Virus record (IMG/VR): IMGVR_UViG_3300028534_000019
Location: 31,091 to 95,090 of that record
DNA length: 64,000 nt
Reading direction: 5' to 3' (one strand)
From: a virus
Taxonomy: Duplodnaviria; Heunggongvirae; Uroviricota; Caudoviricetes
Shown here: piece after piece, positions 1 through 64,000 of the stretch
Numbering within the stretch: the first letter of the stretch is position 1
Layout of the letters: each line of letters opens with the position of its first letter
The notes under the pieces: model-generated
The model's input: the letters and a program-made list of their open reading frames with translations, nothing else
What the model was told of the DNA's origin: nothing
Databases searched by the model: none
Program-made: the position numbers and the translations under genes

Positions 1-1
1 A

Positions 2-178
2 CCTGAAAATTCTTTTTTTATTTTTCAAATATCACCAACTCAATCAGAATTATTAGAAGTTGGAACATATTTTTTAAGTGTACAAATAACACATAAAAAT
101 GGTGCTGATGAACTAATATTCAGAAAAGAAGTTTTACAAGCAAAACTTAAAATAAAACAACAAGGTGTTCTTCTGTAA
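2..178 (+). CDS. 3' end of an upstream CDS (partial, hypothetical)
   Basis: Frame open from the window edge to TAA at 176-178 (...HKNGADELIFRKEVLQAKLKIKQQGVLL*). No recognisable motif. Confidence 0.4.
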   Translation, partial: PENSFFIFQISPTQSELLEVGTYFLSVQITHKNGADELIFRKEVLQAKLKIKQQGVLL

Positions 179-225
179 CACTTTGTTTCTACAAACAATA
201 AAAAATCTCAAAAATTAAGCAATAC

Positions 226-247
226 ATAAGTATATTTTTACTATAAT
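226..247 (+). promoter_or_regulatory. Promoter candidate (ATAAGT-N10-TATAAT)
   Basis: ATAAGT at 226-231, 10-nt spacer, TATAAT at 242-247. AAAGGAG RBS and the start at 274 follow. Confidence 0.4.
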
Positions 248-273
248 ACACTATCAAAACAAAGGAGCAAAAT

Positions 274-618
274 GTGAATGGTTTATATGGAAGTATATTA
301 CAATCAGAAACATTGAAATATGCTGATAATATAGGTATAGAATATATACAAAAACTCAAAGAAATAGATATACAAACCCCGAAAGGTACAAAAGAAATTA
401 ATGAATACCTAACAAATGAATATTCCAAATTTAAAAAAATTGTTGATAATGATAAAATGATAGCTGAAATGTTGAAAAACACTGCTAAGTCAAGGTTTAT
501 ATTAGACCTTATAGCAAGATTTGCTGAATTTTATGATTTAAGTATTGAAGAATTTATGTATAGAGTTGGAGAACCAACACAAAAATTATTTGCTGAGGCG
601 GCAAACTTATTAGATTAA
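274..618 (+). CDS. Hypothetical protein (GTG start)
   Basis: 114-codon ORF preceded by AAAGGAG. No motif recognised. Confidence 0.55.
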   Translation: MNGLYGSILQSETLKYADNIGIEYIQKLKEIDIQTPKGTKEINEYLTNEYSKFKKIVDNDKMIAEMLKNTAKSRFILDLIARFAEFYDLSIEEFMYRVGEPTQKLFAEAANLLD

Positions 619-640
619 AAAATAAAATATTAGGATTAAA

Positions 641-1129
641 ATGTTTGGGAATTATGTACTAGCACAAGAGTTATTTGAAAAAACAGGTTTTGCTTCAAGC
701 AATATTTCAATGGTAATTAAAGATGATAGAATTGAAGAAGGAAATGATTATCTTAAATTTAAAAGTGTTGTTTTACTCTATAAACATTCATTAAACTTAC
801 CAAAATTTATTACTGAGCCAATGAAAAAATATGAAGATGAATTTACAGATTTAAGTGATTTGATACCTTATATATATTTCACTGAATTAACTGATGAAAA
901 TATAAAATCAATAGAAGATAAATTTGAGATTGTTGAATTAGGTGGTGGTGAAGATATGCGACCTAAGAAATTTGTAAGAATTACAGATGAAACTTTACAT
1001 AATGTTATTTATGATGACAGCAAGATTAAAGTAACAGTTGAAAATTCTGAGATTAAAGAATTAGTTCAAGGAAAATATATTGATGGTTATATACAACTTT
1101 CAAATAGAAAATCTTTAGTTTGGTATTAA
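641..1129 (+). CDS. Hypothetical protein
   Basis: 162-codon ORF, co-directional and tightly spaced after the previous ORF. Confidence 0.6.
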   Translation: MFGNYVLAQELFEKTGFASSNISMVIKDDRIEEGNDYLKFKSVVLLYKHSLNLPKFITEPMKKYEDEFTDLSDLIPYIYFTELTDENIKSIEDKFEIVELGGGEDMRPKKFVRITDETLHNVIYDDSKIKVTVENSEIKELVQGKYIDGYIQLSNRKSLVWY

Positions 1130-1139
1130 AAATAAAAAA

Positions 1140-1161
1140 TTAAGTAATTTTACTATATAAT
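1140..1161 (+). promoter_or_regulatory. Promoter candidate (TTAAGT-N10-TATAAT) upstream of gene 32
   Basis: AAAATTAAGTAATTTTACTATATAAT. The same 26-nt pattern recurs at 13876, 26613, 39378 and 48823. Confidence 0.55.
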
Positions 1162-1177
1162 ACATTTACAAAACAAA

Positions 1178-1214
1178 AAGAAGTAATAAAAAAATATAAA
1201 TATTATTACTTCTT
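1178..1214 (+). promoter_or_regulatory. 11-bp stem hairpin in the gene 32 leader
   Basis: AAGAAGTAATA (1178-1188) is the exact reverse complement of TATTACTTCTT (1204-1214), with a 15-nt loop. Confidence 0.5.
1195..1202 (+). promoter_or_regulatory. T4-type late promoter box TATAAATA (candidate)
   Basis: Exact TATAAATA lies in the loop of the 1178-1214 hairpin upstream of gene 32. This 8-mer is also expected by chance in AT-rich DNA. Confidence 0.3.
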
Positions 1215-1261
1215 TAACATATAATAAAGAGTTATCATTTTATTGATGCTCTTTACAGTAT

Positions 1262-1332
1262 GTTAAATAAGGTGCGATTAAATCGTTGGAAATGTTAGAA
1301 ATTGTTAGATTTCGTTAAATAATTGTTAGAAA
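1262..1332 (+). promoter_or_regulatory. Periodic GTTRRA repeats in the gene 32 5' leader (candidate translational operator)
   Basis: GTTAAA at 1262, GTTGGA at 1285, GTTAGA at 1294 and 1304, GTTAAA at 1314, GTTAGA at 1325. The last five are spaced 9-11 nt apart and end 12 nt before the RBS and ATG at 1345. Confidence 0.45.
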
Positions 1333-1344
1333 AAGGAAAAATAT

Positions 1345-2358
1345 ATGTTAGATTTTAACAGCAACTCATTAGATTGGGATTCACTAGAAAAAAATTTAGG
1401 TGCGGATGTCAAAGACAAACCAAAGAAAAACTACAAAGATGATAGATTGTGGAGATTAGCTCAAGATGAAAATGGAGCAGGTGGAGCAATTATCAGATTA
1501 CTACCAGACCCTGAGGGTAAACCATTCATCAGACTTTACAAACACGCTTTTAGTTCATATGACCCTATTAAGAAAAGACAAAGATGGTATATTGGTACTT
1601 CACCACAAACTATTGAACAACCTTGTCCAGCTAGTGATTTATGGCAGTCTTTAATGGGAATTGGTACAGAAGAAGCAAAACAAGAGGCTAGAAGTTTTAA
1701 TAGAAGTATTAAATATATGTGTAACATCAAAGTTATTAAAGACCCAGCAAACCCACAAAATGAGGGTAAAATTTTCTTATGGGAATTTGGTACAAAACTT
1801 AAAGATAAATTTATGGCGGCTCTCAACCCATCAGAAACAGAAAGACAAATGGGAGAAGAACCAAAACAACTTTTCAATCCATTTACAGGGTGTAATGTAA
1901 AACTCAAAATTAAAAAAGTAGCTGGATTCCCTAACTATGATGAAACTGAAATTATGGGTGTAAGTGCTATTTATGAAAATGGAGATGTTGCCAAAGAAGA
2001 TATTCTTGCTAATGGGCATAAACTTTCAGAGTTCTTAAAACCTGATGCTTTTGATTCATATGAAGAACTTAAAGGTAAACTTAAATATGTTCTTGAAACA
2101 TATAAACCTAAACATCTTGATGAAGTTGTTTTTAGAAATGCTGTTGCACCTCTTATTAGTGGAACTAGTGGAACTAATGAGGAAGCACCAAAAACAGAAA
2201 GTGTTAAAGAAAATGTTGTTGATAGTGTAGATGTATCTCAAACTGAAACACCTGCTAATGATGTTCAAGAAACACCAAAAGTAGAAACAAAACAAGATAC
2301 AACCCAATCAGCACCATCAGCACAAAGTGATGATTTATCATTCTTAGAAGACCTTTAG
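1345..2358 (+). CDS. 32: T4 gp32-like single-stranded DNA-binding protein
   Basis: Blocks match my memory of T4 gp32: GAGGAIIRLLP, NIKVIKDPANPQNEGKIFLWEFG, KIKKVAGFPNYDETE, and an acidic Ser/Asp tail ending DDLSFLEDL. Confidence 0.9.
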   Translation: MLDFNSNSLDWDSLEKNLGADVKDKPKKNYKDDRLWRLAQDENGAGGAIIRLLPDPEGKPFIRLYKHAFSSYDPIKKRQRWYIGTSPQTIEQPCPASDLWQSLMGIGTEEAKQEARSFNRSIKYMCNIKVIKDPANPQNEGKIFLWEFGTKLKDKFMAALNPSETERQMGEEPKQLFNPFTGCNVKLKIKKVAGFPNYDETEIMGVSAIYENGDVAKEDILANGHKLSEFLKPDAFDSYEELKGKLKYVLETYKPKHLDEVVFRNAVAPLISGTSGTNEEAPKTESVKENVVDSVDVSQTETPANDVQETPKVETKQDTTQSAPSAQSDDLSFLEDL

Positions 2359-2368
2359 TCTTCTAAGA
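2342..2368 (+). terminator. Hairpin spanning the gene 32 stop codon (terminator or stability element)
   Basis: TCTTAGAAGAC (2342-2352) and GTCTTCTAAGA (2358-2368) are perfect complements with a 5-nt loop, followed by TTT. There is no long U-tract. Confidence 0.45.
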
Positions 2369-2381
2369 TTTGGATTGTAAA

Positions 2382-3512
2382 ATGAAACATAATTCTATAA
2401 TAGTAATAGATTTTTCTCATTTATCAAGTAGAATGTTATATGTTGCTGTATCACAAGCACATCCAAAAAAGAAAAATGGTAAATTTATTACTTCTGATTT
2501 TGTGAAATATTATAAACATTTGATATTTAATTCTTTACAATCAGTAAATACTAAGTTTAAAGGTGATATAATTATTGCTATGGATGGCAGAGATAATTGG
2601 AGAAAGAAATTTTATCCATTATATAAAGCACATAGGGCAAAAGATAGAGATAAATCTGAAATAAATTTTGCTGAATATTATGAAGAACTTGATAAGGTAG
2701 CAAATGCTTTAGAAAATTATTTCCCTTATAAAGTTATTAAAGTAGATGAAGCAGAAGCAGATGATATTGCTGGGGTTATAAGTAATACTTATGGTAATGA
2801 AATGAATATAACTTTAGTTACATCAGACCACGATTGGCAACAAGTACAAGCAGAAAATGATTTAATTACATTTTTTGACCCAATTAAAAGACTTGAAATA
2901 GAAATATCAGCAGATATGCAGGAAATTATTGATACACCTGAGGGTAAAATGTCAAGATTTACAGTAATTCATACCTTATTAGGTGATGATGGGGATAATG
3001 TACCGGGTGTTGTTAAATATACTGAATTTTCAGATAGTTTTATTTCTTTCTTAAAAGAAAATGGTATATATGATGTATCAGTTAAGAATTTTCATAAACT
3101 GAGTATGGCAGATGAACTACTTCAAAAATTTGATGTTTATAAAGTAGTTAAATCAGGGAAGAAAAAAGGGCAATTTTCAGATATTAAAGATATTTACAAA
3201 ACAAAAGCATTCGGAAAAGTTAAGGCTGAAAAAGTTTCACAAAATTCTGAAACACTTAATAAGTTTTTAGATTCTGATGAAATGTATAGAGATAATTTTA
3301 AAAGAAATGCTGTTTTAGTTGATTTCAATAAAATTCCAAAATTTGTAGAAGAAAAAATACTACAAGAATATAAAACAAAAAATAATCTTGCTAAAAATAA
3401 CAAGATATTAGAATATTTTATAAATGAAGGTTTGGGTGAGATGGTTCAAAAAGTTCATCTTTTTTATGGTGACTCAGATGAATCATCACTTGATGATTTT
3501 TTAGAATGGTAG
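2382..3512 (+). CDS. rnh: RNase H / FEN-type 5'-3' exonuclease (T4 rnh-like)
   Basis: Motifs IVIDFSHL, DGRDNWRKKFYPLYKAHR, EADDIAG, LVTSDHDWQQ and LLGDDGDNVPGV. The ATG at 2382 is preferred over the TTG at 2370. The C-terminus is SLDDFLEW. Confidence 0.8.
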   Translation: MKHNSIIVIDFSHLSSRMLYVAVSQAHPKKKNGKFITSDFVKYYKHLIFNSLQSVNTKFKGDIIIAMDGRDNWRKKFYPLYKAHRAKDRDKSEINFAEYYEELDKVANALENYFPYKVIKVDEAEADDIAGVISNTYGNEMNITLVTSDHDWQQVQAENDLITFFDPIKRLEIEISADMQEIIDTPEGKMSRFTVIHTLLGDDGDNVPGVVKYTEFSDSFISFLKENGIYDVSVKNFHKLSMADELLQKFDVYKVVKSGKKKGQFSDIKDIYKTKAFGKVKAEKVSQNSETLNKFLDSDEMYRDNFKRNAVLVDFNKIPKFVEEKILQEYKTKNNLAKNNKILEYFINEGLGEMVQKVHLFYGDSDESSLDDFLEW

Positions 3513-3516
3513 TTTA

Positions 3517-3786
3517 TTATTCTGAAAAAACAAATTTTACAAAGGAATATTGTTTCCATATTTCACTTTTTTGAAGTGTTGTATTAATAAATGCTTCAAG
3601 TCTATCAGGATATTTATAAGAATTTATTCTTTTTATATTATGTTCTGATAGTTCTTTACTTGGTATTATTTTTTTATCCCCTAAAATTGCTAGACTATTT
3701 GATAAAATATAGTTTGCTTCTTCATTAGAATTTCTTTCAAGTAAAGTTTTATATATGTTATTGATGTTTTCATTAGAAAAAATCAT
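3517..3786 (-). CDS. Hypothetical protein (lone minus-strand gene)
   Basis: 89-codon ORF that does not overlap its neighbours. An AGGAA-type RBS precedes the ATG on the minus strand. Confidence 0.5.
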   Translation of the reverse strand: MIFSNENINNIYKTLLERNSNEEANYILSNSLAILGDKKIIPSKELSEHNIKRINSYKYPDRLEAFINTTLQKSEIWKQYSFVKFVFSE

Positions 3787-3826
3787 ATTACATTCCTTAT
3801 TTTAAAAATATTTATAAAGGTTATTT

Positions 3827-4873
3827 ATGGCTATTATAGAACCATTAGAACAAAAATACTTCTTACTAGAAACCTCATCTAAAGACATAGGATACATTAA
3901 AAGTGATGATATATCTAAATCTTGTGATATATGTAATGAGGGTTCATCTTATGGTAGAAAACACCGACTTCATTTATACACTAAACCTACATATGATACA
4001 CCATCAATAGCGTGTTTTAATTGTGGTTATAAAGGTAATATGTATAGTTATCTTAGAGATTACCATCCTACTTTATTTGACCAATATAAAAAAGAAAAAA
4101 TGGGTAGTACCTTTAAAGAGTTAAAATTATCAAAAAATAAAAATAAAAACTCTAATAATGAAACAACAGAAGATATAAATTTAGATAATATTTTTAGTTC
4201 ACACAAAACAAAACACACACCAATATTAGGCGATTTACCAAAAAGTTTTAAGCCTTTATTAGAATTTGAAGAACCTATAAAATACTTAAAGAATAGAAAA
4301 ATAGAAAACTATGATAGATGGTATTTTTCACCAAAAGATAATAATATTGTATTTAATGGTGCTGAGGTAAGATTAAGTGAATATATTATTATACCATTCT
4401 ATAAAGAAGATAAAATATATGGTTTTCAAGCATTATCATACAAACAAAAAAGATTTTTTGTATTTTTATTAAAAGGTAATGATAGTTGGAAAGTTGAAAA
4501 TTGGTTTAATATAGATAGAGAGAAAAATATATATGTTTTTGAATCTGTTTATGATAGACTTTCATCAGGTTTAGATAATACTATTTCCCAAATGGGTGCT
4601 AGTTTATCAGTTGAAAGAATAGAAGAATTAAATAAAAATAAGCTAGTTTTTTGTTTGGATAATCAAAATATTGATGAAGCATCACAAAGAGAGTCTTTAA
4701 AATATGCTGAGAAAGGTTATAATGTTTTTATTTGGCCGACTAAGATACCAAAAAAATTTAAAGATACAAATGATTTACTAAAGGGTGGTGTACCAAAAGA
4801 AAAGATTAAAGAGATTATTGAAAATAATACCTTTAGTGGTACAGAAGCAATTTTGAGATTAAAAATGATATAA
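3827..4873 (+). CDS. 61: DNA primase (T4 gp61-like; zinc ribbon plus TOPRIM)
   Basis: CDICNEGSSYGRKHRLHLY...CFNCGYKGNMYSYLRDYHPTLFDQY parallels the T4 gp61 zinc-ribbon region as I recall it. The C-terminal part has acidic TOPRIM-like stretches (VFESVYD, CLDNQNIDEA). Confidence 0.8.
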   Translation: MAIIEPLEQKYFLLETSSKDIGYIKSDDISKSCDICNEGSSYGRKHRLHLYTKPTYDTPSIACFNCGYKGNMYSYLRDYHPTLFDQYKKEKMGSTFKELKLSKNKNKNSNNETTEDINLDNIFSSHKTKHTPILGDLPKSFKPLLEFEEPIKYLKNRKIENYDRWYFSPKDNNIVFNGAEVRLSEYIIIPFYKEDKIYGFQALSYKQKRFFVFLLKGNDSWKVENWFNIDREKNIYVFESVYDRLSSGLDNTISQMGASLSVERIEELNKNKLVFCLDNQNIDEASQRESLKYAEKGYNVFIWPTKIPKKFKDTNDLLKGGVPKEKIKEIIENNTFSGTEAILRLKMI

Positions 4874-4883
4874 AGGAATAATA

Positions 4884-5633
4884 ATGTATATACCAAGAAG
4901 AGAATTTGATGATGAACCAAAAATAATTATTTTTAGTGGTGCTGGATTGGATGCCCCATCAGGATTAAAAACTTTTAGGGGTTCTGATGGTTTATGGGAT
5001 AGCCACAAAATACAAGATATTTGTACTGAAAGTACTTGGAAACAAAATTTTGAAGAAGTTCATAATTTTTATAATGGTTTAAGAAATAAATTAGAAAAAG
5101 CACAACCAAATAAAGCACATTTAAAAATAAAAGAATTATATGAAAAGTACCCTGATAGTGTTCTAAATATTACAATGAATATATCAGACTTTTTTGAAAG
5201 GTTAGAAGTTCCAGTTCTTCATATTCACGGAGAACTTAAAAAAATGGAATGTTATGCTTGTGGTACTAAATGGGATATTGGGTATAAGCAGTGGGATATT
5301 GAAAAAGATAGGTGTCCTAAATGCAATAGTAGAAAAGGTGTGAAACCATCTATTGTATTTTTTGGTGGTCAAGCACCTATGTATAGCTACTTGTGGCGTG
5401 CTTTTGAGCATACTATGAATAAAGATACTATTGTGATTGTTATTGGTACTCAGGGTAATGTAGTGAATGTAGAAGAGAATTTAATAGGTACTCCTTGTAA
5501 GAAAATTCTTTGTAATATGGAAGCATCAGCAGATATTAATGTAAAAAAATGTGGTTTTGATAAGGTGTACTATGAAAGTATAGAAACAGCAATAGACAAA
5601 ATTATGGATGATATTGAAGAATGGAAAAAATAA
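4884..5633 (+). CDS. Sir2-family NAD-dependent deacylase (CobB-like sirtuin)
   Basis: FSGAGLDAPSGLKTFRG (GAGxS...FR), VLHIHG (catalytic His), Zn site CYAC...CPKC, and PSIVFFGG. Confidence 0.8.
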   Translation: MYIPRREFDDEPKIIIFSGAGLDAPSGLKTFRGSDGLWDSHKIQDICTESTWKQNFEEVHNFYNGLRNKLEKAQPNKAHLKIKELYEKYPDSVLNITMNISDFFERLEVPVLHIHGELKKMECYACGTKWDIGYKQWDIEKDRCPKCNSRKGVKPSIVFFGGQAPMYSYLWRAFEHTMNKDTIVIVIGTQGNVVNVEENLIGTPCKKILCNMEASADINVKKCGFDKVYYESIETAIDKIMDDIEEWKK

Positions 5634-6088
5634 AAATATTCACAAGTTACTATTCTAATATTAACAAAATCAGAGAGAATTATCCTGATTTTGTTTTAAT
5701 TTCAATTAGTGGTGGTTTGGAAAATAATATTATAACTTTAATAGATGATTGGGATAAAAGGTTAGCACCTAAAAAAGATTTCTTCTTAGAGTATAAAAAT
5801 TCAAAAGAAGGTTTACCACGAGAGATTAAATATGTAAAAGAATTTAATGATAAAGTTCTATATAAAGATAAAATAAAAATAATTATAAACTCTTGGTTAG
5901 AAAAATATCCAAACAAAACTATTGTAATGCTTTGTTATGAACATCCTAAAGATTTTTGTCATAGACAAATAGTAGCTAAAGAAATTGAAACTGTTTTTAA
6001 TGTTGATGTAAAAGAATTATTTTTTGAAAATTATGAAAGAATAGATTATAAAATGTTTCCTAAAGGCTTAGATGAAGATGAATGGTAA
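5621..6088 (+). CDS. DUF488-like protein
   Basis: VMLCYEHPKDFCHRQIVAKEI resembles the DUF488 C(x)E...CHR signature. Overlaps the Sir2 gene by 13 nt. Confidence 0.5.
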   Translation: MEKIKIFTSYYSNINKIRENYPDFVLISISGGLENNIITLIDDWDKRLAPKKDFFLEYKNSKEGLPREIKYVKEFNDKVLYKDKIKIIINSWLEKYPNKTIVMLCYEHPKDFCHRQIVAKEIETVFNVDVKELFFENYERIDYKMFPKGLDEDEW

Positions 6089-6165
6089 TTATTAATTTTT
6101 TATTTAATATTGTTTTAATCTAAATCATATTATAATTTCATCATATTTAAGGAAAAGGCTATAAT

Positions 6166-6639
6166 ATGAAAAAAGAATTAAAAATAGATATATTAGATAA
6201 TCTACAAAGAAATAGTGTTTGTGTTATTTTTAAACCAAGTGATAGTGTTTCACATATACTTATTTTGGAAGAATTAGTAAATAGAGTAGTATCAAGTGAA
6301 GTGATATTAAAAAGAGATACACTTGAGTATCTTAGAGATTCAGAAATAGAAATATATCCATTAGTTTATATGTCAAAAAATGATTTTGATGAATTACCTC
6401 AAAATGTCAAAGCAAGAGTTAGTTGTGTTGATGGTGAGATGTTATTTGAAAGTGTAGAAGATGATAGACAATTATCTAAAACAACCTTTTCTATACAAAT
6501 AGAAGATAAAGAATATACAAAAGATGAACTTTTAAAAGAAGTTGTTATGAGAATGAGTAATTTAGAAGATGGTACTTATGCTAGTACACCTGATGATTAT
6601 GATGACTTTTATAGTTCTTACAGTTTTAAAAAGATTTAA
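6166..6639 (+). CDS. Hypothetical acidic protein
   Basis: 157-codon ORF with AAGGAAAAGG upstream. Confidence 0.6.
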   Translation: MKKELKIDILDNLQRNSVCVIFKPSDSVSHILILEELVNRVVSSEVILKRDTLEYLRDSEIEIYPLVYMSKNDFDELPQNVKARVSCVDGEMLFESVEDDRQLSKTTFSIQIEDKEYTKDELLKEVVMRMSNLEDGTYASTPDDYDDFYSSYSFKKI

Positions 6640-6640
6640 T

Positions 6641-6708
6641 TTTTAAGTTTCATTTAAGTTTAATATGTTATAATTTTACATATCAAAAGACAAAAAGGAT
6701 TTAAAATG
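6641..6708 (+). repeat. 68-bp promoter/leader cassette, copy A (67/68 identical to 36837-36904)
   Basis: TTTTAAGTTTCATTTAAGTTTAATATGTTATAATTTTACATATCAAAAGACAAAAAGGATTTAAAATG. Contains TTAAGT (6654), TGT-TATAAT (6666-6674), an RBS and the ATG. Confidence 0.85.
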
Positions 6709-6954
6709 TCACAAATTAATTTCAAAAAAGTTTCTTACTATGTAGTTTCAATTATGGTATTATTTTCTTTAATAGCAATATTATCAAAACCATCACAAAT
6801 TGAGATAGATGTAAAATCAGGTACTAAAACTCTAACTTGTGAATTTGCTGATGGATGGAGAGAAATAGAACCTGAAAAAGTTGTTGGGTTTAATGATGAA
6901 AATGGATATTGGACTTTTACAAATGGTTATGCTAAAAATTGTGAGGTTAGATAG
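6706..6954 (+). CDS. Small membrane-anchored protein
   Basis: N-terminal hydrophobic helix YYVVSIMVLFSLIAILS. Confidence 0.6.
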   Translation: MSQINFKKVSYYVVSIMVLFSLIAILSKPSQIEIDVKSGTKTLTCEFADGWREIEPEKVVGFNDENGYWTFTNGYAKNCEVR

Positions 6955-7157
6955 TGTTTGTTGATAAAATTTTAGAAAATGGTGTAGAGTGTGTTTTTAT
7001 TACACACTCCAACAAAATAAGAAAGGCATATAGATATAAAAATATTATTTGGAAAATATATGCTAGTGGTGGTTATTCTGAAGTTTTTGAAAGTGAAATT
7101 CAATTCTCAGGAACAAGAGAAGAAGCAAAACAGAAATATCCTGAATTATTTTTTTAA
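6954..7157 (+). CDS. Hypothetical protein with C-terminal YPELFF motif
   Basis: GTG start overlaps the previous stop. Ends ...EEAKQKYPELFF*. Confidence 0.55.
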   Translation: MFVDKILENGVECVFITHSNKIRKAYRYKNIIWKIYASGGYSEVFESEIQFSGTREEAKQKYPELFF

Positions 7158-7166
7158 AGGTTAGAT

Positions 7167-7463
7167 ATGGATTTAGATAAAATAAGATTAATAGAAACAA
7201 ATAGTGCTTTAGGTTATATGGAAGTAGCATACCTAATACAAATAAATGAAAAAGAAATGCTTTGTGTGTATTCAAATGAAGAAGGATATGTAGGTGACCA
7301 TTCTTGGGTGGTTGGTGAAGTGTATGATATGTTTGAATATGAGAGTGATTATGATGAAGTAATTAATGATAAGAAAGAAATGGTATTAAAAGATTCTCCT
7401 CTATATGGTGATTTTTTATTTGACTTTTTCTTAAAACATCTAATTAAGAATAAACTATGTTAG
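7167..7463 (+). CDS. Hypothetical protein
   Basis: 98-codon ORF in the operon. Confidence 0.55.
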   Translation: MDLDKIRLIETNSALGYMEVAYLIQINEKEMLCVYSNEEGYVGDHSWVVGEVYDMFEYESDYDEVINDKKEMVLKDSPLYGDFLFDFFLKHLIKNKLC

Positions 7464-8191
7464 ACTATATATCTATATTAGCTGGTGGTTCTTGTAAATT
7501 TAATTGTGAATTTTGTGTTGGTAATTCTATAAGAGAAAATATCACACCTCATTATAGTTCAAAAATCAAAGGTTTTTTAGAATGTTATGCTGATAGAACA
7601 CAATTACTTTCAGTTTCAGGTGATACTTCAGACCCATCATTAATAAGTGAAACAATATTTATTCCTGTTGAAGCAAAAGAGTATAATAAAGATATAAAAG
7701 TTAGCATACATACAAGGGATATATATTTTACTGAAAAAGCAATGGATTATGGTTATGATAAAATTGTTTTAAGTATTGATGAAACACTTTCAGAAAATGA
7801 TTATCAAACCTTAGTAAATTATTATTACCACTATGGTTATAATATTAGATTAAGTTTTGTTTTAACATCATCTAATTTTTGGATTATTGATGAATGGAAA
7901 AAAGATTTTCCAGCATTATTTGATATGGAATTAACAATAAGACCTGATGTATTTGAAAAAGATGAGGTTTTTAGAAAACATATTTTTTTAGAAACATTTC
8001 TTGGTATAGATGGAGATTGGCAAAATATAGAGCAATATAAAAATGAATATGGTGCTATTGTTTTAGAAAAGTACCCTAATGTTTGGTATTGGGATTATAA
8101 TGTTACTAATAAAAATCTTGATGTTTTATATCTTTTTAGTAATGGTGACATAAAAAATAATTGTAAGTGGGAAAATTTATATGAAAATTAG
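7457..8191 (+). CDS. Radical SAM superfamily protein
   Basis: CKFNCEFC gives the CxxxCxxC cluster near the N-terminus (ILAGGSCKFNCEFCVG), and LLSVSGDTSDPSL resembles the SAM-binding GGE-type strand. The subfamily is not assignable. Confidence 0.65.
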   Translation: MLDYISILAGGSCKFNCEFCVGNSIRENITPHYSSKIKGFLECYADRTQLLSVSGDTSDPSLISETIFIPVEAKEYNKDIKVSIHTRDIYFTEKAMDYGYDKIVLSIDETLSENDYQTLVNYYYHYGYNIRLSFVLTSSNFWIIDEWKKDFPALFDMELTIRPDVFEKDEVFRKHIFLETFLGIDGDWQNIEQYKNEYGAIVLEKYPNVWYWDYNVTNKNLDVLYLFSNGDIKNNCKWENLYEN

Positions 8192-8423
8192 ATTAATAGA
8201 TTATAAAGAAGAAAGTTTTGATTTTCCTTACCCACCAAATTATGGTATGGATTTAGCAAAAATAAAAATAATGGGTAGTACTTTAGATATAGATAAGAAA
8301 CTATCTAAACATCTTGCTGAGTATAATTATTTTATGTATAAGGGTATGAAGATATTTTTTGAAGATTTAAACAATGACTCAAAAAAGAAAATGTATTCAG
8401 AATACCCTGAATATTACTTTTAG
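8181..8423 (+). CDS. Hypothetical protein with C-terminal YPEYYF motif
   Basis: Ends ...KKMYSEYPEYYF*. Confidence 0.55.
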   Translation: MKIRLIDYKEESFDFPYPPNYGMDLAKIKIMGSTLDIDKKLSKHLAEYNYFMYKGMKIFFEDLNNDSKKKMYSEYPEYYF

Positions 8424-8438
8424 TGATTAGGGGATTAT

Positions 8439-8795
8439 ATGAGTTTAGAAAGTACAGTGGCTTCACAGTCAATACACCCAGGAACATATGAAGTACATTG
8501 GGAAAATACATTCGATACAAAAGAAATAGTTAGTACAATAGAAATAAAACAAACTATATATTCTAGTAATCAATTAAAAAAAGTTCTTAAAAAATTATTA
8601 AAAAATTTTGATAAATTAAATAGTGAAATAAAATTAATAGAACCATCATATAATAATACTGAAGAAAAAATTAATAGAACATTTGCTATAATTGATATGA
8701 ATAATGAATATGAGATTAATAAACTAATTTCAGAAGGGTATTCTTTAAAAGAGATACACCAAGGTAAATTTATATTATACAAAAGGATTATATAA
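8439..8795 (+). CDS. Hypothetical protein
   Basis: 118-codon ORF with GGGGA upstream. Confidence 0.55.
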   Translation: MSLESTVASQSIHPGTYEVHWENTFDTKEIVSTIEIKQTIYSSNQLKKVLKKLLKNFDKLNSEIKLIEPSYNNTEEKINRTFAIIDMNNEYEINKLISEGYSLKEIHQGKFILYKRII

Positions 8796-9316
8796 TGGTT
8801 TTAAATTTTTATGGCGGGCCGGGTATTGGTAAAAGTACAAAAGCATCAGAGTTATTTTTTAGATGTAAACAACAAAACTTACAGGTTGAATTAATACACG
8901 AGTTTGCTAAAGATATGGTTTATTCTCAATCTATGGAAATATTGAAAGACCAATATTATGTAGGTGCTAATCAACATCATAGGGTGTGGAGAGTTCATAA
9001 CTATTACTTACAACAAGGTTTTAAAGAGGATGAATTTCTTATAATAACTGATAGTCCTATTTTGTTGGGTGCGGCTTATACTGATGATGATAAATTAAGA
9101 GATTTTATTTTTGAAACTTCAGAAAGATATAATAATATTAATATTATGCTAACAAGAAAATTTAATTACCAAGAAGAGGGAAGAAACCAAGATTTAAAAG
9201 GTGCTATTGAGATTGATAAAAAAGTTTTAGATTTATTAAATAAAACTTCTTATATAGAAACAAATGATACAGATAAAATTTTATCTCTAATTAAGGAAAA
9301 AATGAGTACAATATAA
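8795..9316 (+). CDS. P-loop NTPase (kinase/ATPase-like)
   Basis: Walker A motif FYGGPGIGKST at the N-terminus, and IITDSP as a possible Walker B. Confidence 0.6.
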   Translation: MVLNFYGGPGIGKSTKASELFFRCKQQNLQVELIHEFAKDMVYSQSMEILKDQYYVGANQHHRVWRVHNYYLQQGFKEDEFLIITDSPILLGAAYTDDDKLRDFIFETSERYNNINIMLTRKFNYQEEGRNQDLKGAIEIDKKVLDLLNKTSYIETNDTDKILSLIKEKMSTI

Positions 9317-9335
9317 ATATTAAAAAGGAGATAAA

Positions 9336-9914
9336 ATGACACTTGAAACATTTGCTGTTGAGTATAATAACTTAAAAATAGAAAAAGTATATATAAATTC
9401 ACACACATTAGAATCAGTAAAAAAAAGATTTAATATAGATTTAAAAATATCAGACCTAAAATCTGATATTTCTTTATCTATTGCTTTTCAAAAATATAAA
9501 AAGAATTTTACAGTAAATGATTTTAAGTTTGTTATCTTTATAAATGATATTGTACTTGTATTAAATATATATGAAAAAAATAATAAGTTTTATGGTAAAG
9601 TACTAACAGCATTATCACAAAAACAATTTGAATTAAGCAAAAATTTTTATCTTGGTAGTATTTTTGGTAATTTTGAGTGTACTATAAAAGAATATGCTTA
9701 TGAAGAAGTTTATTTTAATAATAGTTTTGAAAATATAAAAAAATCACTAAATGATTACAAACAATTACCAATATCACTAGATATTGCAACAAGTGATAGT
9801 GATATTAAAAGATTGAGAAAAGCAAACAGAACTGTTGATGTACCTTATATAAAAGGTTATTTTATAAAAGTTGTTGATGGTATTGATTATCTTATTATAG
9901 GTAGTAAAAAATAA
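9336..9914 (+). CDS. Hypothetical protein
   Basis: 192-codon ORF with AAAGGAG RBS. Confidence 0.6.
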   Translation: MTLETFAVEYNNLKIEKVYINSHTLESVKKRFNIDLKISDLKSDISLSIAFQKYKKNFTVNDFKFVIFINDIVLVLNIYEKNNKFYGKVLTALSQKQFELSKNFYLGSIFGNFECTIKEYAYEEVYFNNSFENIKKSLNDYKQLPISLDIATSDSDIKRLRKANRTVDVPYIKGYFIKVVDGIDYLIIGSKK

Positions 9915-9931
9915 GTATATGGAGGGTTAAT

Positions 9932-10387
9932 ATGAATAAACAAAAGTTTTATTTTAATAGTGAACATTTTGAATATGCTATTAATGACATTAAAAATAGA
10001 GTCCTATTGAATGTTAAAAAAGATGGTTTACAGATTGTTTCAGTGTTTAAGGATGGTTTACCTTTGGGTGTAAGGTTATCAAATGAATTTAATACAGGGT
10101 TGAGTATTATAAATTATGAAAAGTTTAGCTCAAATTCTGATAGTGTAACATTGCTTAAAGATGATGGTTTAAGAGGTGCTACAAATATATTAATTGTAAG
10201 TGACTTAGTACAAGATAAAAAGGGTTTTGAAAAAATTGTAAAATATATTAAAGAAAAATATGATAAAGAACCTATTATATACACTTTATTTGGTGACCCT
10301 TTGGAAAATAATACTAGATGGAATTTTACATTTAAAGAAAATGGACAGAAAATTCAATTCATTCCTTGGGTTGGAATGGATGTATAA
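9932..10387 (+). CDS. Hypothetical protein (weak phosphoribosyltransferase-like pattern)
   Basis: IVSVFKDGLPLGVRLS and NILIVSDLVQDKKG resemble the PRTase Rossmann and PRPP loops, but the canonical D-x-T-G-x-T is absent. Confidence 0.3.
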   Translation: MNKQKFYFNSEHFEYAINDIKNRVLLNVKKDGLQIVSVFKDGLPLGVRLSNEFNTGLSIINYEKFSSNSDSVTLLKDDGLRGATNILIVSDLVQDKKGFEKIVKYIKEKYDKEPIIYTLFGDPLENNTRWNFTFKENGQKIQFIPWVGMDV

Positions 10388-10411
10388 ATAATTCTAAAAT
10401 AGGAGAAAGAA

Positions 10412-10999
10412 ATGAAAAAATTTAGTGAATATATGAGTGAAAAAGCACTTGTAGAAGAAATGGAAGATAAGATAGGTTTAATGTTATATATGGCAGAAAA
10501 AAGTGATATTATAGCTGAATCTTATGATTTTGAAAATTTAACAGAAAGCCAAAGAATTGTACTTGAAGAAGGTGTAAATGATTGGTTAAACAAAGTTGGT
10601 CTTAAATTACATAAAACAAAAGGTATTATTGATTATTTAGCTGATTTTACTAAAGGTACAGGTAAAGTTCTTATGTCAGCAATTAAAGGTGATAAAGAGG
10701 CTGTTAAAGAACAACTTAAAAATGTTAAAAAAGAAGAAGTTTTAGATTTCTTACTTAAATTAGATATGGCTACATTACATATTGTTACCGGCCCGATACA
10801 CTTAATTGATGCTGTTACAGGTTGGGATTTAATGGCTAATGTTAAAGCAGTAGCTAAAACAGCAACTGATAAACTTAAAGAATTTTATCAAGCAATGAAA
10901 AAAGTAAAAGAAACAATTACAACTGTTTTACAAGGTACTAAACAAAAGAAAATGTTACAATTAGCAACAAACTTAGAAACAACAATTCCTGCACCTTAG
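10412..10999 (+). CDS. Hypothetical protein
   Basis: 195-codon ORF with GGAGAAAG RBS. Confidence 0.6.
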   Translation: MKKFSEYMSEKALVEEMEDKIGLMLYMAEKSDIIAESYDFENLTESQRIVLEEGVNDWLNKVGLKLHKTKGIIDYLADFTKGTGKVLMSAIKGDKEAVKEQLKNVKKEEVLDFLLKLDMATLHIVTGPIHLIDAVTGWDLMANVKAVAKTATDKLKEFYQAMKKVKETITTVLQGTKQKKMLQLATNLETTIPAP

Positions 11000-11019
11000 A
11001 ACAAAAAAAAGGATTTTAA

Positions 11020-11538
11020 ATGCCAAAATTTGGTAAAAGAAGTAAAAGAAACTTAGAAACTTGTCATAGAGATTTAAGAATTATATGTAATGAAGCAATT
11101 AAATATTTTGATTTTTCTGTTATATATGGTATAAGAAGTGAAGAAGAACAATTTAAACTTTTTAATGAAGGCAAATCTCAACTTGATGGTATCCATAAAA
11201 AATCAAAACACCAAGGCAGAAAGTGTGAAAAACTTGATGCTGGTGTAGATGAAGAACACAAAATTTTAACAGATGAAGATGGTGATGCTATTGCTTCTTT
11301 TGCTGTTGATTTAATGCCTTACTATAAAGGTTTCAATCCTTTTACAAATGAGTCAGGAACTAAACTTTTTTATTACCAAGCAGGATTAATAATGGGGATA
11401 GCCGCTAGACTTTATGAAGAGGGAAAAATAAAACATACTTTAAGATGGGGTGGAAATTGGGATAATGATATGGACTTTTTCGGAGATTCTCATTTCTTTG
11501 ATTTACCACACTTTGAATTAGTAATACCTAAAAAATAG
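11020..11538 (+). CDS. Peptidase M15-family cell-wall hydrolase (putative endolysin)
   Basis: SKHQ...AVDLMPY...DLPHFEL gives the H...D...H zinc-ligand pattern of M15 peptidases. YGIRSEEEQFKLF is also typical of the family. Confidence 0.65.
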   Translation: MPKFGKRSKRNLETCHRDLRIICNEAIKYFDFSVIYGIRSEEEQFKLFNEGKSQLDGIHKKSKHQGRKCEKLDAGVDEEHKILTDEDGDAIASFAVDLMPYYKGFNPFTNESGTKLFYYQAGLIMGIAARLYEEGKIKHTLRWGGNWDNDMDFFGDSHFFDLPHFELVIPKK

Positions 11539-11547
11539 GGTATTACT

Positions 11548-11664
11548 ATGAAGATATTTAAAAAAATTATTTTATCTATGATTATAAGTTTAAGCCTTTT
11601 TGTTTTTGACCCTTATAAACTTAACAGGTTAAGAGATTATCATAAAATTGAAAACACAAAATAA
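11548..11664 (+). CDS. 38-aa membrane peptide (possible lysis accessory; below the ORF-track cutoff)
   Basis: MKIFKKIILSMIISLSLFVFDPYKLNRLRDYHKIENTK*, lying 10 nt after the M15 peptidase stop. Confidence 0.35.
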   Translation: MKIFKKIILSMIISLSLFVFDPYKLNRLRDYHKIENTK

Positions 11665-11715
11665 CCTTAAAGACTTATAAAACTTACAATAACCTTACAA
11701 CACTACATAAAGTAT

Positions 11716-11723
11716 TATAAATA
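11716..11723 (+). promoter_or_regulatory. T4-type late promoter box TATAAATA
   Basis: Exact TATAAATA 19 nt upstream of the nuclease-terminase operon ATG at 11742. Confidence 0.45.
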
Positions 11724-11741
11724 ATTATAAAAGGATTTATA

Positions 11742-12089
11742 ATGCTTTATACTTACAGAATTAAAAAAATACACAAAATATATGATGGTGATACAATTAC
11801 AGCAGAACTTGATTTAGGATTTAAGATTTCATTTATTGAAAAGATTAGATTGTCTTTTATTGATGCTCCTGAAATAAGAGGGGAAGAAAGAGAAGAAGGA
11901 TTAAAATCAAGATTATGGTTAGTAGAACATTTAAACTCAGCTATATCTAAAGGTGATGATGTTTTTGTTAGAACAAATAAAGATAGCCAAGGTAAATATG
12001 GAAGATATTTAGGGGATATTATAATTAATGGGGAGTCACTTAATCTAAAGATGGTTGAAGAGGGTTATGCTGAACTTTATAAAAAGTAA
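11742..12089 (+). CDS. Staphylococcal-nuclease (SNase/thermonuclease)-like nuclease
   Basis: YDGDTIT, RLSFIDAPE, GKYGRYLGDI and MVEEGYAELY match SNase-fold signatures. Confidence 0.7.
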   Translation: MLYTYRIKKIHKIYDGDTITAELDLGFKISFIEKIRLSFIDAPEIRGEEREEGLKSRLWLVEHLNSAISKGDDVFVRTNKDSQGKYGRYLGDIIINGESLNLKMVEEGYAELYKK

Positions 12090-12099
12090 AGGTTTTATT

Positions 12100-13872
12100 A
12101 TGGAAGGAATATTTAATAAATTAAAAGAACATAATAAAGATGTTGTACTTAGTGATGAAGAGAAAAATAAAGTTTTAAGTGTTATAGATATAGAGAAAAA
12201 TAAAGAGGGTTTATATGTAGATGCCTTTGGTATGCCTATATCGCATAATGGGTTAAGAGATTTAAAAAAAGAGAAAACACAAATAAATCTTTCAGAAACA
12301 TTAATAAATGAAATTAAAACATCATATTTAGATTATTATTATTTTAGAGAAAATTATTGTAAAATTGTTACTAAAAAAGGTATTAAAAGACCTGAGCCAA
12401 GACCATACCAAAAAAGGTTAGAAGATGATTTAGTAACAGGTGAAGATGTTTTAGCATTTTGGCCGAGACAATCAGGAAAATCTGTAACTATTTCAACTTA
12501 TCTATTATGGAAAGCAATTACAACACCTAATATTAATATTGGTATAGCGGCAAATGTTCAAAAATTAGCTATGGAAGTATTAGACAAAATAAAAAATATA
12601 TTTTTGGAGTTACCTATTTGGATGAAGCCGGGTATAAAGGTTTGGAATAAAGGTTCTATTGAATTTGAAAATGGTACAAGAATTTTAACCTCAGCAACTA
12701 ATGGTGATGCTTTTAGGGGGTTTACTATTAATATATTATATGTTGATGAGGTTGCTTTTATTAGACATAGTGTGTGGGAAGAATTTGCTGATTCTGTTTT
12801 CCCTGCTCAAGAAGCACTTATGGAAAAACAAACTATTATGTCAAGTACGGCTGGTGGGCTTAATCATTGGTATCATTTAGTAGAGGGTGCTAGAAAGGGT
12901 AAAAATGGTTATAGAATAGCTGAAGCAAGTTGGAAAGAAGTTCCTAGATGGAAAAAAGATGGTACTCTTAAAACACCTGATGAATTTAAGGCTGAAATAA
13001 TAGCTAAAAATGGAGAGATGTTTTTCCAACAAAATTTTGGTAACTCTTTTTTAGGTAGTTCTAAAACTTTAATAGATTCACAAGCATTAAAAAATATTGA
13101 ACCTATGGATGATGATGAAATTTTGTTTGATAATGTTTTTAATGGACTAAGAATTTTTAAAGAGCCAAAACCTAATCATAATTATATAGTTACTTGTGAC
13201 CCCAAAAAAGAGGGTTTGGATAGTGCTGGATTACAAGTTGTTGATGTTACAAATTTACCTTTTGAACAAGTAGCATCAGCACAATTACACGAGAGTTATT
13301 TAACAATTCCTGGTAAATTAAATGATTTAGGGTTGTATTATAATAAGGCTATGATAGTATGTGAAAATAATGTAGCTGAGTCTATACCTAGTACTGTATA
13401 TTATAATTATGAATATGAGGGTGAAGTCTTTATAGAAAAAGATAGTAAGGGTCGCCCTAAAAAGGAAATGGGCATTAGGACAACTACCAAAACAAAAAGA
13501 TTAGGTTTAACTCTATTAAAGAAATTTGTAGAGAATGGAAACCTAATAATAAATGATACAAAAACATTAGATGAATTATTTAACTTCATTGAATATAAAG
13601 ATGGTATATATAAAGCAGAAGAGGGTTATCACGATGACCTTGTTATGTCATTAATGCTTGTTTTTGCTCCATTTTTAGATTTTAAAAACTTTGATGATTT
13701 TAGAGGTTTTGTTGATTATCTTGATAAAAAAGAAAAACAACAAGAAGAGAATGATAAAGAGATGGAAGAATTTATGGATTTAGGTTTTAGTTCTGATGAT
13801 GATTTGGAAGATGACGGGCCGTTTACTAAGGATATTTGGGGAAATAGAGATATGGTTGGTGGCTTCATATAA
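12100..13872 (+). CDS. 17: Terminase large subunit (T4 gp17-like)
   Basis: Walker A FWPRQSGKSVT. WNKGSIEFENGTRILTSATNGDAFRGFTINILYVDEVAFI parallels the T4 gp17 block, and the C-terminal nuclease region has YHDDLVMSL. The ATG at 12100 (after AAAGG) is preferred over 12055. Confidence 0.9.
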   Translation: MEGIFNKLKEHNKDVVLSDEEKNKVLSVIDIEKNKEGLYVDAFGMPISHNGLRDLKKEKTQINLSETLINEIKTSYLDYYYFRENYCKIVTKKGIKRPEPRPYQKRLEDDLVTGEDVLAFWPRQSGKSVTISTYLLWKAITTPNINIGIAANVQKLAMEVLDKIKNIFLELPIWMKPGIKVWNKGSIEFENGTRILTSATNGDAFRGFTINILYVDEVAFIRHSVWEEFADSVFPAQEALMEKQTIMSSTAGGLNHWYHLVEGARKGKNGYRIAEASWKEVPRWKKDGTLKTPDEFKAEIIAKNGEMFFQQNFGNSFLGSSKTLIDSQALKNIEPMDDDEILFDNVFNGLRIFKEPKPNHNYIVTCDPKKEGLDSAGLQVVDVTNLPFEQVASAQLHESYLTIPGKLNDLGLYYNKAMIVCENNVAESIPSTVYYNYEYEGEVFIEKDSKGRPKKEMGIRTTTKTKRLGLTLLKKFVENGNLIINDTKTLDELFNFIEYKDGIYKAEEGYHDDLVMSLMLVFAPFLDFKNFDDFRGFVDYLDKKEKQQEENDKEMEEFMDLGFSSDDDLEDDGPFTKDIWGNRDMVGGFI

Positions 13873-13875
13873 AAA

Positions 13876-13897
13876 TTAAGTATTTTTACTGTATAAT
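13876..13897 (+). promoter_or_regulatory. Promoter candidate (TTAAGT-N10-TATAAT)
   Basis: AAAATTAAGTATTTTTACTGTATAAT, 29 nt upstream of the ATG at 13926. Confidence 0.55.
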
Positions 13898-13925
13898 AAA
13901 ATCTATTAAAAATAAAAGGTTATAT

Positions 13926-14552
13926 ATGAGAAAGAAATTTAATGAAGATAAGAACAAAACTTATGAGAGTAAAGAACACTCTTTACATAAAAAGAAGATT
14001 GTAAAAAATCAAGACTATACAAAATTTAGGTTTTTTATAGGAACTTTTGATAATCAAACACCTAAGTTTCATTTAATATTAAATGATTTATATGATTCTA
14101 ATGAAAAAGATGAATTAGAATTAAGAATTATGTCACCAGTTGGATTGGTTATTGAATGTCAGCAAGTTGTGAATATAATGAATAACAAATTTAATGGTAG
14201 AACAACAGCATATATTGAAAGCCACGCTAGTTCAGCAGGTGCTATTGTTTTTGCTAATGCTGATAAAAGAGTTATATATGAAAATTCAAGAATAATGTTT
14301 CACAACTATTCAGGTGGTTATGGTGGTAAATTTCAAGATATTAAAGATAGATTAGATTTTGATGAAAAACATATTATTTCTTTTTTGAGTGTTGCTAAAC
14401 AATTCTTAAATAAAAAAGAATGGAAACAAATGGTAAATGGAAAAAACTTTTGGTTTGATGCTTCTGATATGTTAAAAAGAAATATAGCAACTCATATCAT
14501 AGTAGATGGTAAAGAGATGACTAAGAAAGAATATAAAAAATATAAAAAATAA
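13926..14552 (+). CDS. ClpP-fold serine protease (S14-like)
   Basis: SHASSAGAIVF (catalytic Ser context), NSRIMFHNYSGG (His) and FWFDASDML (Asp region), in ClpP order. Carries an N-terminal basic extension of about 50 aa. Confidence 0.7.
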   Translation: MRKKFNEDKNKTYESKEHSLHKKKIVKNQDYTKFRFFIGTFDNQTPKFHLILNDLYDSNEKDELELRIMSPVGLVIECQQVVNIMNNKFNGRTTAYIESHASSAGAIVFANADKRVIYENSRIMFHNYSGGYGGKFQDIKDRLDFDEKHIISFLSVAKQFLNKKEWKQMVNGKNFWFDASDMLKRNIATHIIVDGKEMTKKEYKKYKK

Positions 14553-14574
14553 TAATCTCTATAATAGAAAATCA

Positions 14575-14582
14575 TATAAATA
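14575..14582 (+). promoter_or_regulatory. T4-type late promoter box TATAAATA
   Basis: Exact TATAAATA 25 nt upstream of the ATG at 14607. Confidence 0.4.
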
Positions 14583-14606
14583 TTATTAAAATTAAAGAGG
14601 TATAAA

Positions 14607-15344
14607 ATGAACCTTAATTTATATGACTCATCACACGATAGAGAATATGAACTTTTTAGAGATACAACAGAAGAATTAATTAATATGTATGGTGTACCTG
14701 TAAAATATCTTATAACAGAAAAAATTAATCAAAATGAAATATTTGGTGAATGGAGTCATTTAAAGATAGACAATCAAAAGGTACACCAATTTTTTGGTTT
14801 ACCATCAGCTAGTGATAATTGGGAAGGTGATAACTCTTTATTTTCAAATTTTGGGCTTCAAAATGTAGAAAGTATTAATATATTCATTCCTAGAAAAGTT
14901 ATGGAAGTGATACACCCTGAAATTGTTAATAGAGATGGTAAAGCAACAATAGAAAATTTACCTATTGGGAATTTGGTAGTTTTTGAAAGTAATAAAATAA
15001 TGGAAGTTACTGGTTTTGAATTAAGTTCAGCAGATTTTGGTAATAATAATGTATTTACTTCTGATAGACTGAAAAATGTTTTTAAACTTAAATTAAAATC
15101 TTATATACCAAATAGAGATGATTATTCTTCAGCAGATGATATAACAGATAGTAACAATTTTGATTATGGTGATTTTGGTAACTTAGATTCAATATTCAGA
15201 GATGAAGAAGAAGAAGTAAAAAATGTTACACACAAAGCCGAAGATGTAGTATTAAAAAATGAAACTATTTATCCTGCTGAGGTTAGAGAAAAACCAATAA
15301 GAGAAAAAACAAAAGAAGATAATCCTTTTGGGTATCTTGGTTAA
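14607..15344 (+). CDS. Hypothetical protein (possible virion protein, from the late-box context)
   Basis: 245-codon ORF with AAAGAGG RBS and a late-type box upstream. No motif is confidently recognised. Confidence 0.6.
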   Translation: MNLNLYDSSHDREYELFRDTTEELINMYGVPVKYLITEKINQNEIFGEWSHLKIDNQKVHQFFGLPSASDNWEGDNSLFSNFGLQNVESINIFIPRKVMEVIHPEIVNRDGKATIENLPIGNLVVFESNKIMEVTGFELSSADFGNNNVFTSDRLKNVFKLKLKSYIPNRDDYSSADDITDSNNFDYGDFGNLDSIFRDEEEEVKNVTHKAEDVVLKNETIYPAEVREKPIREKTKEDNPFGYLG

Positions 15345-15358
15345 TATAAAGGAAAAAT

Positions 15359-15754
15359 ATGAAAAATAACCTAAATGGTGTTGATAATACTAAAACAGTA
15401 GGTTCTTTTAATGAATTAGATAAGTTATTAAAAGATAAGAAAATGAAACCTGTTTTTGAAAGAGATGGTTTAACATTTTTTAAAAAATCAAGGTTTTATA
15501 TGAACAAAGGTGTATTAAGAGAACATATTGCTACATATAAGGGATATGCTATTCTACTAGACCACAACAATCTTAAAGAAACTTTAGATGAAAATAAAAC
15601 AAAAATGATGCCTATACTAATTAGTGCTAATGATATTAAATTACTTAAAAAAATAAATGGTAATATAATAAGAAAATTAAACCCACAAACTCTTACAAAA
15701 CTTGAAAAAGCAGTAATGCTTGATGAAGTAATGAAAAACATAGATTCAATGTAA
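15359..15754 (+). CDS. Hypothetical protein
   Basis: 131-codon ORF. Confidence 0.55.
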   Translation: MKNNLNGVDNTKTVGSFNELDKLLKDKKMKPVFERDGLTFFKKSRFYMNKGVLREHIATYKGYAILLDHNNLKETLDENKTKMMPILISANDIKLLKKINGNIIRKLNPQTLTKLEKAVMLDEVMKNIDSM

Positions 15755-15816
15755 TCTATGTTCCCACAATAAAATTTTTAAAAAATCAATAATAAACATA
15801 CTATTTTTATTTTACT

Positions 15817-15838
15817 TTAAGCATATAGTAGCTATAAT
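15817..15838 (+). promoter_or_regulatory. Promoter candidate (TTAAGC-N10-TATAAT)
   Basis: TTAAGCATATAGTAGCTATAAT. The -10 element and leader are shared with 32565-32605. Confidence 0.5.
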
Positions 15839-15870
15839 ACTACATATAAAACATAAAAGGATTAGAAATG
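15830..15870 (+). repeat. 41-bp -10/leader cassette (40/41 identical to 32565-32605)
   Basis: AGCTATAATACTACATATAAAACATAAAAGGATTAGAAATG versus ...GGATTAAAAATG. Confidence 0.85.
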
Positions 15871-16212
15871 GCAACAAGAAGTACAATTTGGATAGAAAAT
15901 GAAGATAAAAGTTTTGAAGGTATTTATGCTCATTGGGATGGATATTTATCACATAATGGTAGAATACTTTTAAATAACTATAATTCAGAAGAAAAAGCAA
16001 GAGAACTTATTGCTAAGGGTAATATTTCAGTTTTAGATGAAACTATTGACACTTGTAGATTTTATGATGAAGAGGGTTATAAATCAAGTTCTGATGATTT
16101 AACTGATTATCACGAAGAGTATCTATATCTTTTCAAAGATGGTAAATGGTTTGTATCAGAAGATGCTAAAAATTTTGTTGAATTAACAGAAAAACTTATA
16201 GGAGAAGAGTAA
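15868..16212 (+). CDS. Hypothetical protein
   Basis: 114-codon ORF following the promoter cassette. Confidence 0.6.
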   Translation: MATRSTIWIENEDKSFEGIYAHWDGYLSHNGRILLNNYNSEEKARELIAKGNISVLDETIDTCRFYDEEGYKSSSDDLTDYHEEYLYLFKDGKWFVSEDAKNFVELTEKLIGEE

Positions 16213-16592
16213 TGTTTTCAGATAAGTATGTAAAAATTTTAAAAGAGGATTGGGAAGTAATCAAAAAAGATTATAACTCAATGCTGAAAGAAAATGAAAA
16301 GTTAAAAAAAGAAAATGCTGAGTTACAGAAATATAAAGCACAAGATGATTTACTTTATAGTTATGAAAACACATTAGTTGATAAAGATATTCAGATAAAC
16401 TCTTTAAAGGAAGAAATTCATAATTTAAAATATAATTTACTTATATTAGAAGATAAACTAGATAGAAGTGCTATTATGGAAAAATTATATCTTGAAACTT
16501 TACATAAGGAAAGATTGAAAAGAAGTTGTTTTAAAGAATGTGATGAATATGAAACTGTAAATACAGAGAGTATTTTAGATAAAACTGTTTAA
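16212..16592 (+). CDS. Hypothetical coiled-coil protein
   Basis: Heptad-like K/E/L-rich sequence. The ATG overlaps the upstream stop. Confidence 0.55.
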   Translation: MFSDKYVKILKEDWEVIKKDYNSMLKENEKLKKENAELQKYKAQDDLLYSYENTLVDKDIQINSLKEEIHNLKYNLLILEDKLDRSAIMEKLYLETLHKERLKRSCFKECDEYETVNTESILDKTV

Positions 16593-16601
16593 AGGATTAA
16601 A

Positions 16602-17051
16602 ATGATATATTCAAATAATAAAAAAGTAAAACACGACTATGAAATAATTGAAACATTTGAGGCAGGTGTTGTTTTGAGCGGTCCGCAAGTAAAATCAATT
16701 AGAAAAGGTTCTTTAAGCCTTAAAGGTTCTTATGTTAGTCTTGATGATGGTGTTTTATCATTAAAACAATACTCACTTGCTAGACCTGATTATTTGGATG
16801 CTTTTAGTTCTTTTGATGATAAACCAATAAAATTTTTACTCAAAAAAAGAGAGATTAAAAAATTACAAAAAAAGATTCAAGAAAAAGGTTTAACATTATC
16901 TATAACAAAAGTTTATCAACCTGAAAATACTAGATTTATTAAGGCTGAGTTAGTTCTTGTGAGAGGTAAAAAACTATATGATAAAAGAGAAGATTTAAAA
17001 AAGAAAACACAAGAAATGGATATGAAAAAGGCTATAAAATATGATAGATAA
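16602..17051 (+). CDS. smpB: SmpB (tmRNA-binding protein)
   Basis: NNKKVKHDYEIIETFEAGVVLSGPQVKSIRKGSLSLKGSYV matches the conserved SmpB N-terminal block (NKKA.HDY.I...EAGI.L.G.EVKS.R). Size is 149 aa with a basic C-terminal tail. Confidence 0.9.
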   Translation: MIYSNNKKVKHDYEIIETFEAGVVLSGPQVKSIRKGSLSLKGSYVSLDDGVLSLKQYSLARPDYLDAFSSFDDKPIKFLLKKREIKKLQKKIQEKGLTLSITKVYQPENTRFIKAELVLVRGKKLYDKREDLKKKTQEMDMKKAIKYDR

Positions 17052-17250
17052 TCTAAAAAGTGCTGATGAAATATATTTAGTAGTACAGTTTGGAGCAAAA
17101 GATTTTAACAATAGAACACAAGAATTGATTGATGAAAATTATATTCCATTTAGTGATGTTGCTGTTCAAAGTTTTCACGATGAATTTTGCTTTTCACAAC
17201 AGTTTATAAAAAATCCAAAATACATAGAAGAAACAAAAAGGAAAATATAA
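17041..17250 (+). CDS. Hypothetical protein
   Basis: 69-codon ORF overlapping the smpB end by 11 nt. Confidence 0.45.
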   Translation: MIDNLKSADEIYLVVQFGAKDFNNRTQELIDENYIPFSDVAVQSFHDEFCFSQQFIKNPKYIEETKRKI

Positions 17251-18041
17251 TGTTAATAGTACCTGTTGGTTTGCCTGGTTCAGGAAAAACTGTTTTATCA
17301 AGAAAATTTAATACAGTTATAAATGCTGATGAATTGTTTAAGGATAATTATACATTAGATGATTTAATAAATTATATAAAAGAATATAATTATACAGTAA
17401 CAGATGTTTATTTGGATGGTTTATTTATTACAAGGAATTTAGTTAAGAAATTGATTGAAACTTTTGATTATTATATTAGATTAGTATATTTTAAACCTAA
17501 TATAGAAAATTGTATCTACAATGATTTATCAAGAAATAGAGAAAAAGATAGTGTTAATATAATTTATGGTTCTGATTTAAGTTTTATGAAAGAAAGTTAT
17601 TTTAGAAATAAAATAAGAGAAACAATGGAAGTATATAAGGCTGATTATGTAGAATATATAAAAGAAGAAAATAACTTTCAAAATTATATAGAAACACAAG
17701 AGTATGTCTTAGAAGGAAGTACATATGGTACTTGTTGGGATGAAGACGGCCCGTCTGAAACAACACCTGATGACCCATACCATTTTACTGATTTTACAGA
17801 ACTTGAAAAGATATTTAAAAAAATGAATATTCCTTATACAGAAGAAAATTATAATAAAATTGAAAGTGTTATAGAAGAAGAAGATAGAAGTGAGGGTGAT
17901 TATTATGGTGGTTATGCTTATAAAGAGGTTTATAGAGTTGAAGTTACATTATTAATAAAAGCAATACTAAAAGAGTTTTTTGGTATTGATAAAACAGATA
18001 TGGCATATATTAAAAAAGAATACCCTGAACTAATATTTTAA
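17250..18041 (+). CDS. P-loop kinase-like protein (polynucleotide-kinase-like N-terminus) with C-terminal YPELIF motif
   Basis: MLIVPVGLPGSGKT is a Walker A at the extreme N-terminus, as in T4 Pnk-type kinases. The ATG at 17250 overlaps the previous stop (TAATG). Ends ...IKKEYPELIF*. Confidence 0.55.
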   Translation: MLIVPVGLPGSGKTVLSRKFNTVINADELFKDNYTLDDLINYIKEYNYTVTDVYLDGLFITRNLVKKLIETFDYYIRLVYFKPNIENCIYNDLSRNREKDSVNIIYGSDLSFMKESYFRNKIRETMEVYKADYVEYIKEENNFQNYIETQEYVLEGSTYGTCWDEDGPSETTPDDPYHFTDFTELEKIFKKMNIPYTEENYNKIESVIEEEDRSEGDYYGGYAYKEVYRVEVTLLIKAILKEFFGIDKTDMAYIKKEYPELIF

Positions 18042-18056
18042 AAAAAAGGCTAAAAA

Positions 18057-18569
18057 ATGGTAGAAGAAAATAATTTTAGAGAAACAAAAACACATATTTA
18101 TTTTTGGGGTAGTATCTATTCTCAATGGTACACTTCAAAAAACCAATTCAAAGAAGATGGATTTATTTTTCAAAATGCTGAACAGTATATGATGATGAAA
18201 AAAGCAGAACTTTTTAAAGATTATGATGTATTAGAAAAAATGAAACAAACAAGTAATCCAAAGGTATTAAAAAAATTGGGTAGAGAAATTAAAGGTTTTG
18301 ATGAAGATATTTGGAATTTTAATAAAATGGATATTGTTGAAAGAGGGAATTTTTTAAAGTTCTCTCAAAATCCTAAGTTATTAGAAAAACTTATAGCACA
18401 CAAAAATAAACATATAGTAGAAGCATCACCTTATGATAAGATTTGGGGTATTGGGCTTCATTGGTCAGATGATAAGGTATTAAATGAAAGTACTTGGAAT
18501 GGTGAAAATCTTTTAGGTAAATGTATTATGTCAGCAAGAGATAAAATTTTAAATCCAAAATCTATATAA
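18057..18569 (+). CDS. NADAR (YbiA/DUF1768) family protein
   Basis: IYFWGSIYSQWY, FQNAEQYMMMKKAELF, GNFLKFSQNPKL and IVEASPYDKIWGIG are the family signatures as I recall them. Confidence 0.8.
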   Translation: MVEENNFRETKTHIYFWGSIYSQWYTSKNQFKEDGFIFQNAEQYMMMKKAELFKDYDVLEKMKQTSNPKVLKKLGREIKGFDEDIWNFNKMDIVERGNFLKFSQNPKLLEKLIAHKNKHIVEASPYDKIWGIGLHWSDDKVLNESTWNGENLLGKCIMSARDKILNPKSI

Positions 18570-18579
18570 TAAGAAAAAA

Positions 18580-18601
18580 TTAAATAAAAATATTATATAA
18601 T
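18580..18601 (+). promoter_or_regulatory. Promoter candidate (TTAAAT-N10-TATAAT) upstream of dnaK
   Basis: TTAAATAAAAATATTATATAAT, 38 nt upstream of the ATG at 18640. Confidence 0.4.
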
Positions 18602-18639
18602 TAAGAATTAAAACATTTAAAACACAAAGGAGATAATTT

Positions 18640-20490
18640 ATGGCAGTTATTGGTATAGATTTAGGAACGACAAATAGTGCTGTTTCAGTTTATGAAGTAG
18701 GGGAATTTAAAATTATTCCTAATGCTGAGGGTAAAAATACAACACCTAGTATTGTAGCATTTACAGATAAAGGGGATGTATTAGTAGGGGAATCAGCAAA
18801 AAGACAAGCAGTCACAAACCCTGAAAAAACTATTGAAGCAATTAAAAGAATTATGGGTATGCAATTTAATGAACCTAGATGTAAAGAGGCTCAAGAAAAA
18901 GTACAATATAAAATTGTAGATAAAAATGGTTTGGCCGCTGTTGATGTTGATGGTAAGATTTATACACCACAAGAAATTTCAGCTAAAATCCTTACAAAAC
19001 TAAAAGATGATGCAGAAGCATTTATTGGTAAAGAAGTTACAGATGCTGTAATTACAGTTCCAGCATACTTTAATGATGCTCAGAGAAAGGCGACACAAGA
19101 GGCAGGCGTTATTGCAGGGCTTAATGTACTAAGAATTATTAATGAACCTACTTCGGCCGCTCTTGCTTATGGTTTGGACAAAAAAGGTGAGGAAAATATT
19201 CTTGTTTATGATTTTGGTGGTGGTACTTTTGATGTATCTGTATTAGAAATTGGAGATGGTACTTTTGAAGTTCTTTCAACTGATGGTAATGCTTTCTTAG
19301 GTGGTAAAGACTTTGACCAAATTTTAGTTAATTATATTGCTGAATATTTTAAAGAGAAACAGGGTGTTGATTTAAGAAATGATAAAATGGCACTTCAAAG
19401 ATTATATGATGCTTCAGAAAATGCTAAAAAAGAGTTATCAAGTGTTGTAGAAACTGAAATTAACTTACCATTTATTACTATGACAGAAGCCGGCCCGCAG
19501 CATCTTGTTTTAAAAATTTCAAGAGGTAAATTTGAGGGGTTAGTACAAAATCTTGTAGATGAAACTATTGAACATATTACAACAGCATTACAAGACGCTG
19601 GTTTAAGTGTAGATGATATTAGTGAATTGATTATGGTTGGTGGCTCAACAAGAATACCTTTAGTACAAGAGGCAGTTTCAAAGTATTTTAAAGGTAAAAC
19701 TCTTAATAAATCTGTTAATCCTGATGAAGTTGTAGCCGCTGGTGCTTCAATTCAAGGTGGTGTATTAACAGGAGATGTAAAAGATGTTCTTCTTCTTGAT
19801 GTTACACCATTATCACTTGGTATTGAAACTATGGGTGGTATTGCTACTAAAATCATCCCAAAAGGTACAACTATTCCTGTTAAAAAATCAGAAATCTTTA
19901 GTACAGCAGTTGATAATCAACCAGCAGTTAGTATTGTAGTAGTACAAGGTGAAGCAAAATTAGCAGAAGATAATAAATCTTTAGGACAATTTAATCTTGA
20001 GGGTATAACACCAGCTAAAAAAGGTGTACCACAAATTGAAGTTAATTTTGATGTTGATTCTAATGGTGTTTTGAGTGTATCAGCTATTGATAAAGGAACA
20101 GGTAAAGAACAGAAAATAACAATTACAGGTTCGACAGGTTTAAGTGAAGAAGAAATTAGAAAGATGATTGATGATGCTGAAAAACAAAATCAAGAAAAGG
20201 CTGAAAAAATTAAAGCAATTGAAGCAAAAAATGAATTGGATGCTACTCTTTCAAGAATTAAAAACTTTAATGATGAAGAAAAAAATGAAGTGCTATCAGC
20301 TAAAATTTCTGATGTTGAAGAATATGTAAAAGAAGATAGAACAGCAGAAGAAATTAGAAAAATTAGAGATGAACTTGAAGAAGTTTATTTAAAAGCATTT
20401 GAAGAGAAATCAAAAAGAAATGAAGGTGCTGAGGTAAAAGAAAGCACTGAAAATAATGATGATGTTATTGATGCTGAAATTGAAGAATAA
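18640..20490 (+). CDS. dnaK: Hsp70 chaperone DnaK (canonical bacterial type)
   Basis: [69 protein letters not shown], and an acidic tail [10 protein letters not shown]. Confidence 0.95.
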
Positions 20491-20501
20491 AAGAGGAAAA
20501 A

Positions 20502-21305
20502 TTGAAAAAATTATATAAAATTCTTGAAATTGAAGAAACTTCTACAACAGTAGAAATAAAAAAAGCATATAGAAAATTAGCTAAAAAATACCACCCTGAT
20601 GTTTGTAAAGAAGAGGGTGGTGAAGATAAGTTTAAAGAAATTAATAGAGCATATGAAGTTCTAAGCAATCCACAAGAAAAACAAAAGTATGATAGATTTG
20701 GTGATGAAATGTATGAAAAAATGGGGTCAGGTGGTGGAAGACCTAATCCAAATGCTGATGAGTTTGCAGAAGCAATGGCATCATTTTTCAACCAAAAGGG
20801 AAATCCCCGACAAGGTAATCCTTTTGGTATGGGTGGTAATCCTTTTATTCATACAACAATTCAAGCATATATTTCGATAGAAGATTTATTTAAAGGTACT
20901 TCTATACAATTACAAGATGGTACTAAAGTAAAAATACCACCTAGAACAATACCGGGTAGTAGGGTAAGAGTTAAAGGCAAAGGTATGTCAGATGGTAAAA
21001 ATACAGGAGATTTATTTATTATCATAACACCAAAAAATAATGATAAAGAATTTGTTGAGAATGATACTATTATAAAGATTATCAAAATTGATTTAGTTAG
21101 TATGATTTTTGGAAATGAAATAAAATATAATCATTATGGTAAAGATTTAATTGTTACTGTTCCAAAAAATACAAAGCCCGGTGACTTTGTACAAATTCCC
21201 AATCAGGGCTTAGGTACTCAGGGTTCATTAATTTTACATTTAGATTTAGAATTACCAAAAGCAGAAGATTTAGATGAAGAAAAAGTAAAAGAATTATTTA
21301 ATTAA
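20502..21305 (+). CDS. J-domain co-chaperone (DnaJ/CbpA-like, no zinc-finger domain)
   Basis: TTG start after AAGAGG. J domain is YKILEIEETSTTVEIKKAYRKLAKKYHPDV with HPD, followed by a G/F-rich linker and a DnaJ C-terminal beta domain. No CxxCxGxG repeats. Confidence 0.85.
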   Translation: MKKLYKILEIEETSTTVEIKKAYRKLAKKYHPDVCKEEGGEDKFKEINRAYEVLSNPQEKQKYDRFGDEMYEKMGSGGGRPNPNADEFAEAMASFFNQKGNPRQGNPFGMGGNPFIHTTIQAYISIEDLFKGTSIQLQDGTKVKIPPRTIPGSRVRVKGKGMSDGKNTGDLFIIITPKNNDKEFVENDTIIKIIKIDLVSMIFGNEIKYNHYGKDLIVTVPKNTKPGDFVQIPNQGLGTQGSLILHLDLELPKAEDLDEEKVKELFN

Positions 21306-21312
21306 TATACAA

Positions 21313-21334
21313 TTAAGGTTTCTTTTGCTATAAT
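21313..21334 (+). promoter_or_regulatory. Promoter candidate (TTAAGG-N10-TATAAT)
   Basis: TTAAGGTTTCTTTTGCTATAAT. TATAATTTCATCATAT is shared with the 6089-6165 intergenic region. Confidence 0.5.
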
Positions 21335-21364
21335 TTCATCATATATAAACTAAAAGGATTCAAA

Positions 21365-21769
21365 ATGGCAAAAGAAAAAAGTTATGGGGTTGCTCCTTAT
21401 TTAATTATAAATGGGCAATATTATATATTGTTAAATAAAACATCAGAACATAGTAGATACAATTTCTTCAAAGGTAAAATTGAAGAGGGTGAAACTATTG
21501 CTCAATGTGCCAAAAGAGAATTTTGGGAAGAAACAGGTGTAGAAGTTGATGAGAGAGATTTTGAAGAATATTTTTTCCAAAAGTCTTCTAAAAAAGATGT
21601 TGGTATTTTTTTAATTAATTGGTCTAAATATATTAATAAAAAATTTCAATTTCAAAAAAGAGAAATTTGGGCTTCTTATTGGGTAGAGGTTGATGATGTT
21701 CAAACATCCAAAAACCAAAAAGAAATTGTTGATTCTATTGAATCTTTTTTTAAAAATAAATCTGAGTAA
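21365..21769 (+). CDS. Nudix hydrolase
   Basis: Complete Nudix box GKIEEGETIAQCAKREFWEETGV (Gx5Ex7REUxEExGU). Confidence 0.85.
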   Translation: MAKEKSYGVAPYLIINGQYYILLNKTSEHSRYNFFKGKIEEGETIAQCAKREFWEETGVEVDERDFEEYFFQKSSKKDVGIFLINWSKYINKKFQFQKREIWASYWVEVDDVQTSKNQKEIVDSIESFFKNKSE

Positions 21770-21785
21770 AAAGTAAAGGTAAAAA

Positions 21786-22823
21786 ATGTCTAAAGAAATT
21801 GATGGATATGTAGTAAAACAAGAAACAGTTCAAGGTGTAATGAGTATTGAAGATATTGAAAAGAATTTCAATTCTTTTGTTAAAGAGATAGATTCAAATA
21901 TGGATAAAATGTCCACTGTAATACAAAATGATGAGTTAAATCAAATTAGTGATGAAATTCTTAAAGCAAAAGAATATATTGAAACATTTTCAAGAGGTGA
22001 AACAAAAAGTTTTAAAGAAAAAACACTAAGCCATTTAGGTAATGTACCGATGATTGGGGATTGGGCTAAGGGTAAGTATGAAGAAGTCAGAAGAACAAAT
22101 TTTGAAAATAGTTCTGTTAAAGAAATTATTGAGGGTATTTTTAATACTTTTGAAGAAAAGAAGAAAAGACTTATTGTTTTGAGTGAAAATATTGATTTAC
22201 TTAGAAGTAATTTACAAGTACAAGAGGCAAAACTTGAAGAGTATATTGTTCAACTTGATTATATTATTGATAATACAACTAGCTCAGGTGAAAAACTTAA
22301 AGCAATTGATATGAGTATTGTTGCTCAATCTCAAAGACAAGTGGTTAAAGAAATGTTATATAATCAAATTGATTTTATTCTTAACCTTATGGAAACTTTA
22401 ATGGTTAAAATTGTAAAAACTTTACCTGTTCTTAAAAATACATTAAATAGTTCTGTAAACATAGCGGCAACTATTAATAGTATGAAAGATACTGTTGAAA
22501 TGATGAACTCTTTAGAAGAATTGACAAATAAAGTTACACAAGAATCAACAAATAATATTCAAAGTCTTATTATTGATGTTATGGATAACTTCTCAGAAAA
22601 AATTGATGAAGAATTTTATGAAAAAGCCGCTGATAGAAATATACAGTTTACTAAAGATTTGATTGATTCAAGAAAAAAATATATTGAAAAATCTGTTAAA
22701 GGTTATAAAAATCTTAAAAGTATTGAGGTAAAAATGCAACAAGCACTTCTTGAAAGAGCAAATGCTGAAGAAGAAACATTACAAATTATGCAGTCAAGTA
22801 CAATTTCATCAGAGGCTGTGTAA
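21786..22823 (+). CDS. TelA-like (toxic anion resistance family) coiled-coil protein, tentative
   Basis: Length and helical block order resemble TelA as I recall it (for example ...KEIIEGIFNTFEEKKKRLIVLSENIDLLRSNL..., ...QRQVVKEMLYNQIDFILNLMETLMVKIVKTLPVLKN...). Confidence 0.4.
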   Translation: MSKEIDGYVVKQETVQGVMSIEDIEKNFNSFVKEIDSNMDKMSTVIQNDELNQISDEILKAKEYIETFSRGETKSFKEKTLSHLGNVPMIGDWAKGKYEEVRRTNFENSSVKEIIEGIFNTFEEKKKRLIVLSENIDLLRSNLQVQEAKLEEYIVQLDYIIDNTTSSGEKLKAIDMSIVAQSQRQVVKEMLYNQIDFILNLMETLMVKIVKTLPVLKNTLNSSVNIAATINSMKDTVEMMNSLEELTNKVTQESTNNIQSLIIDVMDNFSEKIDEEFYEKAADRNIQFTKDLIDSRKKYIEKSVKGYKNLKSIEVKMQQALLERANAEEETLQIMQSSTISSEAV

Positions 22824-23236
22824 TGGAAAATTCTGAATTTTATATTGAGATAAATAACACTATTTTATTTTGTCCTGATATTTTGACGGCTGAAAGAAAA
22901 TATGATGAGGTTTTATTGACTTGTAACAATGGTACTGAAATAATTTTATCAGATGCTAAATATCTTGATGAGATACTAGATAAAAAAGCAAACTTTCATA
23001 AATTACAAAATATTGTGAATGTAGATAAAACAATTTTAGATATTGAGGAAAAAGTTAAACAAAAAAGTTTAGCAAATATTCAGGAAATTGAAGATAAATT
23101 TAAAAGTTCTTTAGCTCAAACAGAATCAAAAATTGATAGTATTAGACAAACTATAAGCACTATTGACCCATCAAGAGCAGTGAGTTTGGTTGATGATATG
23201 GAAACACTTTTATCAAAATTTAAGGCTTTAATCTAA
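22823..23236 (+). CDS. Hypothetical protein
   Basis: 137-codon ORF. The ATG overlaps the upstream stop. Confidence 0.55.
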   Translation: MENSEFYIEINNTILFCPDILTAERKYDEVLLTCNNGTEIILSDAKYLDEILDKKANFHKLQNIVNVDKTILDIEEKVKQKSLANIQEIEDKFKSSLAQTESKIDSIRQTISTIDPSRAVSLVDDMETLLSKFKALI

Positions 23237-23245
23237 AGGAATAAT

Positions 23246-24100
23246 ATGTTCAAAAAAGATAAAAATACCTCAACTATTTTAAAAGTTATTAAAGAGTATG
23301 ATAATATTCAGAAATTGTTTAATATAGAGTTGGATAAAGCAACATCAGAACAATTTGTGGATGAACTTAAAAAACAACTTAAATTAAATTTAGAAACTCT
23401 ATCTATCTTAACTGAAAAAACAGAGGTGTTTTCAGATACAAAAACATTTACAGGTTTTGGTTTTAGGTTGCCATATGAAGAACAAAAAATAGAGTATCTA
23501 AAATATGATAATATTTCAAGTGATGAAGAAAGTGCTTATAATATAATTGAGCATAATAAATTTATAACTTTATATAAACATAAAAAAGAATATAAAAAAA
23601 TCTTTACAAAAGAAAGTATATATTTTGAAAGTGTTTTATTAGAAATTAATAAAATATATGGTAGTATAAAAAGTGATTATTCACATAATACAGAATTAAG
23701 AGATGCTTTATTTATTATTAAAGAGTTTTCAAGAACAACACAAAAAGGTGTAGTTTATTATATTTCTTTAAGATATATAGAAAAATTTTTGATAGAAGTA
23801 TTTCCAACATTTTCAAATGTAATAAAAAAAGAATTTAAAGACTATAAAGAAAATACAAAAAATGATTTTGGGTATTGGAAAATAGAAAATTTATATAATA
23901 TTTTATTAGGATTTGAGTCTTTAATTTCATATTCAAAACAAAAAGATGAGTTTACCTTTAGACCAAGAATTAGTGTATCTATAATTTTAAAAAATGAAGA
24001 TGGTTATGTAACTAAGAAAATATTAAAAGAACTAATGAAAGAAACAAGGTATTTAGATTTTAAAATTTATCAGAAAAATAAAAAGGATAGTAATGAATAG
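23246..24100 (+). CDS. Hypothetical protein
   Basis: 284-codon ORF. Confidence 0.6.
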   Translation: MFKKDKNTSTILKVIKEYDNIQKLFNIELDKATSEQFVDELKKQLKLNLETLSILTEKTEVFSDTKTFTGFGFRLPYEEQKIEYLKYDNISSDEESAYNIIEHNKFITLYKHKKEYKKIFTKESIYFESVLLEINKIYGSIKSDYSHNTELRDALFIIKEFSRTTQKGVVYYISLRYIEKFLIEVFPTFSNVIKKEFKDYKENTKNDFGYWKIENLYNILLGFESLISYSKQKDEFTFRPRISVSIILKNEDGYVTKKILKELMKETRYLDFKIYQKNKKDSNE

Positions 24101-24380
24101 ATATTCAAAAGATGAAACAATAAAAACATTCTTAACACAAAATAAAGCAACTATAATTTATGATGGTATGTATAAACTTGTTTTTGATGATGGTGGTGTT
24201 ATGATAACAACTAAAACTTCTGATGAGATGTTTTCATTCTTAATTGGTTATAAGTATGCTAGTATGAATTATGAAAAGATTTTAGAGAGAATTAATACTG
24301 AACACAATAATATGGTAAAACAGTATGATGAACAAATGAACATTATGTCATCTATGGTTGAAGATAAAGAAGAAAATTAA
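24093..24380 (+). CDS. Hypothetical protein
   Basis: 95-codon ORF overlapping the upstream gene by 8 nt. Confidence 0.5.
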   Translation: MNRYSKDETIKTFLTQNKATIIYDGMYKLVFDDGGVMITTKTSDEMFSFLIGYKYASMNYEKILERINTEHNNMVKQYDEQMNIMSSMVEDKEEN

Positions 24381-24447
24381 TTTTAATTTTTAATTTTCTT
24401 TTAATATTAAAATGCTATAATTACATAATTAAAAAAGAAGGATATTT

Positions 24448-25548
24448 ATGTTAGTTCAAAATAAAAAAGTTCCAAAAGAAACATTAGAGTTATTGGACTC
24501 TAAAATAGAAGAATTTGAAAAAAATACAAATTCAACTGTTTTATATATTACAATTACAGGTTCTGTTCTTTATGGTACTGATAATGAAAATAGTGATTTA
24601 GATTTTAAAGGTATTTTTATGCCTAATCTAAAAGAAGTGCTTATTGGTAATACACCTAGTGCTTTTGTTTTTAATTCAAATACAAAAGATAAAAACTCTT
24701 CTGATGATATTGATTTAACATTACACCCTGTAAATGACTTCTTTAATCATCTTAGAAAATCTGAAACAGGTGCTGTTGATTTACTTTTTAGTATGTTTAG
24801 AGAAGATACTATTGTTTTTGATGATGGTATTTTCACGAACTTTATGAAGAAAAATTATCAAAAGTTTAGAAATTCTAATATGAAAAGTTTTATCGGTTAT
24901 GCTGTTGGTCAAACTAAAAAATTTGGGATTAAAGGTGCTAGATATGAAGAGTTAGATGTTTTTTATAAAGATTGTGTTAATTATTTTAATCTTGCTCCAA
25001 AAGAAAATAAATTAGGTGAATATTGGGATTTTCTTGAACTAAAAGCCCAAGGTAAAAAATATATTAAGTTTACAAAAGCAGAAGGTGCTAGAAGAAATGA
25101 TGGTAGTAGTAATATCATTGATTATATTTCTGTTCTTGGTAAACTATATCATAAAGATGTAACAGTAGGTTATTTTTTAGAAAGAGTTTCTAAATTTTAT
25201 AATCAATTTGGTAATAGAACTAAAACAGTAGCTAAAACTGAATCAAAAACAGATTGGAAAGCAATGAGCCACGCCCTTAGAGTAGCTATGGAAGTTAAAG
25301 AGTTACTTCAATTTGGTTTTATTAAATTTCCATTGACTTATGCTGATGAGATTAAAGAAGTTAAATTTGGTAACAGAGAAGAACAAGAAACATTAGATAA
25401 AATTAGAGATGTATTGGGTGAAGTTGATACAATATTAGAAAATATTGATAAAGATAACTTTCCTTGTGAAATGAGTGAAGAATTACTTAAAAAATTAAAA
25501 TGGGAAGTAATTCTTCTATATAAAGAGTTTTTAGATTTAGGTTTTTAA
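24448..25548 (+). CDS. Nucleotidyltransferase (RlaP/PF10127-like, Pol-beta superfamily)
   Basis: ITITGSVLYGTDNENSDLDFKGIF gives the GS...G...D-x-D NTase signature of the RNA-ligase-associated family. Confidence 0.65.
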   Translation: MLVQNKKVPKETLELLDSKIEEFEKNTNSTVLYITITGSVLYGTDNENSDLDFKGIFMPNLKEVLIGNTPSAFVFNSNTKDKNSSDDIDLTLHPVNDFFNHLRKSETGAVDLLFSMFREDTIVFDDGIFTNFMKKNYQKFRNSNMKSFIGYAVGQTKKFGIKGARYEELDVFYKDCVNYFNLAPKENKLGEYWDFLELKAQGKKYIKFTKAEGARRNDGSSNIIDYISVLGKLYHKDVTVGYFLERVSKFYNQFGNRTKTVAKTESKTDWKAMSHALRVAMEVKELLQFGFIKFPLTYADEIKEVKFGNREEQETLDKIRDVLGEVDTILENIDKDNFPCEMSEELLKKLKWEVILLYKEFLDLGF

Positions 25549-25549
25549 A

Positions 25550-26602
25550 ATGGATTTTGATTTTGATGAAATTGTTGCTACAAGAACTTATGTTGATTGT
25601 TATTGTAATGATAATATAAGTTCAGATGATATTAAAGGTATATTAAATCCTAATTTTATTAATAAAACATTAAATGAAATAGATAATTTTTTATATGGTG
25701 GTTTTAATTATTTTAGTAAAAGAGTTCCATTCACTTTAGCTGGTGGTTCTCTTCTTAGTTATTGTTCTTATTATATAGCTACAAAAAATGATTATGGTAA
25801 TCCAAAAAGTTATTTAGATTGGTTGGAATATTCAGGTAATTCTGATATTGATTTATTTTTTGAATGTGAGGAAGATTATATAAAAATGCTTGAAGCAGTA
25901 CAAAAAAATGGTTTTAGTAATTTATCACCTAAACCAAATGCTAAAAGTTTTTATAAAAAAAGAGGAAAAAATAAAAATACAATTTCAATAGATTTAGTAC
26001 ATAAAGATTATTCAGCACCACAAAAACTTATAGATAGATTTGATTTGAATAAGAGTAAAATTGCTATAAGTTCTTATGGCAATCTTTATATAGGTAATGA
26101 TTTTGATAATTATCTTTGTTTAAATCCATTAAATATAAATTATAATACTATATCAAGATTTAAAAAATATTCTATAACAAAACATATACAACCTTCATAT
26201 AAAACTTTACAAGAACTTGTACATATTTTCATTGATAAACAAGATGAAGTATATGAAAGTTTTTATAATGATGAAAAAAGAGATATACCTATGTATGGTG
26301 GGCTTGAAAATCTGATTACAATTATTGTAGATTGTAAAAAGTTATATAACATAGATTTAAAACTTAGTCGTGATGAGGTATTTAACTTATATTTAATATT
26401 GGAGAAACATTTTTCTGAAAAAGATAGATTAATTTCTTTTTTTACAAAAATAATTAATGAAGATAGTATTGATTATATACCTAAAATATATGAATTATTA
26501 TTACAACGACAAGATAGATTTTATGGAAAACAATTTGAAGATAATATGGATGAATCTATTAGAGATAAAGTTTTAGAAACATACCCTGAAATAATGTTTT
26601 AA
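25550..26602 (+). CDS. Hypothetical protein (possible second NTase-fold protein) with C-terminal YPEIMF motif
   Basis: FTLAGGSLLSY...GNSDIDLFFE is weakly NTase-like, with longer than typical spacing. Ends ...KVLETYPEIMF*. Confidence 0.35.
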   Translation: MDFDFDEIVATRTYVDCYCNDNISSDDIKGILNPNFINKTLNEIDNFLYGGFNYFSKRVPFTLAGGSLLSYCSYYIATKNDYGNPKSYLDWLEYSGNSDIDLFFECEEDYIKMLEAVQKNGFSNLSPKPNAKSFYKKRGKNKNTISIDLVHKDYSAPQKLIDRFDLNKSKIAISSYGNLYIGNDFDNYLCLNPLNINYNTISRFKKYSITKHIQPSYKTLQELVHIFIDKQDEVYESFYNDEKRDIPMYGGLENLITIIVDCKKLYNIDLKLSRDEVFNLYLILEKHFSEKDRLISFFTKIINEDSIDYIPKIYELLLQRQDRFYGKQFEDNMDESIRDKVLETYPEIMF

Positions 26603-26612
26603 CACATAAAAA

Positions 26613-26634
26613 TTAAGTAATATTACTATATAAT
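26613..26634 (+). promoter_or_regulatory. Promoter candidate (TTAAGT-N10-TATAAT)
   Basis: AAAATTAAGTAATATTACTATATAAT, 31 nt upstream of the ATG at 26665. Confidence 0.55.
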
Positions 26635-26664
26635 ATGACTTATTAAATATAATAAAGGAAAAAA

Positions 26665-27576
26665 ATGGAAGAACAAATAGCGATTGATTTAGGCTATTCA
26701 ACATCAAAAGTTGCTTATGCTGATAAAATAGCAAAATTCCCAACTGCTGTTTCTTTTGCTACTGATGTAGGTACATCATATGGTGAAGGGAATATTTATG
26801 ACTTTGAGGGAGATAAGTATTATGTGGGTAGTGAAGCCGCTGATGCTGAGGCTTTTACAACTATGGATTTTAAATTTTTATATAAATTTGCTCCTCTTCT
26901 TATCTATCATATTTTAAGTAAATTTGATAAAGCAGAACTTGAAAAACCTATTGTTGTAAAAACAGGATTGGCAATTGTTGATTGGCATAAAAAAGATGAT
27001 TTTATTGAAAGAATTTCAAAAATTGAAGTGAATGGGCAAACTGTTGAAACAACACCCATTCTTATTCCTCAAGGTGCTGGATGTGCTGTTGATTGGGTTT
27101 CATCAGATAATGATGGAGAATGGCCGGACAATCTTACAGTAGTTGATATTGGTTATAATACTATTAACCTTATATCATTTTTAGAGGGTAAACCAATTAG
27201 AAAAAATATGAAAAGTTACCCAGGACACGGTGTTTCTAGTATAATTAAACCTTTTACTAGTTATCTTGAAAATACTTTTGGTACAACATTTTCAGAACAA
27301 GAAGCAATTAAATTTTTTGTTAAAGGTACTTTTAAATATAATGGTGAAGACCAACCTAAAGTATCAGAAAAAATTACAGAATTAAAATCACAATTTGTTA
27401 AAAAAATGTTTCAATCTGTTTTAGTTTCTGATAAAAAACTTCTTGCTATGTCAGATGTAGTGCTTATTGCTGGTGGTGGTGCTTATTTACTTCAAGATAT
27501 TCCATTCCCGCCAAATGTTGAGTTTGTTGATTCTCCTTATGAGTTCAGTAATACTCGTGGTTATTTAATTTCATAA
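26665..27576 (+). CDS. Actin-like ATPase (ParM/Alp family)
   Basis: Actin-fold phosphate and adenosine motifs in order: IAIDLGYSTSKVAY, VVDIGYNTINL, VLIAGGGAYLL, and a C-terminal NTRGYLI (compare ParM ...VNGMYLIG). Confidence 0.7.
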   Translation: MEEQIAIDLGYSTSKVAYADKIAKFPTAVSFATDVGTSYGEGNIYDFEGDKYYVGSEAADAEAFTTMDFKFLYKFAPLLIYHILSKFDKAELEKPIVVKTGLAIVDWHKKDDFIERISKIEVNGQTVETTPILIPQGAGCAVDWVSSDNDGEWPDNLTVVDIGYNTINLISFLEGKPIRKNMKSYPGHGVSSIIKPFTSYLENTFGTTFSEQEAIKFFVKGTFKYNGEDQPKVSEKITELKSQFVKKMFQSVLVSDKKLLAMSDVVLIAGGGAYLLQDIPFPPNVEFVDSPYEFSNTRGYLIS

Positions 27577-27589
27577 AAAAGGATAAAAA

Positions 27590-27931
27590 TTGTTAAAATT
27601 ATGGTATAGAATTAAGTGTTTTTTTGGACACTGTTTAGAACTTGATATTATTAAAAGTAAGGAAGAAATTAGAAAAAGAGATTATGATGTTTCTAAAGCA
27701 CCTTATAAAGTTGAAGGTGTGGCTGAGGAATTTCCACAAGAATTTAAAGATATTCTTGAAAAGAAAGAAGATAAAGAAAATGAGTCTGAAAAAACAGAAA
27801 AACTTAAAAGGGCTTGGTTCAATAATGGAGTTGAACAAAGATTAGTTCAAATTCAACCTATTGATGAAAGTTTAAGTTTACCTGATGGATGGGTAAAAGG
27901 TAAATTAAAAAAAGGTATGAATAATGAGTAA
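27590..27931 (+). CDS. Hypothetical protein (TTG start)
   Basis: 113-codon ORF with AAAGGA upstream. K/E-rich. Confidence 0.45.
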   Translation: MLKLWYRIKCFFGHCLELDIIKSKEEIRKRDYDVSKAPYKVEGVAEEFPQEFKDILEKKEDKENESEKTEKLKRAWFNNGVEQRLVQIQPIDESLSLPDGWVKGKLKKGMNNE

Positions 27932-28136
27932 AAATAGATATGGTGTCAGAGACGCTTATAAAAATTTAGCAAACATCACAAAAACAATTAATACTCTTAG
28001 TGGTGAAGCCCTTGAAGAGGCAGAAAGAAAAATTTATCTTTATAGAGATTTTATTGATTATTCAAGAGATTTATACAATAATGGTTTGATAAATCAGAAA
28101 GAATTAAAAGGTTTAGGTAAGGTAGATAATGGATAA
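27924..28136 (+). CDS. Hypothetical protein
   Basis: 70-codon ORF overlapping the upstream gene by 8 nt. Confidence 0.5.
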   Translation: MSKNRYGVRDAYKNLANITKTINTLSGEALEEAERKIYLYRDFIDYSRDLYNNGLINQKELKGLGKVDNG

Positions 28137-28428
28137 TGTAAAACCAACAAGTGTATCTATTAATTTAGATGAACACTCAGTAAAAACAATTAAAAAAGTA
28201 AATAGCATACATAGAGATTCTTTAATCAATATTGGTATTGCTATGGTGGCAAAAACACCTTATTATAAAACATTATTAGGTGTAGAACAAGAAGATTTAG
28301 ATGAAGTAGCATCATTAGATATGTTAGATGAAGAAAATGAAACTACAACATCAAAAAAATCTAAAAAGAAAGAAGAAACTAAAACAGAAGTAAAAGCAAA
28401 ACCTACATCTTCTTGGGATAGTTTCTAA
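28129..28428 (+). CDS. Possible ribbon-helix-helix DNA-binding protein (ParR-like adaptor candidate)
   Basis: The N-terminus TSVSINLDEHSVKTIKKVNSIHRDSLINIGIAMV fits a beta-strand/helix/helix pattern. The tail is acidic then basic. Confidence 0.3.
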   Translation: MDNVKPTSVSINLDEHSVKTIKKVNSIHRDSLINIGIAMVAKTPYYKTLLGVEQEDLDEVASLDMLDEENETTTSKKSKKKEETKTEVKAKPTSSWDSF

Positions 28429-28442
28429 TAAAAGGAACAATT

Positions 28443-28889
28443 ATGATTTTAGATAAAATCACAAAAGAACAATTATTAGCAAGAAAGAATAGAGATACCT
28501 TTAAAACAGGTATCTTAACTACATTAATGTCAGAAGTATCTATTATAGGTAAGAATAAAGGTAATAGAAAAACAACTGATGAAGAAGCAATTGCTGTTAT
28601 AAAGAAATTTATTTCAAATGCTGAAAATAACATTGAATCTCTTCAAGGTTCTCATAATTGGGAAAATTGTACTGAAAGTATTCAAGAATTTCAAGATGAA
28701 ATAGAATTACTTCAAGGTTTTTTACCAAAACAAATGACCGAAGATGAGTTAAAAGTATCTATTGAAGTTATGGTTTCAAAAGGTGCTAACAATATTGGTG
28801 CTATTATGGGTACTCTTAAAAAAGAATATGGTGGATTATATGATGGCAAGATGGCTAGTAAACTAGCTAAAGAAGTTTTATCAAAATAA
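28443..28889 (+). CDS. GatB/YqeY-domain protein
   Basis: LLARKNRDTFKTGILTTLMSEV, TDEEAIAVIKKFISNAENNIE, FLPKQMTEDELK, IGAIMGTLKKEYGGLYDGKMASKLAKEVL. Confidence 0.65.
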   Translation: MILDKITKEQLLARKNRDTFKTGILTTLMSEVSIIGKNKGNRKTTDEEAIAVIKKFISNAENNIESLQGSHNWENCTESIQEFQDEIELLQGFLPKQMTEDELKVSIEVMVSKGANNIGAIMGTLKKEYGGLYDGKMASKLAKEVLSK

Positions 28890-28911
28890 TTAACATATTT
28901 TATGTTATAAT
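28890..28911 (+). promoter_or_regulatory. Promoter candidate (TTAACA-N10-TATAAT with TGn)
   Basis: TTAACATATTTTATGTTATAAT, upstream of thyX. Confidence 0.45.
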
Positions 28912-28940
28912 TCTAACATAAAAATAAAAAAAGGATATTA

Positions 28941-29846
28941 ATGACATTAGAAAAAGATGGTATATCTTACGAAAAACCGATAGTAACACTATTACAAGAT
29001 ACAGGTATAGGTGTAGCTGAATATGCCGCTAGAACTTGCTATGATAGTTTTAACAATAGTGAAAACACACTAATTAAAGAAGTTAATTACCAACTTGATT
29101 CTTATATAGGTCAAGACCATTATGATGAGTCATACAAAGATGATTTAAACAATATTGAAGATTCTGAATTGCTTAGTGATTTAGCTTGGGCATATCATCA
29201 CCATTCAATTTTAGAACATTCTAATCTATCTTTCTTAATTAAAGGTACTTCAAGAGGTGTACTTCAAGAACACGCTCGACATAGAATACAAGCAATTTCA
29301 GTAAGAAGTACAAGATATACAATGAGTGGTATTATTAATGCTTTTGTTGCTAGTAAATTTCATATTGGTTCAGAATTACAGTTTTTTACTGAAAAGTTAA
29401 TGAATATGGATATGTTTGTAACTACTGATGAAATGTATCAAAAAATTGAAATAGCAGGTATTTTTGATAAACTAAATTTTCAATATAATAACTGTAATGA
29501 ATTTTATGAGATGGCAGTTGCTAAATCTAGTATGAAATTTCTTGAAGCAAATGATAATCCTTATAATGCTTATGATATTTTTGAAAAACTTCAAAAAGGT
29601 AAGAAGAAAAGAAATGTTGGAGATGCTTTTAAACATATAGTTTCAGATAACTGGAAAGTAGATATGGTAGTGACTTTTAATATTAGAAGCCTTAAAAACT
29701 ACTTTACATTAAGAGATAGTGGTGCGGCATATTTTCAAATTAAGTGGTTAGCAGAAGAAATGAAAAAAGCAACACCTATTAAATACTTAAAACTTATTGA
29801 TAAAAAATATAGAGATGTTGATGTTAAAGGAATAGATAATGATTAG
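28941..29846 (+). CDS. thyX: Flavin-dependent thymidylate synthase ThyX
   Basis: ThyX signature HARHRIQAISVRSTRY (RHRxxSxxxxSxR) and LEHSNLSFLIKGTSRGV. Confidence 0.85.
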   Translation: MTLEKDGISYEKPIVTLLQDTGIGVAEYAARTCYDSFNNSENTLIKEVNYQLDSYIGQDHYDESYKDDLNNIEDSELLSDLAWAYHHHSILEHSNLSFLIKGTSRGVLQEHARHRIQAISVRSTRYTMSGIINAFVASKFHIGSELQFFTEKLMNMDMFVTTDEMYQKIEIAGIFDKLNFQYNNCNEFYEMAVAKSSMKFLEANDNPYNAYDIFEKLQKGKKKRNVGDAFKHIVSDNWKVDMVVTFNIRSLKNYFTLRDSGAAYFQIKWLAEEMKKATPIKYLKLIDKKYRDVDVKGIDND

Positions 29847-30483
29847 TATTAAAAATTTCAAAGGAACACTTGTTTTAAATGGTGTTTCTTCTTTTGATGA
29901 ACCATATTTAGATGATGAATTATTAGAAAAGATAAATGAAAGAAAAGAAGAAATGGATGATATATTTGAAGCAAGAAAAACAAATGAAAATATATCATAT
30001 GATTGTTTATATTTAGAAAATAGAGTAAAATTATTAGAAAAACAATTAGAAATTGATAATAAAGAAATTGCTAAAATACTAGAAGATAATCTTGAAGTTG
30101 ATTTAGAATCTAATGATTTTGAAAAAGATTTAGAAAATACTTATAATAAAGTTCTATTACTTGTTAGAAATAAAGTTAGAATTACTGAAATAATGAACCA
30201 TTATTCAGTTTTATTATTAAGTCTTAAAGATGATTCTGATTTTATAGGTAAAAGTAAATTTGAATTTGAAATGTTTCTAAACTCTAAAAAGAACTTAGGT
30301 AGCATTAAAGAATATTCAGTAAAAGTTAATGATGATAAAACATTTATAAGTTTAAAAGTGTTTTTTAAGAATGAAGATGAACCTGTATATTTCTTGGTTA
30401 CTGAAGAATATATTAAATTTTCAAACTTATCCACTTTTGAAGTACTAAATCTACACTCATTAGAGGATTTAGATGATGAGTAA
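29839..30483 (+). CDS. Hypothetical acidic protein
   Basis: 214-codon ORF. Confidence 0.55.
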   Translation: MISIKNFKGTLVLNGVSSFDEPYLDDELLEKINERKEEMDDIFEARKTNENISYDCLYLENRVKLLEKQLEIDNKEIAKILEDNLEVDLESNDFEKDLENTYNKVLLLVRNKVRITEIMNHYSVLLLSLKDDSDFIGKSKFEFEMFLNSKKNLGSIKEYSVKVNDDKTFISLKVFFKNEDEPVYFLVTEEYIKFSNLSTFEVLNLHSLEDLDDE

Positions 30484-30667
30484 TGAACTTTTTAAACATA
30501 AAGAAAAAGGTACTATTTATAAAGTAATTAAAACAGATAATATCAATGGTATTAACACTGTTACTTATAAAGAGGACTCTTTCCCTGATAGTGCTAAACC
30601 AAGAATATATGTAAGAGATTTATATATGTTTCTTAAAAATATGGAATTAATTGAAGATAAAGGTTAG
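30473..30667 (+). CDS. Hypothetical protein
   Basis: 64-codon ORF. Confidence 0.45.
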   Translation: MMSNELFKHKEKGTIYKVIKTDNINGINTVTYKEDSFPDSAKPRIYVRDLYMFLKNMELIEDKG

Positions 30668-30669
30668 AG

Positions 30670-30909
30670 ATGGAAATACAATCTTTATTATATAAATGTG
30701 ATAAATGTGATGCTATTATAGATAATCCAATTTCTAAAGAATATAATATTCATTTTTGTAACAAATGTGTTTTAGAGTTTATTCATAATAAGATGGTAAT
30801 TGAATTTAATGAACCTCAAAAAATTCATAACATAAATGAAAATCATAAAGATGAACATATAACGACAAAAAATATAGATTTTTGTGAAGTTAGTATTAAG
30901 GATTTATAA
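30670..30909 (+). CDS. Small zinc-ribbon protein
   Basis: CDKCDAII...CNKC four-Cys pattern. Confidence 0.5.
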   Translation: MEIQSLLYKCDKCDAIIDNPISKEYNIHFCNKCVLEFIHNKMVIEFNEPQKIHNINENHKDEHITTKNIDFCEVSIKDL

Positions 30910-31217
30910 TGTCAAAGCAATGGCTTAGTGAATTAATAGAACAGCCATATGAATGGTGTATTGAAACTGTTACAAAAGAGCCTGAATTACTAAAAAATAT
31001 AAAAGTACAAACACAAGAACTTTGTGAAATAGCATTTTATGAAGATTATAAAACAGCAAAATATATACATCAAGAATTTAGATTTAATGAGAGAATTTTA
31101 GCTATTGCTCGACAGCATAGTTTATTAAATAAAAGCATACCACAAGATATGCTTGAAAAAATAAATGAATATCCATATAATTACTTTGAAAAGAAATATC
31201 CTGAAATCTTTTTCTAA
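30909..31217 (+). CDS. Hypothetical protein with tandem C-terminal motif (EYPYNYF then KYPEIFF)
   Basis: Ends ...KINEYPYNYFEKKYPEIFF*. Confidence 0.55.
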   Translation: MSKQWLSELIEQPYEWCIETVTKEPELLKNIKVQTQELCEIAFYEDYKTAKYIHQEFRFNERILAIARQHSLLNKSIPQDMLEKINEYPYNYFEKKYPEIFF

Positions 31218-31229
31218 TTTAATAAAAGG

Positions 31230-31251
31230 TTAAGGTTGTATTAGCTATAAT
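31230..31251 (+). promoter_or_regulatory. Promoter candidate (TTAAGG-N10-TATAAT)
   Basis: TTAAGGTTGTATTAGCTATAAT, followed by an RBS and the abortive ATG ACA TAA at 31286-31294. Confidence 0.5.
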
Positions 31252-31345
31252 TCTACATACACAAAATAAAAGTAAAGGATTTGATATGACATAAATGTTT
31301 GTTATAGAAATTTAGATACATAATATAAAACAAAAGGAAAAAGAA

Positions 31346-31549
31346 ATGGATAGCAAAACAGCAGAAGGTTTAGGTATAGCAATTGGTGCTATTATTGTAT
31401 TAATTATAGGATTAGCAATTCAATTAGGTATTTTTTATCTAATCGCTTTAGGGTTGATTTGGGCTTTTGATATAGCAATAGTACCAATTAAATTAGCAAT
31501 TGGAATGTGGTTAGTTAAAATAGTGCTTAGTTTAGCAGTAAGAAAATAA
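31346..31549 (+). CDS. Small two-helix membrane protein
   Basis: GIAIGAIIVLIIGLAIQLGIFYLIALGLIWAF and KLAIGMWLVKIVLSLAV. Confidence 0.6.
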   Translation: MDSKTAEGLGIAIGAIIVLIIGLAIQLGIFYLIALGLIWAFDIAIVPIKLAIGMWLVKIVLSLAVRK

Positions 31550-31567
31550 AAAATAAAAAGGAAAGAA

Positions 31568-32455
31568 ATGGATAAAGGTTTATTTGGAATTATTGGAGCA
31601 GGTGTATTAGTAGTTATGCTATTAATTTTAGGTGCTACATCAGTTTATACAGTTGATGAGGGTAAAGTTGGTATTGTAAAGACTTGGGGTAAAGCAGTAA
31701 AGCAAGTTAATCCCGGACTTCACTTCAAAATGCCTATTGCTGATGAGGTTGTAGAGATTGAGGTAAGAACAAGAAAAAATGTTGAAACTATGAGTATTGC
31801 TACAAGTGAGCAAATGGCGGCAAAAGCAACTGTTTCTATGAACTGGACTGTTAATAAAGCAAGTGTTTTAGAACTCTATAAGAAATATGGCTCACTTGAC
31901 CAATTTGAAAGTAGAATTTTAGACCCAAAACTTAGAGATGCCACAAAAGAGGGTATTGCTAAATTTACAGCAGAACAAAATATTAAGAACAGAGGTGTAA
32001 GCACACTCAAAGTTAAGGAATTATTTATTAACCAAATTAAAGGTTATCCTATTACTGTTAATGGTTTTCAAATTGAAGATATTCAATTAAGTAAAAAATA
32101 TCTTGCTTCAATTGATGCTAAACAAACAGCTAAAAATGAAAGAGATGCTGAAAAATTTAAACTTGAAAAACAAGCCCTTGAAGCACAAAGAGCAGTAAAT
32201 ACAGCAAATGCTGAAAGAGATGCCGCTAAAGCAAGAGCAGATGGTGTGGCTTATAAAATTGAAGCAGAAGCAAAAGCAAATGCTAAGAAAATTGCCCTTA
32301 TTGCTGGAGCAGAAGCAAAAGCAATTAAACAAAAAGCACAAGCACTTAAAAATAACCCTGCTATTATAGACTATATGAGAGCAGAAAAATGGAGTGGGAA
32401 TTATCCTACTACTATGATGGGTAGCAACCCAAACATTCTTATGAAATTAAAATAA
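31568..32455 (+). CDS. SPFH/band-7 (prohibitin/HflC-like) membrane protein
   Basis: N-terminal TM helix, then YTVDEGKVGIVKTWGKAVKQVNPGLHFKMPIADEVVEIEVRTR, and an Ala/Lys/Glu-rich coiled coil at the C-terminus. Confidence 0.8.
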   Translation: MDKGLFGIIGAGVLVVMLLILGATSVYTVDEGKVGIVKTWGKAVKQVNPGLHFKMPIADEVVEIEVRTRKNVETMSIATSEQMAAKATVSMNWTVNKASVLELYKKYGSLDQFESRILDPKLRDATKEGIAKFTAEQNIKNRGVSTLKVKELFINQIKGYPITVNGFQIEDIQLSKKYLASIDAKQTAKNERDAEKFKLEKQALEAQRAVNTANAERDAAKARADGVAYKIEAEAKANAKKIALIAGAEAKAIKQKAQALKNNPAIIDYMRAEKWSGNYPTTMMGSNPNILMKLK

Positions 32456-32465
32456 GAGTATCTTC

Positions 32466-32489
32466 TAATAGAGGTTTTTACCTCTATTA
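32466..32489 (+). terminator. Hairpin after the SPFH gene (terminator candidate)
   Basis: TAATAGAGGT / ACCTCTATTA form a 10-bp perfect stem with a TTTT loop. No U-tract follows. Confidence 0.4.
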
Positions 32490-32552
32490 CCCCTAACACA
32501 TCTACATACATATAATCACAACAACAAAACAACAAAAAATTTTAATATTACA

Positions 32553-32573
32553 TTAAGAATATTCAGCTATAAT
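32553..32573 (+). promoter_or_regulatory. Promoter candidate (TTAAGA-N9-TATAAT)
   Basis: TTAAGAATATTCAGCTATAAT. The -10 element and leader are shared with 15830-15870. Confidence 0.5.
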
Positions 32574-32602
32574 ACTACATATAAAACATAAAAGGATTAA
32601 AA

Positions 32603-32914
32603 ATGGAAGAGTTTTTAAATAAGTTTGAAAAAATAGTTGATAGTTTCCCTTTAAACCCATCATACTTTTTAGTATTGGATATAGCAAATGATGTTTCAAA
32701 TGCTATGTTAGAAGATGATAAAGAAGTTTGTAGAAATATGTTATTAAAATATATTAAAATTGAATGTAGCATAGAAACATATAATGAAAACAGAAAAGAA
32801 ATTGATAAATTAATTTCAAAAATTAAAGAAACATTGATTACACTTTGTTTAACATTTTCAAGAGATGATAGTTTTATAATGGTTGATGATAATTTAATAG
32901 ATTTAGAATTATGA
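32603..32914 (+). CDS. Hypothetical protein
   Basis: 103-codon ORF. Confidence 0.55.
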   Translation: MEEFLNKFEKIVDSFPLNPSYFLVLDIANDVSNAMLEDDKEVCRNMLLKYIKIECSIETYNENRKEIDKLISKIKETLITLCLTFSRDDSFIMVDDNLIDLEL

Positions 32915-33183
32915 TTGAAAATTATTTTGATTGGTTTTTAAATAATTCTGAAGAATTAAGTGATTTTAGGAATGATTTTTTATATACGATAATAACTATT
33001 GAAACAGCACCAAAAATGGAACTTAGTTTATTCTATGTTTTTAAAGATTTAGGTATTAATCTTGATATATCTGATATTAGTGTTAAGGTTAATAGTACAA
33101 GTTCTAGTTTAAGTGTTTCAGATAATTTAAAAGAAAAACTAAAACTCTATATAAAAGAAAAATATCCTGAAATTATATTCTAA
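32911..33183 (+). CDS. Hypothetical protein with C-terminal YPEIIF motif
   Basis: Ends ...KLYIKEKYPEIIF*. Confidence 0.55.
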   Translation: MIENYFDWFLNNSEELSDFRNDFLYTIITIETAPKMELSLFYVFKDLGINLDISDISVKVNSTSSSLSVSDNLKEKLKLYIKEKYPEIIF

Positions 33184-33194
33184 TTAATTTTAAT

Positions 33195-33216
33195 TTAAGC
33201 ATTTAATAGATATAAT
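33195..33216 (+). promoter_or_regulatory. Promoter candidate (TTAAGC-N10-TATAAT)
   Basis: TTAAGCATTTAATAGATATAAT. Confidence 0.5.
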
Positions 33217-33245
33217 ATCACATATAAAAGGAAAAAGGAACAAAA

Positions 33246-33461
33246 ATGAGTTTAACATATAAACAGATTACAGAACATATTTCTAAGATTAAAGAAAATA
33301 TTTCTATTCTTGAAGATAGACTTGATACTGAATGTAAAAGTGCTGAGTCTAATAGTTGTATTGCTAAAACATTACTAGAAGAACTTGATAAGCAAGAGAT
33401 GGCTTTAATGGTAGCTGAAGATTATTTTGATAGAGTAATAGATAGAGGAAGAGGAGATTAA
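33246..33461 (+). CDS. Hypothetical helical protein
   Basis: 71-codon ORF. Confidence 0.5.
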   Translation: MSLTYKQITEHISKIKENISILEDRLDTECKSAESNSCIAKTLLEELDKQEMALMVAEDYFDRVIDRGRGD

Positions 33462-33464
33462 AGA

Positions 33465-34577
33465 ATGAAAATTACAGAGATTAAACCTATTTTACAGTTT
33501 TCTAAAGATGCTGATGATGCTGTAATCATTGAGGGTAAACACGGTATTGGTAAATCAGAAATAGTTAAACAATATTGTTCGGAAAATGGTTATTTTTATA
33601 CTGTTTTATTTTTAAGTCATCAAGAAGTTGGTGATTTGATTGGTATGCCTTTTGAAAAAAATGGTATTCAATATTGGTCTAAACCATCTTGGTTAGTAAG
33701 AATGGAAGAAGCATCAGCAAGAGGGGAACATAATGTTTTACTCTTAGATGAGTTAAACCGAGCCCAAACTGATGTATTACAAAGTGCTTTACAACTTGTT
33801 TTAGAAAGACAAATTCACGAGCATTTCTTACCTACTACTGATGGTGTAAGAAGTCAAGTAATTGCTTGTATTAACCCTGATGATGATTTATATCAAGTAA
33901 TTACACTTGACCCAGCACTAAAAGATAGATTTTTACATTTAAAAACAAGTGAAGATTTACAAGGATGGGTTAAATGGGGTGGTGAAAAAGGAGTACCTGA
34001 TGTTGTTATTCATTACTTGCTTGAAAATGAAAATGATTTTCATAGTACAAATGAAGATGGTGAGGGTGCTACACCAAGAAGTTGGTATAAATTAAGTCAA
34101 TTCTTGAAAATATTTGAAGATAAAGAAGTTGAAGAATTTCAACTTTGGGAGATTATTAAAGGTAAAGTAGGTTCAAGTATCGGTAGCAAATTCCTTAACT
34201 TTTATAATACTCATAGTACATTTATTGATGTTACAAAAATTAAAAAGTTTTTAAATAAATATAAAAGAGATATTTCTGATTTACCTGAAATTGGTGCTGA
34301 ATTAGCTAGTTATATTAAAGGTCTTGAACAAGTAACTAAAGTAGAACAAGTTAATAAACTATATCACGACAGTATTGAAAAAATTAAAGATACTAAAGTT
34401 ACTATGGATGATGAAGATATTTTCACTATTTTTGCTATGCTTCACGCTTTTGAAATAGAAGTAACAACATCAGTTATGAAGCAATGGAAAAATGAAAGTG
34501 TGAGTGATTTTATGGATTTTGTTAAAAAAGATAATAAAGAACTCATTACATTAATAACAAGAAGATTAAAAACATAA
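33465..34577 (+). CDS. AAA+ ATPase (MoxR / AAA_5-like)
   Basis: Walker A IIEGKHGIGKSE, Walker B plus sensor LLLDELNRAQTDVLQSALQLVLER, and ACINPDD...LDPALKDRF. Confidence 0.8.
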   Translation: MKITEIKPILQFSKDADDAVIIEGKHGIGKSEIVKQYCSENGYFYTVLFLSHQEVGDLIGMPFEKNGIQYWSKPSWLVRMEEASARGEHNVLLLDELNRAQTDVLQSALQLVLERQIHEHFLPTTDGVRSQVIACINPDDDLYQVITLDPALKDRFLHLKTSEDLQGWVKWGGEKGVPDVVIHYLLENENDFHSTNEDGEGATPRSWYKLSQFLKIFEDKEVEEFQLWEIIKGKVGSSIGSKFLNFYNTHSTFIDVTKIKKFLNKYKRDISDLPEIGAELASYIKGLEQVTKVEQVNKLYHDSIEKIKDTKVTMDDEDIFTIFAMLHAFEIEVTTSVMKQWKNESVSDFMDFVKKDNKELITLITRRLKT

Positions 34578-34592
34578 AAGAGGTATTAAAAA

Positions 34593-34802
34593 ATGTATGC
34601 TTTAATAGGTTATAATGATGAGTATTATTACATTCAAATTTTTTCAGAAACTGATGTTGTGTATGGTTATATAATATATAACTTTAGTGGGGATAAAAGT
34701 TTAGTAGTTGATAATTTCCCAATTAGTTCAGTATTAAAAAGGTTTGAAACATTATATACTATTGAAGAAATACAAAATTTATACCCTGAATTAAAGTTCT
34801 AA
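34593..34802 (+). CDS. Hypothetical protein with C-terminal YPELKF motif
   Basis: Ends ...IEEIQNLYPELKF*. Confidence 0.5.
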   Translation: MYALIGYNDEYYYIQIFSETDVVYGYIIYNFSGDKSLVVDNFPISSVLKRFETLYTIEEIQNLYPELKF

Positions 34803-34814
34803 GAAAGGTTTTAT

Positions 34815-35183
34815 ATGGTAAAATTTCATAAAGATTATGATTTTAAAGGTGCTGATTTAGAAATCTTAAAAAAATTTCATAAAGATAATAATATTTCAAG
34901 AGTTGTATTAGATATAGAACTTAAAAAAGATAAAATTATGTTTTATTGGATTGAATATTCTAATTTTAGATATTTGTATGTTGATGATTTAAAAAGAAGT
35001 AGAGATATTAATATTAGCATATTCAAAATTAATGATATTATTTCTATAACAAATAGAGATTTTAACACACAAATATATTTTAAAGATGATATGTTTTATA
35101 TACCAAATAATAAAAATACTGATGTATTAATTGATGAATTTATCGAAGGTGATACATCAGTGAAAATTTTAAGAAAGATTTAA
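34815..35183 (+). CDS. Hypothetical protein
   Basis: 122-codon ORF. Confidence 0.5.
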   Translation: MVKFHKDYDFKGADLEILKKFHKDNNISRVVLDIELKKDKIMFYWIEYSNFRYLYVDDLKRSRDINISIFKINDIISITNRDFNTQIYFKDDMFYIPNNKNTDVLIDEFIEGDTSVKILRKI

Positions 35184-35201
35184 TATTTTTTAGTGTATAA
35201 T
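35180..35201 (+). promoter_or_regulatory. Promoter candidate (TTAATA-N10-TATAAT)
   Basis: TTAATATTTTTTAGTGTATAAT, 19 nt upstream of the ATG at 35220. Confidence 0.4.
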
Positions 35202-35219
35202 GTCATATAAAGGATTAAA

Positions 35220-43497: not shown

Positions 43498-43989
43498 GTG
43501 AAAAAATATGATAATGTGTTAATGATTAATGCTAAATCTTGGGCAAAACAGAGTTACTGTAATAGAAAAAAAGTAGGTGCTGTTTTAGCCAAAGATGGTA
43601 GGATTTTAGCAACAGGTTATAATGGTACTATCTCAGGTACTGAAAATTGTTGTGAAGAAAAATGTGATGTTTGTAATGGTACAGGTAGGTCATATTTAGA
43701 TGATGAAGAATATTGTCCTAGATGTAATGGTGGTGGTAAAATTACAAATGATTTTACATTACACGCTGAACAAAATATAATTACATTTTGTGCTAAAGAA
43801 GGAATACCAACAAAAGATACTACGATTTACATTACTCTAAGCCCTTGTAAAACTTGTGCTAAATTAATTGCTCAAAGTGGTATTAAAAGAGTTGTGTATA
43901 ATGAACAATATAGAGATACATCAGGTGTTGATTTTCTTAAAAATCTTGGAATACAATGTGAACAACATAATACAAAAGGAAAAGAATGA
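43498..43989 (+). CDS. dCMP deaminase (ComEB/Cd family) with an extra Cys-rich insert
   Basis: GYNG...HAEQNII (HAE) and LSPCKTCAKLI (PCxxC). The insert is CCEEKCDVCNGTGRSYLDDEEYCPRCNGGGK. GTG start. Confidence 0.85.
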   Translation: MKKYDNVLMINAKSWAKQSYCNRKKVGAVLAKDGRILATGYNGTISGTENCCEEKCDVCNGTGRSYLDDEEYCPRCNGGGKITNDFTLHAEQNIITFCAKEGIPTKDTTIYITLSPCKTCAKLIAQSGIKRVVYNEQYRDTSGVDFLKNLGIQCEQHNTKGKE

Positions 43990-44579
43990 AAAAAACATTA
44001 ACAGGTACTAGTTTAGCTGGTGGAAGTGTAAATTATGATAGAGTAGAAAATGATTTTTATGCTACTGATAAGAATAGTACTAGAGGTTTATTGGATATAC
44101 ATAATATAGAATCTGATAGTTTTTATGAACCTTGTGTTGGTCAAGGGCATATAGTTGAAGTTCTTAAAGAATATTTTCCAAATGCTGAATATACTTATAG
44201 TGATTTAGTTGATAGAGGTTATGAAAATACACAAATTTTTGATTATCTAAATACTGAAACAGATATTAAAGCAGATTGGATAATCACTAATCCACCTTAT
44301 AAATTAGCAAAAGAATTTATTTCAAAAAGTTTAACACAAGCTAATAAAGGTGTGGCAATGTTTCTTAAAATCCAATTTTTAGAAGGACAAGCTAGAAAAG
44401 AATGGTTTAAAAACACACCATTAAAATATGTATATGTTTTTAGTAAAAGACAAGACCCTTTAAGAGATGGAATGGAATTAAATCCAAAAACAGGTAAAAA
44501 ATGGGGTAGCACTATGTGTTTTGCTTGGTTTGTATGGGAGATTGGATATGAGGGTGAACCAATTATTAGGTGGATATAA
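43986..44579 (+). CDS. DNA methyltransferase (NPPY motif; probably N6-adenine), no adjacent endonuclease seen
   Basis: Motif I-like YEPCVGQGHIV and motif IV DWIITNPPY. Confidence 0.7.
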   Translation: MKKTLTGTSLAGGSVNYDRVENDFYATDKNSTRGLLDIHNIESDSFYEPCVGQGHIVEVLKEYFPNAEYTYSDLVDRGYENTQIFDYLNTETDIKADWIITNPPYKLAKEFISKSLTQANKGVAMFLKIQFLEGQARKEWFKNTPLKYVYVFSKRQDPLRDGMELNPKTGKKWGSTMCFAWFVWEIGYEGEPIIRWI

Positions 44580-44794
44580 TGACAAATATTCAAAAAATTA
44601 AATTTGATGCTAAATTTAGTGTTTCATATATGAATGGAAAATATGTTATTTCAGGTTTTAATCATACTTATTCTTTACATATAAAAGATAGATGTGATGA
44701 ATTAAATTATTTCATTGAAGATTATGAATTATGGAATTTAAGAGAAAAAGAATGGGAAGACCTTGTAAATACAATTAAGAAAGAGGGATTTTAA
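44579..44794 (+). CDS. Hypothetical protein
   Basis: The ATG at 44579 overlaps the methyltransferase stop (TAATG) and is preferred to the GTG at 44570. Confidence 0.45.
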   Translation: MTNIQKIKFDAKFSVSYMNGKYVISGFNHTYSLHIKDRCDELNYFIEDYELWNLREKEWEDLVNTIKKEGF

Positions 44795-45411
44795 ATCTCT
44801 CCTGATTGTATTTTACTTAATAAACTAGCTGTATCGCCAATAAAATTATTCTGAATATTAACAGTTTTTTCATCATTTTGTTTTTCTAATTCATAAGCAT
44901 TTAAAAATTTCTTAACTTTAAGTTGTGTTTCAGCAACAGTAGAATAACTATCCATCAATAACTTCATACTTGTAACATTACCTTTTTTAAGTTCAGCATA
45001 TGCCATTAAAACACTACCTGAAACCTCTTCAGAGTGTGATACAGCTAAATCCTTACCTAACTTAGATAAAATCTCTTTCGTCGTCTGTATATCTTCTCTT
45101 AGTGCTTGTTTAACTATATCAAAATCAGTTAATAATTCATCACTCTTTACAATACTTGCTAATGTATCACTATCATTTAAAACAGGAACTTGTTTTATTT
45201 TCTCATCTATTTCTTGTTTTCTTTTTTTAAGATTATCTTCAAGACCATCAGCCTCTAATTCAAAAGCGTCTAACAAACCTAAAAATTTATTTGCTTCTTC
45301 TAATTCTTTAGAAACCTTTTCATTTACATCTTCTATAATTTCTATTTCATCAGTATTATCAGTTGATTTATTTTCTGTAAAATCTATATTATTTTCTTCT
45401 ATATTAGACAT
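44791..45411 (-). CDS. Hypothetical acidic protein (last gene of the minus-strand tail operon)
   Basis: 206-codon ORF downstream of the gp15-like gene. Convergent with the plus-strand genes. Confidence 0.6.
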   Translation of the reverse strand: MSNIEENNIDFTENKSTDNTDEIEIIEDVNEKVSKELEEANKFLGLLDAFELEADGLEDNLKKRKQEIDEKIKQVPVLNDSDTLASIVKSDELLTDFDIVKQALREDIQTTKEILSKLGKDLAVSHSEEVSGSVLMAYAELKKGNVTSMKLLMDSYSTVAETQLKVKKFLNAYELEKQNDEKTVNIQNNFIGDTASLLSKIQSGEI

Positions 45412-45434
45412 TTAAAACCTTTTTTATTATTTTT

Positions 45435-46223
45435 TTATTCATTTGGATGTGTTATAGTTGTTTTAGCATTATCTATGTTATAATCATCTTCATCTACTTG
45501 TTTTGAATTAATAAAACCTGATAATTCCTCTATCTCATATACTTCACTTTTGTAATTTATTTCAGTTGTAACAGCAGTAGTATAAATTTCAACCTCTTTA
45601 ATAATGTGTGCTTCTTTTATAGGTAAGTATAAATTACCCTTAACAGTTATCGGTACTGAAATTTCAACAAGATATATTTCATCATCATTTGGTTCAGGTA
45701 ATTCAATATCAAAATCACCTAATTGTACTTGTATAGATGTAGGTTCTTCTTGTATATCTAATTCATTAATTTTTAATGTGTAATCAGGTCTAAATAATGG
45801 TGCTATCTGTTCAATGATTATAGTAGCATCAGAAAATGTTTTTGTAGCAATATGTAAAGTAAATTCAAAATCATAAGCAACAGAATTTTTATGAAATAAT
45901 CTTGTAATATCTTCTTTACTTAAATTATCTTTTGATGTTCTGTTTACAATAGAATTTTTATTTGTATTTCTATTTAATGCTTTATTTAAGCCATTAAATT
46001 CTAAAGCCATTCTTGGTAATACATTAACATTACCATTATTAATATTTTCTATATCATAATCACTCAACATAAAAGCAATATTTCTATTCCCAAATTTTAT
46101 AGGTACTTTTGTATCTGAAATTCTTTTACCTGTATTATCAAATCTTGGTACACTAATATCATTAAATAAATCTATCAAAGCAATAGTATAATTTTTAGTT
46201 GAGTTGTGGTAAAAGTAGTTCAT
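45435..46223 (-). CDS. 15: Tail sheath stabiliser / tail completion protein (T4 gp15-like)
   Basis: MNYFYHNSTKNYTIALIDLFNDISVPRF...KVPIKFGNRN...VLPRMALEF parallels T4 gp15 MFGYFYNSSFRRYATLMGDLFSNIQIKR...RVPITYASKE...ILPRINLHL, from memory. Confidence 0.7.
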   Translation of the reverse strand: MNYFYHNSTKNYTIALIDLFNDISVPRFDNTGKRISDTKVPIKFGNRNIAFMLSDYDIENINNGNVNVLPRMALEFNGLNKALNRNTNKNSIVNRTSKDNLSKEDITRLFHKNSVAYDFEFTLHIATKTFSDATIIIEQIAPLFRPDYTLKINELDIQEEPTSIQVQLGDFDIELPEPNDDEIYLVEISVPITVKGNLYLPIKEAHIIKEVEIYTTAVTTEINYKSEVYEIEELSGFINSKQVDEDDYNIDNAKTTITHPNE

Positions 46224-46259
46224 AATTTTCCTTGTTAAAATATGTTATTTTATATTAAT

Positions 46260-46283
46260 ATTCTTAGGAAAAATCCTAAGAAT
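46260..46283 (-). terminator. Hairpin between the tube and gp15-like genes (attenuator/terminator candidate)
   Basis: ATTCTTAGGA / TCCTAAGAAT form a 10-bp perfect stem with a 4-nt loop. Confidence 0.45.
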
Positions 46284-46289
46284 AATTTT

Positions 46290-46814
46290 TTACATTTTAA
46301 TCCAGTGAGTAAATGCAAAATCAACAGTAAACTCAGTTACCATATCATTACTTTCATCAGCCATATCAATAGAACTGATATTAGTCGGCCAAAGGTTTCT
46401 AAATTGATAAGTAAGTTTTACACTATTATCTCTTGTATCTAATTGTTGAATTTGTGCTGTTTCAGTCATATAAGAAGCATTAGTAGTAACTTTTCTTTTA
46501 TGATTTTCCATATCATCAATAAATACCAACCAATCATCAAATAATTTTCTTAATTCGTGGTCTTGTGTGTTGTAAAATGTTAAAGACCAAGTATTTTCAT
46601 AAGCCGCATCACCTGCAATTATAAGTTTTCTACCTTGTGTCCAAACCTCAATTTGCCCAATAGATTTAGCTGGTATCGGCCCGCCCTTACAAAGAGTATC
46701 TATCTTTTTATCATCTTTTGGTCCGACAGGAGCCGCCAACATAACTCTATATTTATTTGCTCTTGCACCTAAACCAAGAGTACTTTTTAATTCTTGTACT
46801 TTACTAGAAGCCAT
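46290..46814 (-). CDS. 19: Tail tube protein (T4 gp19-like), paralogue 1
   Basis: GARANKYRV, FDDWLVF and NLWPTNISSIDMADESNDMVTEFTVDFAFTHW parallel T4 gp19 ...GLWPTNVGELQLDWDSNNEIQTFEVTLALDYWE. Confidence 0.85.
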   Translation of the reverse strand: MASSKVQELKSTLGLGARANKYRVMLAAPVGPKDDKKIDTLCKGGPIPAKSIGQIEVWTQGRKLIIAGDAAYENTWSLTFYNTQDHELRKLFDDWLVFIDDMENHKRKVTTNASYMTETAQIQQLDTRDNSVKLTYQFRNLWPTNISSIDMADESNDMVTEFTVDFAFTHWIKM

Positions 46815-46864
46815 AACTTCCTCCTTTTTTTAATCTTAATACAAAATTTGTACTAATTCTTATT

Positions 46865-46872
46865 TATTTATA
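46865..46872 (-). promoter_or_regulatory. T4-type late promoter box TATAAATA (minus strand)
   Basis: The plus strand reads TATTTATA, 51 nt upstream of the tube paralogue 1 ATG. AAAGGAGG RBS. Confidence 0.4.
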
Positions 46873-46886
46873 TATGGTATTTTTTA

Positions 46887-47399
46887 TCAATCCCAATGTG
46901 AATAATTAAATGTAACAGTAAACTCTAACAACCCTTCTGTATCATCACTATAAGTAGATTCAGATAATGCTTTAGGATATAAATCATATATTGTATATGT
47001 AGCCATTGGTGAGTTATCTTTTGTGCTTAATTGTTGTAAAACAGCATCAGTCATATAACTTGGTGCTGATGAAGCACTTCTATTATTTGTATTAAAATCA
47101 TCTATAAAATTCATCCAAGCTAAAAATGCTTTTCTTAATGTATGCTGTTCTGTATCAACAAATGTTAAATCCCAAGTTCCTGTAAAAAGTGTTTCACCAG
47201 CGATAGTTAATTTTTTACCTTGTACATATACTTCTACATCAGCAAATTCTTTACCAGGAATATTAGCACCTTTAACTAATGTATTAACTATATTATTACC
47301 CGGCCCGCCACCTTTTGAATTAAGAATTAGTTTATATCTATTTGACCTAGCACCTATACCAAGTGTATTTTTTAGATTTTGAATTGTACTATTTGCCAT
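46887..47399 (-). CDS. 19: Tail tube protein (gp19-like), paralogue 2
   Basis: Clearly alignable to paralogue 1 (MANSTIQNLKNTLGIGARSNRYKL..., ...DLYPKALSESTYSDDTEGLLEFTVTFNYSHWD). Confidence 0.85.
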   Translation of the reverse strand: MANSTIQNLKNTLGIGARSNRYKLILNSKGGGPGNNIVNTLVKGANIPGKEFADVEVYVQGKKLTIAGETLFTGTWDLTFVDTEQHTLRKAFLAWMNFIDDFNTNNRSASSAPSYMTDAVLQQLSTKDNSPMATYTIYDLYPKALSESTYSDDTEGLLEFTVTFNYSHWD

Positions 47400-47410
47400 T
47401 ATATATCCTT

Positions 47411-47923
47411 TTAAAATGTTTCAATATATGATGCTTTGGCTGTTATACTAAATTCAGCTATTGAAGCACCAGCACTATTATCTAAAGTCGGCCCGCCTAC
47501 TGTAACTAAAATACAATCTTTGAATTTAATAATATCTTGAAAGGTATTAATATCAAAGTCAGTGGCAGTTTGAACTAATATATCAAACCTTTGGTTTTTA
47601 GGGTATTCTCTTGAAAATTTTTGTGAAGCACTTGACCACATTCTATATAGTGTAAAATTTTCTAAATCTTTCATAGTAACAGTAACTTGAAAATTTTCTA
47701 ATCTACCCACTGCAAATCTCCATTCCTCAGCTACCCATTCCTCAATAGGTGATGAATTAACCTCAGCTAACTGTATATTAGTTATAGCGGCCGTCAGTGT
47801 ATCAGGGTCAACTGTAATAGCACCAGCGGCTGTTCCACCTGTTGGTAATATCATAACCTTAAATTTAGAGGGGTCTTGCCATCTAATAGACTTAGCAAGT
47901 TGTATAGGTGCTGATAAAGCCAT
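47411..47923 (-). CDS. Divergent tail-tube-fold protein, paralogue 3 (tube or tube-initiator-like)
   Basis: Same size and position as the tube genes. Starts MALSAP..., using the third in-frame ATG, which is preceded by GGAG. Shares a weak FKV...W...F.VTV pattern. Confidence 0.5.
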   Translation of the reverse strand: MALSAPIQLAKSIRWQDPSKFKVMILPTGGTAAGAITVDPDTLTAAITNIQLAEVNSSPIEEWVAEEWRFAVGRLENFQVTVTMKDLENFTLYRMWSSASQKFSREYPKNQRFDILVQTATDFDINTFQDIIKFKDCILVTVGGPTLDNSAGASIAEFSITAKASYIETF

Positions 47924-47937
47924 AAGCATCTCCATAT

Positions 47938-47955
47938 TTTATAAATATTTATAAA
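47938..47955. promoter_or_regulatory. Perfect 18-bp palindrome carrying TATAAATA on both strands (bidirectional late promoter candidate)
   Basis: TTTATAAATATTTATAAA is its own reverse complement. The plus-strand box is 47940-47947 and the minus-strand box is 47946-47953. It lies between divergent tail genes. Confidence 0.55.
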
Positions 47956-47964
47956 AGGAAAACA

Positions 47965-48654
47965 ATGGCTTTAGTATATAAAGAAGAATATAAAAATATA
48001 GCTAAAATAGGTGGTAAAGAAATTCATTTTAAACCGTGGAATACAAAAAATGAAAAAGAATTTTTAATTGCTGTTGAATCTGATGAAGATATTACAGATT
48101 CAATGCTATATGAATTATTAGTTAAACCTTGTATAAAAGAACAAGATATTGTACTTGATGAATACGAACAAAAATTACTTATGATTGAAATGAGGAAAAA
48201 ATCTATTGGTAGTACTTTCCCATTGAGTTACAAATGTTCTAATTGTAAAAATCTTAATGAGATTGAAGTAGAATTAGATGATATTATTAAATATAATGAA
48301 CCAAAATATGATGAGGTTACCGTAGAAGATATAACTATATCTTTTGGAGTTCCAAGAACTGAAAAATTAATCAAAAGACTTGATGAAGTTGATACAAAAG
48401 TAGAAAAAACTTTTTATAATTTTTTAATACATATAAACTATATTATTATTGATGGTGTTAAAGAAGATACATTTAGTTTTGAGGAGTTAAAAGATTATAT
48501 TGAAAGTTTACCAACATCTATTTTTGATGAATTTTATGAAAAATATAGTGCTATGAGTCCTAATTTAAGGTTTGAGTTAGACCAATATTGTATGTTTTGT
48601 AATGAGAAAAATCAGATTAATCTTGAAGGAATCCCAAATTTTTTATGGGCATAA
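47965..48654 (+). CDS. 26: Baseplate hub assembly protein (T4 gp26-like) with zinc ribbon, paralogue 1
   Basis: HFKPWNTKNEKEFL...LLMIEMRKKSIGS...YKCSNCKN...CMFCNEKN, ending IPNFLWA. This resembles the T4_baseplate (gp26) pattern from memory. Confidence 0.5.
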   Translation: MALVYKEEYKNIAKIGGKEIHFKPWNTKNEKEFLIAVESDEDITDSMLYELLVKPCIKEQDIVLDEYEQKLLMIEMRKKSIGSTFPLSYKCSNCKNLNEIEVELDDIIKYNEPKYDEVTVEDITISFGVPRTEKLIKRLDEVDTKVEKTFYNFLIHINYIIIDGVKEDTFSFEELKDYIESLPTSIFDEFYEKYSAMSPNLRFELDQYCMFCNEKNQINLEGIPNFLWA

Positions 48655-48819
48655 TGGTAGAGTCATCTTTACTAAGTATATACCAATTTTACTCTAATAT
48701 GAAATTTTTTGGAAATTATTCTATTCCTGAGGTTGATGAAATGTTGCCTTTTGAAAGAGATATTTTTTACTCTTTATTAGTTAAACTTAAAGAAGAACAA
48801 AATAAAGTTGGTATGTAAA
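48655..48819 (+). CDS. 54-aa hypothetical protein (below the ORF-track cutoff; in frame with the upstream gene)
   Basis: MVESSLLSIYQFYSNMKFFGNYSIPEVDEMLPFERDIFYSLLVKLKEEQNKVGM*. The ATG directly follows the TAA of the previous gene, in the same frame. Confidence 0.4.
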
Positions 48820-48822
48820 AAT

Positions 48823-48844
48823 TAAGTATTTTTTAGATATAATA
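48823..48844 (+). promoter_or_regulatory. Promoter candidate (TTAAGT-N10-TATAAT)
   Basis: AAAATTAAGTATTTTTTAGATATAAT. Confidence 0.5.
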
Positions 48845-48916
48845 TATTTAATTTAAAGAATAAAGAACCATTATGTCATTAAAGACTCAATGATAAATAT
48901 AAACAAAAGGAAAATT

Positions 48917-49618
48917 ATGGCTTTACAATATAAGCAATCGTATAATAATATCTCTAAAATAGGAGATAAAGAAATTCATTTTAGACCTTGGAGTGCTAAA
49001 GATGAAAGACTTTATTTGAAGTTAATTGAAAAAACTGAAAATATAACAGAAGAAGATTTTTATAACACTTTAATAAAACCTTGTATAGAAGAAAAAGATT
49101 TAGTTTTAAGTCAAGCAGAACAAAAGAAACTATTACTAGATATTAGAATTAAATCAATTTCTGAATTTATTGAAGATGATATTGTATGTGAAGAATGTGA
49201 AGAAATCACTAAAATCAAAGTTAAAATAGAAGACTGTTTAACTTATATACCAAATACATTTAAACCAATTAAAATAGATGATATAGAGATTGAATTTGAT
49301 AAACCAAAAACAATGAAAGATTATTTTAATGTAACTGAGGGTGAAAGTGTCGTAGATTATATCTATGATATGTTTTTGCTACATATAAGTAAAATAAAAA
49401 TGGTTAGTGAAGATGGTGAAAAAGTTTATGATGATATTTCTATTCAAGATAAAGAAGATTTTATAAATTCATTACCTAGTAAGATGTTTGATGAATTTTT
49501 TGAAAAATTTCAAGAAATGCTAGATGAAACAAAAATAACCTATAAGTTTACTTGTCCTAAATGTAAACACAAACAAGAAACAGACTACAATTTTATACCT
49601 AACCTTCTTTGGGTATAA
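48917..49618 (+). CDS. 26: gp26-like hub assembly protein, paralogue 2
   Basis: MALQYKQSYNNISKIGDKEIHFRPWSAKDERLYL... is alignable to 47965-48654. Cys pairs CEECEE / CPKCKH, ending IPNLLWV. The ATG at 48917 (RBS AAAGGA) is preferred to 48890. Confidence 0.5.
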   Translation: MALQYKQSYNNISKIGDKEIHFRPWSAKDERLYLKLIEKTENITEEDFYNTLIKPCIEEKDLVLSQAEQKKLLLDIRIKSISEFIEDDIVCEECEEITKIKVKIEDCLTYIPNTFKPIKIDDIEIEFDKPKTMKDYFNVTEGESVVDYIYDMFLLHISKIKMVSEDGEKVYDDISIQDKEDFINSLPSKMFDEFFEKFQEMLDETKITYKFTCPKCKHKQETDYNFIPNLLWV

Positions 49619-49654
49619 AATAAACTATAAAATCTCTTACTATATTAAGTTATC

Positions 49655-49662
49655 TATAAATA
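49655..49662 (+). promoter_or_regulatory. T4-type late promoter box TATAAATA
   Basis: CTATAAATACTTTTAA lies 31 nt upstream of the tape measure ATG. The same 16-mer occurs at 62436-62451. Confidence 0.5.
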
Positions 49663-49692
49663 CTTTTAAGATAAAAATAGTCAGGAGATTTT

Positions 49693-52600
49693 ATGAGTGC
49701 TAACAAAAGAACTAATAAAAGAAAAACTTTTAAAAAACCTACATTAATAACTTTACCAAAAATAAAAGGTAGTGATTATAGAAATAAAGATAATTATGAA
49801 GAACCTAATGGTTTTAAAGAAAAAAAATCTAAACCATCATCTTTATTTGCTAAAATGGCTCAAGATTTAGCTAAGGTTAAAAAAGAGAATGAAGAATTAA
49901 ATAATAAACTTGAAAAAATTTATGAAGTTCAAAAAAACTCTAATGCTCAGATAATCAAAAACCAACAACAAAGTATAGATATACAGCACGACCAAATGGA
50001 ACAACAAAGAGAGGCTGAATATAAAAAAGAACATTCTTATGCTAAAAAAGTAAAAGAAAAAATAGTTTATATTAAAGAAAAAACTAAAGATTCTTTATCA
50101 AATGCTGGTGGAAAAATCAAGAATGGTTTTAATAAAGTAAAACAGAAAACATCAGGTTTTTTTGATTTTATAAAGAAAGCAGCGGGAATAGCATTATTTT
50201 TAAAACTTTTTTGGCCGGTGATTAAAAAGAAAGTGATACCTTATGTTAAAGATACACTAATACCTCAAATTAAAGATTTTTTAAATAATAAAGTAATACC
50301 ATTTTTTAAAGATACTGTAATACCCGGCTTAGAGAAATTTTTCAAAGATACACTTTGGCCGATGATAAAAAACAATTTTGGTGATATTTTAAAAGGGTTA
50401 GGTATAACAGCATTTTTGTTAAATCCTGTTAAATTTATAACAACAGCAATAAAATTGGCTTTTAAAACTACTTTTTTTGGAATTAAACAAATAGTAAAAT
50501 TATTACCTAAACTAGCAGGTTTTTTAAAATCACCAGCAAAATATTTAGCAACAAAAGGGTTAGATTTAGCTAAACAAGGTGCTACTAAGGTTTCTGATTT
50601 AGCTAAACAAGGTGCTACTAAGGTTTCTGATTTAGCTAAACAAGGTGCTACTAAGGTTTCTGATTTAGCTAGAGATGGAGTTGATGCTGTTTCTGATTTT
50701 ACAAAAAATGATAGTATAAGTGATATGGCTGAAAATGGTTATGATAAATTAAAAGACTCTAAAGGAAGTGGTGGTTTATTAGAAAAAATTAATAAAAAAA
50801 TTGATTCTATGAAAGAAAAAATAACAAAAATTTCAGGGTCTTTGATAGATAAAGGAATTGGTTTAGCTAAAAAATTACCATCAAGTTTTGGTGCCGCACT
50901 GAAAATGTTAAAACCACTAGCAAAACTTATTCCATTTTTAGGAACAGCATTAATGGTGTGGGATGTTATAGATTTATTTTTCCCTAATTTAACAAGTAAA
51001 CTCACAGAATTTTTTAGTTGGAAGAATATTAAAGAAATGGCTTCAAGTATATGGGAAAAAGTTAAAGAAGTATTTGGTAGTGTTTCTAAATGGATAAGTG
51101 ATAAATTTAGTGGTATAATTTCAAGTGTAAGAAAAATGGTAGGTAAATTATTTTTAATGAGTCCTATGACTGCATTGTTACCTGATTCTATTAAGAAAAA
51201 AGTATATAATTTTATTGTAGGAGATGATAAAGAAGCTAAAAAAGAAGAAAAATCTTCAGCTATGTTTAAAAAAGGTTATGCTAATGATGATTGGGGTGAT
51301 AATAGTATAAATGAACAAAAGATTAAAAAAGATTTAAAAACAGGTAAAATTAATATTAAAGATTTAGAAGCATTGTTACAATATGGGAATTTAGATGAAG
51401 ATGAACAAGATAAATTAAAGAAAATAATTTCTTCTAATACTAAAACTAAAAAAACTAAAAAAACTTTAGGTAATGTTTCATCTATTAGTAATACTACTGA
51501 TGTTAAAAAACCTCTAACAAAAGAACAAAAACAAGATAATTATATTAAATCTATGGATGCCCAAATTGGAGCATTTACAAAAACAAGAGATAAAATTAAA
51601 ACAGCACTTGATAATAAAGATTTAAGTCCTAAGAAAAGAAAAGGTTTAGAGAAAGCATTATCTTATTATGATACACTTATCAAGAAGAAACAAGAAAAGA
51701 AACAAAGTTTAGTAAAACATAAAAAACATAAAAAACCTACAAGAACATCAGAATCATCATATATGATGGCTGATGGGAAAGGTGGGAAAGTTCCAATAAC
51801 TAAAGAGCAACACGACAGAATGGATGCCATTCAAAATAAAATTTCTGTTGCTTTTGATGGTGGAAACAGTGAAGAAATAGATAAATTACTTAAAGAACAA
51901 GAAGATTTAAGAGCAACAATAATTAAAGAAGGATTTAAACCTTCACAAAGTATAAGTATTTCTAATACTTCTAGTAGTTCTAGTACAACAAATAATTCTT
52001 TTGGTAATGTTAGTAATGTTAGTAATGTAGGTAATACTTTTTTATCAGCAAAACCTAATACTGCTCAAAGTGTAGCAAATCCAAGTGAGTCTGAAACACC
52101 AAAAACAGATGGTTTTTTTACTTCTCAAATGAAACCTAGTTTTGATACAAAACCAAAAGATGTAAGTACAAGTGGTTTTAATCAATCACAAAGTAATGAT
52201 TTAGATGATAAAGAAAGAAAACAATTAAAAATGGAAAAAATACCTGCTAAAAAAATATTCAAATTAACAGGTAGTGCTTCAAGTGGTGGTTTTGAAAAAA
52301 TGAATAAATCATTACAACATAATGTTAAATTATTTGGTATGGAATATGCTGAAAAAACAGGAGAAAAACTAACTATTAATTCAGCATATAGAAGTGTTAA
52401 ATTACAAAAAAAATTATTTGAAAATAAGAAAAAAGAAGTAAGAAAAAAACACCCTGAATGGTCAGATAGTCAAGTTCTTAGGGAAACAAGAAGATGGGTA
52501 GCACCTCCAGGGAGAAGCGCACACAATTCAGGTTTAGCAATTGATATAGGTTATCAAAATAGAAAATCTCCATCAATGGATAAAGCAGATAGATTAGGTT

Positions 52601-53952
52601 TATTATCAAAATATGGTTTAACAAGGATGTTACCAAACGAGCCTTGGCATATTACACCATCAAGTTTAACAAAAACTGATTTAAAATCAGTTGCTAATGA
52701 AATAGAACAAGATGTAAAAGATGGTAATTTTACAGAAGATAATATTACAAAAGGAGTATATTTAGCTAAAGCAACAGGTTCTACAATATCAGATATGGAT
52801 GAGCCTGAATTACCAAGTACTTTAGCAAATTCTTTAACACAACCTAAAGAACAAAGTATAACTATACCTAATACAAGTAATGTAGCTAATACAAGTAATG
52901 TAGCTAATACAAGTAATGTAGCTAATACAAGTAATGTAGCTAATACAAGTAATGTAGCTAATACAAGTAATGTTAAAAATAAAAAAAATAAGTTTAAAGA
53001 ACTTGTTAAAAAAATTGATGGGTCAATAGTTTATGCTCAAAGAGGATTAAAAGATTTTGGTATAACTTCTCTTAATCCATCAGATATGGGAGAAGCAAAA
53101 AATAGTGGTGGTTTTGTTGGTAATGAGTCATTATATGATAAACAGGATTCTTTATATACTGATATGTTAAAAAGTCAAAAGGCTCAAAATAATATTGTAA
53201 AAGATTCTTATAATGCTTATAGTACAGTGGATGGTGCTATTAAAACTGAAAATGTACCTGATGGGTATGAAATATATACAACAGATGGTGGTGTATCTAC
53301 ATTAATTAAGAAACCTTTAGAAGATAGCAAGAATAATAAACCTATGGCTAAAGAAGTTGTAAAACAAGAACAACAAATACAACATAAACCTATGGCTAAA
53401 GAAGTTGTAAAACAAGAACAAAATCAAAGTGTATATAAAAAAGGGTTGAGTAAATTTGGTAAAATACTATCTAATCCATTTGAAAGTTTAGGTAATGGAA
53501 TAGAAAAAGTTGTTAGTAAAACACAAGATTTTGGTAACAAAGTTAAAGATGTATTAACTGATAATCCTATTGTTAATAAAGAGAAAGAAATAATAGATAA
53601 TGTTAGTGGTAGTATAAGTGGAATTTTTGGTGGAGTTGAGAATCATTTTGATGATATGAGTTCAAAAATTAAAGGTAAAGATAATATTAATTTATTAAAT
53701 GATAATAAATCATATTCTAAAGCACCTTTACAAAAAGCAAAAGTTAAAAAAACTTCAGCACCAAAAATAGATATTGATAATGTAGCCAAAAAACTATTAG
53801 CATCAAATAAAACAGAAACTAAACAAGTAAAAGATGAAAATAAAGCACCTATAATAATTAATCAGTCATCAGGTGGTGTTAGAAATGATGATGTTTCATT
53901 ACACGAAATAAAACCAAAACAAGATATGTTTGGTATTATGGAGATGTTATAA
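49693..53952 (+). CDS. Tail tape measure / tail length determinator (gp29-like role) with an embedded M15 peptidase domain
   Basis: 1419 aa, K/E-rich and helical, with hydrophobic segments near aa 160-270, internal tandem repeats, and a position between the hub chaperones and the baseplate genes. Confidence 0.75.
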   Translation: MSANKRTNKRKTFKKPTLITLPKIKGSDYRNKDNYEEPNGFKEKKSKPSSLFAKMAQDLAKVKKENEELNNKLEKIYEVQKNSNAQIIKNQQQSIDIQHDQMEQQREAEYKKEHSYAKKVKEKIVYIKEKTKDSLSNAGGKIKNGFNKVKQKTSGFFDFIKKAAGIALFLKLFWPVIKKKVIPYVKDTLIPQIKDFLNNKVIPFFKDTVIPGLEKFFKDTLWPMIKNNFGDILKGLGITAFLLNPVKFITTAIKLAFKTTFFGIKQIVKLLPKLAGFLKSPAKYLATKGLDLAKQGATKVSDLAKQGATKVSDLAKQGATKVSDLARDGVDAVSDFTKNDSISDMAENGYDKLKDSKGSGGLLEKINKKIDSMKEKITKISGSLIDKGIGLAKKLPSSFGAALKMLKPLAKLIPFLGTALMVWDVIDLFFPNLTSKLTEFFSWKNIKEMASSIWEKVKEVFGSVSKWISDKFSGIISSVRKMVGKLFLMSPMTALLPDSIKKKVYNFIVGDDKEAKKEEKSSAMFKKGYANDDWGDNSINEQKIKKDLKTGKINIKDLEALLQYGNLDEDEQDKLKKIISSNTKTKKTKKTLGNVSSISNTTDVKKPLTKEQKQDNYIKSMDAQIGAFTKTRDKIKTALDNKDLSPKKRKGLEKALSYYDTLIKKKQEKKQSLVKHKKHKKPTRTSESSYMMADGKGGKVPITKEQHDRMDAIQNKISVAFDGGNSEEIDKLLKEQEDLRATIIKEGFKPSQSISISNTSSSSSTTNNSFGNVSNVSNVGNTFLSAKPNTAQSVANPSESETPKTDGFFTSQMKPSFDTKPKDVSTSGFNQSQSNDLDDKERKQLKMEKIPAKKIFKLTGSASSGGFEKMNKSLQHNVKLFGMEYAEKTGEKLTINSAYRSVKLQKKLFENKKKEVRKKHPEWSDSQVLRETRRWVAPPGRSAHNSGLAIDIGYQNRKSPSMDKADRLGLLSKYGLTRMLPNEPWHITPSSLTKTDLKSVANEIEQDVKDGNFTEDNITKGVYLAKATGSTISDMDEPELPSTLANSLTQPKEQSITIPNTSNVANTSNVANTSNVANTSNVANTSNVANTSNVKNKKNKFKELVKKIDGSIVYAQRGLKDFGITSLNPSDMGEAKNSGGFVGNESLYDKQDSLYTDMLKSQKAQNNIVKDSYNAYSTVDGAIKTENVPDGYEIYTTDGGVSTLIKKPLEDSKNNKPMAKEVVKQEQQIQHKPMAKEVVKQEQNQSVYKKGLSKFGKILSNPFESLGNGIEKVVSKTQDFGNKVKDVLTDNPIVNKEKEIIDNVSGSISGIFGGVENHFDDMSSKIKGKDNINLLNDNKSYSKAPLQKAKVKKTSAPKIDIDNVAKKLLASNKTETKQVKDENKAPIIINQSSGGVRNDDVSLHEIKPKQDMFGIMEML
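50563..50661 (+). repeat. Perfect 33-nt tandem repeat x3 inside the tape measure (DLAKQGATKVS)
   Basis: GATTTAGCTAAACAAGGTGCTACTAAGGTTTCT starts at 50563, 50596 and 50629. A degenerate fourth unit follows (DLARDGVDAVS). Confidence 0.95.
52370..52660 (+). other. VanY/M15B-like peptidoglycan peptidase domain within the tape measure
   Basis: INSAYRSVKLQKKLF, WVAPPGRSAHNSGLAIDIGY and NEPWHITP give the SxYRS...PGxSxHxxGxAxD...WH pattern. Confidence 0.7.
52870..52974 (+). repeat. Perfect 18-nt tandem repeat x5 plus a partial sixth unit (NTSNVA) inside the tape measure
   Basis: AATACAAGTAATGTAGCT starts at 52870, 52888, 52906, 52924 and 52942. The sixth unit diverges to ...GTTAAA. Confidence 0.95.
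53338..53421 (+). repeat. 36-nt direct repeat x2 with a 12-nt spacer (KPMAKEVVKQEQ) inside the tape measure
   Basis: AAACCTATGGCTAAAGAAGTTGTAAAACAAGAACAA occurs at 53338-53373 and 53386-53421. Confidence 0.9.
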
Positions 53953-53975
53953 ATAATTTAAAAAGGTATTAATTT

Positions 53976-54686
53976 ATGATTTATCCATTAAATTTATTTA
54001 CACCAGACCCTATAACAAATAGCCTTAGACCATTTATGATGTTCTCAGCAAAAGAAGTCAATTTTAATGCTATGAGGGCTAAATCGTGGTCTGATGCTAA
54101 GGAAACATTATCAACAAAAATGATATTTGCTTTACCTATACCAAATACAGGTATTATGGATTCATTCCAAAATGAATATGGCAGTGAACCATCAGTTGGT
54201 GGTTTACTTGCTCAGAAAGCCCAAGATACTTTTAATGCACTTCCGGGTGCCGCTGGAATTTCATCAGCATCAGCAAGATTAGGCTTTGTTGCCGACCCTA
54301 AATATACTCAACTATACAAAGGTTCTTCACCTAGAAGTTGGAGTGGTACTTGGCAAATTGTTCCTGAATCATTAGGAGAATCACTTGTTGCTCATATGAT
54401 GTTAAGAGCAATTAAATATTGTGCCGCACCTGATAAAAAATCTGATGCTAGTAATAAAATAGGTGTATTAATACAGCCTTATGTTTTTTCAATAACAATT
54501 TCTAATCCTTTAATAGATAGAGCAGTAAAATTTGATAAAATGGTGATGAAATCTTATGATATTACTTATTATGCTCAAGGTTATGCTAGTTCTTATAAAG
54601 ATATGTTTCCAAAACAAATATCTTTATCATTAAAATTTGAAGAATTTGGAATTAAAACTAGAAAAGATTGGGGAAAACCTTTCTAA
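53976..54686 (+). CDS. Tail/baseplate protein (possibly a gp48/gp54-like tube cap or initiator)
   Basis: Positioned directly after the tape measure. FALPIPNTGIMDSFQNEYGSE is a weak resemblance only. Confidence 0.4.
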   Translation: MIYPLNLFTPDPITNSLRPFMMFSAKEVNFNAMRAKSWSDAKETLSTKMIFALPIPNTGIMDSFQNEYGSEPSVGGLLAQKAQDTFNALPGAAGISSASARLGFVADPKYTQLYKGSSPRSWSGTWQIVPESLGESLVAHMMLRAIKYCAAPDKKSDASNKIGVLIQPYVFSITISNPLIDRAVKFDKMVMKSYDITYYAQGYASSYKDMFPKQISLSLKFEEFGIKTRKDWGKPF

Positions 54687-54706
54687 TAAGAGAGTAAGGA
54701 AAAATA

Positions 54707-55216
54707 ATGAAAAATAAATATTTAGAATTTGATAATATGGATTTTATTGATAACAAACAAGTTAAGAATTTCACAAGGTTATCTTATTTACCTGATTTAC
54801 CTAAAGATTTTTGGGATAATTTTACATTTGATACATATTTAGTTGATGATGATGAATATATAGAAGGTATATCTTGGAGATTATATGAAACTACTGATTA
54901 TTGGGATGTATTAATGTTTCTAAATGGTATAACAAATTTTTATGATTTACCTAAAAATTTCAATGTTGTTGTAGAAAGAACTATGTCAAAAGTTGATAAA
55001 TGGAATCAGTTCTCAAATAAAAAGTTATCAGAAGAAGAAAAAGAGAAAAAATATAAAGAGTTATTAGATAAAGAAAATGAAAAAAATGAAAGATTTAGAC
55101 ATATTAAATATCTTACACCAAGTGGGTTATCTGATTTAGAACATTATTTAGATACATTTAAAGGTAAACCAAAAATATTACCTAACTTAATAATAAATCC
55201 ACCACAAGAAAACTAA
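54707..55216 (+). CDS. Hypothetical baseplate-cluster protein
   Basis: 169-codon ORF within the baseplate operon. Confidence 0.55.
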   Translation: MKNKYLEFDNMDFIDNKQVKNFTRLSYLPDLPKDFWDNFTFDTYLVDDDEYIEGISWRLYETTDYWDVLMFLNGITNFYDLPKNFNVVVERTMSKVDKWNQFSNKKLSEEEKEKKYKELLDKENEKNERFRHIKYLTPSGLSDLEHYLDTFKGKPKILPNLIINPPQEN

Positions 55217-55243
55217 ATATCTAAATATACTAAAGGAGTATAA

Positions 55244-56353
55244 ATGGGTTATAATATAGGGGTACAATCAAACCATTTTAAAGAATTTTCTTTAACAATA
55301 GATGGTATTAAGATAGTAGAAGAACAAATAATATCACTTATGATAAATTGGGATATTAATCACTTTAAAATAACAGGTTCTCTTAGTTGGAAAGATGGAA
55401 GTTGTATGGTAGAAGAAACACCGATTAGAGGTGGTAATACAGTAGTAATTAATATGACTGATTTTGATGGGGCTTCATATTCAGGGAACTTTAAAGTCTT
55501 AAATACAAATTATGAAAGAAGCACAGATTTTTATATAAGTACAATATCTTTTATTGATACAGAAAGTTTTAACATTTTAAAACTTTATCCAACAAAGTCT
55601 TGGCTTCAAGCAACTATGGTACAAATAATTGATGATGCCAAGACAGCAAAACCTTTCTTAACTTCAAAAGGTAAAGAATTTAATGACCCTGGTTTAATGC
55701 ACGAGAATTTTGTTGTGCCTCAAAATAAAAACTTTTATTGGACAATAGAGTGGTTAAAACAAAGAAATAATAGGTTAATGTTTCAAAATAGAGAGAAATA
55801 TATTATTGATGATTTTAATACATTAATAAACAAAGGTGTTAAAGGTAAGCCATATTATTTTAAAGCAAATAATGCTTCATATAAAAGAAATGTTTATGAA
55901 TATAGTGTAAAAAATTCAGATTTTATTAAGAATATAGCAACTATGCCAAATGTAGAATTTCCTTATTTTAATGTTGATTACAAACATAAACAACAAACAA
56001 AAGGCTCATATGCAGATGCTTCAGGTGCTATTGGTGGGCAAGGTACATTAAATGATTTTAGTTCAAATGGGGATAAATTTAGTTTTATATCAAATACAAA
56101 TTTTGAAGAAACTAAAGATTTTTATTTTCAGAAAAATGCTTTATCTAACTTAGTTGTAGAAATATTAGTTCCTGGGCAATGTAAAACAAATTTAGGTGAT
56201 GTAGTATGTTTAGAATTTGATAATTTATTTGAGGGAAAAGGTCCGGAAAAGAATATTAAAGGTAAATTTCTAATTGTAGGATTAACAGATATTTTTCAAA
56301 ATCCTGAATATTTACAAAAATTAACATTAGCAAGACCAAAATGGTTTAAATAA
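55244..56353 (+). CDS. Baseplate hub protein (gp27 / gpD-like), tentative
   Basis: Size and position immediately upstream of the gp5-like spike. AAAGGAG RBS. Confidence 0.5.
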   Translation: MGYNIGVQSNHFKEFSLTIDGIKIVEEQIISLMINWDINHFKITGSLSWKDGSCMVEETPIRGGNTVVINMTDFDGASYSGNFKVLNTNYERSTDFYISTISFIDTESFNILKLYPTKSWLQATMVQIIDDAKTAKPFLTSKGKEFNDPGLMHENFVVPQNKNFYWTIEWLKQRNNRLMFQNREKYIIDDFNTLINKGVKGKPYYFKANNASYKRNVYEYSVKNSDFIKNIATMPNVEFPYFNVDYKHKQQTKGSYADASGAIGGQGTLNDFSSNGDKFSFISNTNFEETKDFYFQKNALSNLVVEILVPGQCKTNLGDVVCLEFDNLFEGKGPEKNIKGKFLIVGLTDIFQNPEYLQKLTLARPKWFK

Positions 56354-56364
56354 AGGGATATTAA

Positions 56365-57435
56365 ATGAATGATATAATGTATAATAAGAGTAATTTAAAC
56401 TCAACTAAAATTTTTTATAGAGCAGTAATAGAAAATAGAGTTGACCCTAAAAAACTTGGTAGATGTCAAGTTAGAATATTAGGAATACACTCCGAAGAAG
56501 CCACAGGAGATAAAGTTCCAAAGGAGAACCTACCTTGGGCTGAGTTGATAGGAAGCAACGGTTATAACGGAGGTATGAGTGGTATAGGTATTAGTGCTGT
56601 ACCTGAGCAAGGTTCTTGGGTATGGGTATTCTTAGAAGATGGTGATTGGAATAAACCTATTATAGTAGGTACAATATATGGTATATCATCAATGTTAAGC
56701 CCCGGCACTAACCCCGGTTTTCACGACCCTGATGTACAATTTCCTTATGCTGATAGACTTAATGAGCCTGATTTTAATAGATTAGCAAGAAATGAAAAAG
56801 TAAATGAAACAATAATTATTACAATCAAGGATGCTAATAGAGATAAATCAATACCAACATCAACTGGTAAATTATGGGATGAATTGAAAGAAACTACTAC
56901 TTTAGCAGAATACCCAAATAATAGAGTGATAGAAACAAGACACCATTCTTATATAGAACTTGATGATACTGATGGTAATGAAAGATACCATTATATTCAT
57001 AAAACAGGAACTTATAGAGAAATAGTAGAAACAGGTGATGAAACAAACAAAGTAATAAGAGATAAGTACCTAATAGTTGATAGAAATCTTAAAGAATTAA
57101 TAAAGGGTAATATGTGGACTACTGTTTATGGTGATAATGAAGATTATGTACAAGGTTATAGAGAGATACTTGTTTCAGATTATCAACACGAAATAGTTGA
57201 AAAACATCTTAAAGAAGAATATATGGACTATAAAGAAGAAGATGTGCATAAATATCTAAAAGAGCATTATCATAGCACCAAAGATGAAACAGTTGATGGT
57301 ATGCTAACAGAGAAATATAATAGTACAAAAACAGAAACAGTGTCAGGTTTAGTAAGTGAGAGTTATAATTCAGGACAAACAACAGATGGCGGGCCGTTTA
57401 TACAAATAACAGCAGGTGTTATAACTCTTAACTAA
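56365..57435 (+). CDS. 5: Baseplate central spike (gp5 / gpV-like OB-fold plus beta-helix), no lysozyme domain
   Basis: FYRAVIENRVDPKKLGRCQVRILGIH...LPWAELIG...VPEQGSWVWVFLEDGDWNKPIIVGTIYG. The C-terminus has 8-residue-type repeats (KDETVDGMLTEKYNSTKTETVSGLVSESY). Confidence 0.85.
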   Translation: MNDIMYNKSNLNSTKIFYRAVIENRVDPKKLGRCQVRILGIHSEEATGDKVPKENLPWAELIGSNGYNGGMSGIGISAVPEQGSWVWVFLEDGDWNKPIIVGTIYGISSMLSPGTNPGFHDPDVQFPYADRLNEPDFNRLARNEKVNETIIITIKDANRDKSIPTSTGKLWDELKETTTLAEYPNNRVIETRHHSYIELDDTDGNERYHYIHKTGTYREIVETGDETNKVIRDKYLIVDRNLKELIKGNMWTTVYGDNEDYVQGYREILVSDYQHEIVEKHLKEEYMDYKEEDVHKYLKEHYHSTKDETVDGMLTEKYNSTKTETVSGLVSESYNSGQTTDGGPFIQITAGVITLN

Positions 57436-57446
57436 AAGGATAAAAA

Positions 57447-58292
57447 ATGGAATTAAAAGTAAAAGATTTTATTATAGATAAAAATATACCATTAGCACTA
57501 ATAGAAAATCCTGTTAAGGCAACGGCTTGTGCTGTAAAAGGTATGAAATTATATGAAGAAAGTAAAATTTTAAAAAGTTTGTTTAATATAGGAAGAATAA
57601 AATTAAGAGTTTTAAAACCAATATTAGAAGGACTTTTATTAATTGAAACTGTTAAAAATTTATCAGTAGTATTACCAAGTCCAACTAAGATTACAGAAGT
57701 AAATGCTAATGCTAGTATAAATTTACCTGAATGTTTGGTTGGTAAAAAAGTAACAGCAGTTGCTAATAAAATAAATAATTCTACATCAAAAGCAAGTGTT
57801 AGTGTAGAAATTAAGAATAATATTGATATAATGTCAGTAACAGCAGAAGATTATATAAACAAAACTGTTTCAGGGATTGTTAATAGTGTATATTTACCAT
57901 TCTTTTATTTACTTGATGAGTATAGATGGTTTATTCAAAAAACTGAGTTTGCTAAACTTTATAAAGAATGGAAAGAAGATTATAGTTGTTTTGTTAATAA
58001 TTGCGAACCACTAAAAGATATTGTAACAGATGATTCTTATATGTGGGAAGATAATAGAAGTCAATTTATTTTACCAATTGATATTAATTCAGGAAAATTA
58101 AGACTTTGGAAGATATTAGGAAATCCTAGTGAAACAACAAAAGATAAATGTTATGAAATAGAAAAAGAATATTATGATTTTACACAAAAAAGAAAAGAAT
58201 TAGCTCAACAAGGTAAGAAAATATTATATGAAAAAGGAATACCTGATGAAATAAACCCTTTTATAGAACTAATAAATAAATATAAAATATAA
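57447..58292 (+). CDS. Hypothetical baseplate-cluster protein
   Basis: 281-codon ORF between the spike and gp25-like genes. Confidence 0.55.
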   Translation: MELKVKDFIIDKNIPLALIENPVKATACAVKGMKLYEESKILKSLFNIGRIKLRVLKPILEGLLLIETVKNLSVVLPSPTKITEVNANASINLPECLVGKKVTAVANKINNSTSKASVSVEIKNNIDIMSVTAEDYINKTVSGIVNSVYLPFFYLLDEYRWFIQKTEFAKLYKEWKEDYSCFVNNCEPLKDIVTDDSYMWEDNRSQFILPIDINSGKLRLWKILGNPSETTKDKCYEIEKEYYDFTQKRKELAQQGKKILYEKGIPDEINPFIELINKYKI

Positions 58293-58303
58293 TAGGGTAT
58301 AAT

Positions 58304-58654
58304 ATGAGATATGTTGATATTAATAATAATTTAAAGTTAGATAAAGATTATAAAGCAGTAGAAAATTCTGTACATAATATATTATCAACAAGAAAAGGTT
58401 CAGTGCCAGGAGTTCCAAATTTTGGAAGTAATTTATATTCTATTGTTTTCAATCAACTAGACCCAATTATAGAAACAACAATAAAAAATGAAATAGTAGA
58501 AGCATTAGAATATTGGGAACCGAGAATTGATATTAAACATATAAATATCATTGAAGATGAAGATTATAACAGACTAAAAGTGTTCATAGGTTATGAGATA
58601 TTATATGATGTAATACAAAAAGAATATGAATATCTGTTTGTAATTAACAAATAA
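58304..58654 (+). CDS. 25: Baseplate wedge protein (gp25 / gpW-like)
   Basis: VENSVHNILSTRKGSVPGVPNFGSNLYSIVFNQLD...IKNEIVEALEYWEPRIDI is the GPW_gp25 signature. Confidence 0.85.
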   Translation: MRYVDINNNLKLDKDYKAVENSVHNILSTRKGSVPGVPNFGSNLYSIVFNQLDPIIETTIKNEIVEALEYWEPRIDIKHINIIEDEDYNRLKVFIGYEILYDVIQKEYEYLFVINK

Positions 58655-58670
58655 GGATATGGAGAAATAA

Positions 58671-61600
58671 ATGAGTACAACTAGTGAAGAACTTTTAGAG
58701 ATAGTACCTTATGATTTAGAAGAAATTAAAAAAGAACTTAAAGATAGAGCAATATCTGATTTAGGAATGACTGATGCTCAATATGAGGGTTCAAATATTT
58801 CACAAATAATAGATATTATTGCTTATAATACATTAATTAATAATTATAATTTTACTTATGGTTTTAATGAAATGTTTATTACAAAAGCAAGAGATAAATC
58901 TAATGTAATTTCACACGCAAGGGCTTTGGGTTATATTAATAAAAGAAAAACATCTTATCAATATAAAATTAGATTAAAATCTAAAGTAGCTGGACAAGTA
59001 ACATTAGATAAATACACACCTTTTGAATCAGGTGGTAATCAATATGTTTATATGGGTGACCCTTTTACTGATTCTTTTGGTACTGAGATAATTATCTATT
59101 CTCTATATAATGAATATGAAAATGGTTTAACTCAAGATTTTTATAAAAATATTGTAAAAGATGATTATATTATTACTGAAGAGGGTGTTGTATTTAGACT
59201 TCTTGATAATACAGAAGAAGCAGAATATCCAAAAATGCTACTTGAACAAATTACAAAAGGTGAAGTAAAAGAGTTATCAGGTTTACCACAACAAATTTTT
59301 TATAAAGATAAAAGAACATCAAAATTAGTTCAATTCGGAACAGTTGATAGTTATCTAATTTCAGGTGATAAATTTCTAGTACAATATAATTCAGATTCTT
59401 ATAATAGATTAAATCCTTGGACTGTAAGTCCTTTAATAACAAATAGTTTTAAATTAATAGATGGTAAATTAACAGTTGATAATGACTTAAATTTTAATAA
59501 TCAGTCAGATTTTAAAATACAAAGTATAGTTGAAGTATTAGTTGATATTGAAGCAGATGGTAATTATGTTGTATATGATGTTAATTCTGTTACAATATCA
59601 GATGATAAAACAACAGTTTATTTCCCTACTGATAAGATGGCTGTAAGAGAAAATGTAAACTCAGCAAATATTCATTCATTGGGTGGTGATGCTTATTCTA
59701 TTGATACTCAATATATCATATATGATGAAGATTCAGTAACAGAATTAGAAATTATTATTGCTGGTTTAGAACCTCTAAGATTATATAAAAAAGGTTATGT
59801 AGTTGTTAATGATGATGATGATAAACTTAAAAGAGTTGCTTTAGACCCTATTAAAAATAGATTAACTGATGATTATATAGCACCTGAAATAAATACAACT
59901 TTGTATGTATTTGATAAACCAATTGTTGAAAGAGTTATAAGTGTAGATTTAGTAAAAATAACCAAAGCATCAGATGGTAGTGTAATATTTGTTCCTGATG
60001 ATAAAATAACATTATCTGATAATCAAATGATTATAGATGATTCAGTAGGTTTAGAAAAAGATGATGAAGTAGAAGTTAGTTATACTTTTTATACTAATGT
60101 TACTGAAGCAGATGTTTATGTTCATTACTTATATTCTTATAGTGATTTAGATGGTAAACATCTTAAAATAAGTATAGGTTATGATGAAAATAATGATGGA
60201 AGACCTGATGCTTTAATTTCTTTTTCAGATTTAAAACCTGAGCCCGGGATTAATTGGGAAGGTTTTCCTTTGTTTGATTGGCAAGAAGAAACAGAAATTC
60301 TTATATTTGATATTAGAACTTTGAATATAGATGACACATTAGTTAAACAATCTTTATATAAAGAAACTGGTTTACAAATACACGAATGTTTTACTACACC
60401 TTTTAGATTAACAAGATTTTCAAAGACACAACCTGAAGTAGATGCTTTAGGTAAAGTTACTTATCAAGATTTTGATAGTAGCACTTGTTTTGCTAGTACA
60501 AAAACTATACAAGAAAAATATGAATTTGAAGTTGTTGTTACTGAGGGTTCTATGGAAAGATATAGTGAATTAGATGATGAAGGTAACATTAAATATCCTG
60601 AATTAAGTGTTGTTATTACACCTGATATGGAACAATCAGGTTATTTTGTTATTTATGGTAAAGATATAGAACAAAATGGTATAGAAATGTTTATTGATGG
60701 TGTTAAGAAAAATGGTACACTTCATAACTCTAAACCTTGGTATCAAAGAAGTTCATTATTAGCTGAAAAGATAATTGAAGATAATACTTTTATTTCATTA
60801 CCTGATGCTGAATATCCTGATTATATCAAAATTTATACTAGATATGCTTCTTCAGGTATAGAAATTATGAGTGGAAACTTATGTAAATTGAATATACTTA
60901 AAACATCAGGTTCTAAGGGTTATACTAACCTTTTAATTTCTCCTAAAGATACTAGTATTTTTGATGCTGTTTATATTAATGAAGAAGCAAAAGTTCCTAA
61001 TATATTATTTGTAGAAGGAAGTGATGAAGAGAGTATTGATGAAATTAGAGAAAATGCTCCATTATTTAGTAATACAGCTAATAGAGCAGTAACTAAAAAA
61101 GATTATAAAACTATTTGTGAGGCTCAACCTTATGTTTATAATGCTCAGATTTGGGGTGGTGAAGAGATAAGACCTTGTCCTCATTTAGGAGAAGTTTATA
61201 TATCTATTATACCTTATTCAAGAACATTAGACTTGGTTAAAGATAATGATACTTATAAAATTGATACATCATTACCTGAAATGTTTTTTCCAACATATTA
61301 CCAAATAACAGGTAAGATTGAGGAAACATCAACTGAGAAAAATATAACTGATAAGAGTATTTTATTTAATATTTTAGATAATTATAAAGTAATTACAATA
61401 AAATTAAATTATGCTAAACCTGTATATATAGAAAGTAAAGTAACAATAGATTTACTTAAAAATAAACCGGGTAAATCAGTTAATGAAATTAGACAAGATT
61501 TGGTTAATGCTATTAGAAATTATTTTACTGAAAATGTAGAATTTTTTGAATCAACAATTTATAAATCAACTTTAGTTAAAAAACTTGATGAAGTTATAGG

Positions 61601-62429
61601 TGATTATTATGGTTTAAATGCTAATATTTCTTATTGGGTTAATATTTGGGCTGATGTAGTTAATACAACAAATGGTTCTTTTAGTTTCAGTCACACAAGA
61701 ACAGTGGATTATGATGAAACACACCAAGTAGCAACAGGTATTATACAAAGAATTAATAAATTTAATTTATATCTTGCTTATCCTATTGAACCTATGTTTA
61801 AACCAAATAAAGTTATAGATGGTAATTTGGTATATGGTGATTTGGATGTTGATGCTTTAACTAAGATAGGTGCTAGAGATGTTTTTTTAACTAATGATGA
61901 AATATATTTAGATTTAAACTATGCTCATATTAGAGCATTTGATAAAAATGATGTAGAAACAAGAGCATACCCAACTGAGGAAGACCAATTGATACAAATT
62001 CCTATTATGTGGAAAGTTCCTAATTATAATATAGGAAAAATGCTAACTATTTTACCTACTGAGGTAAAAGATAAATTAGGTTTAGAAAACCAAACAGGTT
62101 CAACATTAACAATAGATTTAGAATATAGAATAGGATGGTATAATATTTATAGAGATATTAAAATTATTGATGTTGTTATAGAACAATTAGATGAAAATAC
62201 AACAAGTTTTTTAGAAACTTCTTTTATAAATTATATTGTTATGAATCAAGTTGATGAATATATTTTAAAAACTTTCCCAGGAGAAAGTAGATGGGATTAT
62301 AAATCAACTATATTACCTAGAATGGCTTTTTTAGAAAGAATAAAATTAGATATTTTACCTCAATATGAAGATTTACAATTTGTTAGAAACACCTTTCCAA
62401 TAATTGAACAAGTAGAATTTATAGCATAA
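58671..62429 (+). CDS. 6: Baseplate wedge protein (gp6 / Baseplate_J-like), enlarged
   Basis: The N-terminus (...GMTDAQYEGSNISQIIDIIAYNTLINNYNFTYGFNEMFITKARDKSNVISHARALGY) fits Baseplate_J. Positioned after the gp25-like gene. 1252 aa. Confidence 0.65.
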   Translation: MSTTSEELLEIVPYDLEEIKKELKDRAISDLGMTDAQYEGSNISQIIDIIAYNTLINNYNFTYGFNEMFITKARDKSNVISHARALGYINKRKTSYQYKIRLKSKVAGQVTLDKYTPFESGGNQYVYMGDPFTDSFGTEIIIYSLYNEYENGLTQDFYKNIVKDDYIITEEGVVFRLLDNTEEAEYPKMLLEQITKGEVKELSGLPQQIFYKDKRTSKLVQFGTVDSYLISGDKFLVQYNSDSYNRLNPWTVSPLITNSFKLIDGKLTVDNDLNFNNQSDFKIQSIVEVLVDIEADGNYVVYDVNSVTISDDKTTVYFPTDKMAVRENVNSANIHSLGGDAYSIDTQYIIYDEDSVTELEIIIAGLEPLRLYKKGYVVVNDDDDKLKRVALDPIKNRLTDDYIAPEINTTLYVFDKPIVERVISVDLVKITKASDGSVIFVPDDKITLSDNQMIIDDSVGLEKDDEVEVSYTFYTNVTEADVYVHYLYSYSDLDGKHLKISIGYDENNDGRPDALISFSDLKPEPGINWEGFPLFDWQEETEILIFDIRTLNIDDTLVKQSLYKETGLQIHECFTTPFRLTRFSKTQPEVDALGKVTYQDFDSSTCFASTKTIQEKYEFEVVVTEGSMERYSELDDEGNIKYPELSVVITPDMEQSGYFVIYGKDIEQNGIEMFIDGVKKNGTLHNSKPWYQRSSLLAEKIIEDNTFISLPDAEYPDYIKIYTRYASSGIEIMSGNLCKLNILKTSGSKGYTNLLISPKDTSIFDAVYINEEAKVPNILFVEGSDEESIDEIRENAPLFSNTANRAVTKKDYKTICEAQPYVYNAQIWGGEEIRPCPHLGEVYISIIPYSRTLDLVKDNDTYKIDTSLPEMFFPTYYQITGKIEETSTEKNITDKSILFNILDNYKVITIKLNYAKPVYIESKVTIDLLKNKPGKSVNEIRQDLVNAIRNYFTENVEFFESTIYKSTLVKKLDEVIGDYYGLNANISYWVNIWADVVNTTNGSFSFSHTRTVDYDETHQVATGIIQRINKFNLYLAYPIEPMFKPNKVIDGNLVYGDLDVDALTKIGARDVFLTNDEIYLDLNYAHIRAFDKNDVETRAYPTEEDQLIQIPIMWKVPNYNIGKMLTILPTEVKDKLGLENQTGSTLTIDLEYRIGWYNIYRDIKIIDVVIEQLDENTTSFLETSFINYIVMNQVDEYILKTFPGESRWDYKSTILPRMAFLERIKLDILPQYEDLQFVRNTFPIIEQVEFIA

Positions 62430-62442
62430 TTTATGCTATAAA
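62418..62442 (+). terminator. Hairpin spanning the gp6-like stop codon and overlapping the next late box
   Basis: TTTATAGCAT (62418-62427) and ATGCTATAAA (62433-62442) form a 10-bp perfect stem with a 5-nt loop, followed by TACTTTT. Confidence 0.4.
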
Positions 62443-62444
62443 TA
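62437..62444 (+). promoter_or_regulatory. T4-type late promoter box TATAAATA
   Basis: CTATAAATACTTTTAA lies 20 nt upstream of the ATG at 62464. The 16-mer is identical to the one before the tape measure. Confidence 0.5.
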
Positions 62445-62463
62445 CTTTTAAAAAGAGGTTAAT

Positions 62464-64000
62464 ATGACTAATGATATATATCCACTTTTGGATGAAAGTC
62501 TAATAAATGAAAATATAGTAAATTATAATTTATTTAAAGATATATTAATGTCTTTTTTTAGAAATAATGCTAATATTGAAAATGTTATTAATAATCCTGT
62601 TTTACTTTATGACTTTGATTATCTAATTGAACAATATTATGATACTTTAGCTGGTGAAGATACAAATAAAATTAGAAAAGAACTATTTAAAATTAATATG
62701 GAAGAAATAAATGATGTTCTTGATAGTACATCACTTAATGATGATGTATTAGAACATTTTTATGATTTTTATAGAAGTATGGGTAAAGGTATTGATGATG
62801 TTAAATTAATTAATAACTTATCAAATGATATTAATTCTCAATATTTTAATACAGCTAGAATTTATAAAATGAAAAAAGGTACATATTTAGGATATGATTT
62901 TATATTTAGTCTTTTAGGAAAAACAGGTCTTGAACCATTATTTAAAGGTGCTGAATTAGAAATTAAAGAACTTGATGAACCTTTTAAATACCAAATTAAA
63001 TCACAAGTACCAAGAGAAATATTAAAAGATACATTGTTAAAAATAACACATCCTTGTGGTTTTGAATACAGTTTTGTTTCATATGATTATATTGGTTTTG
63101 ATGAATTTTATTCTTTTTATTATGAAACTTTTTATAACTCAATAATTTTTAAACAAAATGATGGTACAATAATATTCTCATTAGAGAAAGAGTCTGATTA
63201 TTCGACAAATTTAATTTCTAGTTATTATGATGGAATTAGAAATTTTAATGTTACTGATGATGAAGTTTATGGTACTTTGGTTGAAGTTTTATTCATAAAT
63301 AATTTTTATTTTAAAGAATTAATGGATAGAACAACTGAATTATTTTTAAAATTACAATATAATGAAATTTATACAGTACAAGAAGATTCTCCTATTGAAG
63401 TTAAAGATATATATGATGTTGGAACTAATTTAGAAATATTAATAACAAATATTGAGTTAATTAATATTGAAATTGGTGAATTATATTATGAAGTAGGAAA
63501 TAAAGAAAATTCTATTAATAATGGAAAATATCTTTTTAACTTTAAACTAAAAGAAGCAAAAACATTATATATAGTTGGACAAAATTCATTTAAAGTTAGA
63601 TATACAATAGCTGGTGATAGCCCTAATCAAGGGTGGTATTATGCTGATATACCTATTATAGACCCTGTTGTATCACAAGATAATAAAAAAGTTTATGAAG
63701 ATATTAATTTTACGAAAGAAGATATTCTAAAAGATTTTAATTATAATGGTGTTTATCTTAAAAAATTTGATACTACTAATTATTTTTTAATCAATAAAAC
63801 AGAAAACAATAAACTTGATTTGATTAGAGATGAATTATATTGGGATATGTTTATACATATTGGACTTTATACATCACAAACATTTTTATTAGAAGATATA
63901 TTTGAGCCAAAACCTAATGAAATTTGTAGAAAAGTACAAATAGGTATGGAAACTACTTATTATAAAGAAAAACTTAAAATAGGTGGTTTTAAAATTGGTT
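62464..64000 (+). CDS. Baseplate/tail fibre-proximal structural protein, 5' partial (gp7-position)
   Basis: I read the frame through by hand and it stays open from the ATG at 62464 (RBS AAGAGG) to the window end, over 510 codons. It is absent from the ORF track only because no stop codon lies within the window. Confidence 0.7.
   Translation, partial: MTNDIYPLLDESLINENIVNYNLFKDILMSFFRNNANIENVINNPVLLYDFDYLIEQYYDTLAGEDTNKIRKELFKINMEEINDVLDSTSLNDDVLEHFYDFYRSMGKGIDDVKLINNLSNDINSQYFNTARIYKMKKGTYLGYDFIFSLLGKTGLEPLFKGAELEIKELDEPFKYQIKSQVPREILKDTLLKITHPCGFEYSFVSYDYIGFDEFYSFYYETFYNSIIFKQNDGTIIFSLEKESDYSTNLISSYYDGIRNFNVTDDEVYGTLVEVLFINNFYFKELMDRTTELFLKLQYNEIYTVQEDSPIEVKDIYDVGTNLEILITNIELINIEIGELYYEVGNKENSINNGKYLFNFKLKEAKTLYIVGQNSFKVRYTIAGDSPNQGWYYADIPIIDPVVSQDNKKVYEDINFTKEDILKDFNYNGVYLKKFDTTNYFLINKTENNKLDLIRDELYWDMFIHIGLYTSQTFLLEDIFEPKPNEICRKVQIGMETTYYKEKLKIGGFKIG

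Follow-up and report, generated by a model that had tools for sequence, protein, structure and literature searches.

A probable dyad-symmetric, bidirectional T4-type late promoter between divergent tail operons of an uncultured T4-like phage

Late promoters of bacteriophage T4 carry the 8-bp box TATAAATA at positions -13 to -6, where it is recognised by RNA polymerase carrying gp55, together with gp33 and the sliding clamp gp45. The box precedes the start by roughly one helical turn, the segment to be melted is A/T-rich, and there is no -35 element (PMC2988020, PMC1524935). Between T4 genes 26 and 51, the sequence TATTTATAAATA holds two exact boxes on opposite strands that overlap by 4 bp, each on the side of its own gene, with predicted starts ~23 bp apart. 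These boxes stand directly before a gene of the protein family phrog_150 that heads an operon for hub, tape-measure and gp48 proteins. The GenBank records of T4 list no promoter features at the 26/51 junction; Scarlato et al. (Virology 171:475, 1989) reportedly described overlapping promoters there for divergent transcription of the base plate gene cluster. A second pair of exact opposite-strand boxes shares one short gap between the divergent late genes 4 and 53 of T4, in the arrangement TATAAATA-N7-TATTTATA; since these boxes are 7 bp apart, the predicted starts fall between them and each leader includes the other box. In the Acinetobacter phage Ac42 (HM032710 / NC_014660), the gp26/gp51 junction carries an 18-mer, TTTATAAATATTTATAAA, flanked in either direction by a Shine-Dalgarno sequence and an ATG. 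We know of no discussion or mapping of this Ac42 site.

Bacterial promoters may also be bidirectional by symmetry. In those described by Warman, Grainger and colleagues, a pseudo-symmetric -10 element engages RNA polymerase either way; such promoters are widespread, their divergent starts are separated by a few to ~25 bp, and binding in one mode precludes the other (bioRxiv 10.1101/2020.01.31.928960; PMC12825309). In E. coli, competition between the two directions matters only at high promoter activity (PMC12825309).

Here we describe a palindrome in which two T4-type late boxes are superimposed, found in a 64,000-nt stretch of viral DNA (the window, meaning the whole stretch analysed). The window is 26% G+C and encodes a gp32-like SSB, RNase H, primase, an SNase-like nuclease, large terminase, prohead protease and a neck protein. 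Its T4-type gene set comprises homologues of gp32, RNase H, large terminase, gp3, gp19, gp26/51, gp29, gp48, gp5, gp25 and gp6. The source is a distant T4-like myovirus. A search at the DNA level found no close relative among isolated phages, and the nearest large terminases, in the Vibrio phiKT1024 and Campylobacter CP220 groups, are ~40% identical. Identical proteins are encoded on metagenome contigs from ENA ERZ27262685 and Logan SRR8439170; these contigs, of 56.8 kb, 7.9 kb and 7.5 kb, extend the window by ~8.6 kb, on the left only.

The palindrome and its flanking operons

The original prediction placed at 47938-47955 an exact 18-bp palindrome that presents the T4 late promoter consensus on both strands. 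Direct reading of the sequence bears this out: TTTATAAATATTTATAAA is its own reverse complement, and TATAAATA occurs once on each strand within it. The symmetry extends one further base on each side, giving a 20-bp perfect palindrome, TTTTATAAATATTTATAAAA, at 47937-47956. The elements of the site and the genes on either side are as follows.

44791-47399, minus strand: leftward operon after its first gene (two tube genes, a gp3-like gene and a 206-aa ORF)
45435-46223, minus strand: gp3-like sheath stabiliser
46290-46814, minus strand: gp19-like tube protein (phrog_45), with an internal operon box at 46865-46872 (minus)
46887-47399, minus strand: gp19-like tube protein (phrog_45)
47411-47923, minus strand: first leftward gene, a 170-aa protein with no function assigned
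47930-47933, minus strand: GGAG, the Shine-Dalgarno sequence serving the leftward gene, with a 6-nt spacer to the ATG at 47923, a layout that relatives share
47940, minus strand: predicted leftward start (A), placed by T4 spacing, with leader AAAAUAUGGAGAUGCUU and then AUG
47940-47947, plus strand: rightward box TATAAATA, corresponding to -13 to -6 (position per PMC1524935), which would serve the hub, tape-measure and baseplate operon
47940-47953: 14-bp core TATAAATATTTATA, read directly, with both late-promoter boxes inside
47946-47953, minus strand: leftward box TATAAATA, overlapping the plus box by 2 bp
47953, plus strand: predicted rightward start (A), placed by T4 spacing, with 12-nt leader AAAAGGAAAACA and then ATG
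47955-47960, plus strand: Shine-Dalgarno sequence AAGGAA of the hub gene
47965-48654, plus strand: first rightward gene, a baseplate hub protein of the gp26/gp51 family (phrog_150)
48890-49618, plus strand: hub paralogue (phrog_150)
49693-53952, plus strand: tape-measure protein (gp29-like), 1419 aa, with its own TATAAATA at 49655-49662
53976-62429, plus strand: rest of the rightward tail module, with a gp48-like cap (box at 53948) and gp5-, gp25- and gp6-like genes
from 62464, plus strand: gene after the gp6-like gene (box at 62437)

The longest ORFs on the two sides, which start at CAT 47933-47935 and ATG 47965, leave the 29-bp gap that had been reported. The minus-strand gene has three in-frame ATGs, at 47935, 47929 and 47923; of these, the last alone has a Shine-Dalgarno sequence in front of it, at a spacing of 6 nt. 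Thus, the gene probably starts at the third ATG, 47923, and not at 47935; the Shine-Dalgarno sequence and the layout in relatives both favour this start, so the intergenic space is probably 41 bp. The same minus-strand gene had been taken for a tube paralogue. The two tube proteins further along the operon are 43% identical to each other, whereas comparison of the 170-aa protein with them gave a BLASTP E value of 7.5, and Pfam gave no match for it. We conclude that there are two tube paralogues, not three, and that the gene adjoining the palindrome is not detectably one of them.

If the spacing of T4 late promoters applies (box at -13 to -6), the predicted starts are 13 bp apart with both boxes between them, and the predicted transcripts do not overlap. 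Both promoters would then be superimposed on a single 14-bp segment that must melt. This geometry differs from that of T4 26/51 in that the boxes come in the opposite order, overlap by 2 bp rather than 4 bp and have predicted starts that are closer together. The gene arrangement is similar but not identical. T4 gp26 and gp51 both belong to phrog_150, the family of both hub genes in the window; in T4 the divergent partner of the hub operon is the paralogue gp26, and the same is true of Ac42, whereas the window has both paralogues (at 47965 and 48890) in the plus orientation and, as the partner, the 170-aa gene, which has neither hub nor tube similarity and is followed by the tube genes. Because the T4 and Ac42 arrangements stand before homologous hub genes, a two-way late promoter before the hub operon would be an old feature of the T4 superfamily, of which only the geometry varies. 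With an identical 18-mer in Ac42 and an equivalent in T4, the arrangement in the window is an ordinary one of a known kind.

The boxes of opposite strands coincide at one site in a 14-bp perfect dyad, which is symmetry of the Warman type. The bacterial promoters are built from sigma-70 hexamers, mostly with 18 bp between starts, whereas the window site consists of an 8-mer of the phage late sigma class with perfect symmetry and a predicted spacing of 13 bp. Scans of the gap listed no sigma-70 promoter and no terminator. The hairpin that the palindrome could form is weak (-3.6 kcal/mol, z = -1.4), with a stem of A/T pairs only; a terminator or cruciform is therefore unlikely.

Placement and architecture of the box, and the factor that may read it

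TATAAATA occurs 20 times in the window, counting both strands. Dinucleotide shuffles gave an expectation of 27.4 +/- 5.0 copies and Markov models one of 18-30, so the total is no higher than chance would give, and the original estimate that more than ten copies per strand would arise by chance was right. The position of the copies is far from random. Thirteen of the 20 are sense-oriented and found in the 60 nt that precede an ORF start; such zones make up 4.1% of strand positions (binomial P = 6e-14), and only seven copies fall outside them. The original prediction was to fail if enrichment of this kind was missing, and the enrichment was found. In the upstream zone, TATAAATA is the top 8-mer composed of A and T only, with 65% of its copies located there as compared with 12-20% for other A/T 8-mers and at most 22% for each of its one-mismatch variants. 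Every one of the 13 upstream boxes is followed by an ATG at 16-50 nt, in a screen that also demanded a Shine-Dalgarno-like tetramer 5-16 nt before the ATG. The commonest T4 variant of the box, AATAAATA, is found before the gp25-like gene and before the second DnaK gene.

The boxes that had been listed at 11716, 14575, 46865 (minus strand), 49655 and 62437 are all present, and those at 49655 and 62437 share the 16-mer CTATAAATACTTTTAA. Boxes away from the tail operons are the following.

3809-3816, minus strand: single box at the divergent junction between an 89-aa gene (minus) and primase, with no box on the other side
9312, plus strand: box
10383, plus strand: box (195-aa gene, then endolysin)
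11716, plus strand: box (nuclease, then large terminase)
14575, plus strand: box (neck protein)
42924-42953, plus strand: tandem boxes at 42924 and 42946, before a 169-aa gene at 42973

The boxed genes thus include the nuclease-terminase operon, the neck gene, the 195-aa gene followed by endolysin, one tube gene, the genes on both sides of the palindrome, the tape-measure gene, the gp48-like gene, the gene after gp6, and ORFs of 89 aa, 192 aa and 169 aa. All those with an annotated function belong to packaging, neck, tail or baseplate, and four have no known function. A 27-kb block of chaperone and metabolic genes (15359-42903) encodes two DnaK proteins, DnaJ, Nudix, ThyX-like and nucleotidyltransferase proteins, and others. 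None of the 43 genes in this block is boxed, as compared with 12 of 45 elsewhere (Fisher P = 2e-4). Many gaps before genes that lack TATAAATA contain instead a TATAAT signal, frequently preceded at 9-14 nt by TTAAGT and closely followed by ACATA; hence, the genome has at least two promoter classes. By its placement, TATAAATA is a predicted promoter class that is linked to virion and packaging genes.

We derived a sequence logo from 17 boxed sites in the window and the 8.6 kb upstream of it. Information is at most 0.36 bit at each position from -58 to -14, and since there is none to speak of upstream of -13, a -35 element is lacking. Between -5 and -1 nearly every base is A or T, with T favoured at -4 and -1. 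An A is found at +1 in 16 of 17 sites, at +2 in 17 of 17 and at +3 in 15 of 17, such that AAA begins exactly 6 nt after the box. The predicted architecture matches that published for T4 late promoters: the same 8-bp box without a -35 element, an A/T-rich stretch from box to start and a short leader into the Shine-Dalgarno sequence, upstream of virion and packaging genes. It differs from T4 in that AAA at +1 to +3 is unusually strongly conserved in this phage.

A second point of comparison with T4 concerns the factors that would read the box. We searched six-frame ORFs of the window, of the contig that extends it to the left (L122) and of fragments from the same clade with our own gp55 HMM, and with phmmer using T4 gp33, gp45, DsbA and gp59. 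The best match of the whole set (E = 0.03) was to a lysine/glutamate-rich ORF and was dismissed, and T4 gp33 and gp45 matched nothing below E = 0.04 in these sequences. PHROG scans likewise found no gp55, gp33 or gp45 among the ORFs of the window or the ten ORFs upstream of it. The gp55 profile is sensitive, detecting the very divergent Campylobacter phage protein CPt10_0461 at 2.6e-17; CPt10_0461 used as a query gave no match. A search for related loci with the gp55 alignment returned only marine T4-like contigs, a search for homologous gp55 proteins returned all marine types among the best 120 of 7318 matches, and a degenerate DNA pattern for PNFxGYTWxD[DE] recovered 13 true gp55 genes, none of them from the window clade. 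The replication module (polymerase, clamp, clamp loader, helicase and gp46/47) is absent from the window too, and these genes presumably lie in the part of the genome beyond the sequence covered. With no homologue of gp55, gp33 or gp45 in the window, the 8.6 kb upstream or the clade fragments, we infer the gp55-like late sigma system of the original prediction from the T4-type architecture and placement of the boxes.

We considered whether the boxes could instead be -10-only promoters of the host primary sigma factor, or of a phage factor unrelated to gp55, their match to T4 being convergence in a 26% G+C genome. The TATAAA inside TATAAATA does resemble a -10 hexamer, and the failure to find gp55 in the available sequence would be expected. 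Moreover, Campylobacter phage loci that include a gp55-like gene have 0-1 copies of TATAAATA in 8-13 kb, so that presence of the gene and use of the motif are not tightly linked. Against this reading stand the separate TATAAT-type class before genes without the box, the restriction of boxed genes of known function to virion and packaging roles with none of 43 in the chaperone/metabolic block, the sharp drop in upstream share when a single base of the box is changed, and the T4-type gene set of the phage. We therefore consider convergence very unlikely, and favour recognition by a gp55-like late sigma factor.

Conservation and reuse of the palindrome

To compare the junction among relatives, we used seven viral contigs that encode a hub protein 40-54% identical to that of the window. 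In four of them (L123, L124, L125 and L128; hub protein 49-54% identical), the exact 14-mer TATAAATATTTATA is present at the homologous divergent junction, and the intergenic bases and spacings around it have diverged. L127 has a 2-bp insertion, giving TATAAATATATTTATA, in which two complete, abutting boxes remain. L126 has one mismatch in the minus box, and L129, the most distant relative, has an exact plus box followed by TGTTTATA. Because the junction sequence is conserved in this way, we exclude a chance origin of the palindrome. The retention of both 8-mers despite the change of spacing in L127 argues that the boxes themselves are under selection, rather than an operator of fixed spacing.

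The last point bears on the idea that, rather than a pair of promoters, the palindrome is chiefly the operator of a dimeric regulator, such as a DsbA-like protein that binds late promoters, or a repressor. Such perfect dyad symmetry is a usual mark of operators, and in T4 the DsbA protein binds to A/T-rich sequences overlapping late promoters (PMC2988020). Against an operator are the shift of 2 bp between half-sites that L127 shows with both 8-mers intact, and the eleven other boxes of the window, at which the 8-mer stands alone, with no symmetric partner. We regard an operator in place of promoters as extremely improbable, and a pair of promoters remains the preferred reading, though a regulator may bind there as well.

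The palindrome is also used at other junctions. In the same phage, 8 kb to the left of the window, an identical 20-mer lies at a divergent junction (L122:2171-2190), flanked on one strand by a 263-aa gene and on the other by a 76-aa gene, after which comes a Gp23-family gene. In a relative (L112), the palindrome separates two genes homologous to ones in the window, those for the 195-aa protein (58% identical) and the SNase nuclease (51% identical); the window counterparts of this pair are co-directional, each with its own one-way box. On three further contigs (L027, L055 and L095), it lies between divergent ORFs that each have a Shine-Dalgarno sequence and an ATG. Among the first 121 copies of the palindrome sampled from viral contigs, seven, including that of Ac42, are flanked on each side by an ORF that begins with ATG and has a Shine-Dalgarno sequence, and most of the others are in A/T-rich giant-virus or other contigs. 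Because the palindrome was itself the search pattern that yielded all these loci, they show that it is reused, not how frequently.

Symmetry of this kind could in principle be incidental: only one direction would then be a genuine promoter, the second box would stem from the A/T-rich consensus downstream of the first, and the other operon would be transcribed from elsewhere. The downstream consensus of one-way sites (T at -4, -3 and -1; A at +1), wTTwTAAA, is indeed close to the reverse complement of the box, such that ~7% of one-way sites are expected to be palindromic by chance (an estimate from the 17-site frequencies), and one palindromic copy lies between co-directional genes (L061 775-792). 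Against this, both boxes are exact in four relatives and both survive the insertion in L127. The 41-bp gap holds no other promoter candidate for the genes at 47411-47923 and 46887-47399; the junction of the 89-aa gene with primase illustrates that a divergent gap in this window can carry a box on one side only; and the seven two-sided copies among the 121 sampled also point to use in both directions. Given that both boxes are conserved and that the leftward operon has no other promoter, we consider a one-way promoter with an incidental mirror very unlikely.

A two-way late promoter and its significance

Taken together, box enrichment, site architecture, conservation of the junction, reuse of the palindrome and the equivalents in T4 and Ac42 uphold the original prediction of a bidirectional T4-type late promoter. 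We put the probability that 47937-47956 is a dyad-symmetric promoter of this type at roughly 0.85. At such a promoter, host RNA polymerase with a phage gp55-like late sigma factor would recognise the box without a -35 element and could dock in either orientation, one docking sterically excluding the other. The rightward mRNA would encode the two gp26/gp51-family hub proteins, the tape-measure protein and baseplate proteins, and the leftward mRNA the 170-aa protein, the two tube proteins and the gp3-like sheath stabiliser; each leader would pass straight into a Shine-Dalgarno sequence. We propose that docking either way at one site would switch on both tail operons together at the late stage. 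Coupled or competitive firing of the overlapping boxes, as suggested originally, may reasonably be inferred from their steric overlap.

A further step would be to see the 14-bp dyad of this clade as a selected, portable cassette for two-way late transcription, arising or kept wherever boxed operons diverge, whose superposition is possibly functional. The sites to which this would apply are the hub junction, the capsid-side junction on L122 and the rearranged nuclease-terminase junction on L112. We hold this idea to be unlikely. If it were true, superposition could fix the ratio of tube-side to hub-side transcription or force the two to alternate, and the orientation of the tracking sliding clamp could choose the direction of firing.

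The finding opens no new category of promoter. It does suggest that a very distant T4-like lineage, uncultured and of 26% G+C, employs the T4 late signal with essentially no change, and that where its late operons diverge this lineage also superimposes two promoters, as T4 does. Within the clade, the box would be a reliable guide to late transcription units and to the correction of start codons, as for 47923 versus 47935. The perfect dyad, with its predicted starts 13 bp apart, would offer a clean natural substrate for the choice of orientation by a holoenzyme that relies on a -10-like element only.

A probable palindromic late promoter at several loci

We detected a second copy of the identical 20-bp palindrome that separates the divergent tail operons, and that carries the 8-bp T4-type late promoter box TATAAATA on both strands. 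This copy lies in the same phage, ~8 kb to the left of the window start (L122:2171-2190, on a contig of this phage), and is flanked by a gene for a 263-aa protein and, on the opposite strand, by a gene for a 76-aa protein followed by a Gp23-family gene. In a relative (contig L112), a palindromic promoter at 7000-7013 is common to divergent homologues of the 195-aa protein gene and the SNase nuclease gene, with the terminase gene located behind the nuclease gene, whereas in the window (10383-12089) these two genes are co-directional and have separate boxes, with an endolysin gene in between. The locus has thus been rearranged, and its promoters have been fused or split.

The leftward operon

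The gene adjoining the window palindrome (47411-47923, - strand) encodes a 170-aa protein for which we found no Pfam match; BLASTP gave no similarity between it and either tube protein, and its PHROG matches are weak, all to families of unknown function. Homologues of this protein are encoded at the same position in all relatives examined. Further along the operon, the first tube gene and the gp3-like gene are separated by a gap with a palindromic hairpin of 11-bp stem (TATTCTTAGGA...TCCTAAGAATA, window 46259-46284), a possible internal site of transcription termination or attenuation.

A second promoter-like class

A second promoter-like class is found in front of genes without a TATAAATA box, consisting of TTAAGT, 9-14 nt, and TATAAT, often then followed by ACATA; the genes encoding the prohead protease and the second hub protein are among those preceded by it. 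The short spacing between TTAAGT and TATAAT is closer to the geometry of T4 middle promoters (MotA box) than to that of a -35/-10 pair. TATAAT followed by ACATA is present in many further gaps of the window.

Window 1140, 6654, 13876, 26613, 36850, 39378 and 48822: TTAAGT/TATAAT class

Both signals are found upstream of a tmRNA gene (window 39452-39772, + strand; Rfam RF00023, 90.8 bits; ARAGORN tag peptide ANNTDYTGNTVLSA), with a TTAAGT-N-TATAAT motif at ~50 nt and a TATAAATA box at ~100 nt. Trans-translation has two dedicated components, tmRNA and SmpB, and this phage encodes both, SmpB at window 16602-17051 (+ strand; Pfam PF01668, 1.7e-38). Chaperone genes are also phage-encoded, and the first DnaK matches phrog_22485 with 769 bits.

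Window 18640-20490, 20502-21305 and 39844-41706: two DnaK (Hsp70) paralogues and one DnaJ

Distribution of late boxes

Only seven of the 20 TATAAATA copies lie outside the 60 nt that precede an ORF start, as compared to 27.4 expected for the whole window, unmasked, which suggests that stray late promoters may be selected against. Two sense-strand boxes at a greater distance from a gene start are possible late promoters of the internal or long-leader type:

58540-58547, + strand: TATAAATA box within the gp25-like gene, 123 nt ahead of the gp6-like gene
1195-1202, + strand: TATAAATA box 142 nt before the gp32-like gene

T4 gene 32 has a late promoter. Three Campylobacter phage loci (L221, L223 and L225; phages including CP220 and CPt10) have only 0-1 copies of TATAAATA in 8-13 kb, at 27-31% G+C and with a gp55-like gene and structural genes present. 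These Campylobacter phages apparently rely on a different late signal.

Follow-up and report, generated by a model that had tools for sequence, protein, structure and literature searches.

A VanY-like peptidase domain in a long protein at the tape-measure position of a distant T4-like phage with a lysozyme-less gp5 spike

The 64-kb stretch of DNA analysed here, referred to as the window, comes from a distant T4-like myovirus that is AT-rich (26% GC). Its tail module contains, in order, two gp26-like genes, a 1419-aa ORF, a gp48-like gene and then gp5, gp25 and gp6 (Table 1). This arrangement matches that of T4 (26-51-27-28-29-48-54), in which gene 48 likewise follows gene 29. Synteny around the long ORF is kept in six metagenomic relatives (loci L001, L002, L007, L008, L009 and L010), and the same gene order surrounds the long protein of Vibrio phage Va1.

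Table 1. Features of the window, with coordinates, strand and supporting evidence
Feature	Coordinates	Strand	Evidence
Free M15C-type (L-Ala-D-Glu peptidase-like) protein, 172 aa	11020..11538	+	phrog_465 'endolysin' E 1e-30
gp26-like baseplate hub protein, paralogue 1	47965..48654	+	PF12322 E 4.7e-29; phrog_150
gp26-like baseplate hub protein, paralogue 2	48890..49618	+	PF12322 E 5.9e-27
1419-aa long protein, gp29 (tape measure) position	49693..53952	+	ORF, ATG start; synteny; orthologue alignment
Conserved N-terminal region, aa ~60-480	49870..51132	+	Common to at least 16 orthologues
Hydrophobic segment 1, aa 155-182	50155..50238	+	Kyte-Doolittle, 19-residue window, at least 1.2
Hydrophobic segment 2, aa 232-257	50386..50463	+	Kyte-Doolittle; conserved G235, L236, G237, P245
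Perfect 33-nt tandem repeat x3.3	50563..50671	+	TRF: period 33, 100% matches, score 218
Hydrophobic segment 3, aa 405-433	50905..50991	+	Kyte-Doolittle maximum 1.79
Ser/Thr/Asn-rich low-complexity linker, aa ~752-785, 5' of peptidase	51946..52047	+	Translation
M15B (VanY/LdcB-like) zinc peptidase domain, aa ~845-993	52225..52671	+	Pfam, PDB sequence matches, AF2, Foldseek, conservation
Perfect 18-nt tandem repeat x5.9	52868..52973	+	TRF: period 18, 100% matches, score 212
C-terminal tail, last ~35 aa (..APIIINQ..VSLHEIKPKQDMFGIMEML)	53845..53949	+	Comparison of 17 orthologues
gp48-like baseplate tail tube cap	53976..54686	+	phrog_230 E 2.3e-16; directly 3' of long ORF
gp5-like central spike, 356 aa, OB fold and beta-helix, no lysozyme domain	56365..57435	+	Gp5_OB E 3.6e-14; phrog_430 E 2e-63
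gp25-like baseplate wedge / sheath initiator	58304..58654	+	PF04965 E 2.9e-16

The 1419-aa protein begins with a probably helical N-terminal region, followed by flexible low-complexity linkers around the VanY-like peptidase; its C-terminal half is variable and ends in a conserved hydrophobic tail. Residues 60-480 matched the retrieved proteins with E values from 1e-55 to 1e-9 (phmmer) and carry the motifs EEQ.EAEY, FWP.IK and LKPLAK.IPFLG..VWD..FFP; the AF2 secondary structure of this region is nearly all helix, at a pLDDT of just 38.9. Three hydrophobic segments were called by Kyte-Doolittle analysis (19-residue window, threshold of at least 1.2). The first, conserved in both orthologue alignments, is a candidate membrane-interacting helix, and the third shows the highest hydrophobicity of the three and the best-conserved N-terminal motif, with L406-K411, P414-G417, W423 and D424 invariant in the orthologue alignment. 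The 33-nt repeat encodes the 11-aa unit LAKQGATKVSD, whereas the 18-nt repeat encodes (NTSNVA)6, the linker C-terminal to the peptidase; the upstream linker contains short tandem repeats at 51955-51986 and 52004-52028 (TRF). In the C-terminal tail, the pattern ..TIIxx..LxLxNTxFxDxxLSLVGGII was kept among 17 orthologues.

A sequence-only reading of this DNA had placed an M15B/VanY peptidase at about 52370-52660 of the long ORF, and motifs, profile search, fold and active-site residues all agreed with this assignment. The motif INSAYRS starts at aa 894 (nt 52372) and is followed by PPGRSAHNSGLAIDIGY, with EPWHITP ending at aa 989 (nt 52659). Pfam VanY (PF02557) matched aa 872-959 with an E value of 3.9e-13 and 49.8 bits (cut-off 25), and phmmer against the PDB retrieved the VanYB structures 6a6a, 5zhf and 5hnm at E of about 1e-6, pairing their SxYR, SxHxxGxAxD and ExxH motifs with the window domain. 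An AF2 model of aa 834-1003 reached a pLDDT of 85.4, and its top 23 Foldseek matches in the PDB were all VanY, LdcB, VanXY, DacB or VanX (M15B/D). The domain shares with the bacterial VanY/LdcB/DacB enzymes (MEROPS M15B) the fold, the zinc ligands (H-x6-D...H), the catalytic Glu and the substrate Arg. The corresponding codons are those of R900 (52390-52392), H944 (52522-52524), D951 (52543-52545), E983 (52639-52641) and H986 (52648-52650). All five residues were present together in 135 of 144 relatives; R900, Q905, S942, H944 and D951 were invariant (144/144), E983 and H986 were kept in 136, and the domain was the best-conserved block in an alignment of three orthologues. Sequence and predicted structure thus confirm a domain of the M15B/VanY fold whose metal ligands and catalytic residues are intact, and peptidase activity is predicted.

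The bacterial enzymes, about 200 aa long, stand alone as secreted or membrane-anchored proteins, whereas the window domain lies inside a phage structural protein and, unlike bacterial VanY carboxypeptidases, scores far under the NCBIfam VanY cut-offs. Its viral context is similar elsewhere: 88 of 142 relatives of the domain are proteins of at least 600 aa, and the closest viral structures (BFVD) are 'putative peptidase' or 'internal virion' proteins of 600-1285 aa. The VanY and LdcB prototypes are carboxypeptidases, which shorten stem peptides but leave the sacculus closed, and as such they count against reading the domain as a wall-opening lysin. It could instead be a stem-remodelling carboxypeptidase serving cross-linking or superinfection exclusion (by trimming penta- or tetrapeptides, for example), or an enzyme acting at lysis. 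This we judge improbable, even if the nearest solved structures (VanYB, LdcB, DacB) are D,D- and L,D-carboxypeptidases, the RefSeq label of a Campylobacter phage counterpart, NCTC12673 gp024, is 'endolysin', and the rarity with which phages produce carboxypeptidases, as noted in a review (PMC6116005), has been counted on the same side. The gene for the 1419-aa protein that holds the domain belongs to the baseplate-hub module and not to a lysis cassette, and the domain reached only 36 bits against the VanY resistance equivalog (cut-off 400). Moreover, cell-wall-enzyme modules are exchanged among orthologues of the long protein: those with the same N-terminal region carry GH24 Phage_lysozyme (P0006), NlpC/P60 (P0023) or LysM (P0004) in place of VanY, and further long VanY proteins additionally carry GH19 or SLT. 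The presence of true wall-cleaving GH24 and NlpC/P60 enzymes at the same place, and of GH19 or SLT added elsewhere, argues for a wall-breaching role.

A role at lysis is also opposed by the existence of a separate endolysin-type peptidase, ORF 11020. The proposal that this free M15 protein is the likely endolysin is plausible from its sequence relationships, although its subfamily is M15C and not VanY, as indicated by phrog_465 and by matches to the L-alanyl-D-glutamate endopeptidase structures 8q2g and 2mxz (PDB). Its Pfam Peptidase_M15_4 match is sub-threshold and it carries an acidic insertion of about 30 aa; homologues in 523 phage records are named M15, L-Ala-D-Glu peptidase or endolysin.

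The name 'tape measure', also proposed for the 1419-aa ORF in the sequence-only reading, is only a positional call. Gene position supports it, but the protein gave no match to Pfam T4_Tape_measure (PF25671), and hhalign against T4 and KVP40-like gp29 yielded a probability of at most 2%, even with a 17-sequence profile. Besides gene order, the assignment draws on the size of the protein, its repeats and hydrophobic segments, and the elimination of other candidates in a related genome that is complete. Orthologues range from 763 to 1753 aa, a spread not easily explained if the whole protein were a simple ruler, and a folded domain of about 150 aa fits poorly in the lumen of a tail tube. The long protein could then be an ejected hub or 'pilot' cargo with a wall hydrolase, comparable to phiKZ gp181 and the podovirus internal virion proteins, and the length-determining ruler would lie outside the window or be confined to the conserved N-terminal ~500 aa of the long protein. 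The lack of gp29 homology, the 2.3-fold length range next to otherwise conserved tail genes, a variable middle and C-terminal half that behave like swappable cargo, and the occurrence of a related VanY domain in Rhizobium phage RHph_I20 (41.8-kb genome), where it is part of a 1285-aa 'putative internal virion protein', all favour such a cargo. We nevertheless regard it as rather unlikely, as the gene occupies exactly the place of gene 29, immediately 5' of gp48, and no other candidate was detected, either as a second long unassigned structural ORF in the tail module of the window or besides the long VanY protein in the complete NCTC12673 genome. Because the sequences of tape measure proteins change rapidly, the missing homology carries little weight, and hydrophobic segments and 11-aa repeats are typical of such proteins.

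The absence of a lysozyme from the gp5-like spike, also claimed earlier, was corroborated. The spike aligned only to residues 10-156 and 365-462 of the T4 gp5 structure with contiguous query coordinates, meaning that the lysozyme domain (~157-364) is absent, and T4-type gp5 matched it in two pieces (tblastn). Pfam searches of the remaining ORFs in the 64-kb window (E<=1e-3) revealed no further family of lysozymes or peptidoglycan hydrolases. On the other hand, the idea that gp5 ancestrally had a lysozyme, then lost it, and that the wall-piercing activity passed to the tape measure in compensation found no support and appears very improbable. In its favour, a lysozyme-less spike and a hydrolase in the long protein co-occur in the window, L001, L002, L008, NCTC12673 and Va1. 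However, lysozyme-less gp5 is the rule across the clade of the window phage, including locus L007, whose long protein (P0011) has no hydrolase of any kind, so that the hydrolase may be dispensable, and whose spike owes its added length to beta-helix repeats. Comparison with other phages showed that gp5 also lacks the lysozyme, as a rule, at a length of 260 aa in Campylobacter phages, 335 aa in Vibrio phage Va1 and 413 aa in KVP40-like phages; the last group has an ordinary 656-aa gp29. The direction of change cannot be inferred from this distribution; it is at least as likely that the T4 gp5 lysozyme is a lineage-specific insertion as that it is an ancestral domain since lost, and its insertion between OB domain and beta-helix may be a gain of the Tevenvirinae.

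On balance, we consider that the 1419-aa ORF probably encodes a protein that lies in the tail tube, serves as tape measure, is ejected and doubles as a virion-associated lysin. Its conserved hydrophobic C-terminal tail would probably dock in the gp27/gp5 hub. Upon sheath contraction, the lysozyme-free spike, with its OB fold and beta-helix, would breach the outer membrane mechanically, and the long protein would then leave the tube lumen for the periplasm, where its peptidase module would locally cut or trim murein peptide stems while its hydrophobic segments would engage the inner membrane and help to form a DNA conduit. End-of-infection lysis would be left to the M15C peptidase. We thus infer for the long protein a virion location, a ruler function, periplasmic ejection and membrane insertion, and for its VanY-like domain an enzymatic activity that may be that of a D,D- or L,D-carboxypeptidase or of an endopeptidase.

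Wall-degrading modules inside tail-length proteins, acting at DNA entry, have been described in siphoviruses, and virion-associated lysins are often tape-measure domains (PMC1796659; PMC6116005). The concept proposed here is that of mycobacteriophage TM4 Tmp motif 3, T5 Pb2 and the tape-measure muramidase of phiIPLA35, but those tails are non-contractile, whereas the window phage is T4-like and contractile with a gp5 spike, and the enzyme families differ. In addition, activity and infection phenotype have been shown experimentally for the siphovirus proteins, while those of the window protein are predicted. With T4 the window shares the overall infection machine and its baseplate-hub set (gp26, gp48, gp5 OB fold and beta-helix, gp25, gp6). 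The wall enzyme of T4 is a GH24 lysozyme inserted into gp5, and its 590-aa gp29 is free of enzyme domains; in the window it is gp5 that lacks an enzyme, and a metallopeptidase is found in the protein at the gp29 position, which has no sequence homology to gp29.

Closer counterparts exist in two groups of cultured phages. Gene 25 of Campylobacter phage NCTC12673 (Fletchervirus, Eucampyvirinae), with homologues in about 30 Campylobacter phages, encodes gp024, an 887-aa 'putative peptidase' named 'endolysin' in RefSeq. As in the window, it is a long baseplate-hub-module protein that contains a VanY domain in its interior (PF02557 E 7e-8; 27% identical, all motifs present), encoded a few genes 5' of the short lysozyme-less gp5 in an AT-rich, distantly T4-like genome. 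It is shorter than the window protein and has no significant similarity to it beyond the peptidase, whose insert of about 20 aa (aa 912-934) is absent from the NCTC12673 domain; that phage also has one gp26-like gene 5' of the long protein instead of two, and a separate endolysin with no relationship to ORF 11020. In Vibrio phage Va1 (MK387337; relatives phiKT1024, pv27 and SRILMA), the 878-aa 'putative peptidase' Va1_278 has a gp51/26-like gene on one side and the gp48 tail tube cap gene on the other, similar to the window position. Its internal VanY-like domain is 33% identical to that of the window over 130 aa, the 878-aa protein was the top match of the window domain in the viral structure library (BFVD), and the lysozyme-less Va1 gp5-like protein is 38% identical to the window spike. 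Va1_278 is also shorter, with marginal similarity beyond the peptidase (hhalign probability 27%), and the Va1 host is a gammaproteobacterium. A hydrolase in a long protein of the tail gene module together with a lysozyme-less spike therefore already occurs in cultured Campylobacter and Vibrio phages, of which the window is a further example; the novelty is modest and consists of the orthologues that exchange VanY for a GH24 lysozyme, NlpC/P60 or LysM.

A VanY-like M15 peptidase domain lies inside a 1419-aa protein of this distant T4-like phage, as the sequence-only reading had claimed: the motifs it quoted at about 52370-52660 were found at nt 52372-52659, with INSAYRS starting at residue 894 (nt 52372) and EPWHITP ending at residue 989 (nt 52659) of the ORF translation. 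Pfam places the VanY family (PF02557) at residues 872-959 with an E value of 3.9e-13; the match reaches 49.8 bits where the gathering score is 25. Sequence searches of the PDB matched the VanYB D,D-carboxypeptidase entries 6a6a, 5zhf and 5hnm at E values of about 1e-6, and the SxYR, SxHxxGxAxD and ExxH motifs align to VanYB residue for residue; H944, D951 and H986 (zinc ligands, H-x6-D plus the C-terminal H), E983 (ExxH) and R900 (SxYR) all match VanYB motifs. An AlphaFold2 model of residues 834-1003 was obtained with a pLDDT of 85.4 and a pTM of 0.75, and among the PDB structures that Foldseek found with it the top 23 were all M15B/D enzymes (VanYB, LdcB, VanXYc, DacB and VanX), with matches at E 4e-6 to 2e-2, probability 0.99-1.0 and TM of about 0.5-0.6. 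In an alignment of 144 relatives of the domain, drawn from a library of 1.84 billion proteins, R900, Q905, S942, H944 and D951 are invariant, and E983 and H986 are kept in 136, the exceptions being mostly gaps. R900, H944, D951, E983 and H986 occur all together in 135 of the 144. Profile, structural alignment, model and ligand conservation agree, and the VanY-like domain is real and, judged from these residues, appears catalytically competent.

Identity with a vancomycin-resistance VanY was ruled out: although the fold is the same, the NCBIfam resistance model NF000473 (VanY-B/G) gives the domain 36.2 bits against a cut-off of 400. The solved VanY-type prototypes act as carboxypeptidases and would leave the sacculus unopened, so that the specificity of the domain is a real issue.

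The tape measure label given earlier to the long protein holds by gene position, but not by homology to gp29. The Pfam family PF25671 (T4_Tape_measure), which scores 1389 bits on T4 gp29 itself, has no match in the long protein, and hhalign comparisons covering both its N- and C-terminal regions against gp29 of T4 and of two KVP40-like phages found no homology, with probabilities of at most 2% (1.8% from a profile of three sequences, 1.5% from one of 17). Its gene, however, is located directly 3' of two gp26-like hub genes (PF12322) and directly 5' of a gp48-like tail tube cap gene (phrog_230), after which homologues of gp5, gp25 and gp6 follow; the T4 reference order is 26-51-27-28-29-48-54. 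The same hub gene order is kept in the metagenomic relative loci L001, L002, L007, L008, L009 and L010 and in Vibrio phage Va1. Moreover, the protein has some typical traits of a tape measure in its three hydrophobic segments, all conserved (aa 155-182, 232-257 and 405-433), an 11-aa tandem repeat, a conserved hydrophobic C-terminal tail and a predicted helical N-terminus, the AlphaFold2 model of aa 1-560 being almost wholly helix by DSSP, but with a pLDDT of 38.9, too low for a fold search. Campylobacter phage NCTC12673, whose complete genome has 135 kb, lacks any gene annotated as tape measure, and its VanY protein is the only unassigned long ORF of the hub module. As the orthologues span 763-1753 aa, the whole length can hardly be the ruler. 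We consider it quite likely that the long protein is the tape-measure equivalent; the peptidase module embedded in it would then be a virion-associated lysin with a putative role in entry.

The gp26-like genes upstream of the long ORF are tandem paralogues. This duplication is conserved in L001, L002, L007 and L010, and gp51 or gp28 may have its equivalent in one of the copies. Within the long ORF, two perfect tandem DNA repeats look like recent expansions, and the protein could be length-polymorphic. A block of five ORFs on the minus strand interrupts the otherwise plus-strand window, with a flip of the GC skew there; the corresponding blocks of the relatives carry Phage_TTP_2 / gp19-like tail tube paralogues.

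The gp5-like spike contains a Gp5_OB domain (Pfam, E 3.6e-14) and matches phrog_430, 'baseplate hub subunit and tail lysozyme' (E 2e-63). In the alignment to the T4 gp5 structure, spike residues 17-163 correspond to T4 residues 10-156 (the OB-fold domain at the N-terminus) and residues 160-258 to T4 residues 365-462 (the C-terminal trimeric beta-helix; E 2.7e-9), Gp5_trimer_C being sub-threshold in Pfam (23.4 vs 30.9 bits). Since the spike coordinates are contiguous across T4 positions 156/365, the lysozyme domain of about 200 residues (T4 ~157-364, GH24) has no counterpart, and no lysozyme family of Pfam matches the spike. Its tblastn matches to T4-type gp5 genes fall into two pieces, separated by about 1.4-1.7 kb in the subject. 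A spike with the OB-fold and the beta-helix and without lysozyme had been read from the sequence, and this description was confirmed.

An additional ORF between gp5 and gp25 drew no match from Pfam, NCBIfam or PHROGs. In L002, L007 and L008, too, gp5 is followed by a gene, whose size varies (216-328 aa).

Relatives of the long protein were retrieved by exhaustive HMMER search, which yielded 710 proteins at E<=1e-3; the query for the representative library was aa 1-1200. A word-indexed protein search missed known relatives, giving only two matches for the full protein and one for the domain. The gene gave no match by megablast to 50,697 phage records, nor did the N-terminal 536 aa by tblastn. 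A length of at least 600 aa was found in 88 of the 142 best domain relatives. The N-terminal region of the long protein is common to at least 16 relatives, and different modules accompany it: VanY in nine, a GH24 Phage_lysozyme in P0006, an NlpC/P60 domain in P0023 and LysM only in P0004, while P0011, P0024 and P0045 have no recognisable hydrolase and P0012 and P0013 no Pfam match. Among other long VanY proteins, GH19 is added in P0020 and SLT in P0029. Such interchangeable cell-wall modules at one locus constitute good comparative evidence that the module would act on peptidoglycan, and their swapping is the part of the finding most worth following up. By eye, P0012 and P0013 seem to contain a lysozyme-like motif, which Pfam, NCBIfam and PDB searches did not confirm.

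The spike had also been proposed to have 'lost' its lysozyme, the activity having 'moved' to the tape measure. Comparison with related phages revealed that the spikes adjoining the relatives' long-protein genes (274-480 aa) all lack a lysozyme, and the 413-aa gp5 of the KVP40-like locus L003 has no lysozyme domain either. A pairing of a hydrolase-less long protein with a lysozyme-bearing spike was considered and rejected on locus L007, where the 480-aa spike adjoins the hydrolase-free P0011 and owes its extra length to beta-helix repeats. As L007 has neither a hydrolase in the long protein nor a lysozyme in the spike, the long-protein hydrolase is not simply a substitute for a lysozyme that the spike lacks, and the proposed loss and transfer are not supported; a gain in the T4 lineage may explain the contrast as well as a loss would.

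A broader interpretation, rather doubtful at present, is that in non-Tevenvirinae T4-like phages, which form a large and mostly uncultured clade, the protein at the gp29 position serves as a tape measure that is modular and carries cargo, with its middle as the swap site and its total length (763-1753 aa) uncoupled from tail length. If this were true, the site would hold VanY, GH24, NlpC/P60, GH19, SLT, LysM or none, tuned to the host peptidoglycan, the wall-breaching function of these T4-like phages would reside in an ejected tube protein instead of the spike, and these phages would not obey the simple ruler model. The swapping suggests a compact source of lysins for entry, matched to different cell walls, and with the orthologues it can be tested how far the length of a tape measure drifts from that of the tail.

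A second, free M15 peptidase, ORF 11020, had been named as the likely endolysin. It matches phrog_465 'endolysin' (E 1e-30) and the L-alanyl-D-glutamate endopeptidase structures 8q2g and 2mxz (T5 type; E 6e-5 and 2e-3), and its homologues in 523 phage records are named M15 peptidase, L-Ala-D-Glu peptidase or endolysin. Peptidase_M15_4 of Pfam is sub-threshold (15.1 bits vs a cut-off of 25), and an acidic insertion of about 30 aa (CEKLDAGVDEEHKILTDEDGDAIAS) separates the candidate metal ligands H63 and D96, the phage homologues being about 30 aa shorter across this span. These matches assign the enzyme to subfamily M15C, not to the VanY subfamily, and a role as endolysin is likely and a reasonable assignment, although no lysis cassette was found beside it. 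A Pfam scan of the other ORFs of at least 50 aa in the 64-kb window (77 in four bundles) detected no lysozyme, transglycosylase, amidase or peptidase family at E<=1e-3.

The most likely sequence of events would start with sheath contraction and breaching of the outer membrane by the enzyme-free spike. The long protein would then exit the tube, its peptidase would cut or trim murein stems locally, and its hydrophobic helices would engage the inner membrane; at the end of the infection, the M15C enzyme would lyse the cell. For the long protein we infer a location in the virion, ejection and peptidase activity, and likewise the bond that it would cut. Overall, the original observation is correct and well above chance, and its interpretation is right in three parts (a peptidase on the protein at the tape-measure position, a lysozyme-free spike and a separate M15 protein as likely endolysin), but its evolutionary claim is unsupported.

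Elsewhere in the window, a tmRNA and SmpB form a complete trans-translation pair, and two full-length Hsp70/DnaK homologues together with a DnaJ-domain protein make an unusually rich chaperone set for a phage. These and further features are collected in the table.

Coordinates of features in the window and in two other phages
Feature	Location	Strand	Details
Long protein gene	49693-53952	+	1419 aa
Tandem repeat in long ORF	50563-50671		33 nt x3.3, 100% matches
Tandem repeat in long ORF	52868-52973		18 nt x5.9, 100% matches
gp26-like paralogue	47965-48654		PF12322
gp26-like paralogue	48890-49618		PF12322
Block of five ORFs	44791-47935	-	170-262 aa
gp5-like spike	56365-57435		356 aa
ORF between gp5 and gp25	57447-58292	+	281 aa
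ORF 11020, M15C-type peptidase	11020-11538		172 aa
tmRNA	39452-39772	+	tag peptide ANNTDYTGNTVLSA
SmpB	16602-17051	+	PF01668, E 1.7e-38
Hsp70/DnaK	18640-20490	+	E 1.7e-230
Hsp70/DnaK	39844-41706	+	E 4e-141
DnaJ-domain protein	within 15359-29846
NADAR	18057-18569		Pfam bundle scan
YqeY	28443-28889		Pfam bundle scan
RlaP nucleotidyltransferase	24448-25548		Pfam bundle scan
Sir2, ThyX, SPFH/Band 7 protein, ClpP	within 1-45000		bundle-level Pfam matches
MoxR-like AAA_5 ATPase with DUF2201 metallopeptidase/VWA	within 1-45000		bundle-level Pfam matches
Poly(A)/CCA polymerase head domain, actin-like ALP_N protein	within 1-45000		bundle-level Pfam matches
NCTC12673 VanY protein	NC_015464, 16787-19450		887 aa, named 'endolysin'
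NCTC12673 gp5	NC_015464, 23150-23932		260 aa, named 'tail lysozyme'
Va3 gp5	L004, 8974-10191		405 aa, named 'tail lysozyme'

Virion-associated lysins frequently form a domain within a tape measure protein, an established principle (PMC6116005), and in mycobacteriophage TM4 a tape-measure motif was shown experimentally to aid infection of stationary-phase cells (PMC1796659). The nearest entries of the viral structure library are the VanY proteins of NCTC12673 and Va1, together with the 'internal virion protein' of a podovirus and with uncultured 'Peptidase M15B' proteins measuring 608-1187 aa. Gene 25 of NCTC12673 encodes a 'putative peptidase' (RefSeq 'endolysin'; VanY E 7e-8) with an architecture like that of the window, five genes upstream of a gp5 with no lysozyme domain, and in Va1 an 878-aa 'putative peptidase' (Va1_278) has a gp51/26-like gene on one side and gp48 on the other, the gp5-like protein of this phage having 335 aa. 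Outside the peptidase, the long protein shows no significant homology to Campylobacter gp25 or Va1_278, and a literature search found no paper treating either VanY protein as a tape measure. The 'endolysin' and 'tail lysozyme' names in the table are apparent name transfers, and in one paper on a Campylobacter phage the presence of a tail lysozyme is deduced solely from gp5's name (PMC3322345). The arrangement is thus already present, though poorly annotated, in known cultured phages, and the comparison corrects these names: gp5, labelled 'tail lysozyme' in these phages, has no lysozyme in the proteins scanned (those of NCTC12673 and the KVP40-like L003), and the long VanY proteins named 'endolysin' or 'putative peptidase' sit at the tape-measure position. 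Current understanding is not overturned by any of these findings; it is probable that phages with contractile tails, beyond the T4 core group, bring in their wall-cutting enzyme on a tube-resident protein, like many siphoviruses.

Follow-up and report, generated by a model that had tools for sequence, protein, structure and literature searches.

Three repeat arrays, exact at the nucleotide level and in frame, lie inside a single 1419-aa ORF, a candidate tape measure gene, in the window (the whole 64-kb stretch of DNA that was analysed). With a probability of about 70%, we attribute all three to young in-frame duplications, generated by slippage or unequal recombination in repeat-prone segments of the tape measure. 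The occurrence of tandem repeats in tape measure proteins is well established, and these arrays add another example; our reading suggests that duplication within the tape-measure gene is an ordinary mode of length change, not a special device. The features discussed below are:

49693-53952, plus strand: 1419-aa ORF, candidate tape measure (ORF list; occupies the T4 gp29 position)
50209-50394, plus strand: older, degenerate 8-12-aa x-I/W-P-x-x-K-D repeat, reading FWPVIKK KVIPYVKD TLIPQIKD... (Tandem Repeats Finder, TRF; alignment)
50530-50853, plus strand: older 11-residue (hendecad) array of ~10 units enclosing array 1, aa 280-387 (unit table, autocorrelation)
50563-50671, plus strand: array 1, nucleotide-perfect 33-nt unit, 3.3 copies (TRF period 33, 100% matches, score 218)
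51955-52209, plus strand: upstream N/S/T-rich low-complexity linker, aa 755-840, 48% N+S+T (TRF, composition)
52210-52812, plus strand: VanY/M15 (LAS-type) D-Ala-D-Ala carboxypeptidase-like domain, conserved block ~aa 840-1040 (Pfam PF02557)
52868-52973, plus strand: array 2, nucleotide-perfect 18-nt unit, 5.9 copies (TRF period 18, 100% matches, score 212)
53336-53421, plus strand: array 3, exact 38-nt pair at 48-nt spacing (exact-repeat scan; repeat family at 100%)

Repeat content of the window

The whole 64-kb window was searched with TRF and scanned exhaustively for direct repeats that match exactly over at least 20 nt. The three arrays were the only local exact repeats of this size, all within an ORF that makes up 6.7% of the window; the other exact direct repeats were two long-range promoter-like pairs lying outside the arrays. 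TRF, too, placed its two highest-scoring arrays of the window inside this ORF, and both (arrays 1 and 2) were DNA-exact and in frame, as originally predicted. Given the base composition, at most 4e-13 chance self-matches of this kind are expected in the window, and a chance origin of the arrays is excluded.

The array periods (33, 18 and 48 nt) are all multiples of three, which means that the arrays can alter protein length only slightly and cannot turn the protein off. Together they comprise ~6.5% of its 1419 aa. A phase-variable simple-sequence contingency locus was rejected, since all three unit lengths are divisible by three.

The candidate tape measure gene

The 1419-codon reading frame is unbroken and lies within a tail/baseplate module with the order gp15, gp19-like, two gp26/51-like genes, the 1419-aa ORF, gp48-like, gp5, gp25 and gp6. 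The two gp26/51-like hub proteins (PF12322) are encoded upstream along with the gp15- and gp19-like genes, while a gp48-like tube cap (phrog_230) is encoded directly 3′ of the ORF, followed by the gp5-, gp25- and gp6-like genes. This order is shared with L001, L002 and T4, and the ORF takes the place expected of a tape measure, beside tube, hub and tube-cap genes. Its position matches that of T4 gp29, which follows the hub genes and directly precedes the tube cap. Synteny thus supports the predicted identity of the gene, which we treat as a candidate on the basis of position and composition.

T4 gp29 is 590 aa long, whereas the window protein is 2.4 times longer and, unlike gp29, contains hydrophobic segments (aa 154-280 and aa 398-437) and a VanY peptidase; the gp5-like protein of this T4-like module is without a lysozyme domain. 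No homology was detectable between gp29 and alignment A1 of the window protein (hhalign probability 1.8%), and a tblastn search against 50,697 phage records matched the peptidase domain alone. The exact protein was absent from the searched collections, in which the nearest relative was 39% identical to it. An AlphaFold2 (AF2) model of aa 140-440 was almost all helical, at a mean pLDDT of only 39.5. Structural readings of this protein draw on three-sequence alignments and low-confidence AF2 models (mean pLDDT 52.7 and 39.5).

Array 1 and the 11-residue segment

Array 1 encodes three copies of DLAKQGATKVS (aa 291-323) and contains an exact self-match of 76 nt at offset 33. The following unit, DLARDGVDAVS (50662-50694), is identical to the perfect unit at 23/33 nt and corresponds to the decayed fourth copy that had been predicted. 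The enclosing hendecad array is located between the two hydrophobic segments; compared with the perfect unit, its successive units are identical at 15/33, 33/33 (three times), 23/33, 18/33 and then 10-12/33 nt. The original prediction took perfect identity as a sign of a recent event, and perfect copies beside units that are 70% and 55% identical do point to recent duplication or homogenisation.

The 11-residue periodicity is found across the family. In the window protein, the lag-11 autocorrelation peak comprised 45 matches and still 23 after removal of two identical units (background 2-13, or 2-11 after the removal), and the same peak occurred in L001, L002 and L004, together with lags 7, 18 and 22. 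In P0001 and P0002, the units that align with array 1 are diverged and read DLAxxGxxKxK. Unit number varies among relatives: within the 11-residue array, L002 is longer than L004 by exactly 22 aa, the length of two units. The GLG and KGIG anchors around the segment are exactly 151 aa apart in the window protein and also in L001. AF2 predicted the hendecad region to be helical with low confidence; the only aromatic residues within aa 280-387 are F336, Y284 and Y350.

Array 1 is probably a re-duplication or homogenisation of one unit within an ancient, putatively helical 11-residue array. The pre-existing periodic similarity of the DNA would provide microhomology for misalignment, which the shared unit ends (GATTTAGCTA...GTTTCT) may have seeded. 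The equal 151-aa distances could reflect conversion, or a length constraint under which expansion was offset by loss, as opposed to simple net expansion.

Array 2, array 3 and the peptidase linkers

Array 2 encodes NTSNVA five times plus a partial unit, as predicted (TRF counts 5.9 copies, the partial unit being NTSNV; aa 1060-1094). Its exact self-match spans 88 nt at offset 18, and the first mismatch beyond the array, at base 52974 (GTT vs GTA), is synonymous. The array forms the bulk of a downstream linker (aa 1041-1100) with 55% N+S+T; outside this linker and its upstream counterpart, N+S+T content is about 20%. AF2 found no regular structure over the array (pLDDT 25-28), and the linker is probably disordered. 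Alignment revealed no counterpart of the NTSNVA array in P0001 or P0002, and P0001 has an N-rich tract at the position aligned with the upstream linker. Array 2 most likely expanded in this lineage alone, within an Asn/Ser/Thr-rich and probably disordered linker that, together with the similar upstream linker, brackets the globular peptidase domain.

Several lines of evidence identify the bracketed domain as a member of the VanY/peptidase M15 family. It matched PF02557 at E=3.9e-13 (49.8 bits vs a cutoff of 25) and VanY-type carboxypeptidases in the PDB at E of about 3e-5, and H944, D951, E983 and H986, which form the Zn/catalytic pattern H-x6-D ... E-x-x-H, are invariant in alignment A1. In the AF2 model the peptidase core folds, with block-mean pLDDT up to about 93. 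Array 2 follows the peptidase, as had been noted, and shares an SNV/AGTAATGT core with the GNVSNVSNVGN tract; that tract, described as nearby, in fact precedes the array by ~290 aa, with the peptidase between them. The tract lies in the upstream linker, where TRF detected three SNV units (GTAATGTTA, 2.8 copies, 52004-52028).

Array 3 consists of copies at 53336-53373 and 53384-53421, encoding KPMAKEVVKQEQ, then QIQH, then KPMAKEVVKQEQ again (aa 1216-1243). The exact duplication had been predicted as 36 nt in two copies; we found a 38-nt pair split by QIQH, not a head-to-tail repeat. The pair was absent from the aligned relatives. The 10 nt between the copies fit neither flank (about 2/10), so array 3 falls short of a clean tandem duplication and simple slippage is not a full explanation; a single local duplication with 10-nt filler may account for it. 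Array 3 is situated beyond position 52974, at which the region of the original prediction ended.

Relatives and the age of the arrays

None of nine related tape-measure genes (0/9) contained a perfect repeat array, indicating that the perfect state is transient and that the arrays are not a conserved feature. Less perfect repeats do recur in the family. The x-I/W-P-x-x-K-D repeat has ~6 units in the window vs 3 in the nearest relatives, with a TRF period of 24 nt at 50276-50324 (84% matches) that was found at the same place in L001, L003, L004 and L005. At this repeat the window has a 32-aa insertion in alignment A1; five relatives are shorter between the WP and the anchor (30 aa vs 62 aa in the window), and P0006 and P0007 are longer (66-74 aa). 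Small tandem duplications (REH/REHREH and NNK/NNKNNK) separate the closer strains L004 and L005, and unrelated near-perfect peptide repeats occur beside enzyme domains in P0006 (VVTPIVTNKTDNNIT) and P0029 (KEKKEII). Length differences within the family mostly reflect domain-scale insertions of hundreds of residues.

A substitution rate of 1.9e-4 per site per year has been reported for dsDNA phages (PMC5913663). At this rate, ~290 nt of repeat DNA without a difference would suggest arrays that are decades old or undergoing continuing homogenisation. With time, they would be expected to decay into degenerate repeats like those of the relatives. We consider them probably close to neutral in effect: the most they would contribute is ~5 nm (33 aa of helix), roughly one tube ring, or some extra tether length at the peptidase.

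Alternative explanations

The original prediction proposed that the arrays could be a built-in device for tuning tail length or host interaction. On such a view they would be kept as hypermutable in-frame contingency tracts, with a copy number that varies within populations and so adjusts tail length or peptidase reach to different host envelopes. For T4 gp29, a dependence of tail length on tape-measure length was reportedly found by Abuladze et al. in 1994. The confinement of all local exact repeats of the window to one gene, the variation in 11-mer number between L002 and L004 and the position of array 2 next to a cell-wall peptidase would all suit such a device, as would published evidence that tape-measure length sets tail length and that repeat deletions shorten tails (PMC5099701), and the proposal of Mahony et al. 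that repeats facilitate adaptive gain and loss (PMC5099701). We nevertheless consider tuning unlikely. One unit (6 or 11 aa) would contribute ~0.9-1.7 nm at most, at roughly 0.15 nm per residue, which is less than one tube ring (~4 nm), and the small share of the protein taken up by the arrays points the same way. A device of this kind would not be conserved, as the perfect arrays are missing from 9/9 related genes, in which length variation is dominated by much larger insertions. The length rule need not apply to array 2, which is probably disordered and beside a globular domain, and the equal length of the array 1 segment in the window and L001 suggests constraint rather than tuning. Less likely still is a variant in which the arrays are hypervariable in-frame tracts and the virions of a single population differ in copy number, a form of bet-hedging with respect to envelope thickness or peptidoglycan reach. 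If true, it would imply standing heterogeneity in the helical length between two membrane-active hydrophobic regions of a T4-like phage tape measure, and in the tether of a tail-borne VanY peptidase. On this reading the NTSNVA and NVS linkers, being rich in N-x-S/T, might also serve as modification sites, for example as glycosylation sequons.

Explanations outside protein function fare no better. The repeats may be real and their copy number set by the assembler, through a collapsed or expanded loop in a de Bruijn graph. Arrays 1 and 2 are nearly equal in total length (109 vs 106 nt) despite their different periods; a minimal loop traversal would be k to k+p-1 long, and we infer that both arrays would fit a single k of 89-106 (e.g., k=99). 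Since the exact protein is on record nowhere, there is also no independent assembly to confirm them. However, ordinary 150-nt reads are long enough to cross arrays of up to ~110 nt, as is a k of 127 or 141, the usual final values, and the arrays are in frame, consistent with the protein's pre-existing periodicity and linker composition, within an intact reading frame of 1419 codons. Array 3 cannot be a loop product because its spacer is unique. We regard an artefact as improbable.

Far more doubtful is a role for the 18-nt or 33-nt array at the DNA level, as iterons or protein-binding sites within the coding region (origin, pac or regulatory). The iteron origin of lambda lies inside gene O, and the ~6 copies of the 18-nt unit, with an adjacent A-rich run (TTAAAAATAAAAAAAATAAG), superficially resemble iteron origins. 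Yet a head-to-tail period of 18 nt does not keep step with the turns of the DNA helix, the arrays coincide with no Rfam family or other element, and the unit translations fit the local protein composition. An iteron-type replication origin in particular was rejected, given that the arrays are absent from syntenic relatives, lie within a late structural gene and coincide with no GC-skew inflection.

Comparison with known tape measure repeats

Young duplication in repeat-prone segments, the reading we prefer, is in keeping with repeat systems described in other phages. Units of 11 aa with variable copy number are known from siphophage tape measure proteins (Belcaid, Bergeron and Poisson 2011, PMC3271669). 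The window protein shares with these an 11-residue period (the lag-11 peak) in a putatively helical segment next to hydrophobic regions, and the 22-aa indel between L002 and L004 parallels the gain and loss of units between relatives. In contrast, it matched neither ProSite-style pattern of the aromatic marker of this Belcaid/Siponen family ([FW]-x(10) at least 7 times, or 11-11-18): its longest [FW] chain at spacing 11 has only 2 members, while at least 7 units define the siphophage family (PMC3271669). The window array also differs in having only ~10 units, three of them still nucleotide-identical, and in belonging to a phage with a T4-like contractile tail module, as read from its genes. 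Deleting repeats in phage TP901-1 gives shorter tails, and it has been suggested that repeats make duplication and deletion easier (Mahony et al. 2016, PMC5099701).

In a survey of 45,500 tape measure proteins, about half contained tandem repeats (Moreno-Rodriguez et al. 2026, PMC13585406). Since myovirus-type tape measures are reported to be mostly without them (PMC13585406), three arrays in one such gene are somewhat unusual. Low-complexity tracts in that survey are S/T/N-rich and their repeats contribute to length variation, as in the window; NTSNVA differs from its homorepeats in being a 6-residue repeat rather than a homopolymer, and the three arrays of the window belong to a contractile-tail tape measure.

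The window protein matched PHROG 16823 (E=1.3e-15) and the tape measure protein of Rhodobacter phage RcZahn (47.5% identity over 59 aa), in both cases with similarity confined to the peptidase domain. T5 Pb2 and the tape measure protein of mycobacteriophage TM4 contain an embedded peptidoglycan hydrolase domain, and like them the window protein has a cell-wall-degrading domain in the middle of a long, putatively helical protein. Unlike theirs, its domain is bracketed by N/S/T-rich linkers, one of them expanded as a perfect 18-nt array.

Exact repeats in a putative tape-measure gene

Three sets of exactly repeated DNA lie within one 1419-aa ORF (49693-53952, +). The best reading is that they are unexceptional, recent in-frame duplications of repeat units in a tape-measure gene prone to repeats. 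The three sets comprise:

50563-50671, + strand: array 1, period 33 nt, 3.3 copies, 100% matches (Tandem Repeats Finder, TRF)
52868-52973, + strand: array 2, period 18 nt, 5.9 copies, 100% matches (TRF)
53336-53373 and 53384-53421, + strand: array 3, an exact 38-nt pair with 48-nt spacing

Array 1 translates as three DLAKQGATKVS units (aa 291-323), and array 2 encodes five NTSNVA units and a terminal NTSNV (aa 1060-1094), its first mismatch (position 52974, GTA to GTT) being synonymous. The top two TRF scores in the window both belong to arrays of this ORF, and an exhaustive scan of all 64 kb for exact direct repeats of at least 20 nt returned just two long-range intergenic pairs besides the three arrays. 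With 100% matches and a chance expectation of at most 4e-13, the original prediction that the arrays are exact at the DNA level is confirmed and statistically unambiguous. It had also described the third array as a tandem: the duplicate is indeed exact, but its copies are not head-to-tail, the product reading KPMAKEVVKQEQ-QIQH-KPMAKEVVKQEQ across a 10-nt spacer that is unlike either flank.

Genomic position and relatives

The window (GC ~26%) carries a T4-like contractile-tail module in which a gp15-like sheath stabiliser and a gp19-like tube protein are followed by a pair of PF12322 gp26/51-like hub proteins, then by the 1419-aa ORF and a phrog_230 gp48-like tube cap, and next by a gp5-like protein (OB and trimerisation domains, without a lysozyme domain), gp25 and gp6. 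Since the T4 gene order is 26-51-27-28-29-48-54, the ORF stands at the gp29 position, and the same order recurs around two related proteins, P0001 (1214 aa, locus L001) and P0002 (1720 aa, locus L002). Neither hhalign nor BLASTP gave significant similarity to T4 gp29 and gp48, and NCBIfam matched the ORF through VanY alone. As no homology to T4 gp29 was detected (hhalign probability 1.8%), we infer a tape-measure role from position and composition. The ORF product is long, with hydrophobic segments spanning aa 154-280 and aa 398-437, and a segment of it is predicted to be helical by a low-confidence model that, like our other structure predictions, was built from a 3-sequence alignment and lends weak support only.

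Searches for relatives returned few sequences. Megablast against INPHARED gave zero matches, and tblastn against the same phages matched the peptidase domain alone. Scans of IMG/VR found no close relative and, with an alignment of the ORF product, P0001 and P0002 (A1), distant ones only; a scan of JGI metagenomes with A1 recovered at least seven loci at 24-35% identity, and one of GTDB genomes found no close relative. The full-length product had two word-search matches in a 5.8-billion-cluster protein index (P0001 and P0002), and the N-terminal region, with its low-complexity words, had no relative among the matches listed. The 11-residue array was also matched by P0043, an unrelated DDLAKLG-repeat protein, a match that we take as coincidental. 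A look-up found no record of the exact product, and the best match in an exhaustive HMMER search of 1.84 billion 50%-identity representatives was P0001 (39% identical). The terminase is ~41% identical to those of Vibrio phiKT1024-group phages and 38-39% to those of Campylobacter CP220-group phages. The window phage is a deep-branching T4-like lineage without a close relative in the searched collections.

Array 1 lies within an older 11-residue array

The units of array 1 sit in a run of ~ten 11-residue units (aa 280-387). Nucleotide identity to the perfect unit is 15/33 in the upstream neighbour and, downstream, 23/33 in the adjoining unit (DLARDGVDAVS), then 18/33 and 10-12/33; a lag of 11 remains the dominant autocorrelation peak with two identical units removed. 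Related loci L001, L002 and L004 share the lag-11 peak and have lesser ones at lags 7, 18 and 22, and this set of lags is the sequence signature of putative heptad/hendecad helical repeats. In A1, the array 1 units are paired with DLAxxGxxKxK units in P0001 and in P0002, and L002 and L004 (62% identical) differ within the 11-residue array by exactly 22 aa, or two units. Given the shared peak, the alignment and the two-unit difference, the array is ancestral and its unit number does change over evolutionary time. Among closer pairs, L004 and L005 (90%) differ by small tandem duplications alone (REH/REHREH and NNK/NNKNNK), and L004 and P0003 (99.2%) by an 8-aa indel. Compared with nine related tape-measure genes, none of which holds a perfect array, freshly identical copies are confined to the window's lineage. 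Around the 11-residue segment, the conserved GLG and KGIG anchors lie 151 aa apart in the window and equally in L001, a point against simple net expansion; the anchor-to-PFLG distance ranges over 137-211 aa in the wider family.

Belcaid et al. (PMC3271669) reported tape-measure units of 11 residues with variable copy number, and a study of phage TP901-1 dissected such units (PMC5099701). The window's array shares their period and their duplication-and-loss behaviour but lacks the defining [FW]-x10 aromatic marker, and because of this we do not place it in that family. A 2026 survey of 45,500 tape measure proteins reported that roughly half have tandem repeats, but that the myovirus-type ones are mostly without them (PMC13585406).

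Other repeats occur in the same region. A degenerate 8-12-aa repeat, x-[IW]-P-x-x-K-D (50209-50394, +; 658-735 in the L001 tape-measure gene), adjoins the first hydrophobic segment. This older 'IP/WP' repeat has 3 units in five relatives. It expanded in the window (~6 units) and independently in P0006 and P0007, so that these three have ~6-7 units. The tape measures of the more distant relatives L007, L008 and L009 have a different repeat solution at the position of the hendecad array, which is replaced by a ~26-27-aa '...(E/K)YGP...' repeat in differing unit numbers.

Arrays 2 and 3 and the interdomain linkers

The peptidase block (aa 840-1040) is flanked by N/S/T-rich linkers, one upstream (aa 755-840, 48% N+S+T, with an SNV x3 tract at 52004-52028) and one downstream (aa 1041-1100, 55% N+S+T, mostly NTSNVA x5.9), compared with ~20% N+S+T in the remainder of the protein. 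Array 2 is probably disordered: AF2 predicts no secondary structure there, with pLDDT of 25-28 versus ~90 in the peptidase core, values that are weak evidence given the shallow alignment. In A1, P0001 and P0002 have nothing that corresponds to NTSNVA or KPMAKEVVKQEQ. Unrelated near-perfect peptide repeats stand beside the enzyme domains of other family members (VVTPIVTNKTDNNIT in P0006, KEKKEII in P0029), which suggests that linker expansions are recurrent and independent in this family.

Origin, age and possible function

The simplest account is that the duplications arose by slipped-strand mispairing or unequal recombination, which pre-existing periodic similarity would have seeded in array 1 and low-complexity sequence in array 2, and that perfect units would later decay by mutation to the degenerate state of the relatives. 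Perfect identity amid diverged units, along with the absence of perfect arrays from nine related genes, supports the recent slippage originally proposed. [quoted passage not shown] Copy-number polymorphism in the window's lineage is plausible.

A less likely possibility is that copy number was set in assembly. Arrays 1 and 2 are near-equal in total length (109 and 106 nt) although their periods differ (33 and 18 nt), which is compatible with de Bruijn loops traversed minimally at k of ~89-106. The further proposal that the arrays form an adaptive device for tuning tail length is weakly supported. A tape measure spans ~0.15 nm per residue, and a tube ring ~4 nm. Each unit would thus add ~0.9-1.7 nm, a small step against the ring; moreover, relatives lack the perfect arrays, disorder is probable in array 2, and domain-scale insertions dominate length variation in the family. 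The per-residue value is consistent with TP901-1, in which ~810 length-determining residues correspond to 118 nm (PMC5099701). As the periods (33, 18 and 48 nt) are all multiples of three, we reject phase variation or an on/off switch. An iteron or pac site is unlikely, the arrays being absent from relatives, inside a late structural gene and without a skew inflection, and an RNA element is rejected, the only Rfam match being a tmRNA elsewhere in the window.

Though minor in themselves, the repeats that we read as young in-frame duplications give a clean snapshot of length change in tape-measure genes, with fresh unit duplications atop an 11-residue array of ancient origin and a linker between domains that is expanding. 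They are usable as natural strain-typing markers and are sites at which copy number may be wrong in short-read assemblies.

An embedded peptidase

The wider locus is more interesting than its repeats, with a peptidoglycan hydrolase in the gp29-position protein and no lysozyme in the gp5-like spike. Mid-ORF lies a VanY/M15 peptidase (PF02557, E=3.9e-13, above the gathering score) that PDB VanY-type chains match and whose residues H944, D951, E983 and H986 are invariant in A1. Tape measures with embedded peptidoglycan hydrolases are already known, and PHROG 16823 and the RcZahn tape measure, both of this kind, are among the matches to the ORF. The two proteins are:

49693-53952, + strand: gp29-position protein, which bears the VanY/M15 peptidase in place of a lysozyme in the gp5-like spike
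56365-57435, + strand: gp5-like spike protein with OB and C-terminal trimerisation domains and no lysozyme domain

L001 and L002 share this arrangement, and elsewhere in the family the gp29-position protein contains enzyme domains of other kinds.

Other features of the window

Both long-range exact repeat pairs precede ORF starts and resemble promoter and ribosome-binding-site cassettes that have been reused. Further genes include two full-length Hsp70/DnaK-family ORFs; an Hsp70 gene is uncommon in a phage, and a pair of them even more so. A full-length tmRNA gene lies immediately upstream of the second, and a search of the window turned up no tRNA genes.

6640-6708 and 36836-36904: exact repeat of 20+48 nt, ending ...AAAGGATTTAAAATG
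15830-15864 and 32565-32599: exact 35-nt repeat with TATAAT-like boxes
18640-20490, + strand: Hsp70/DnaK-family ORF, 616 aa (PF00012, E=1.7e-230)
39844-41706, + strand: Hsp70/DnaK-family ORF, 620 aa (PF00012, E=4e-141)
39452-39772, + strand: tmRNA (RF00023, 90.8 bits, gathering score 47), tag peptide ANNTDYTGNTVLSA* by ARAGORN
33465-34577, + strand: AAA_5 (MoxR-like) ATPase, near the next
35220-36473, + strand: DUF2201 metallopeptidase/VWA protein
24448-25548, + strand: RlaP-family nucleotidyltransferase
43498-43989, + strand: dCMP deaminase
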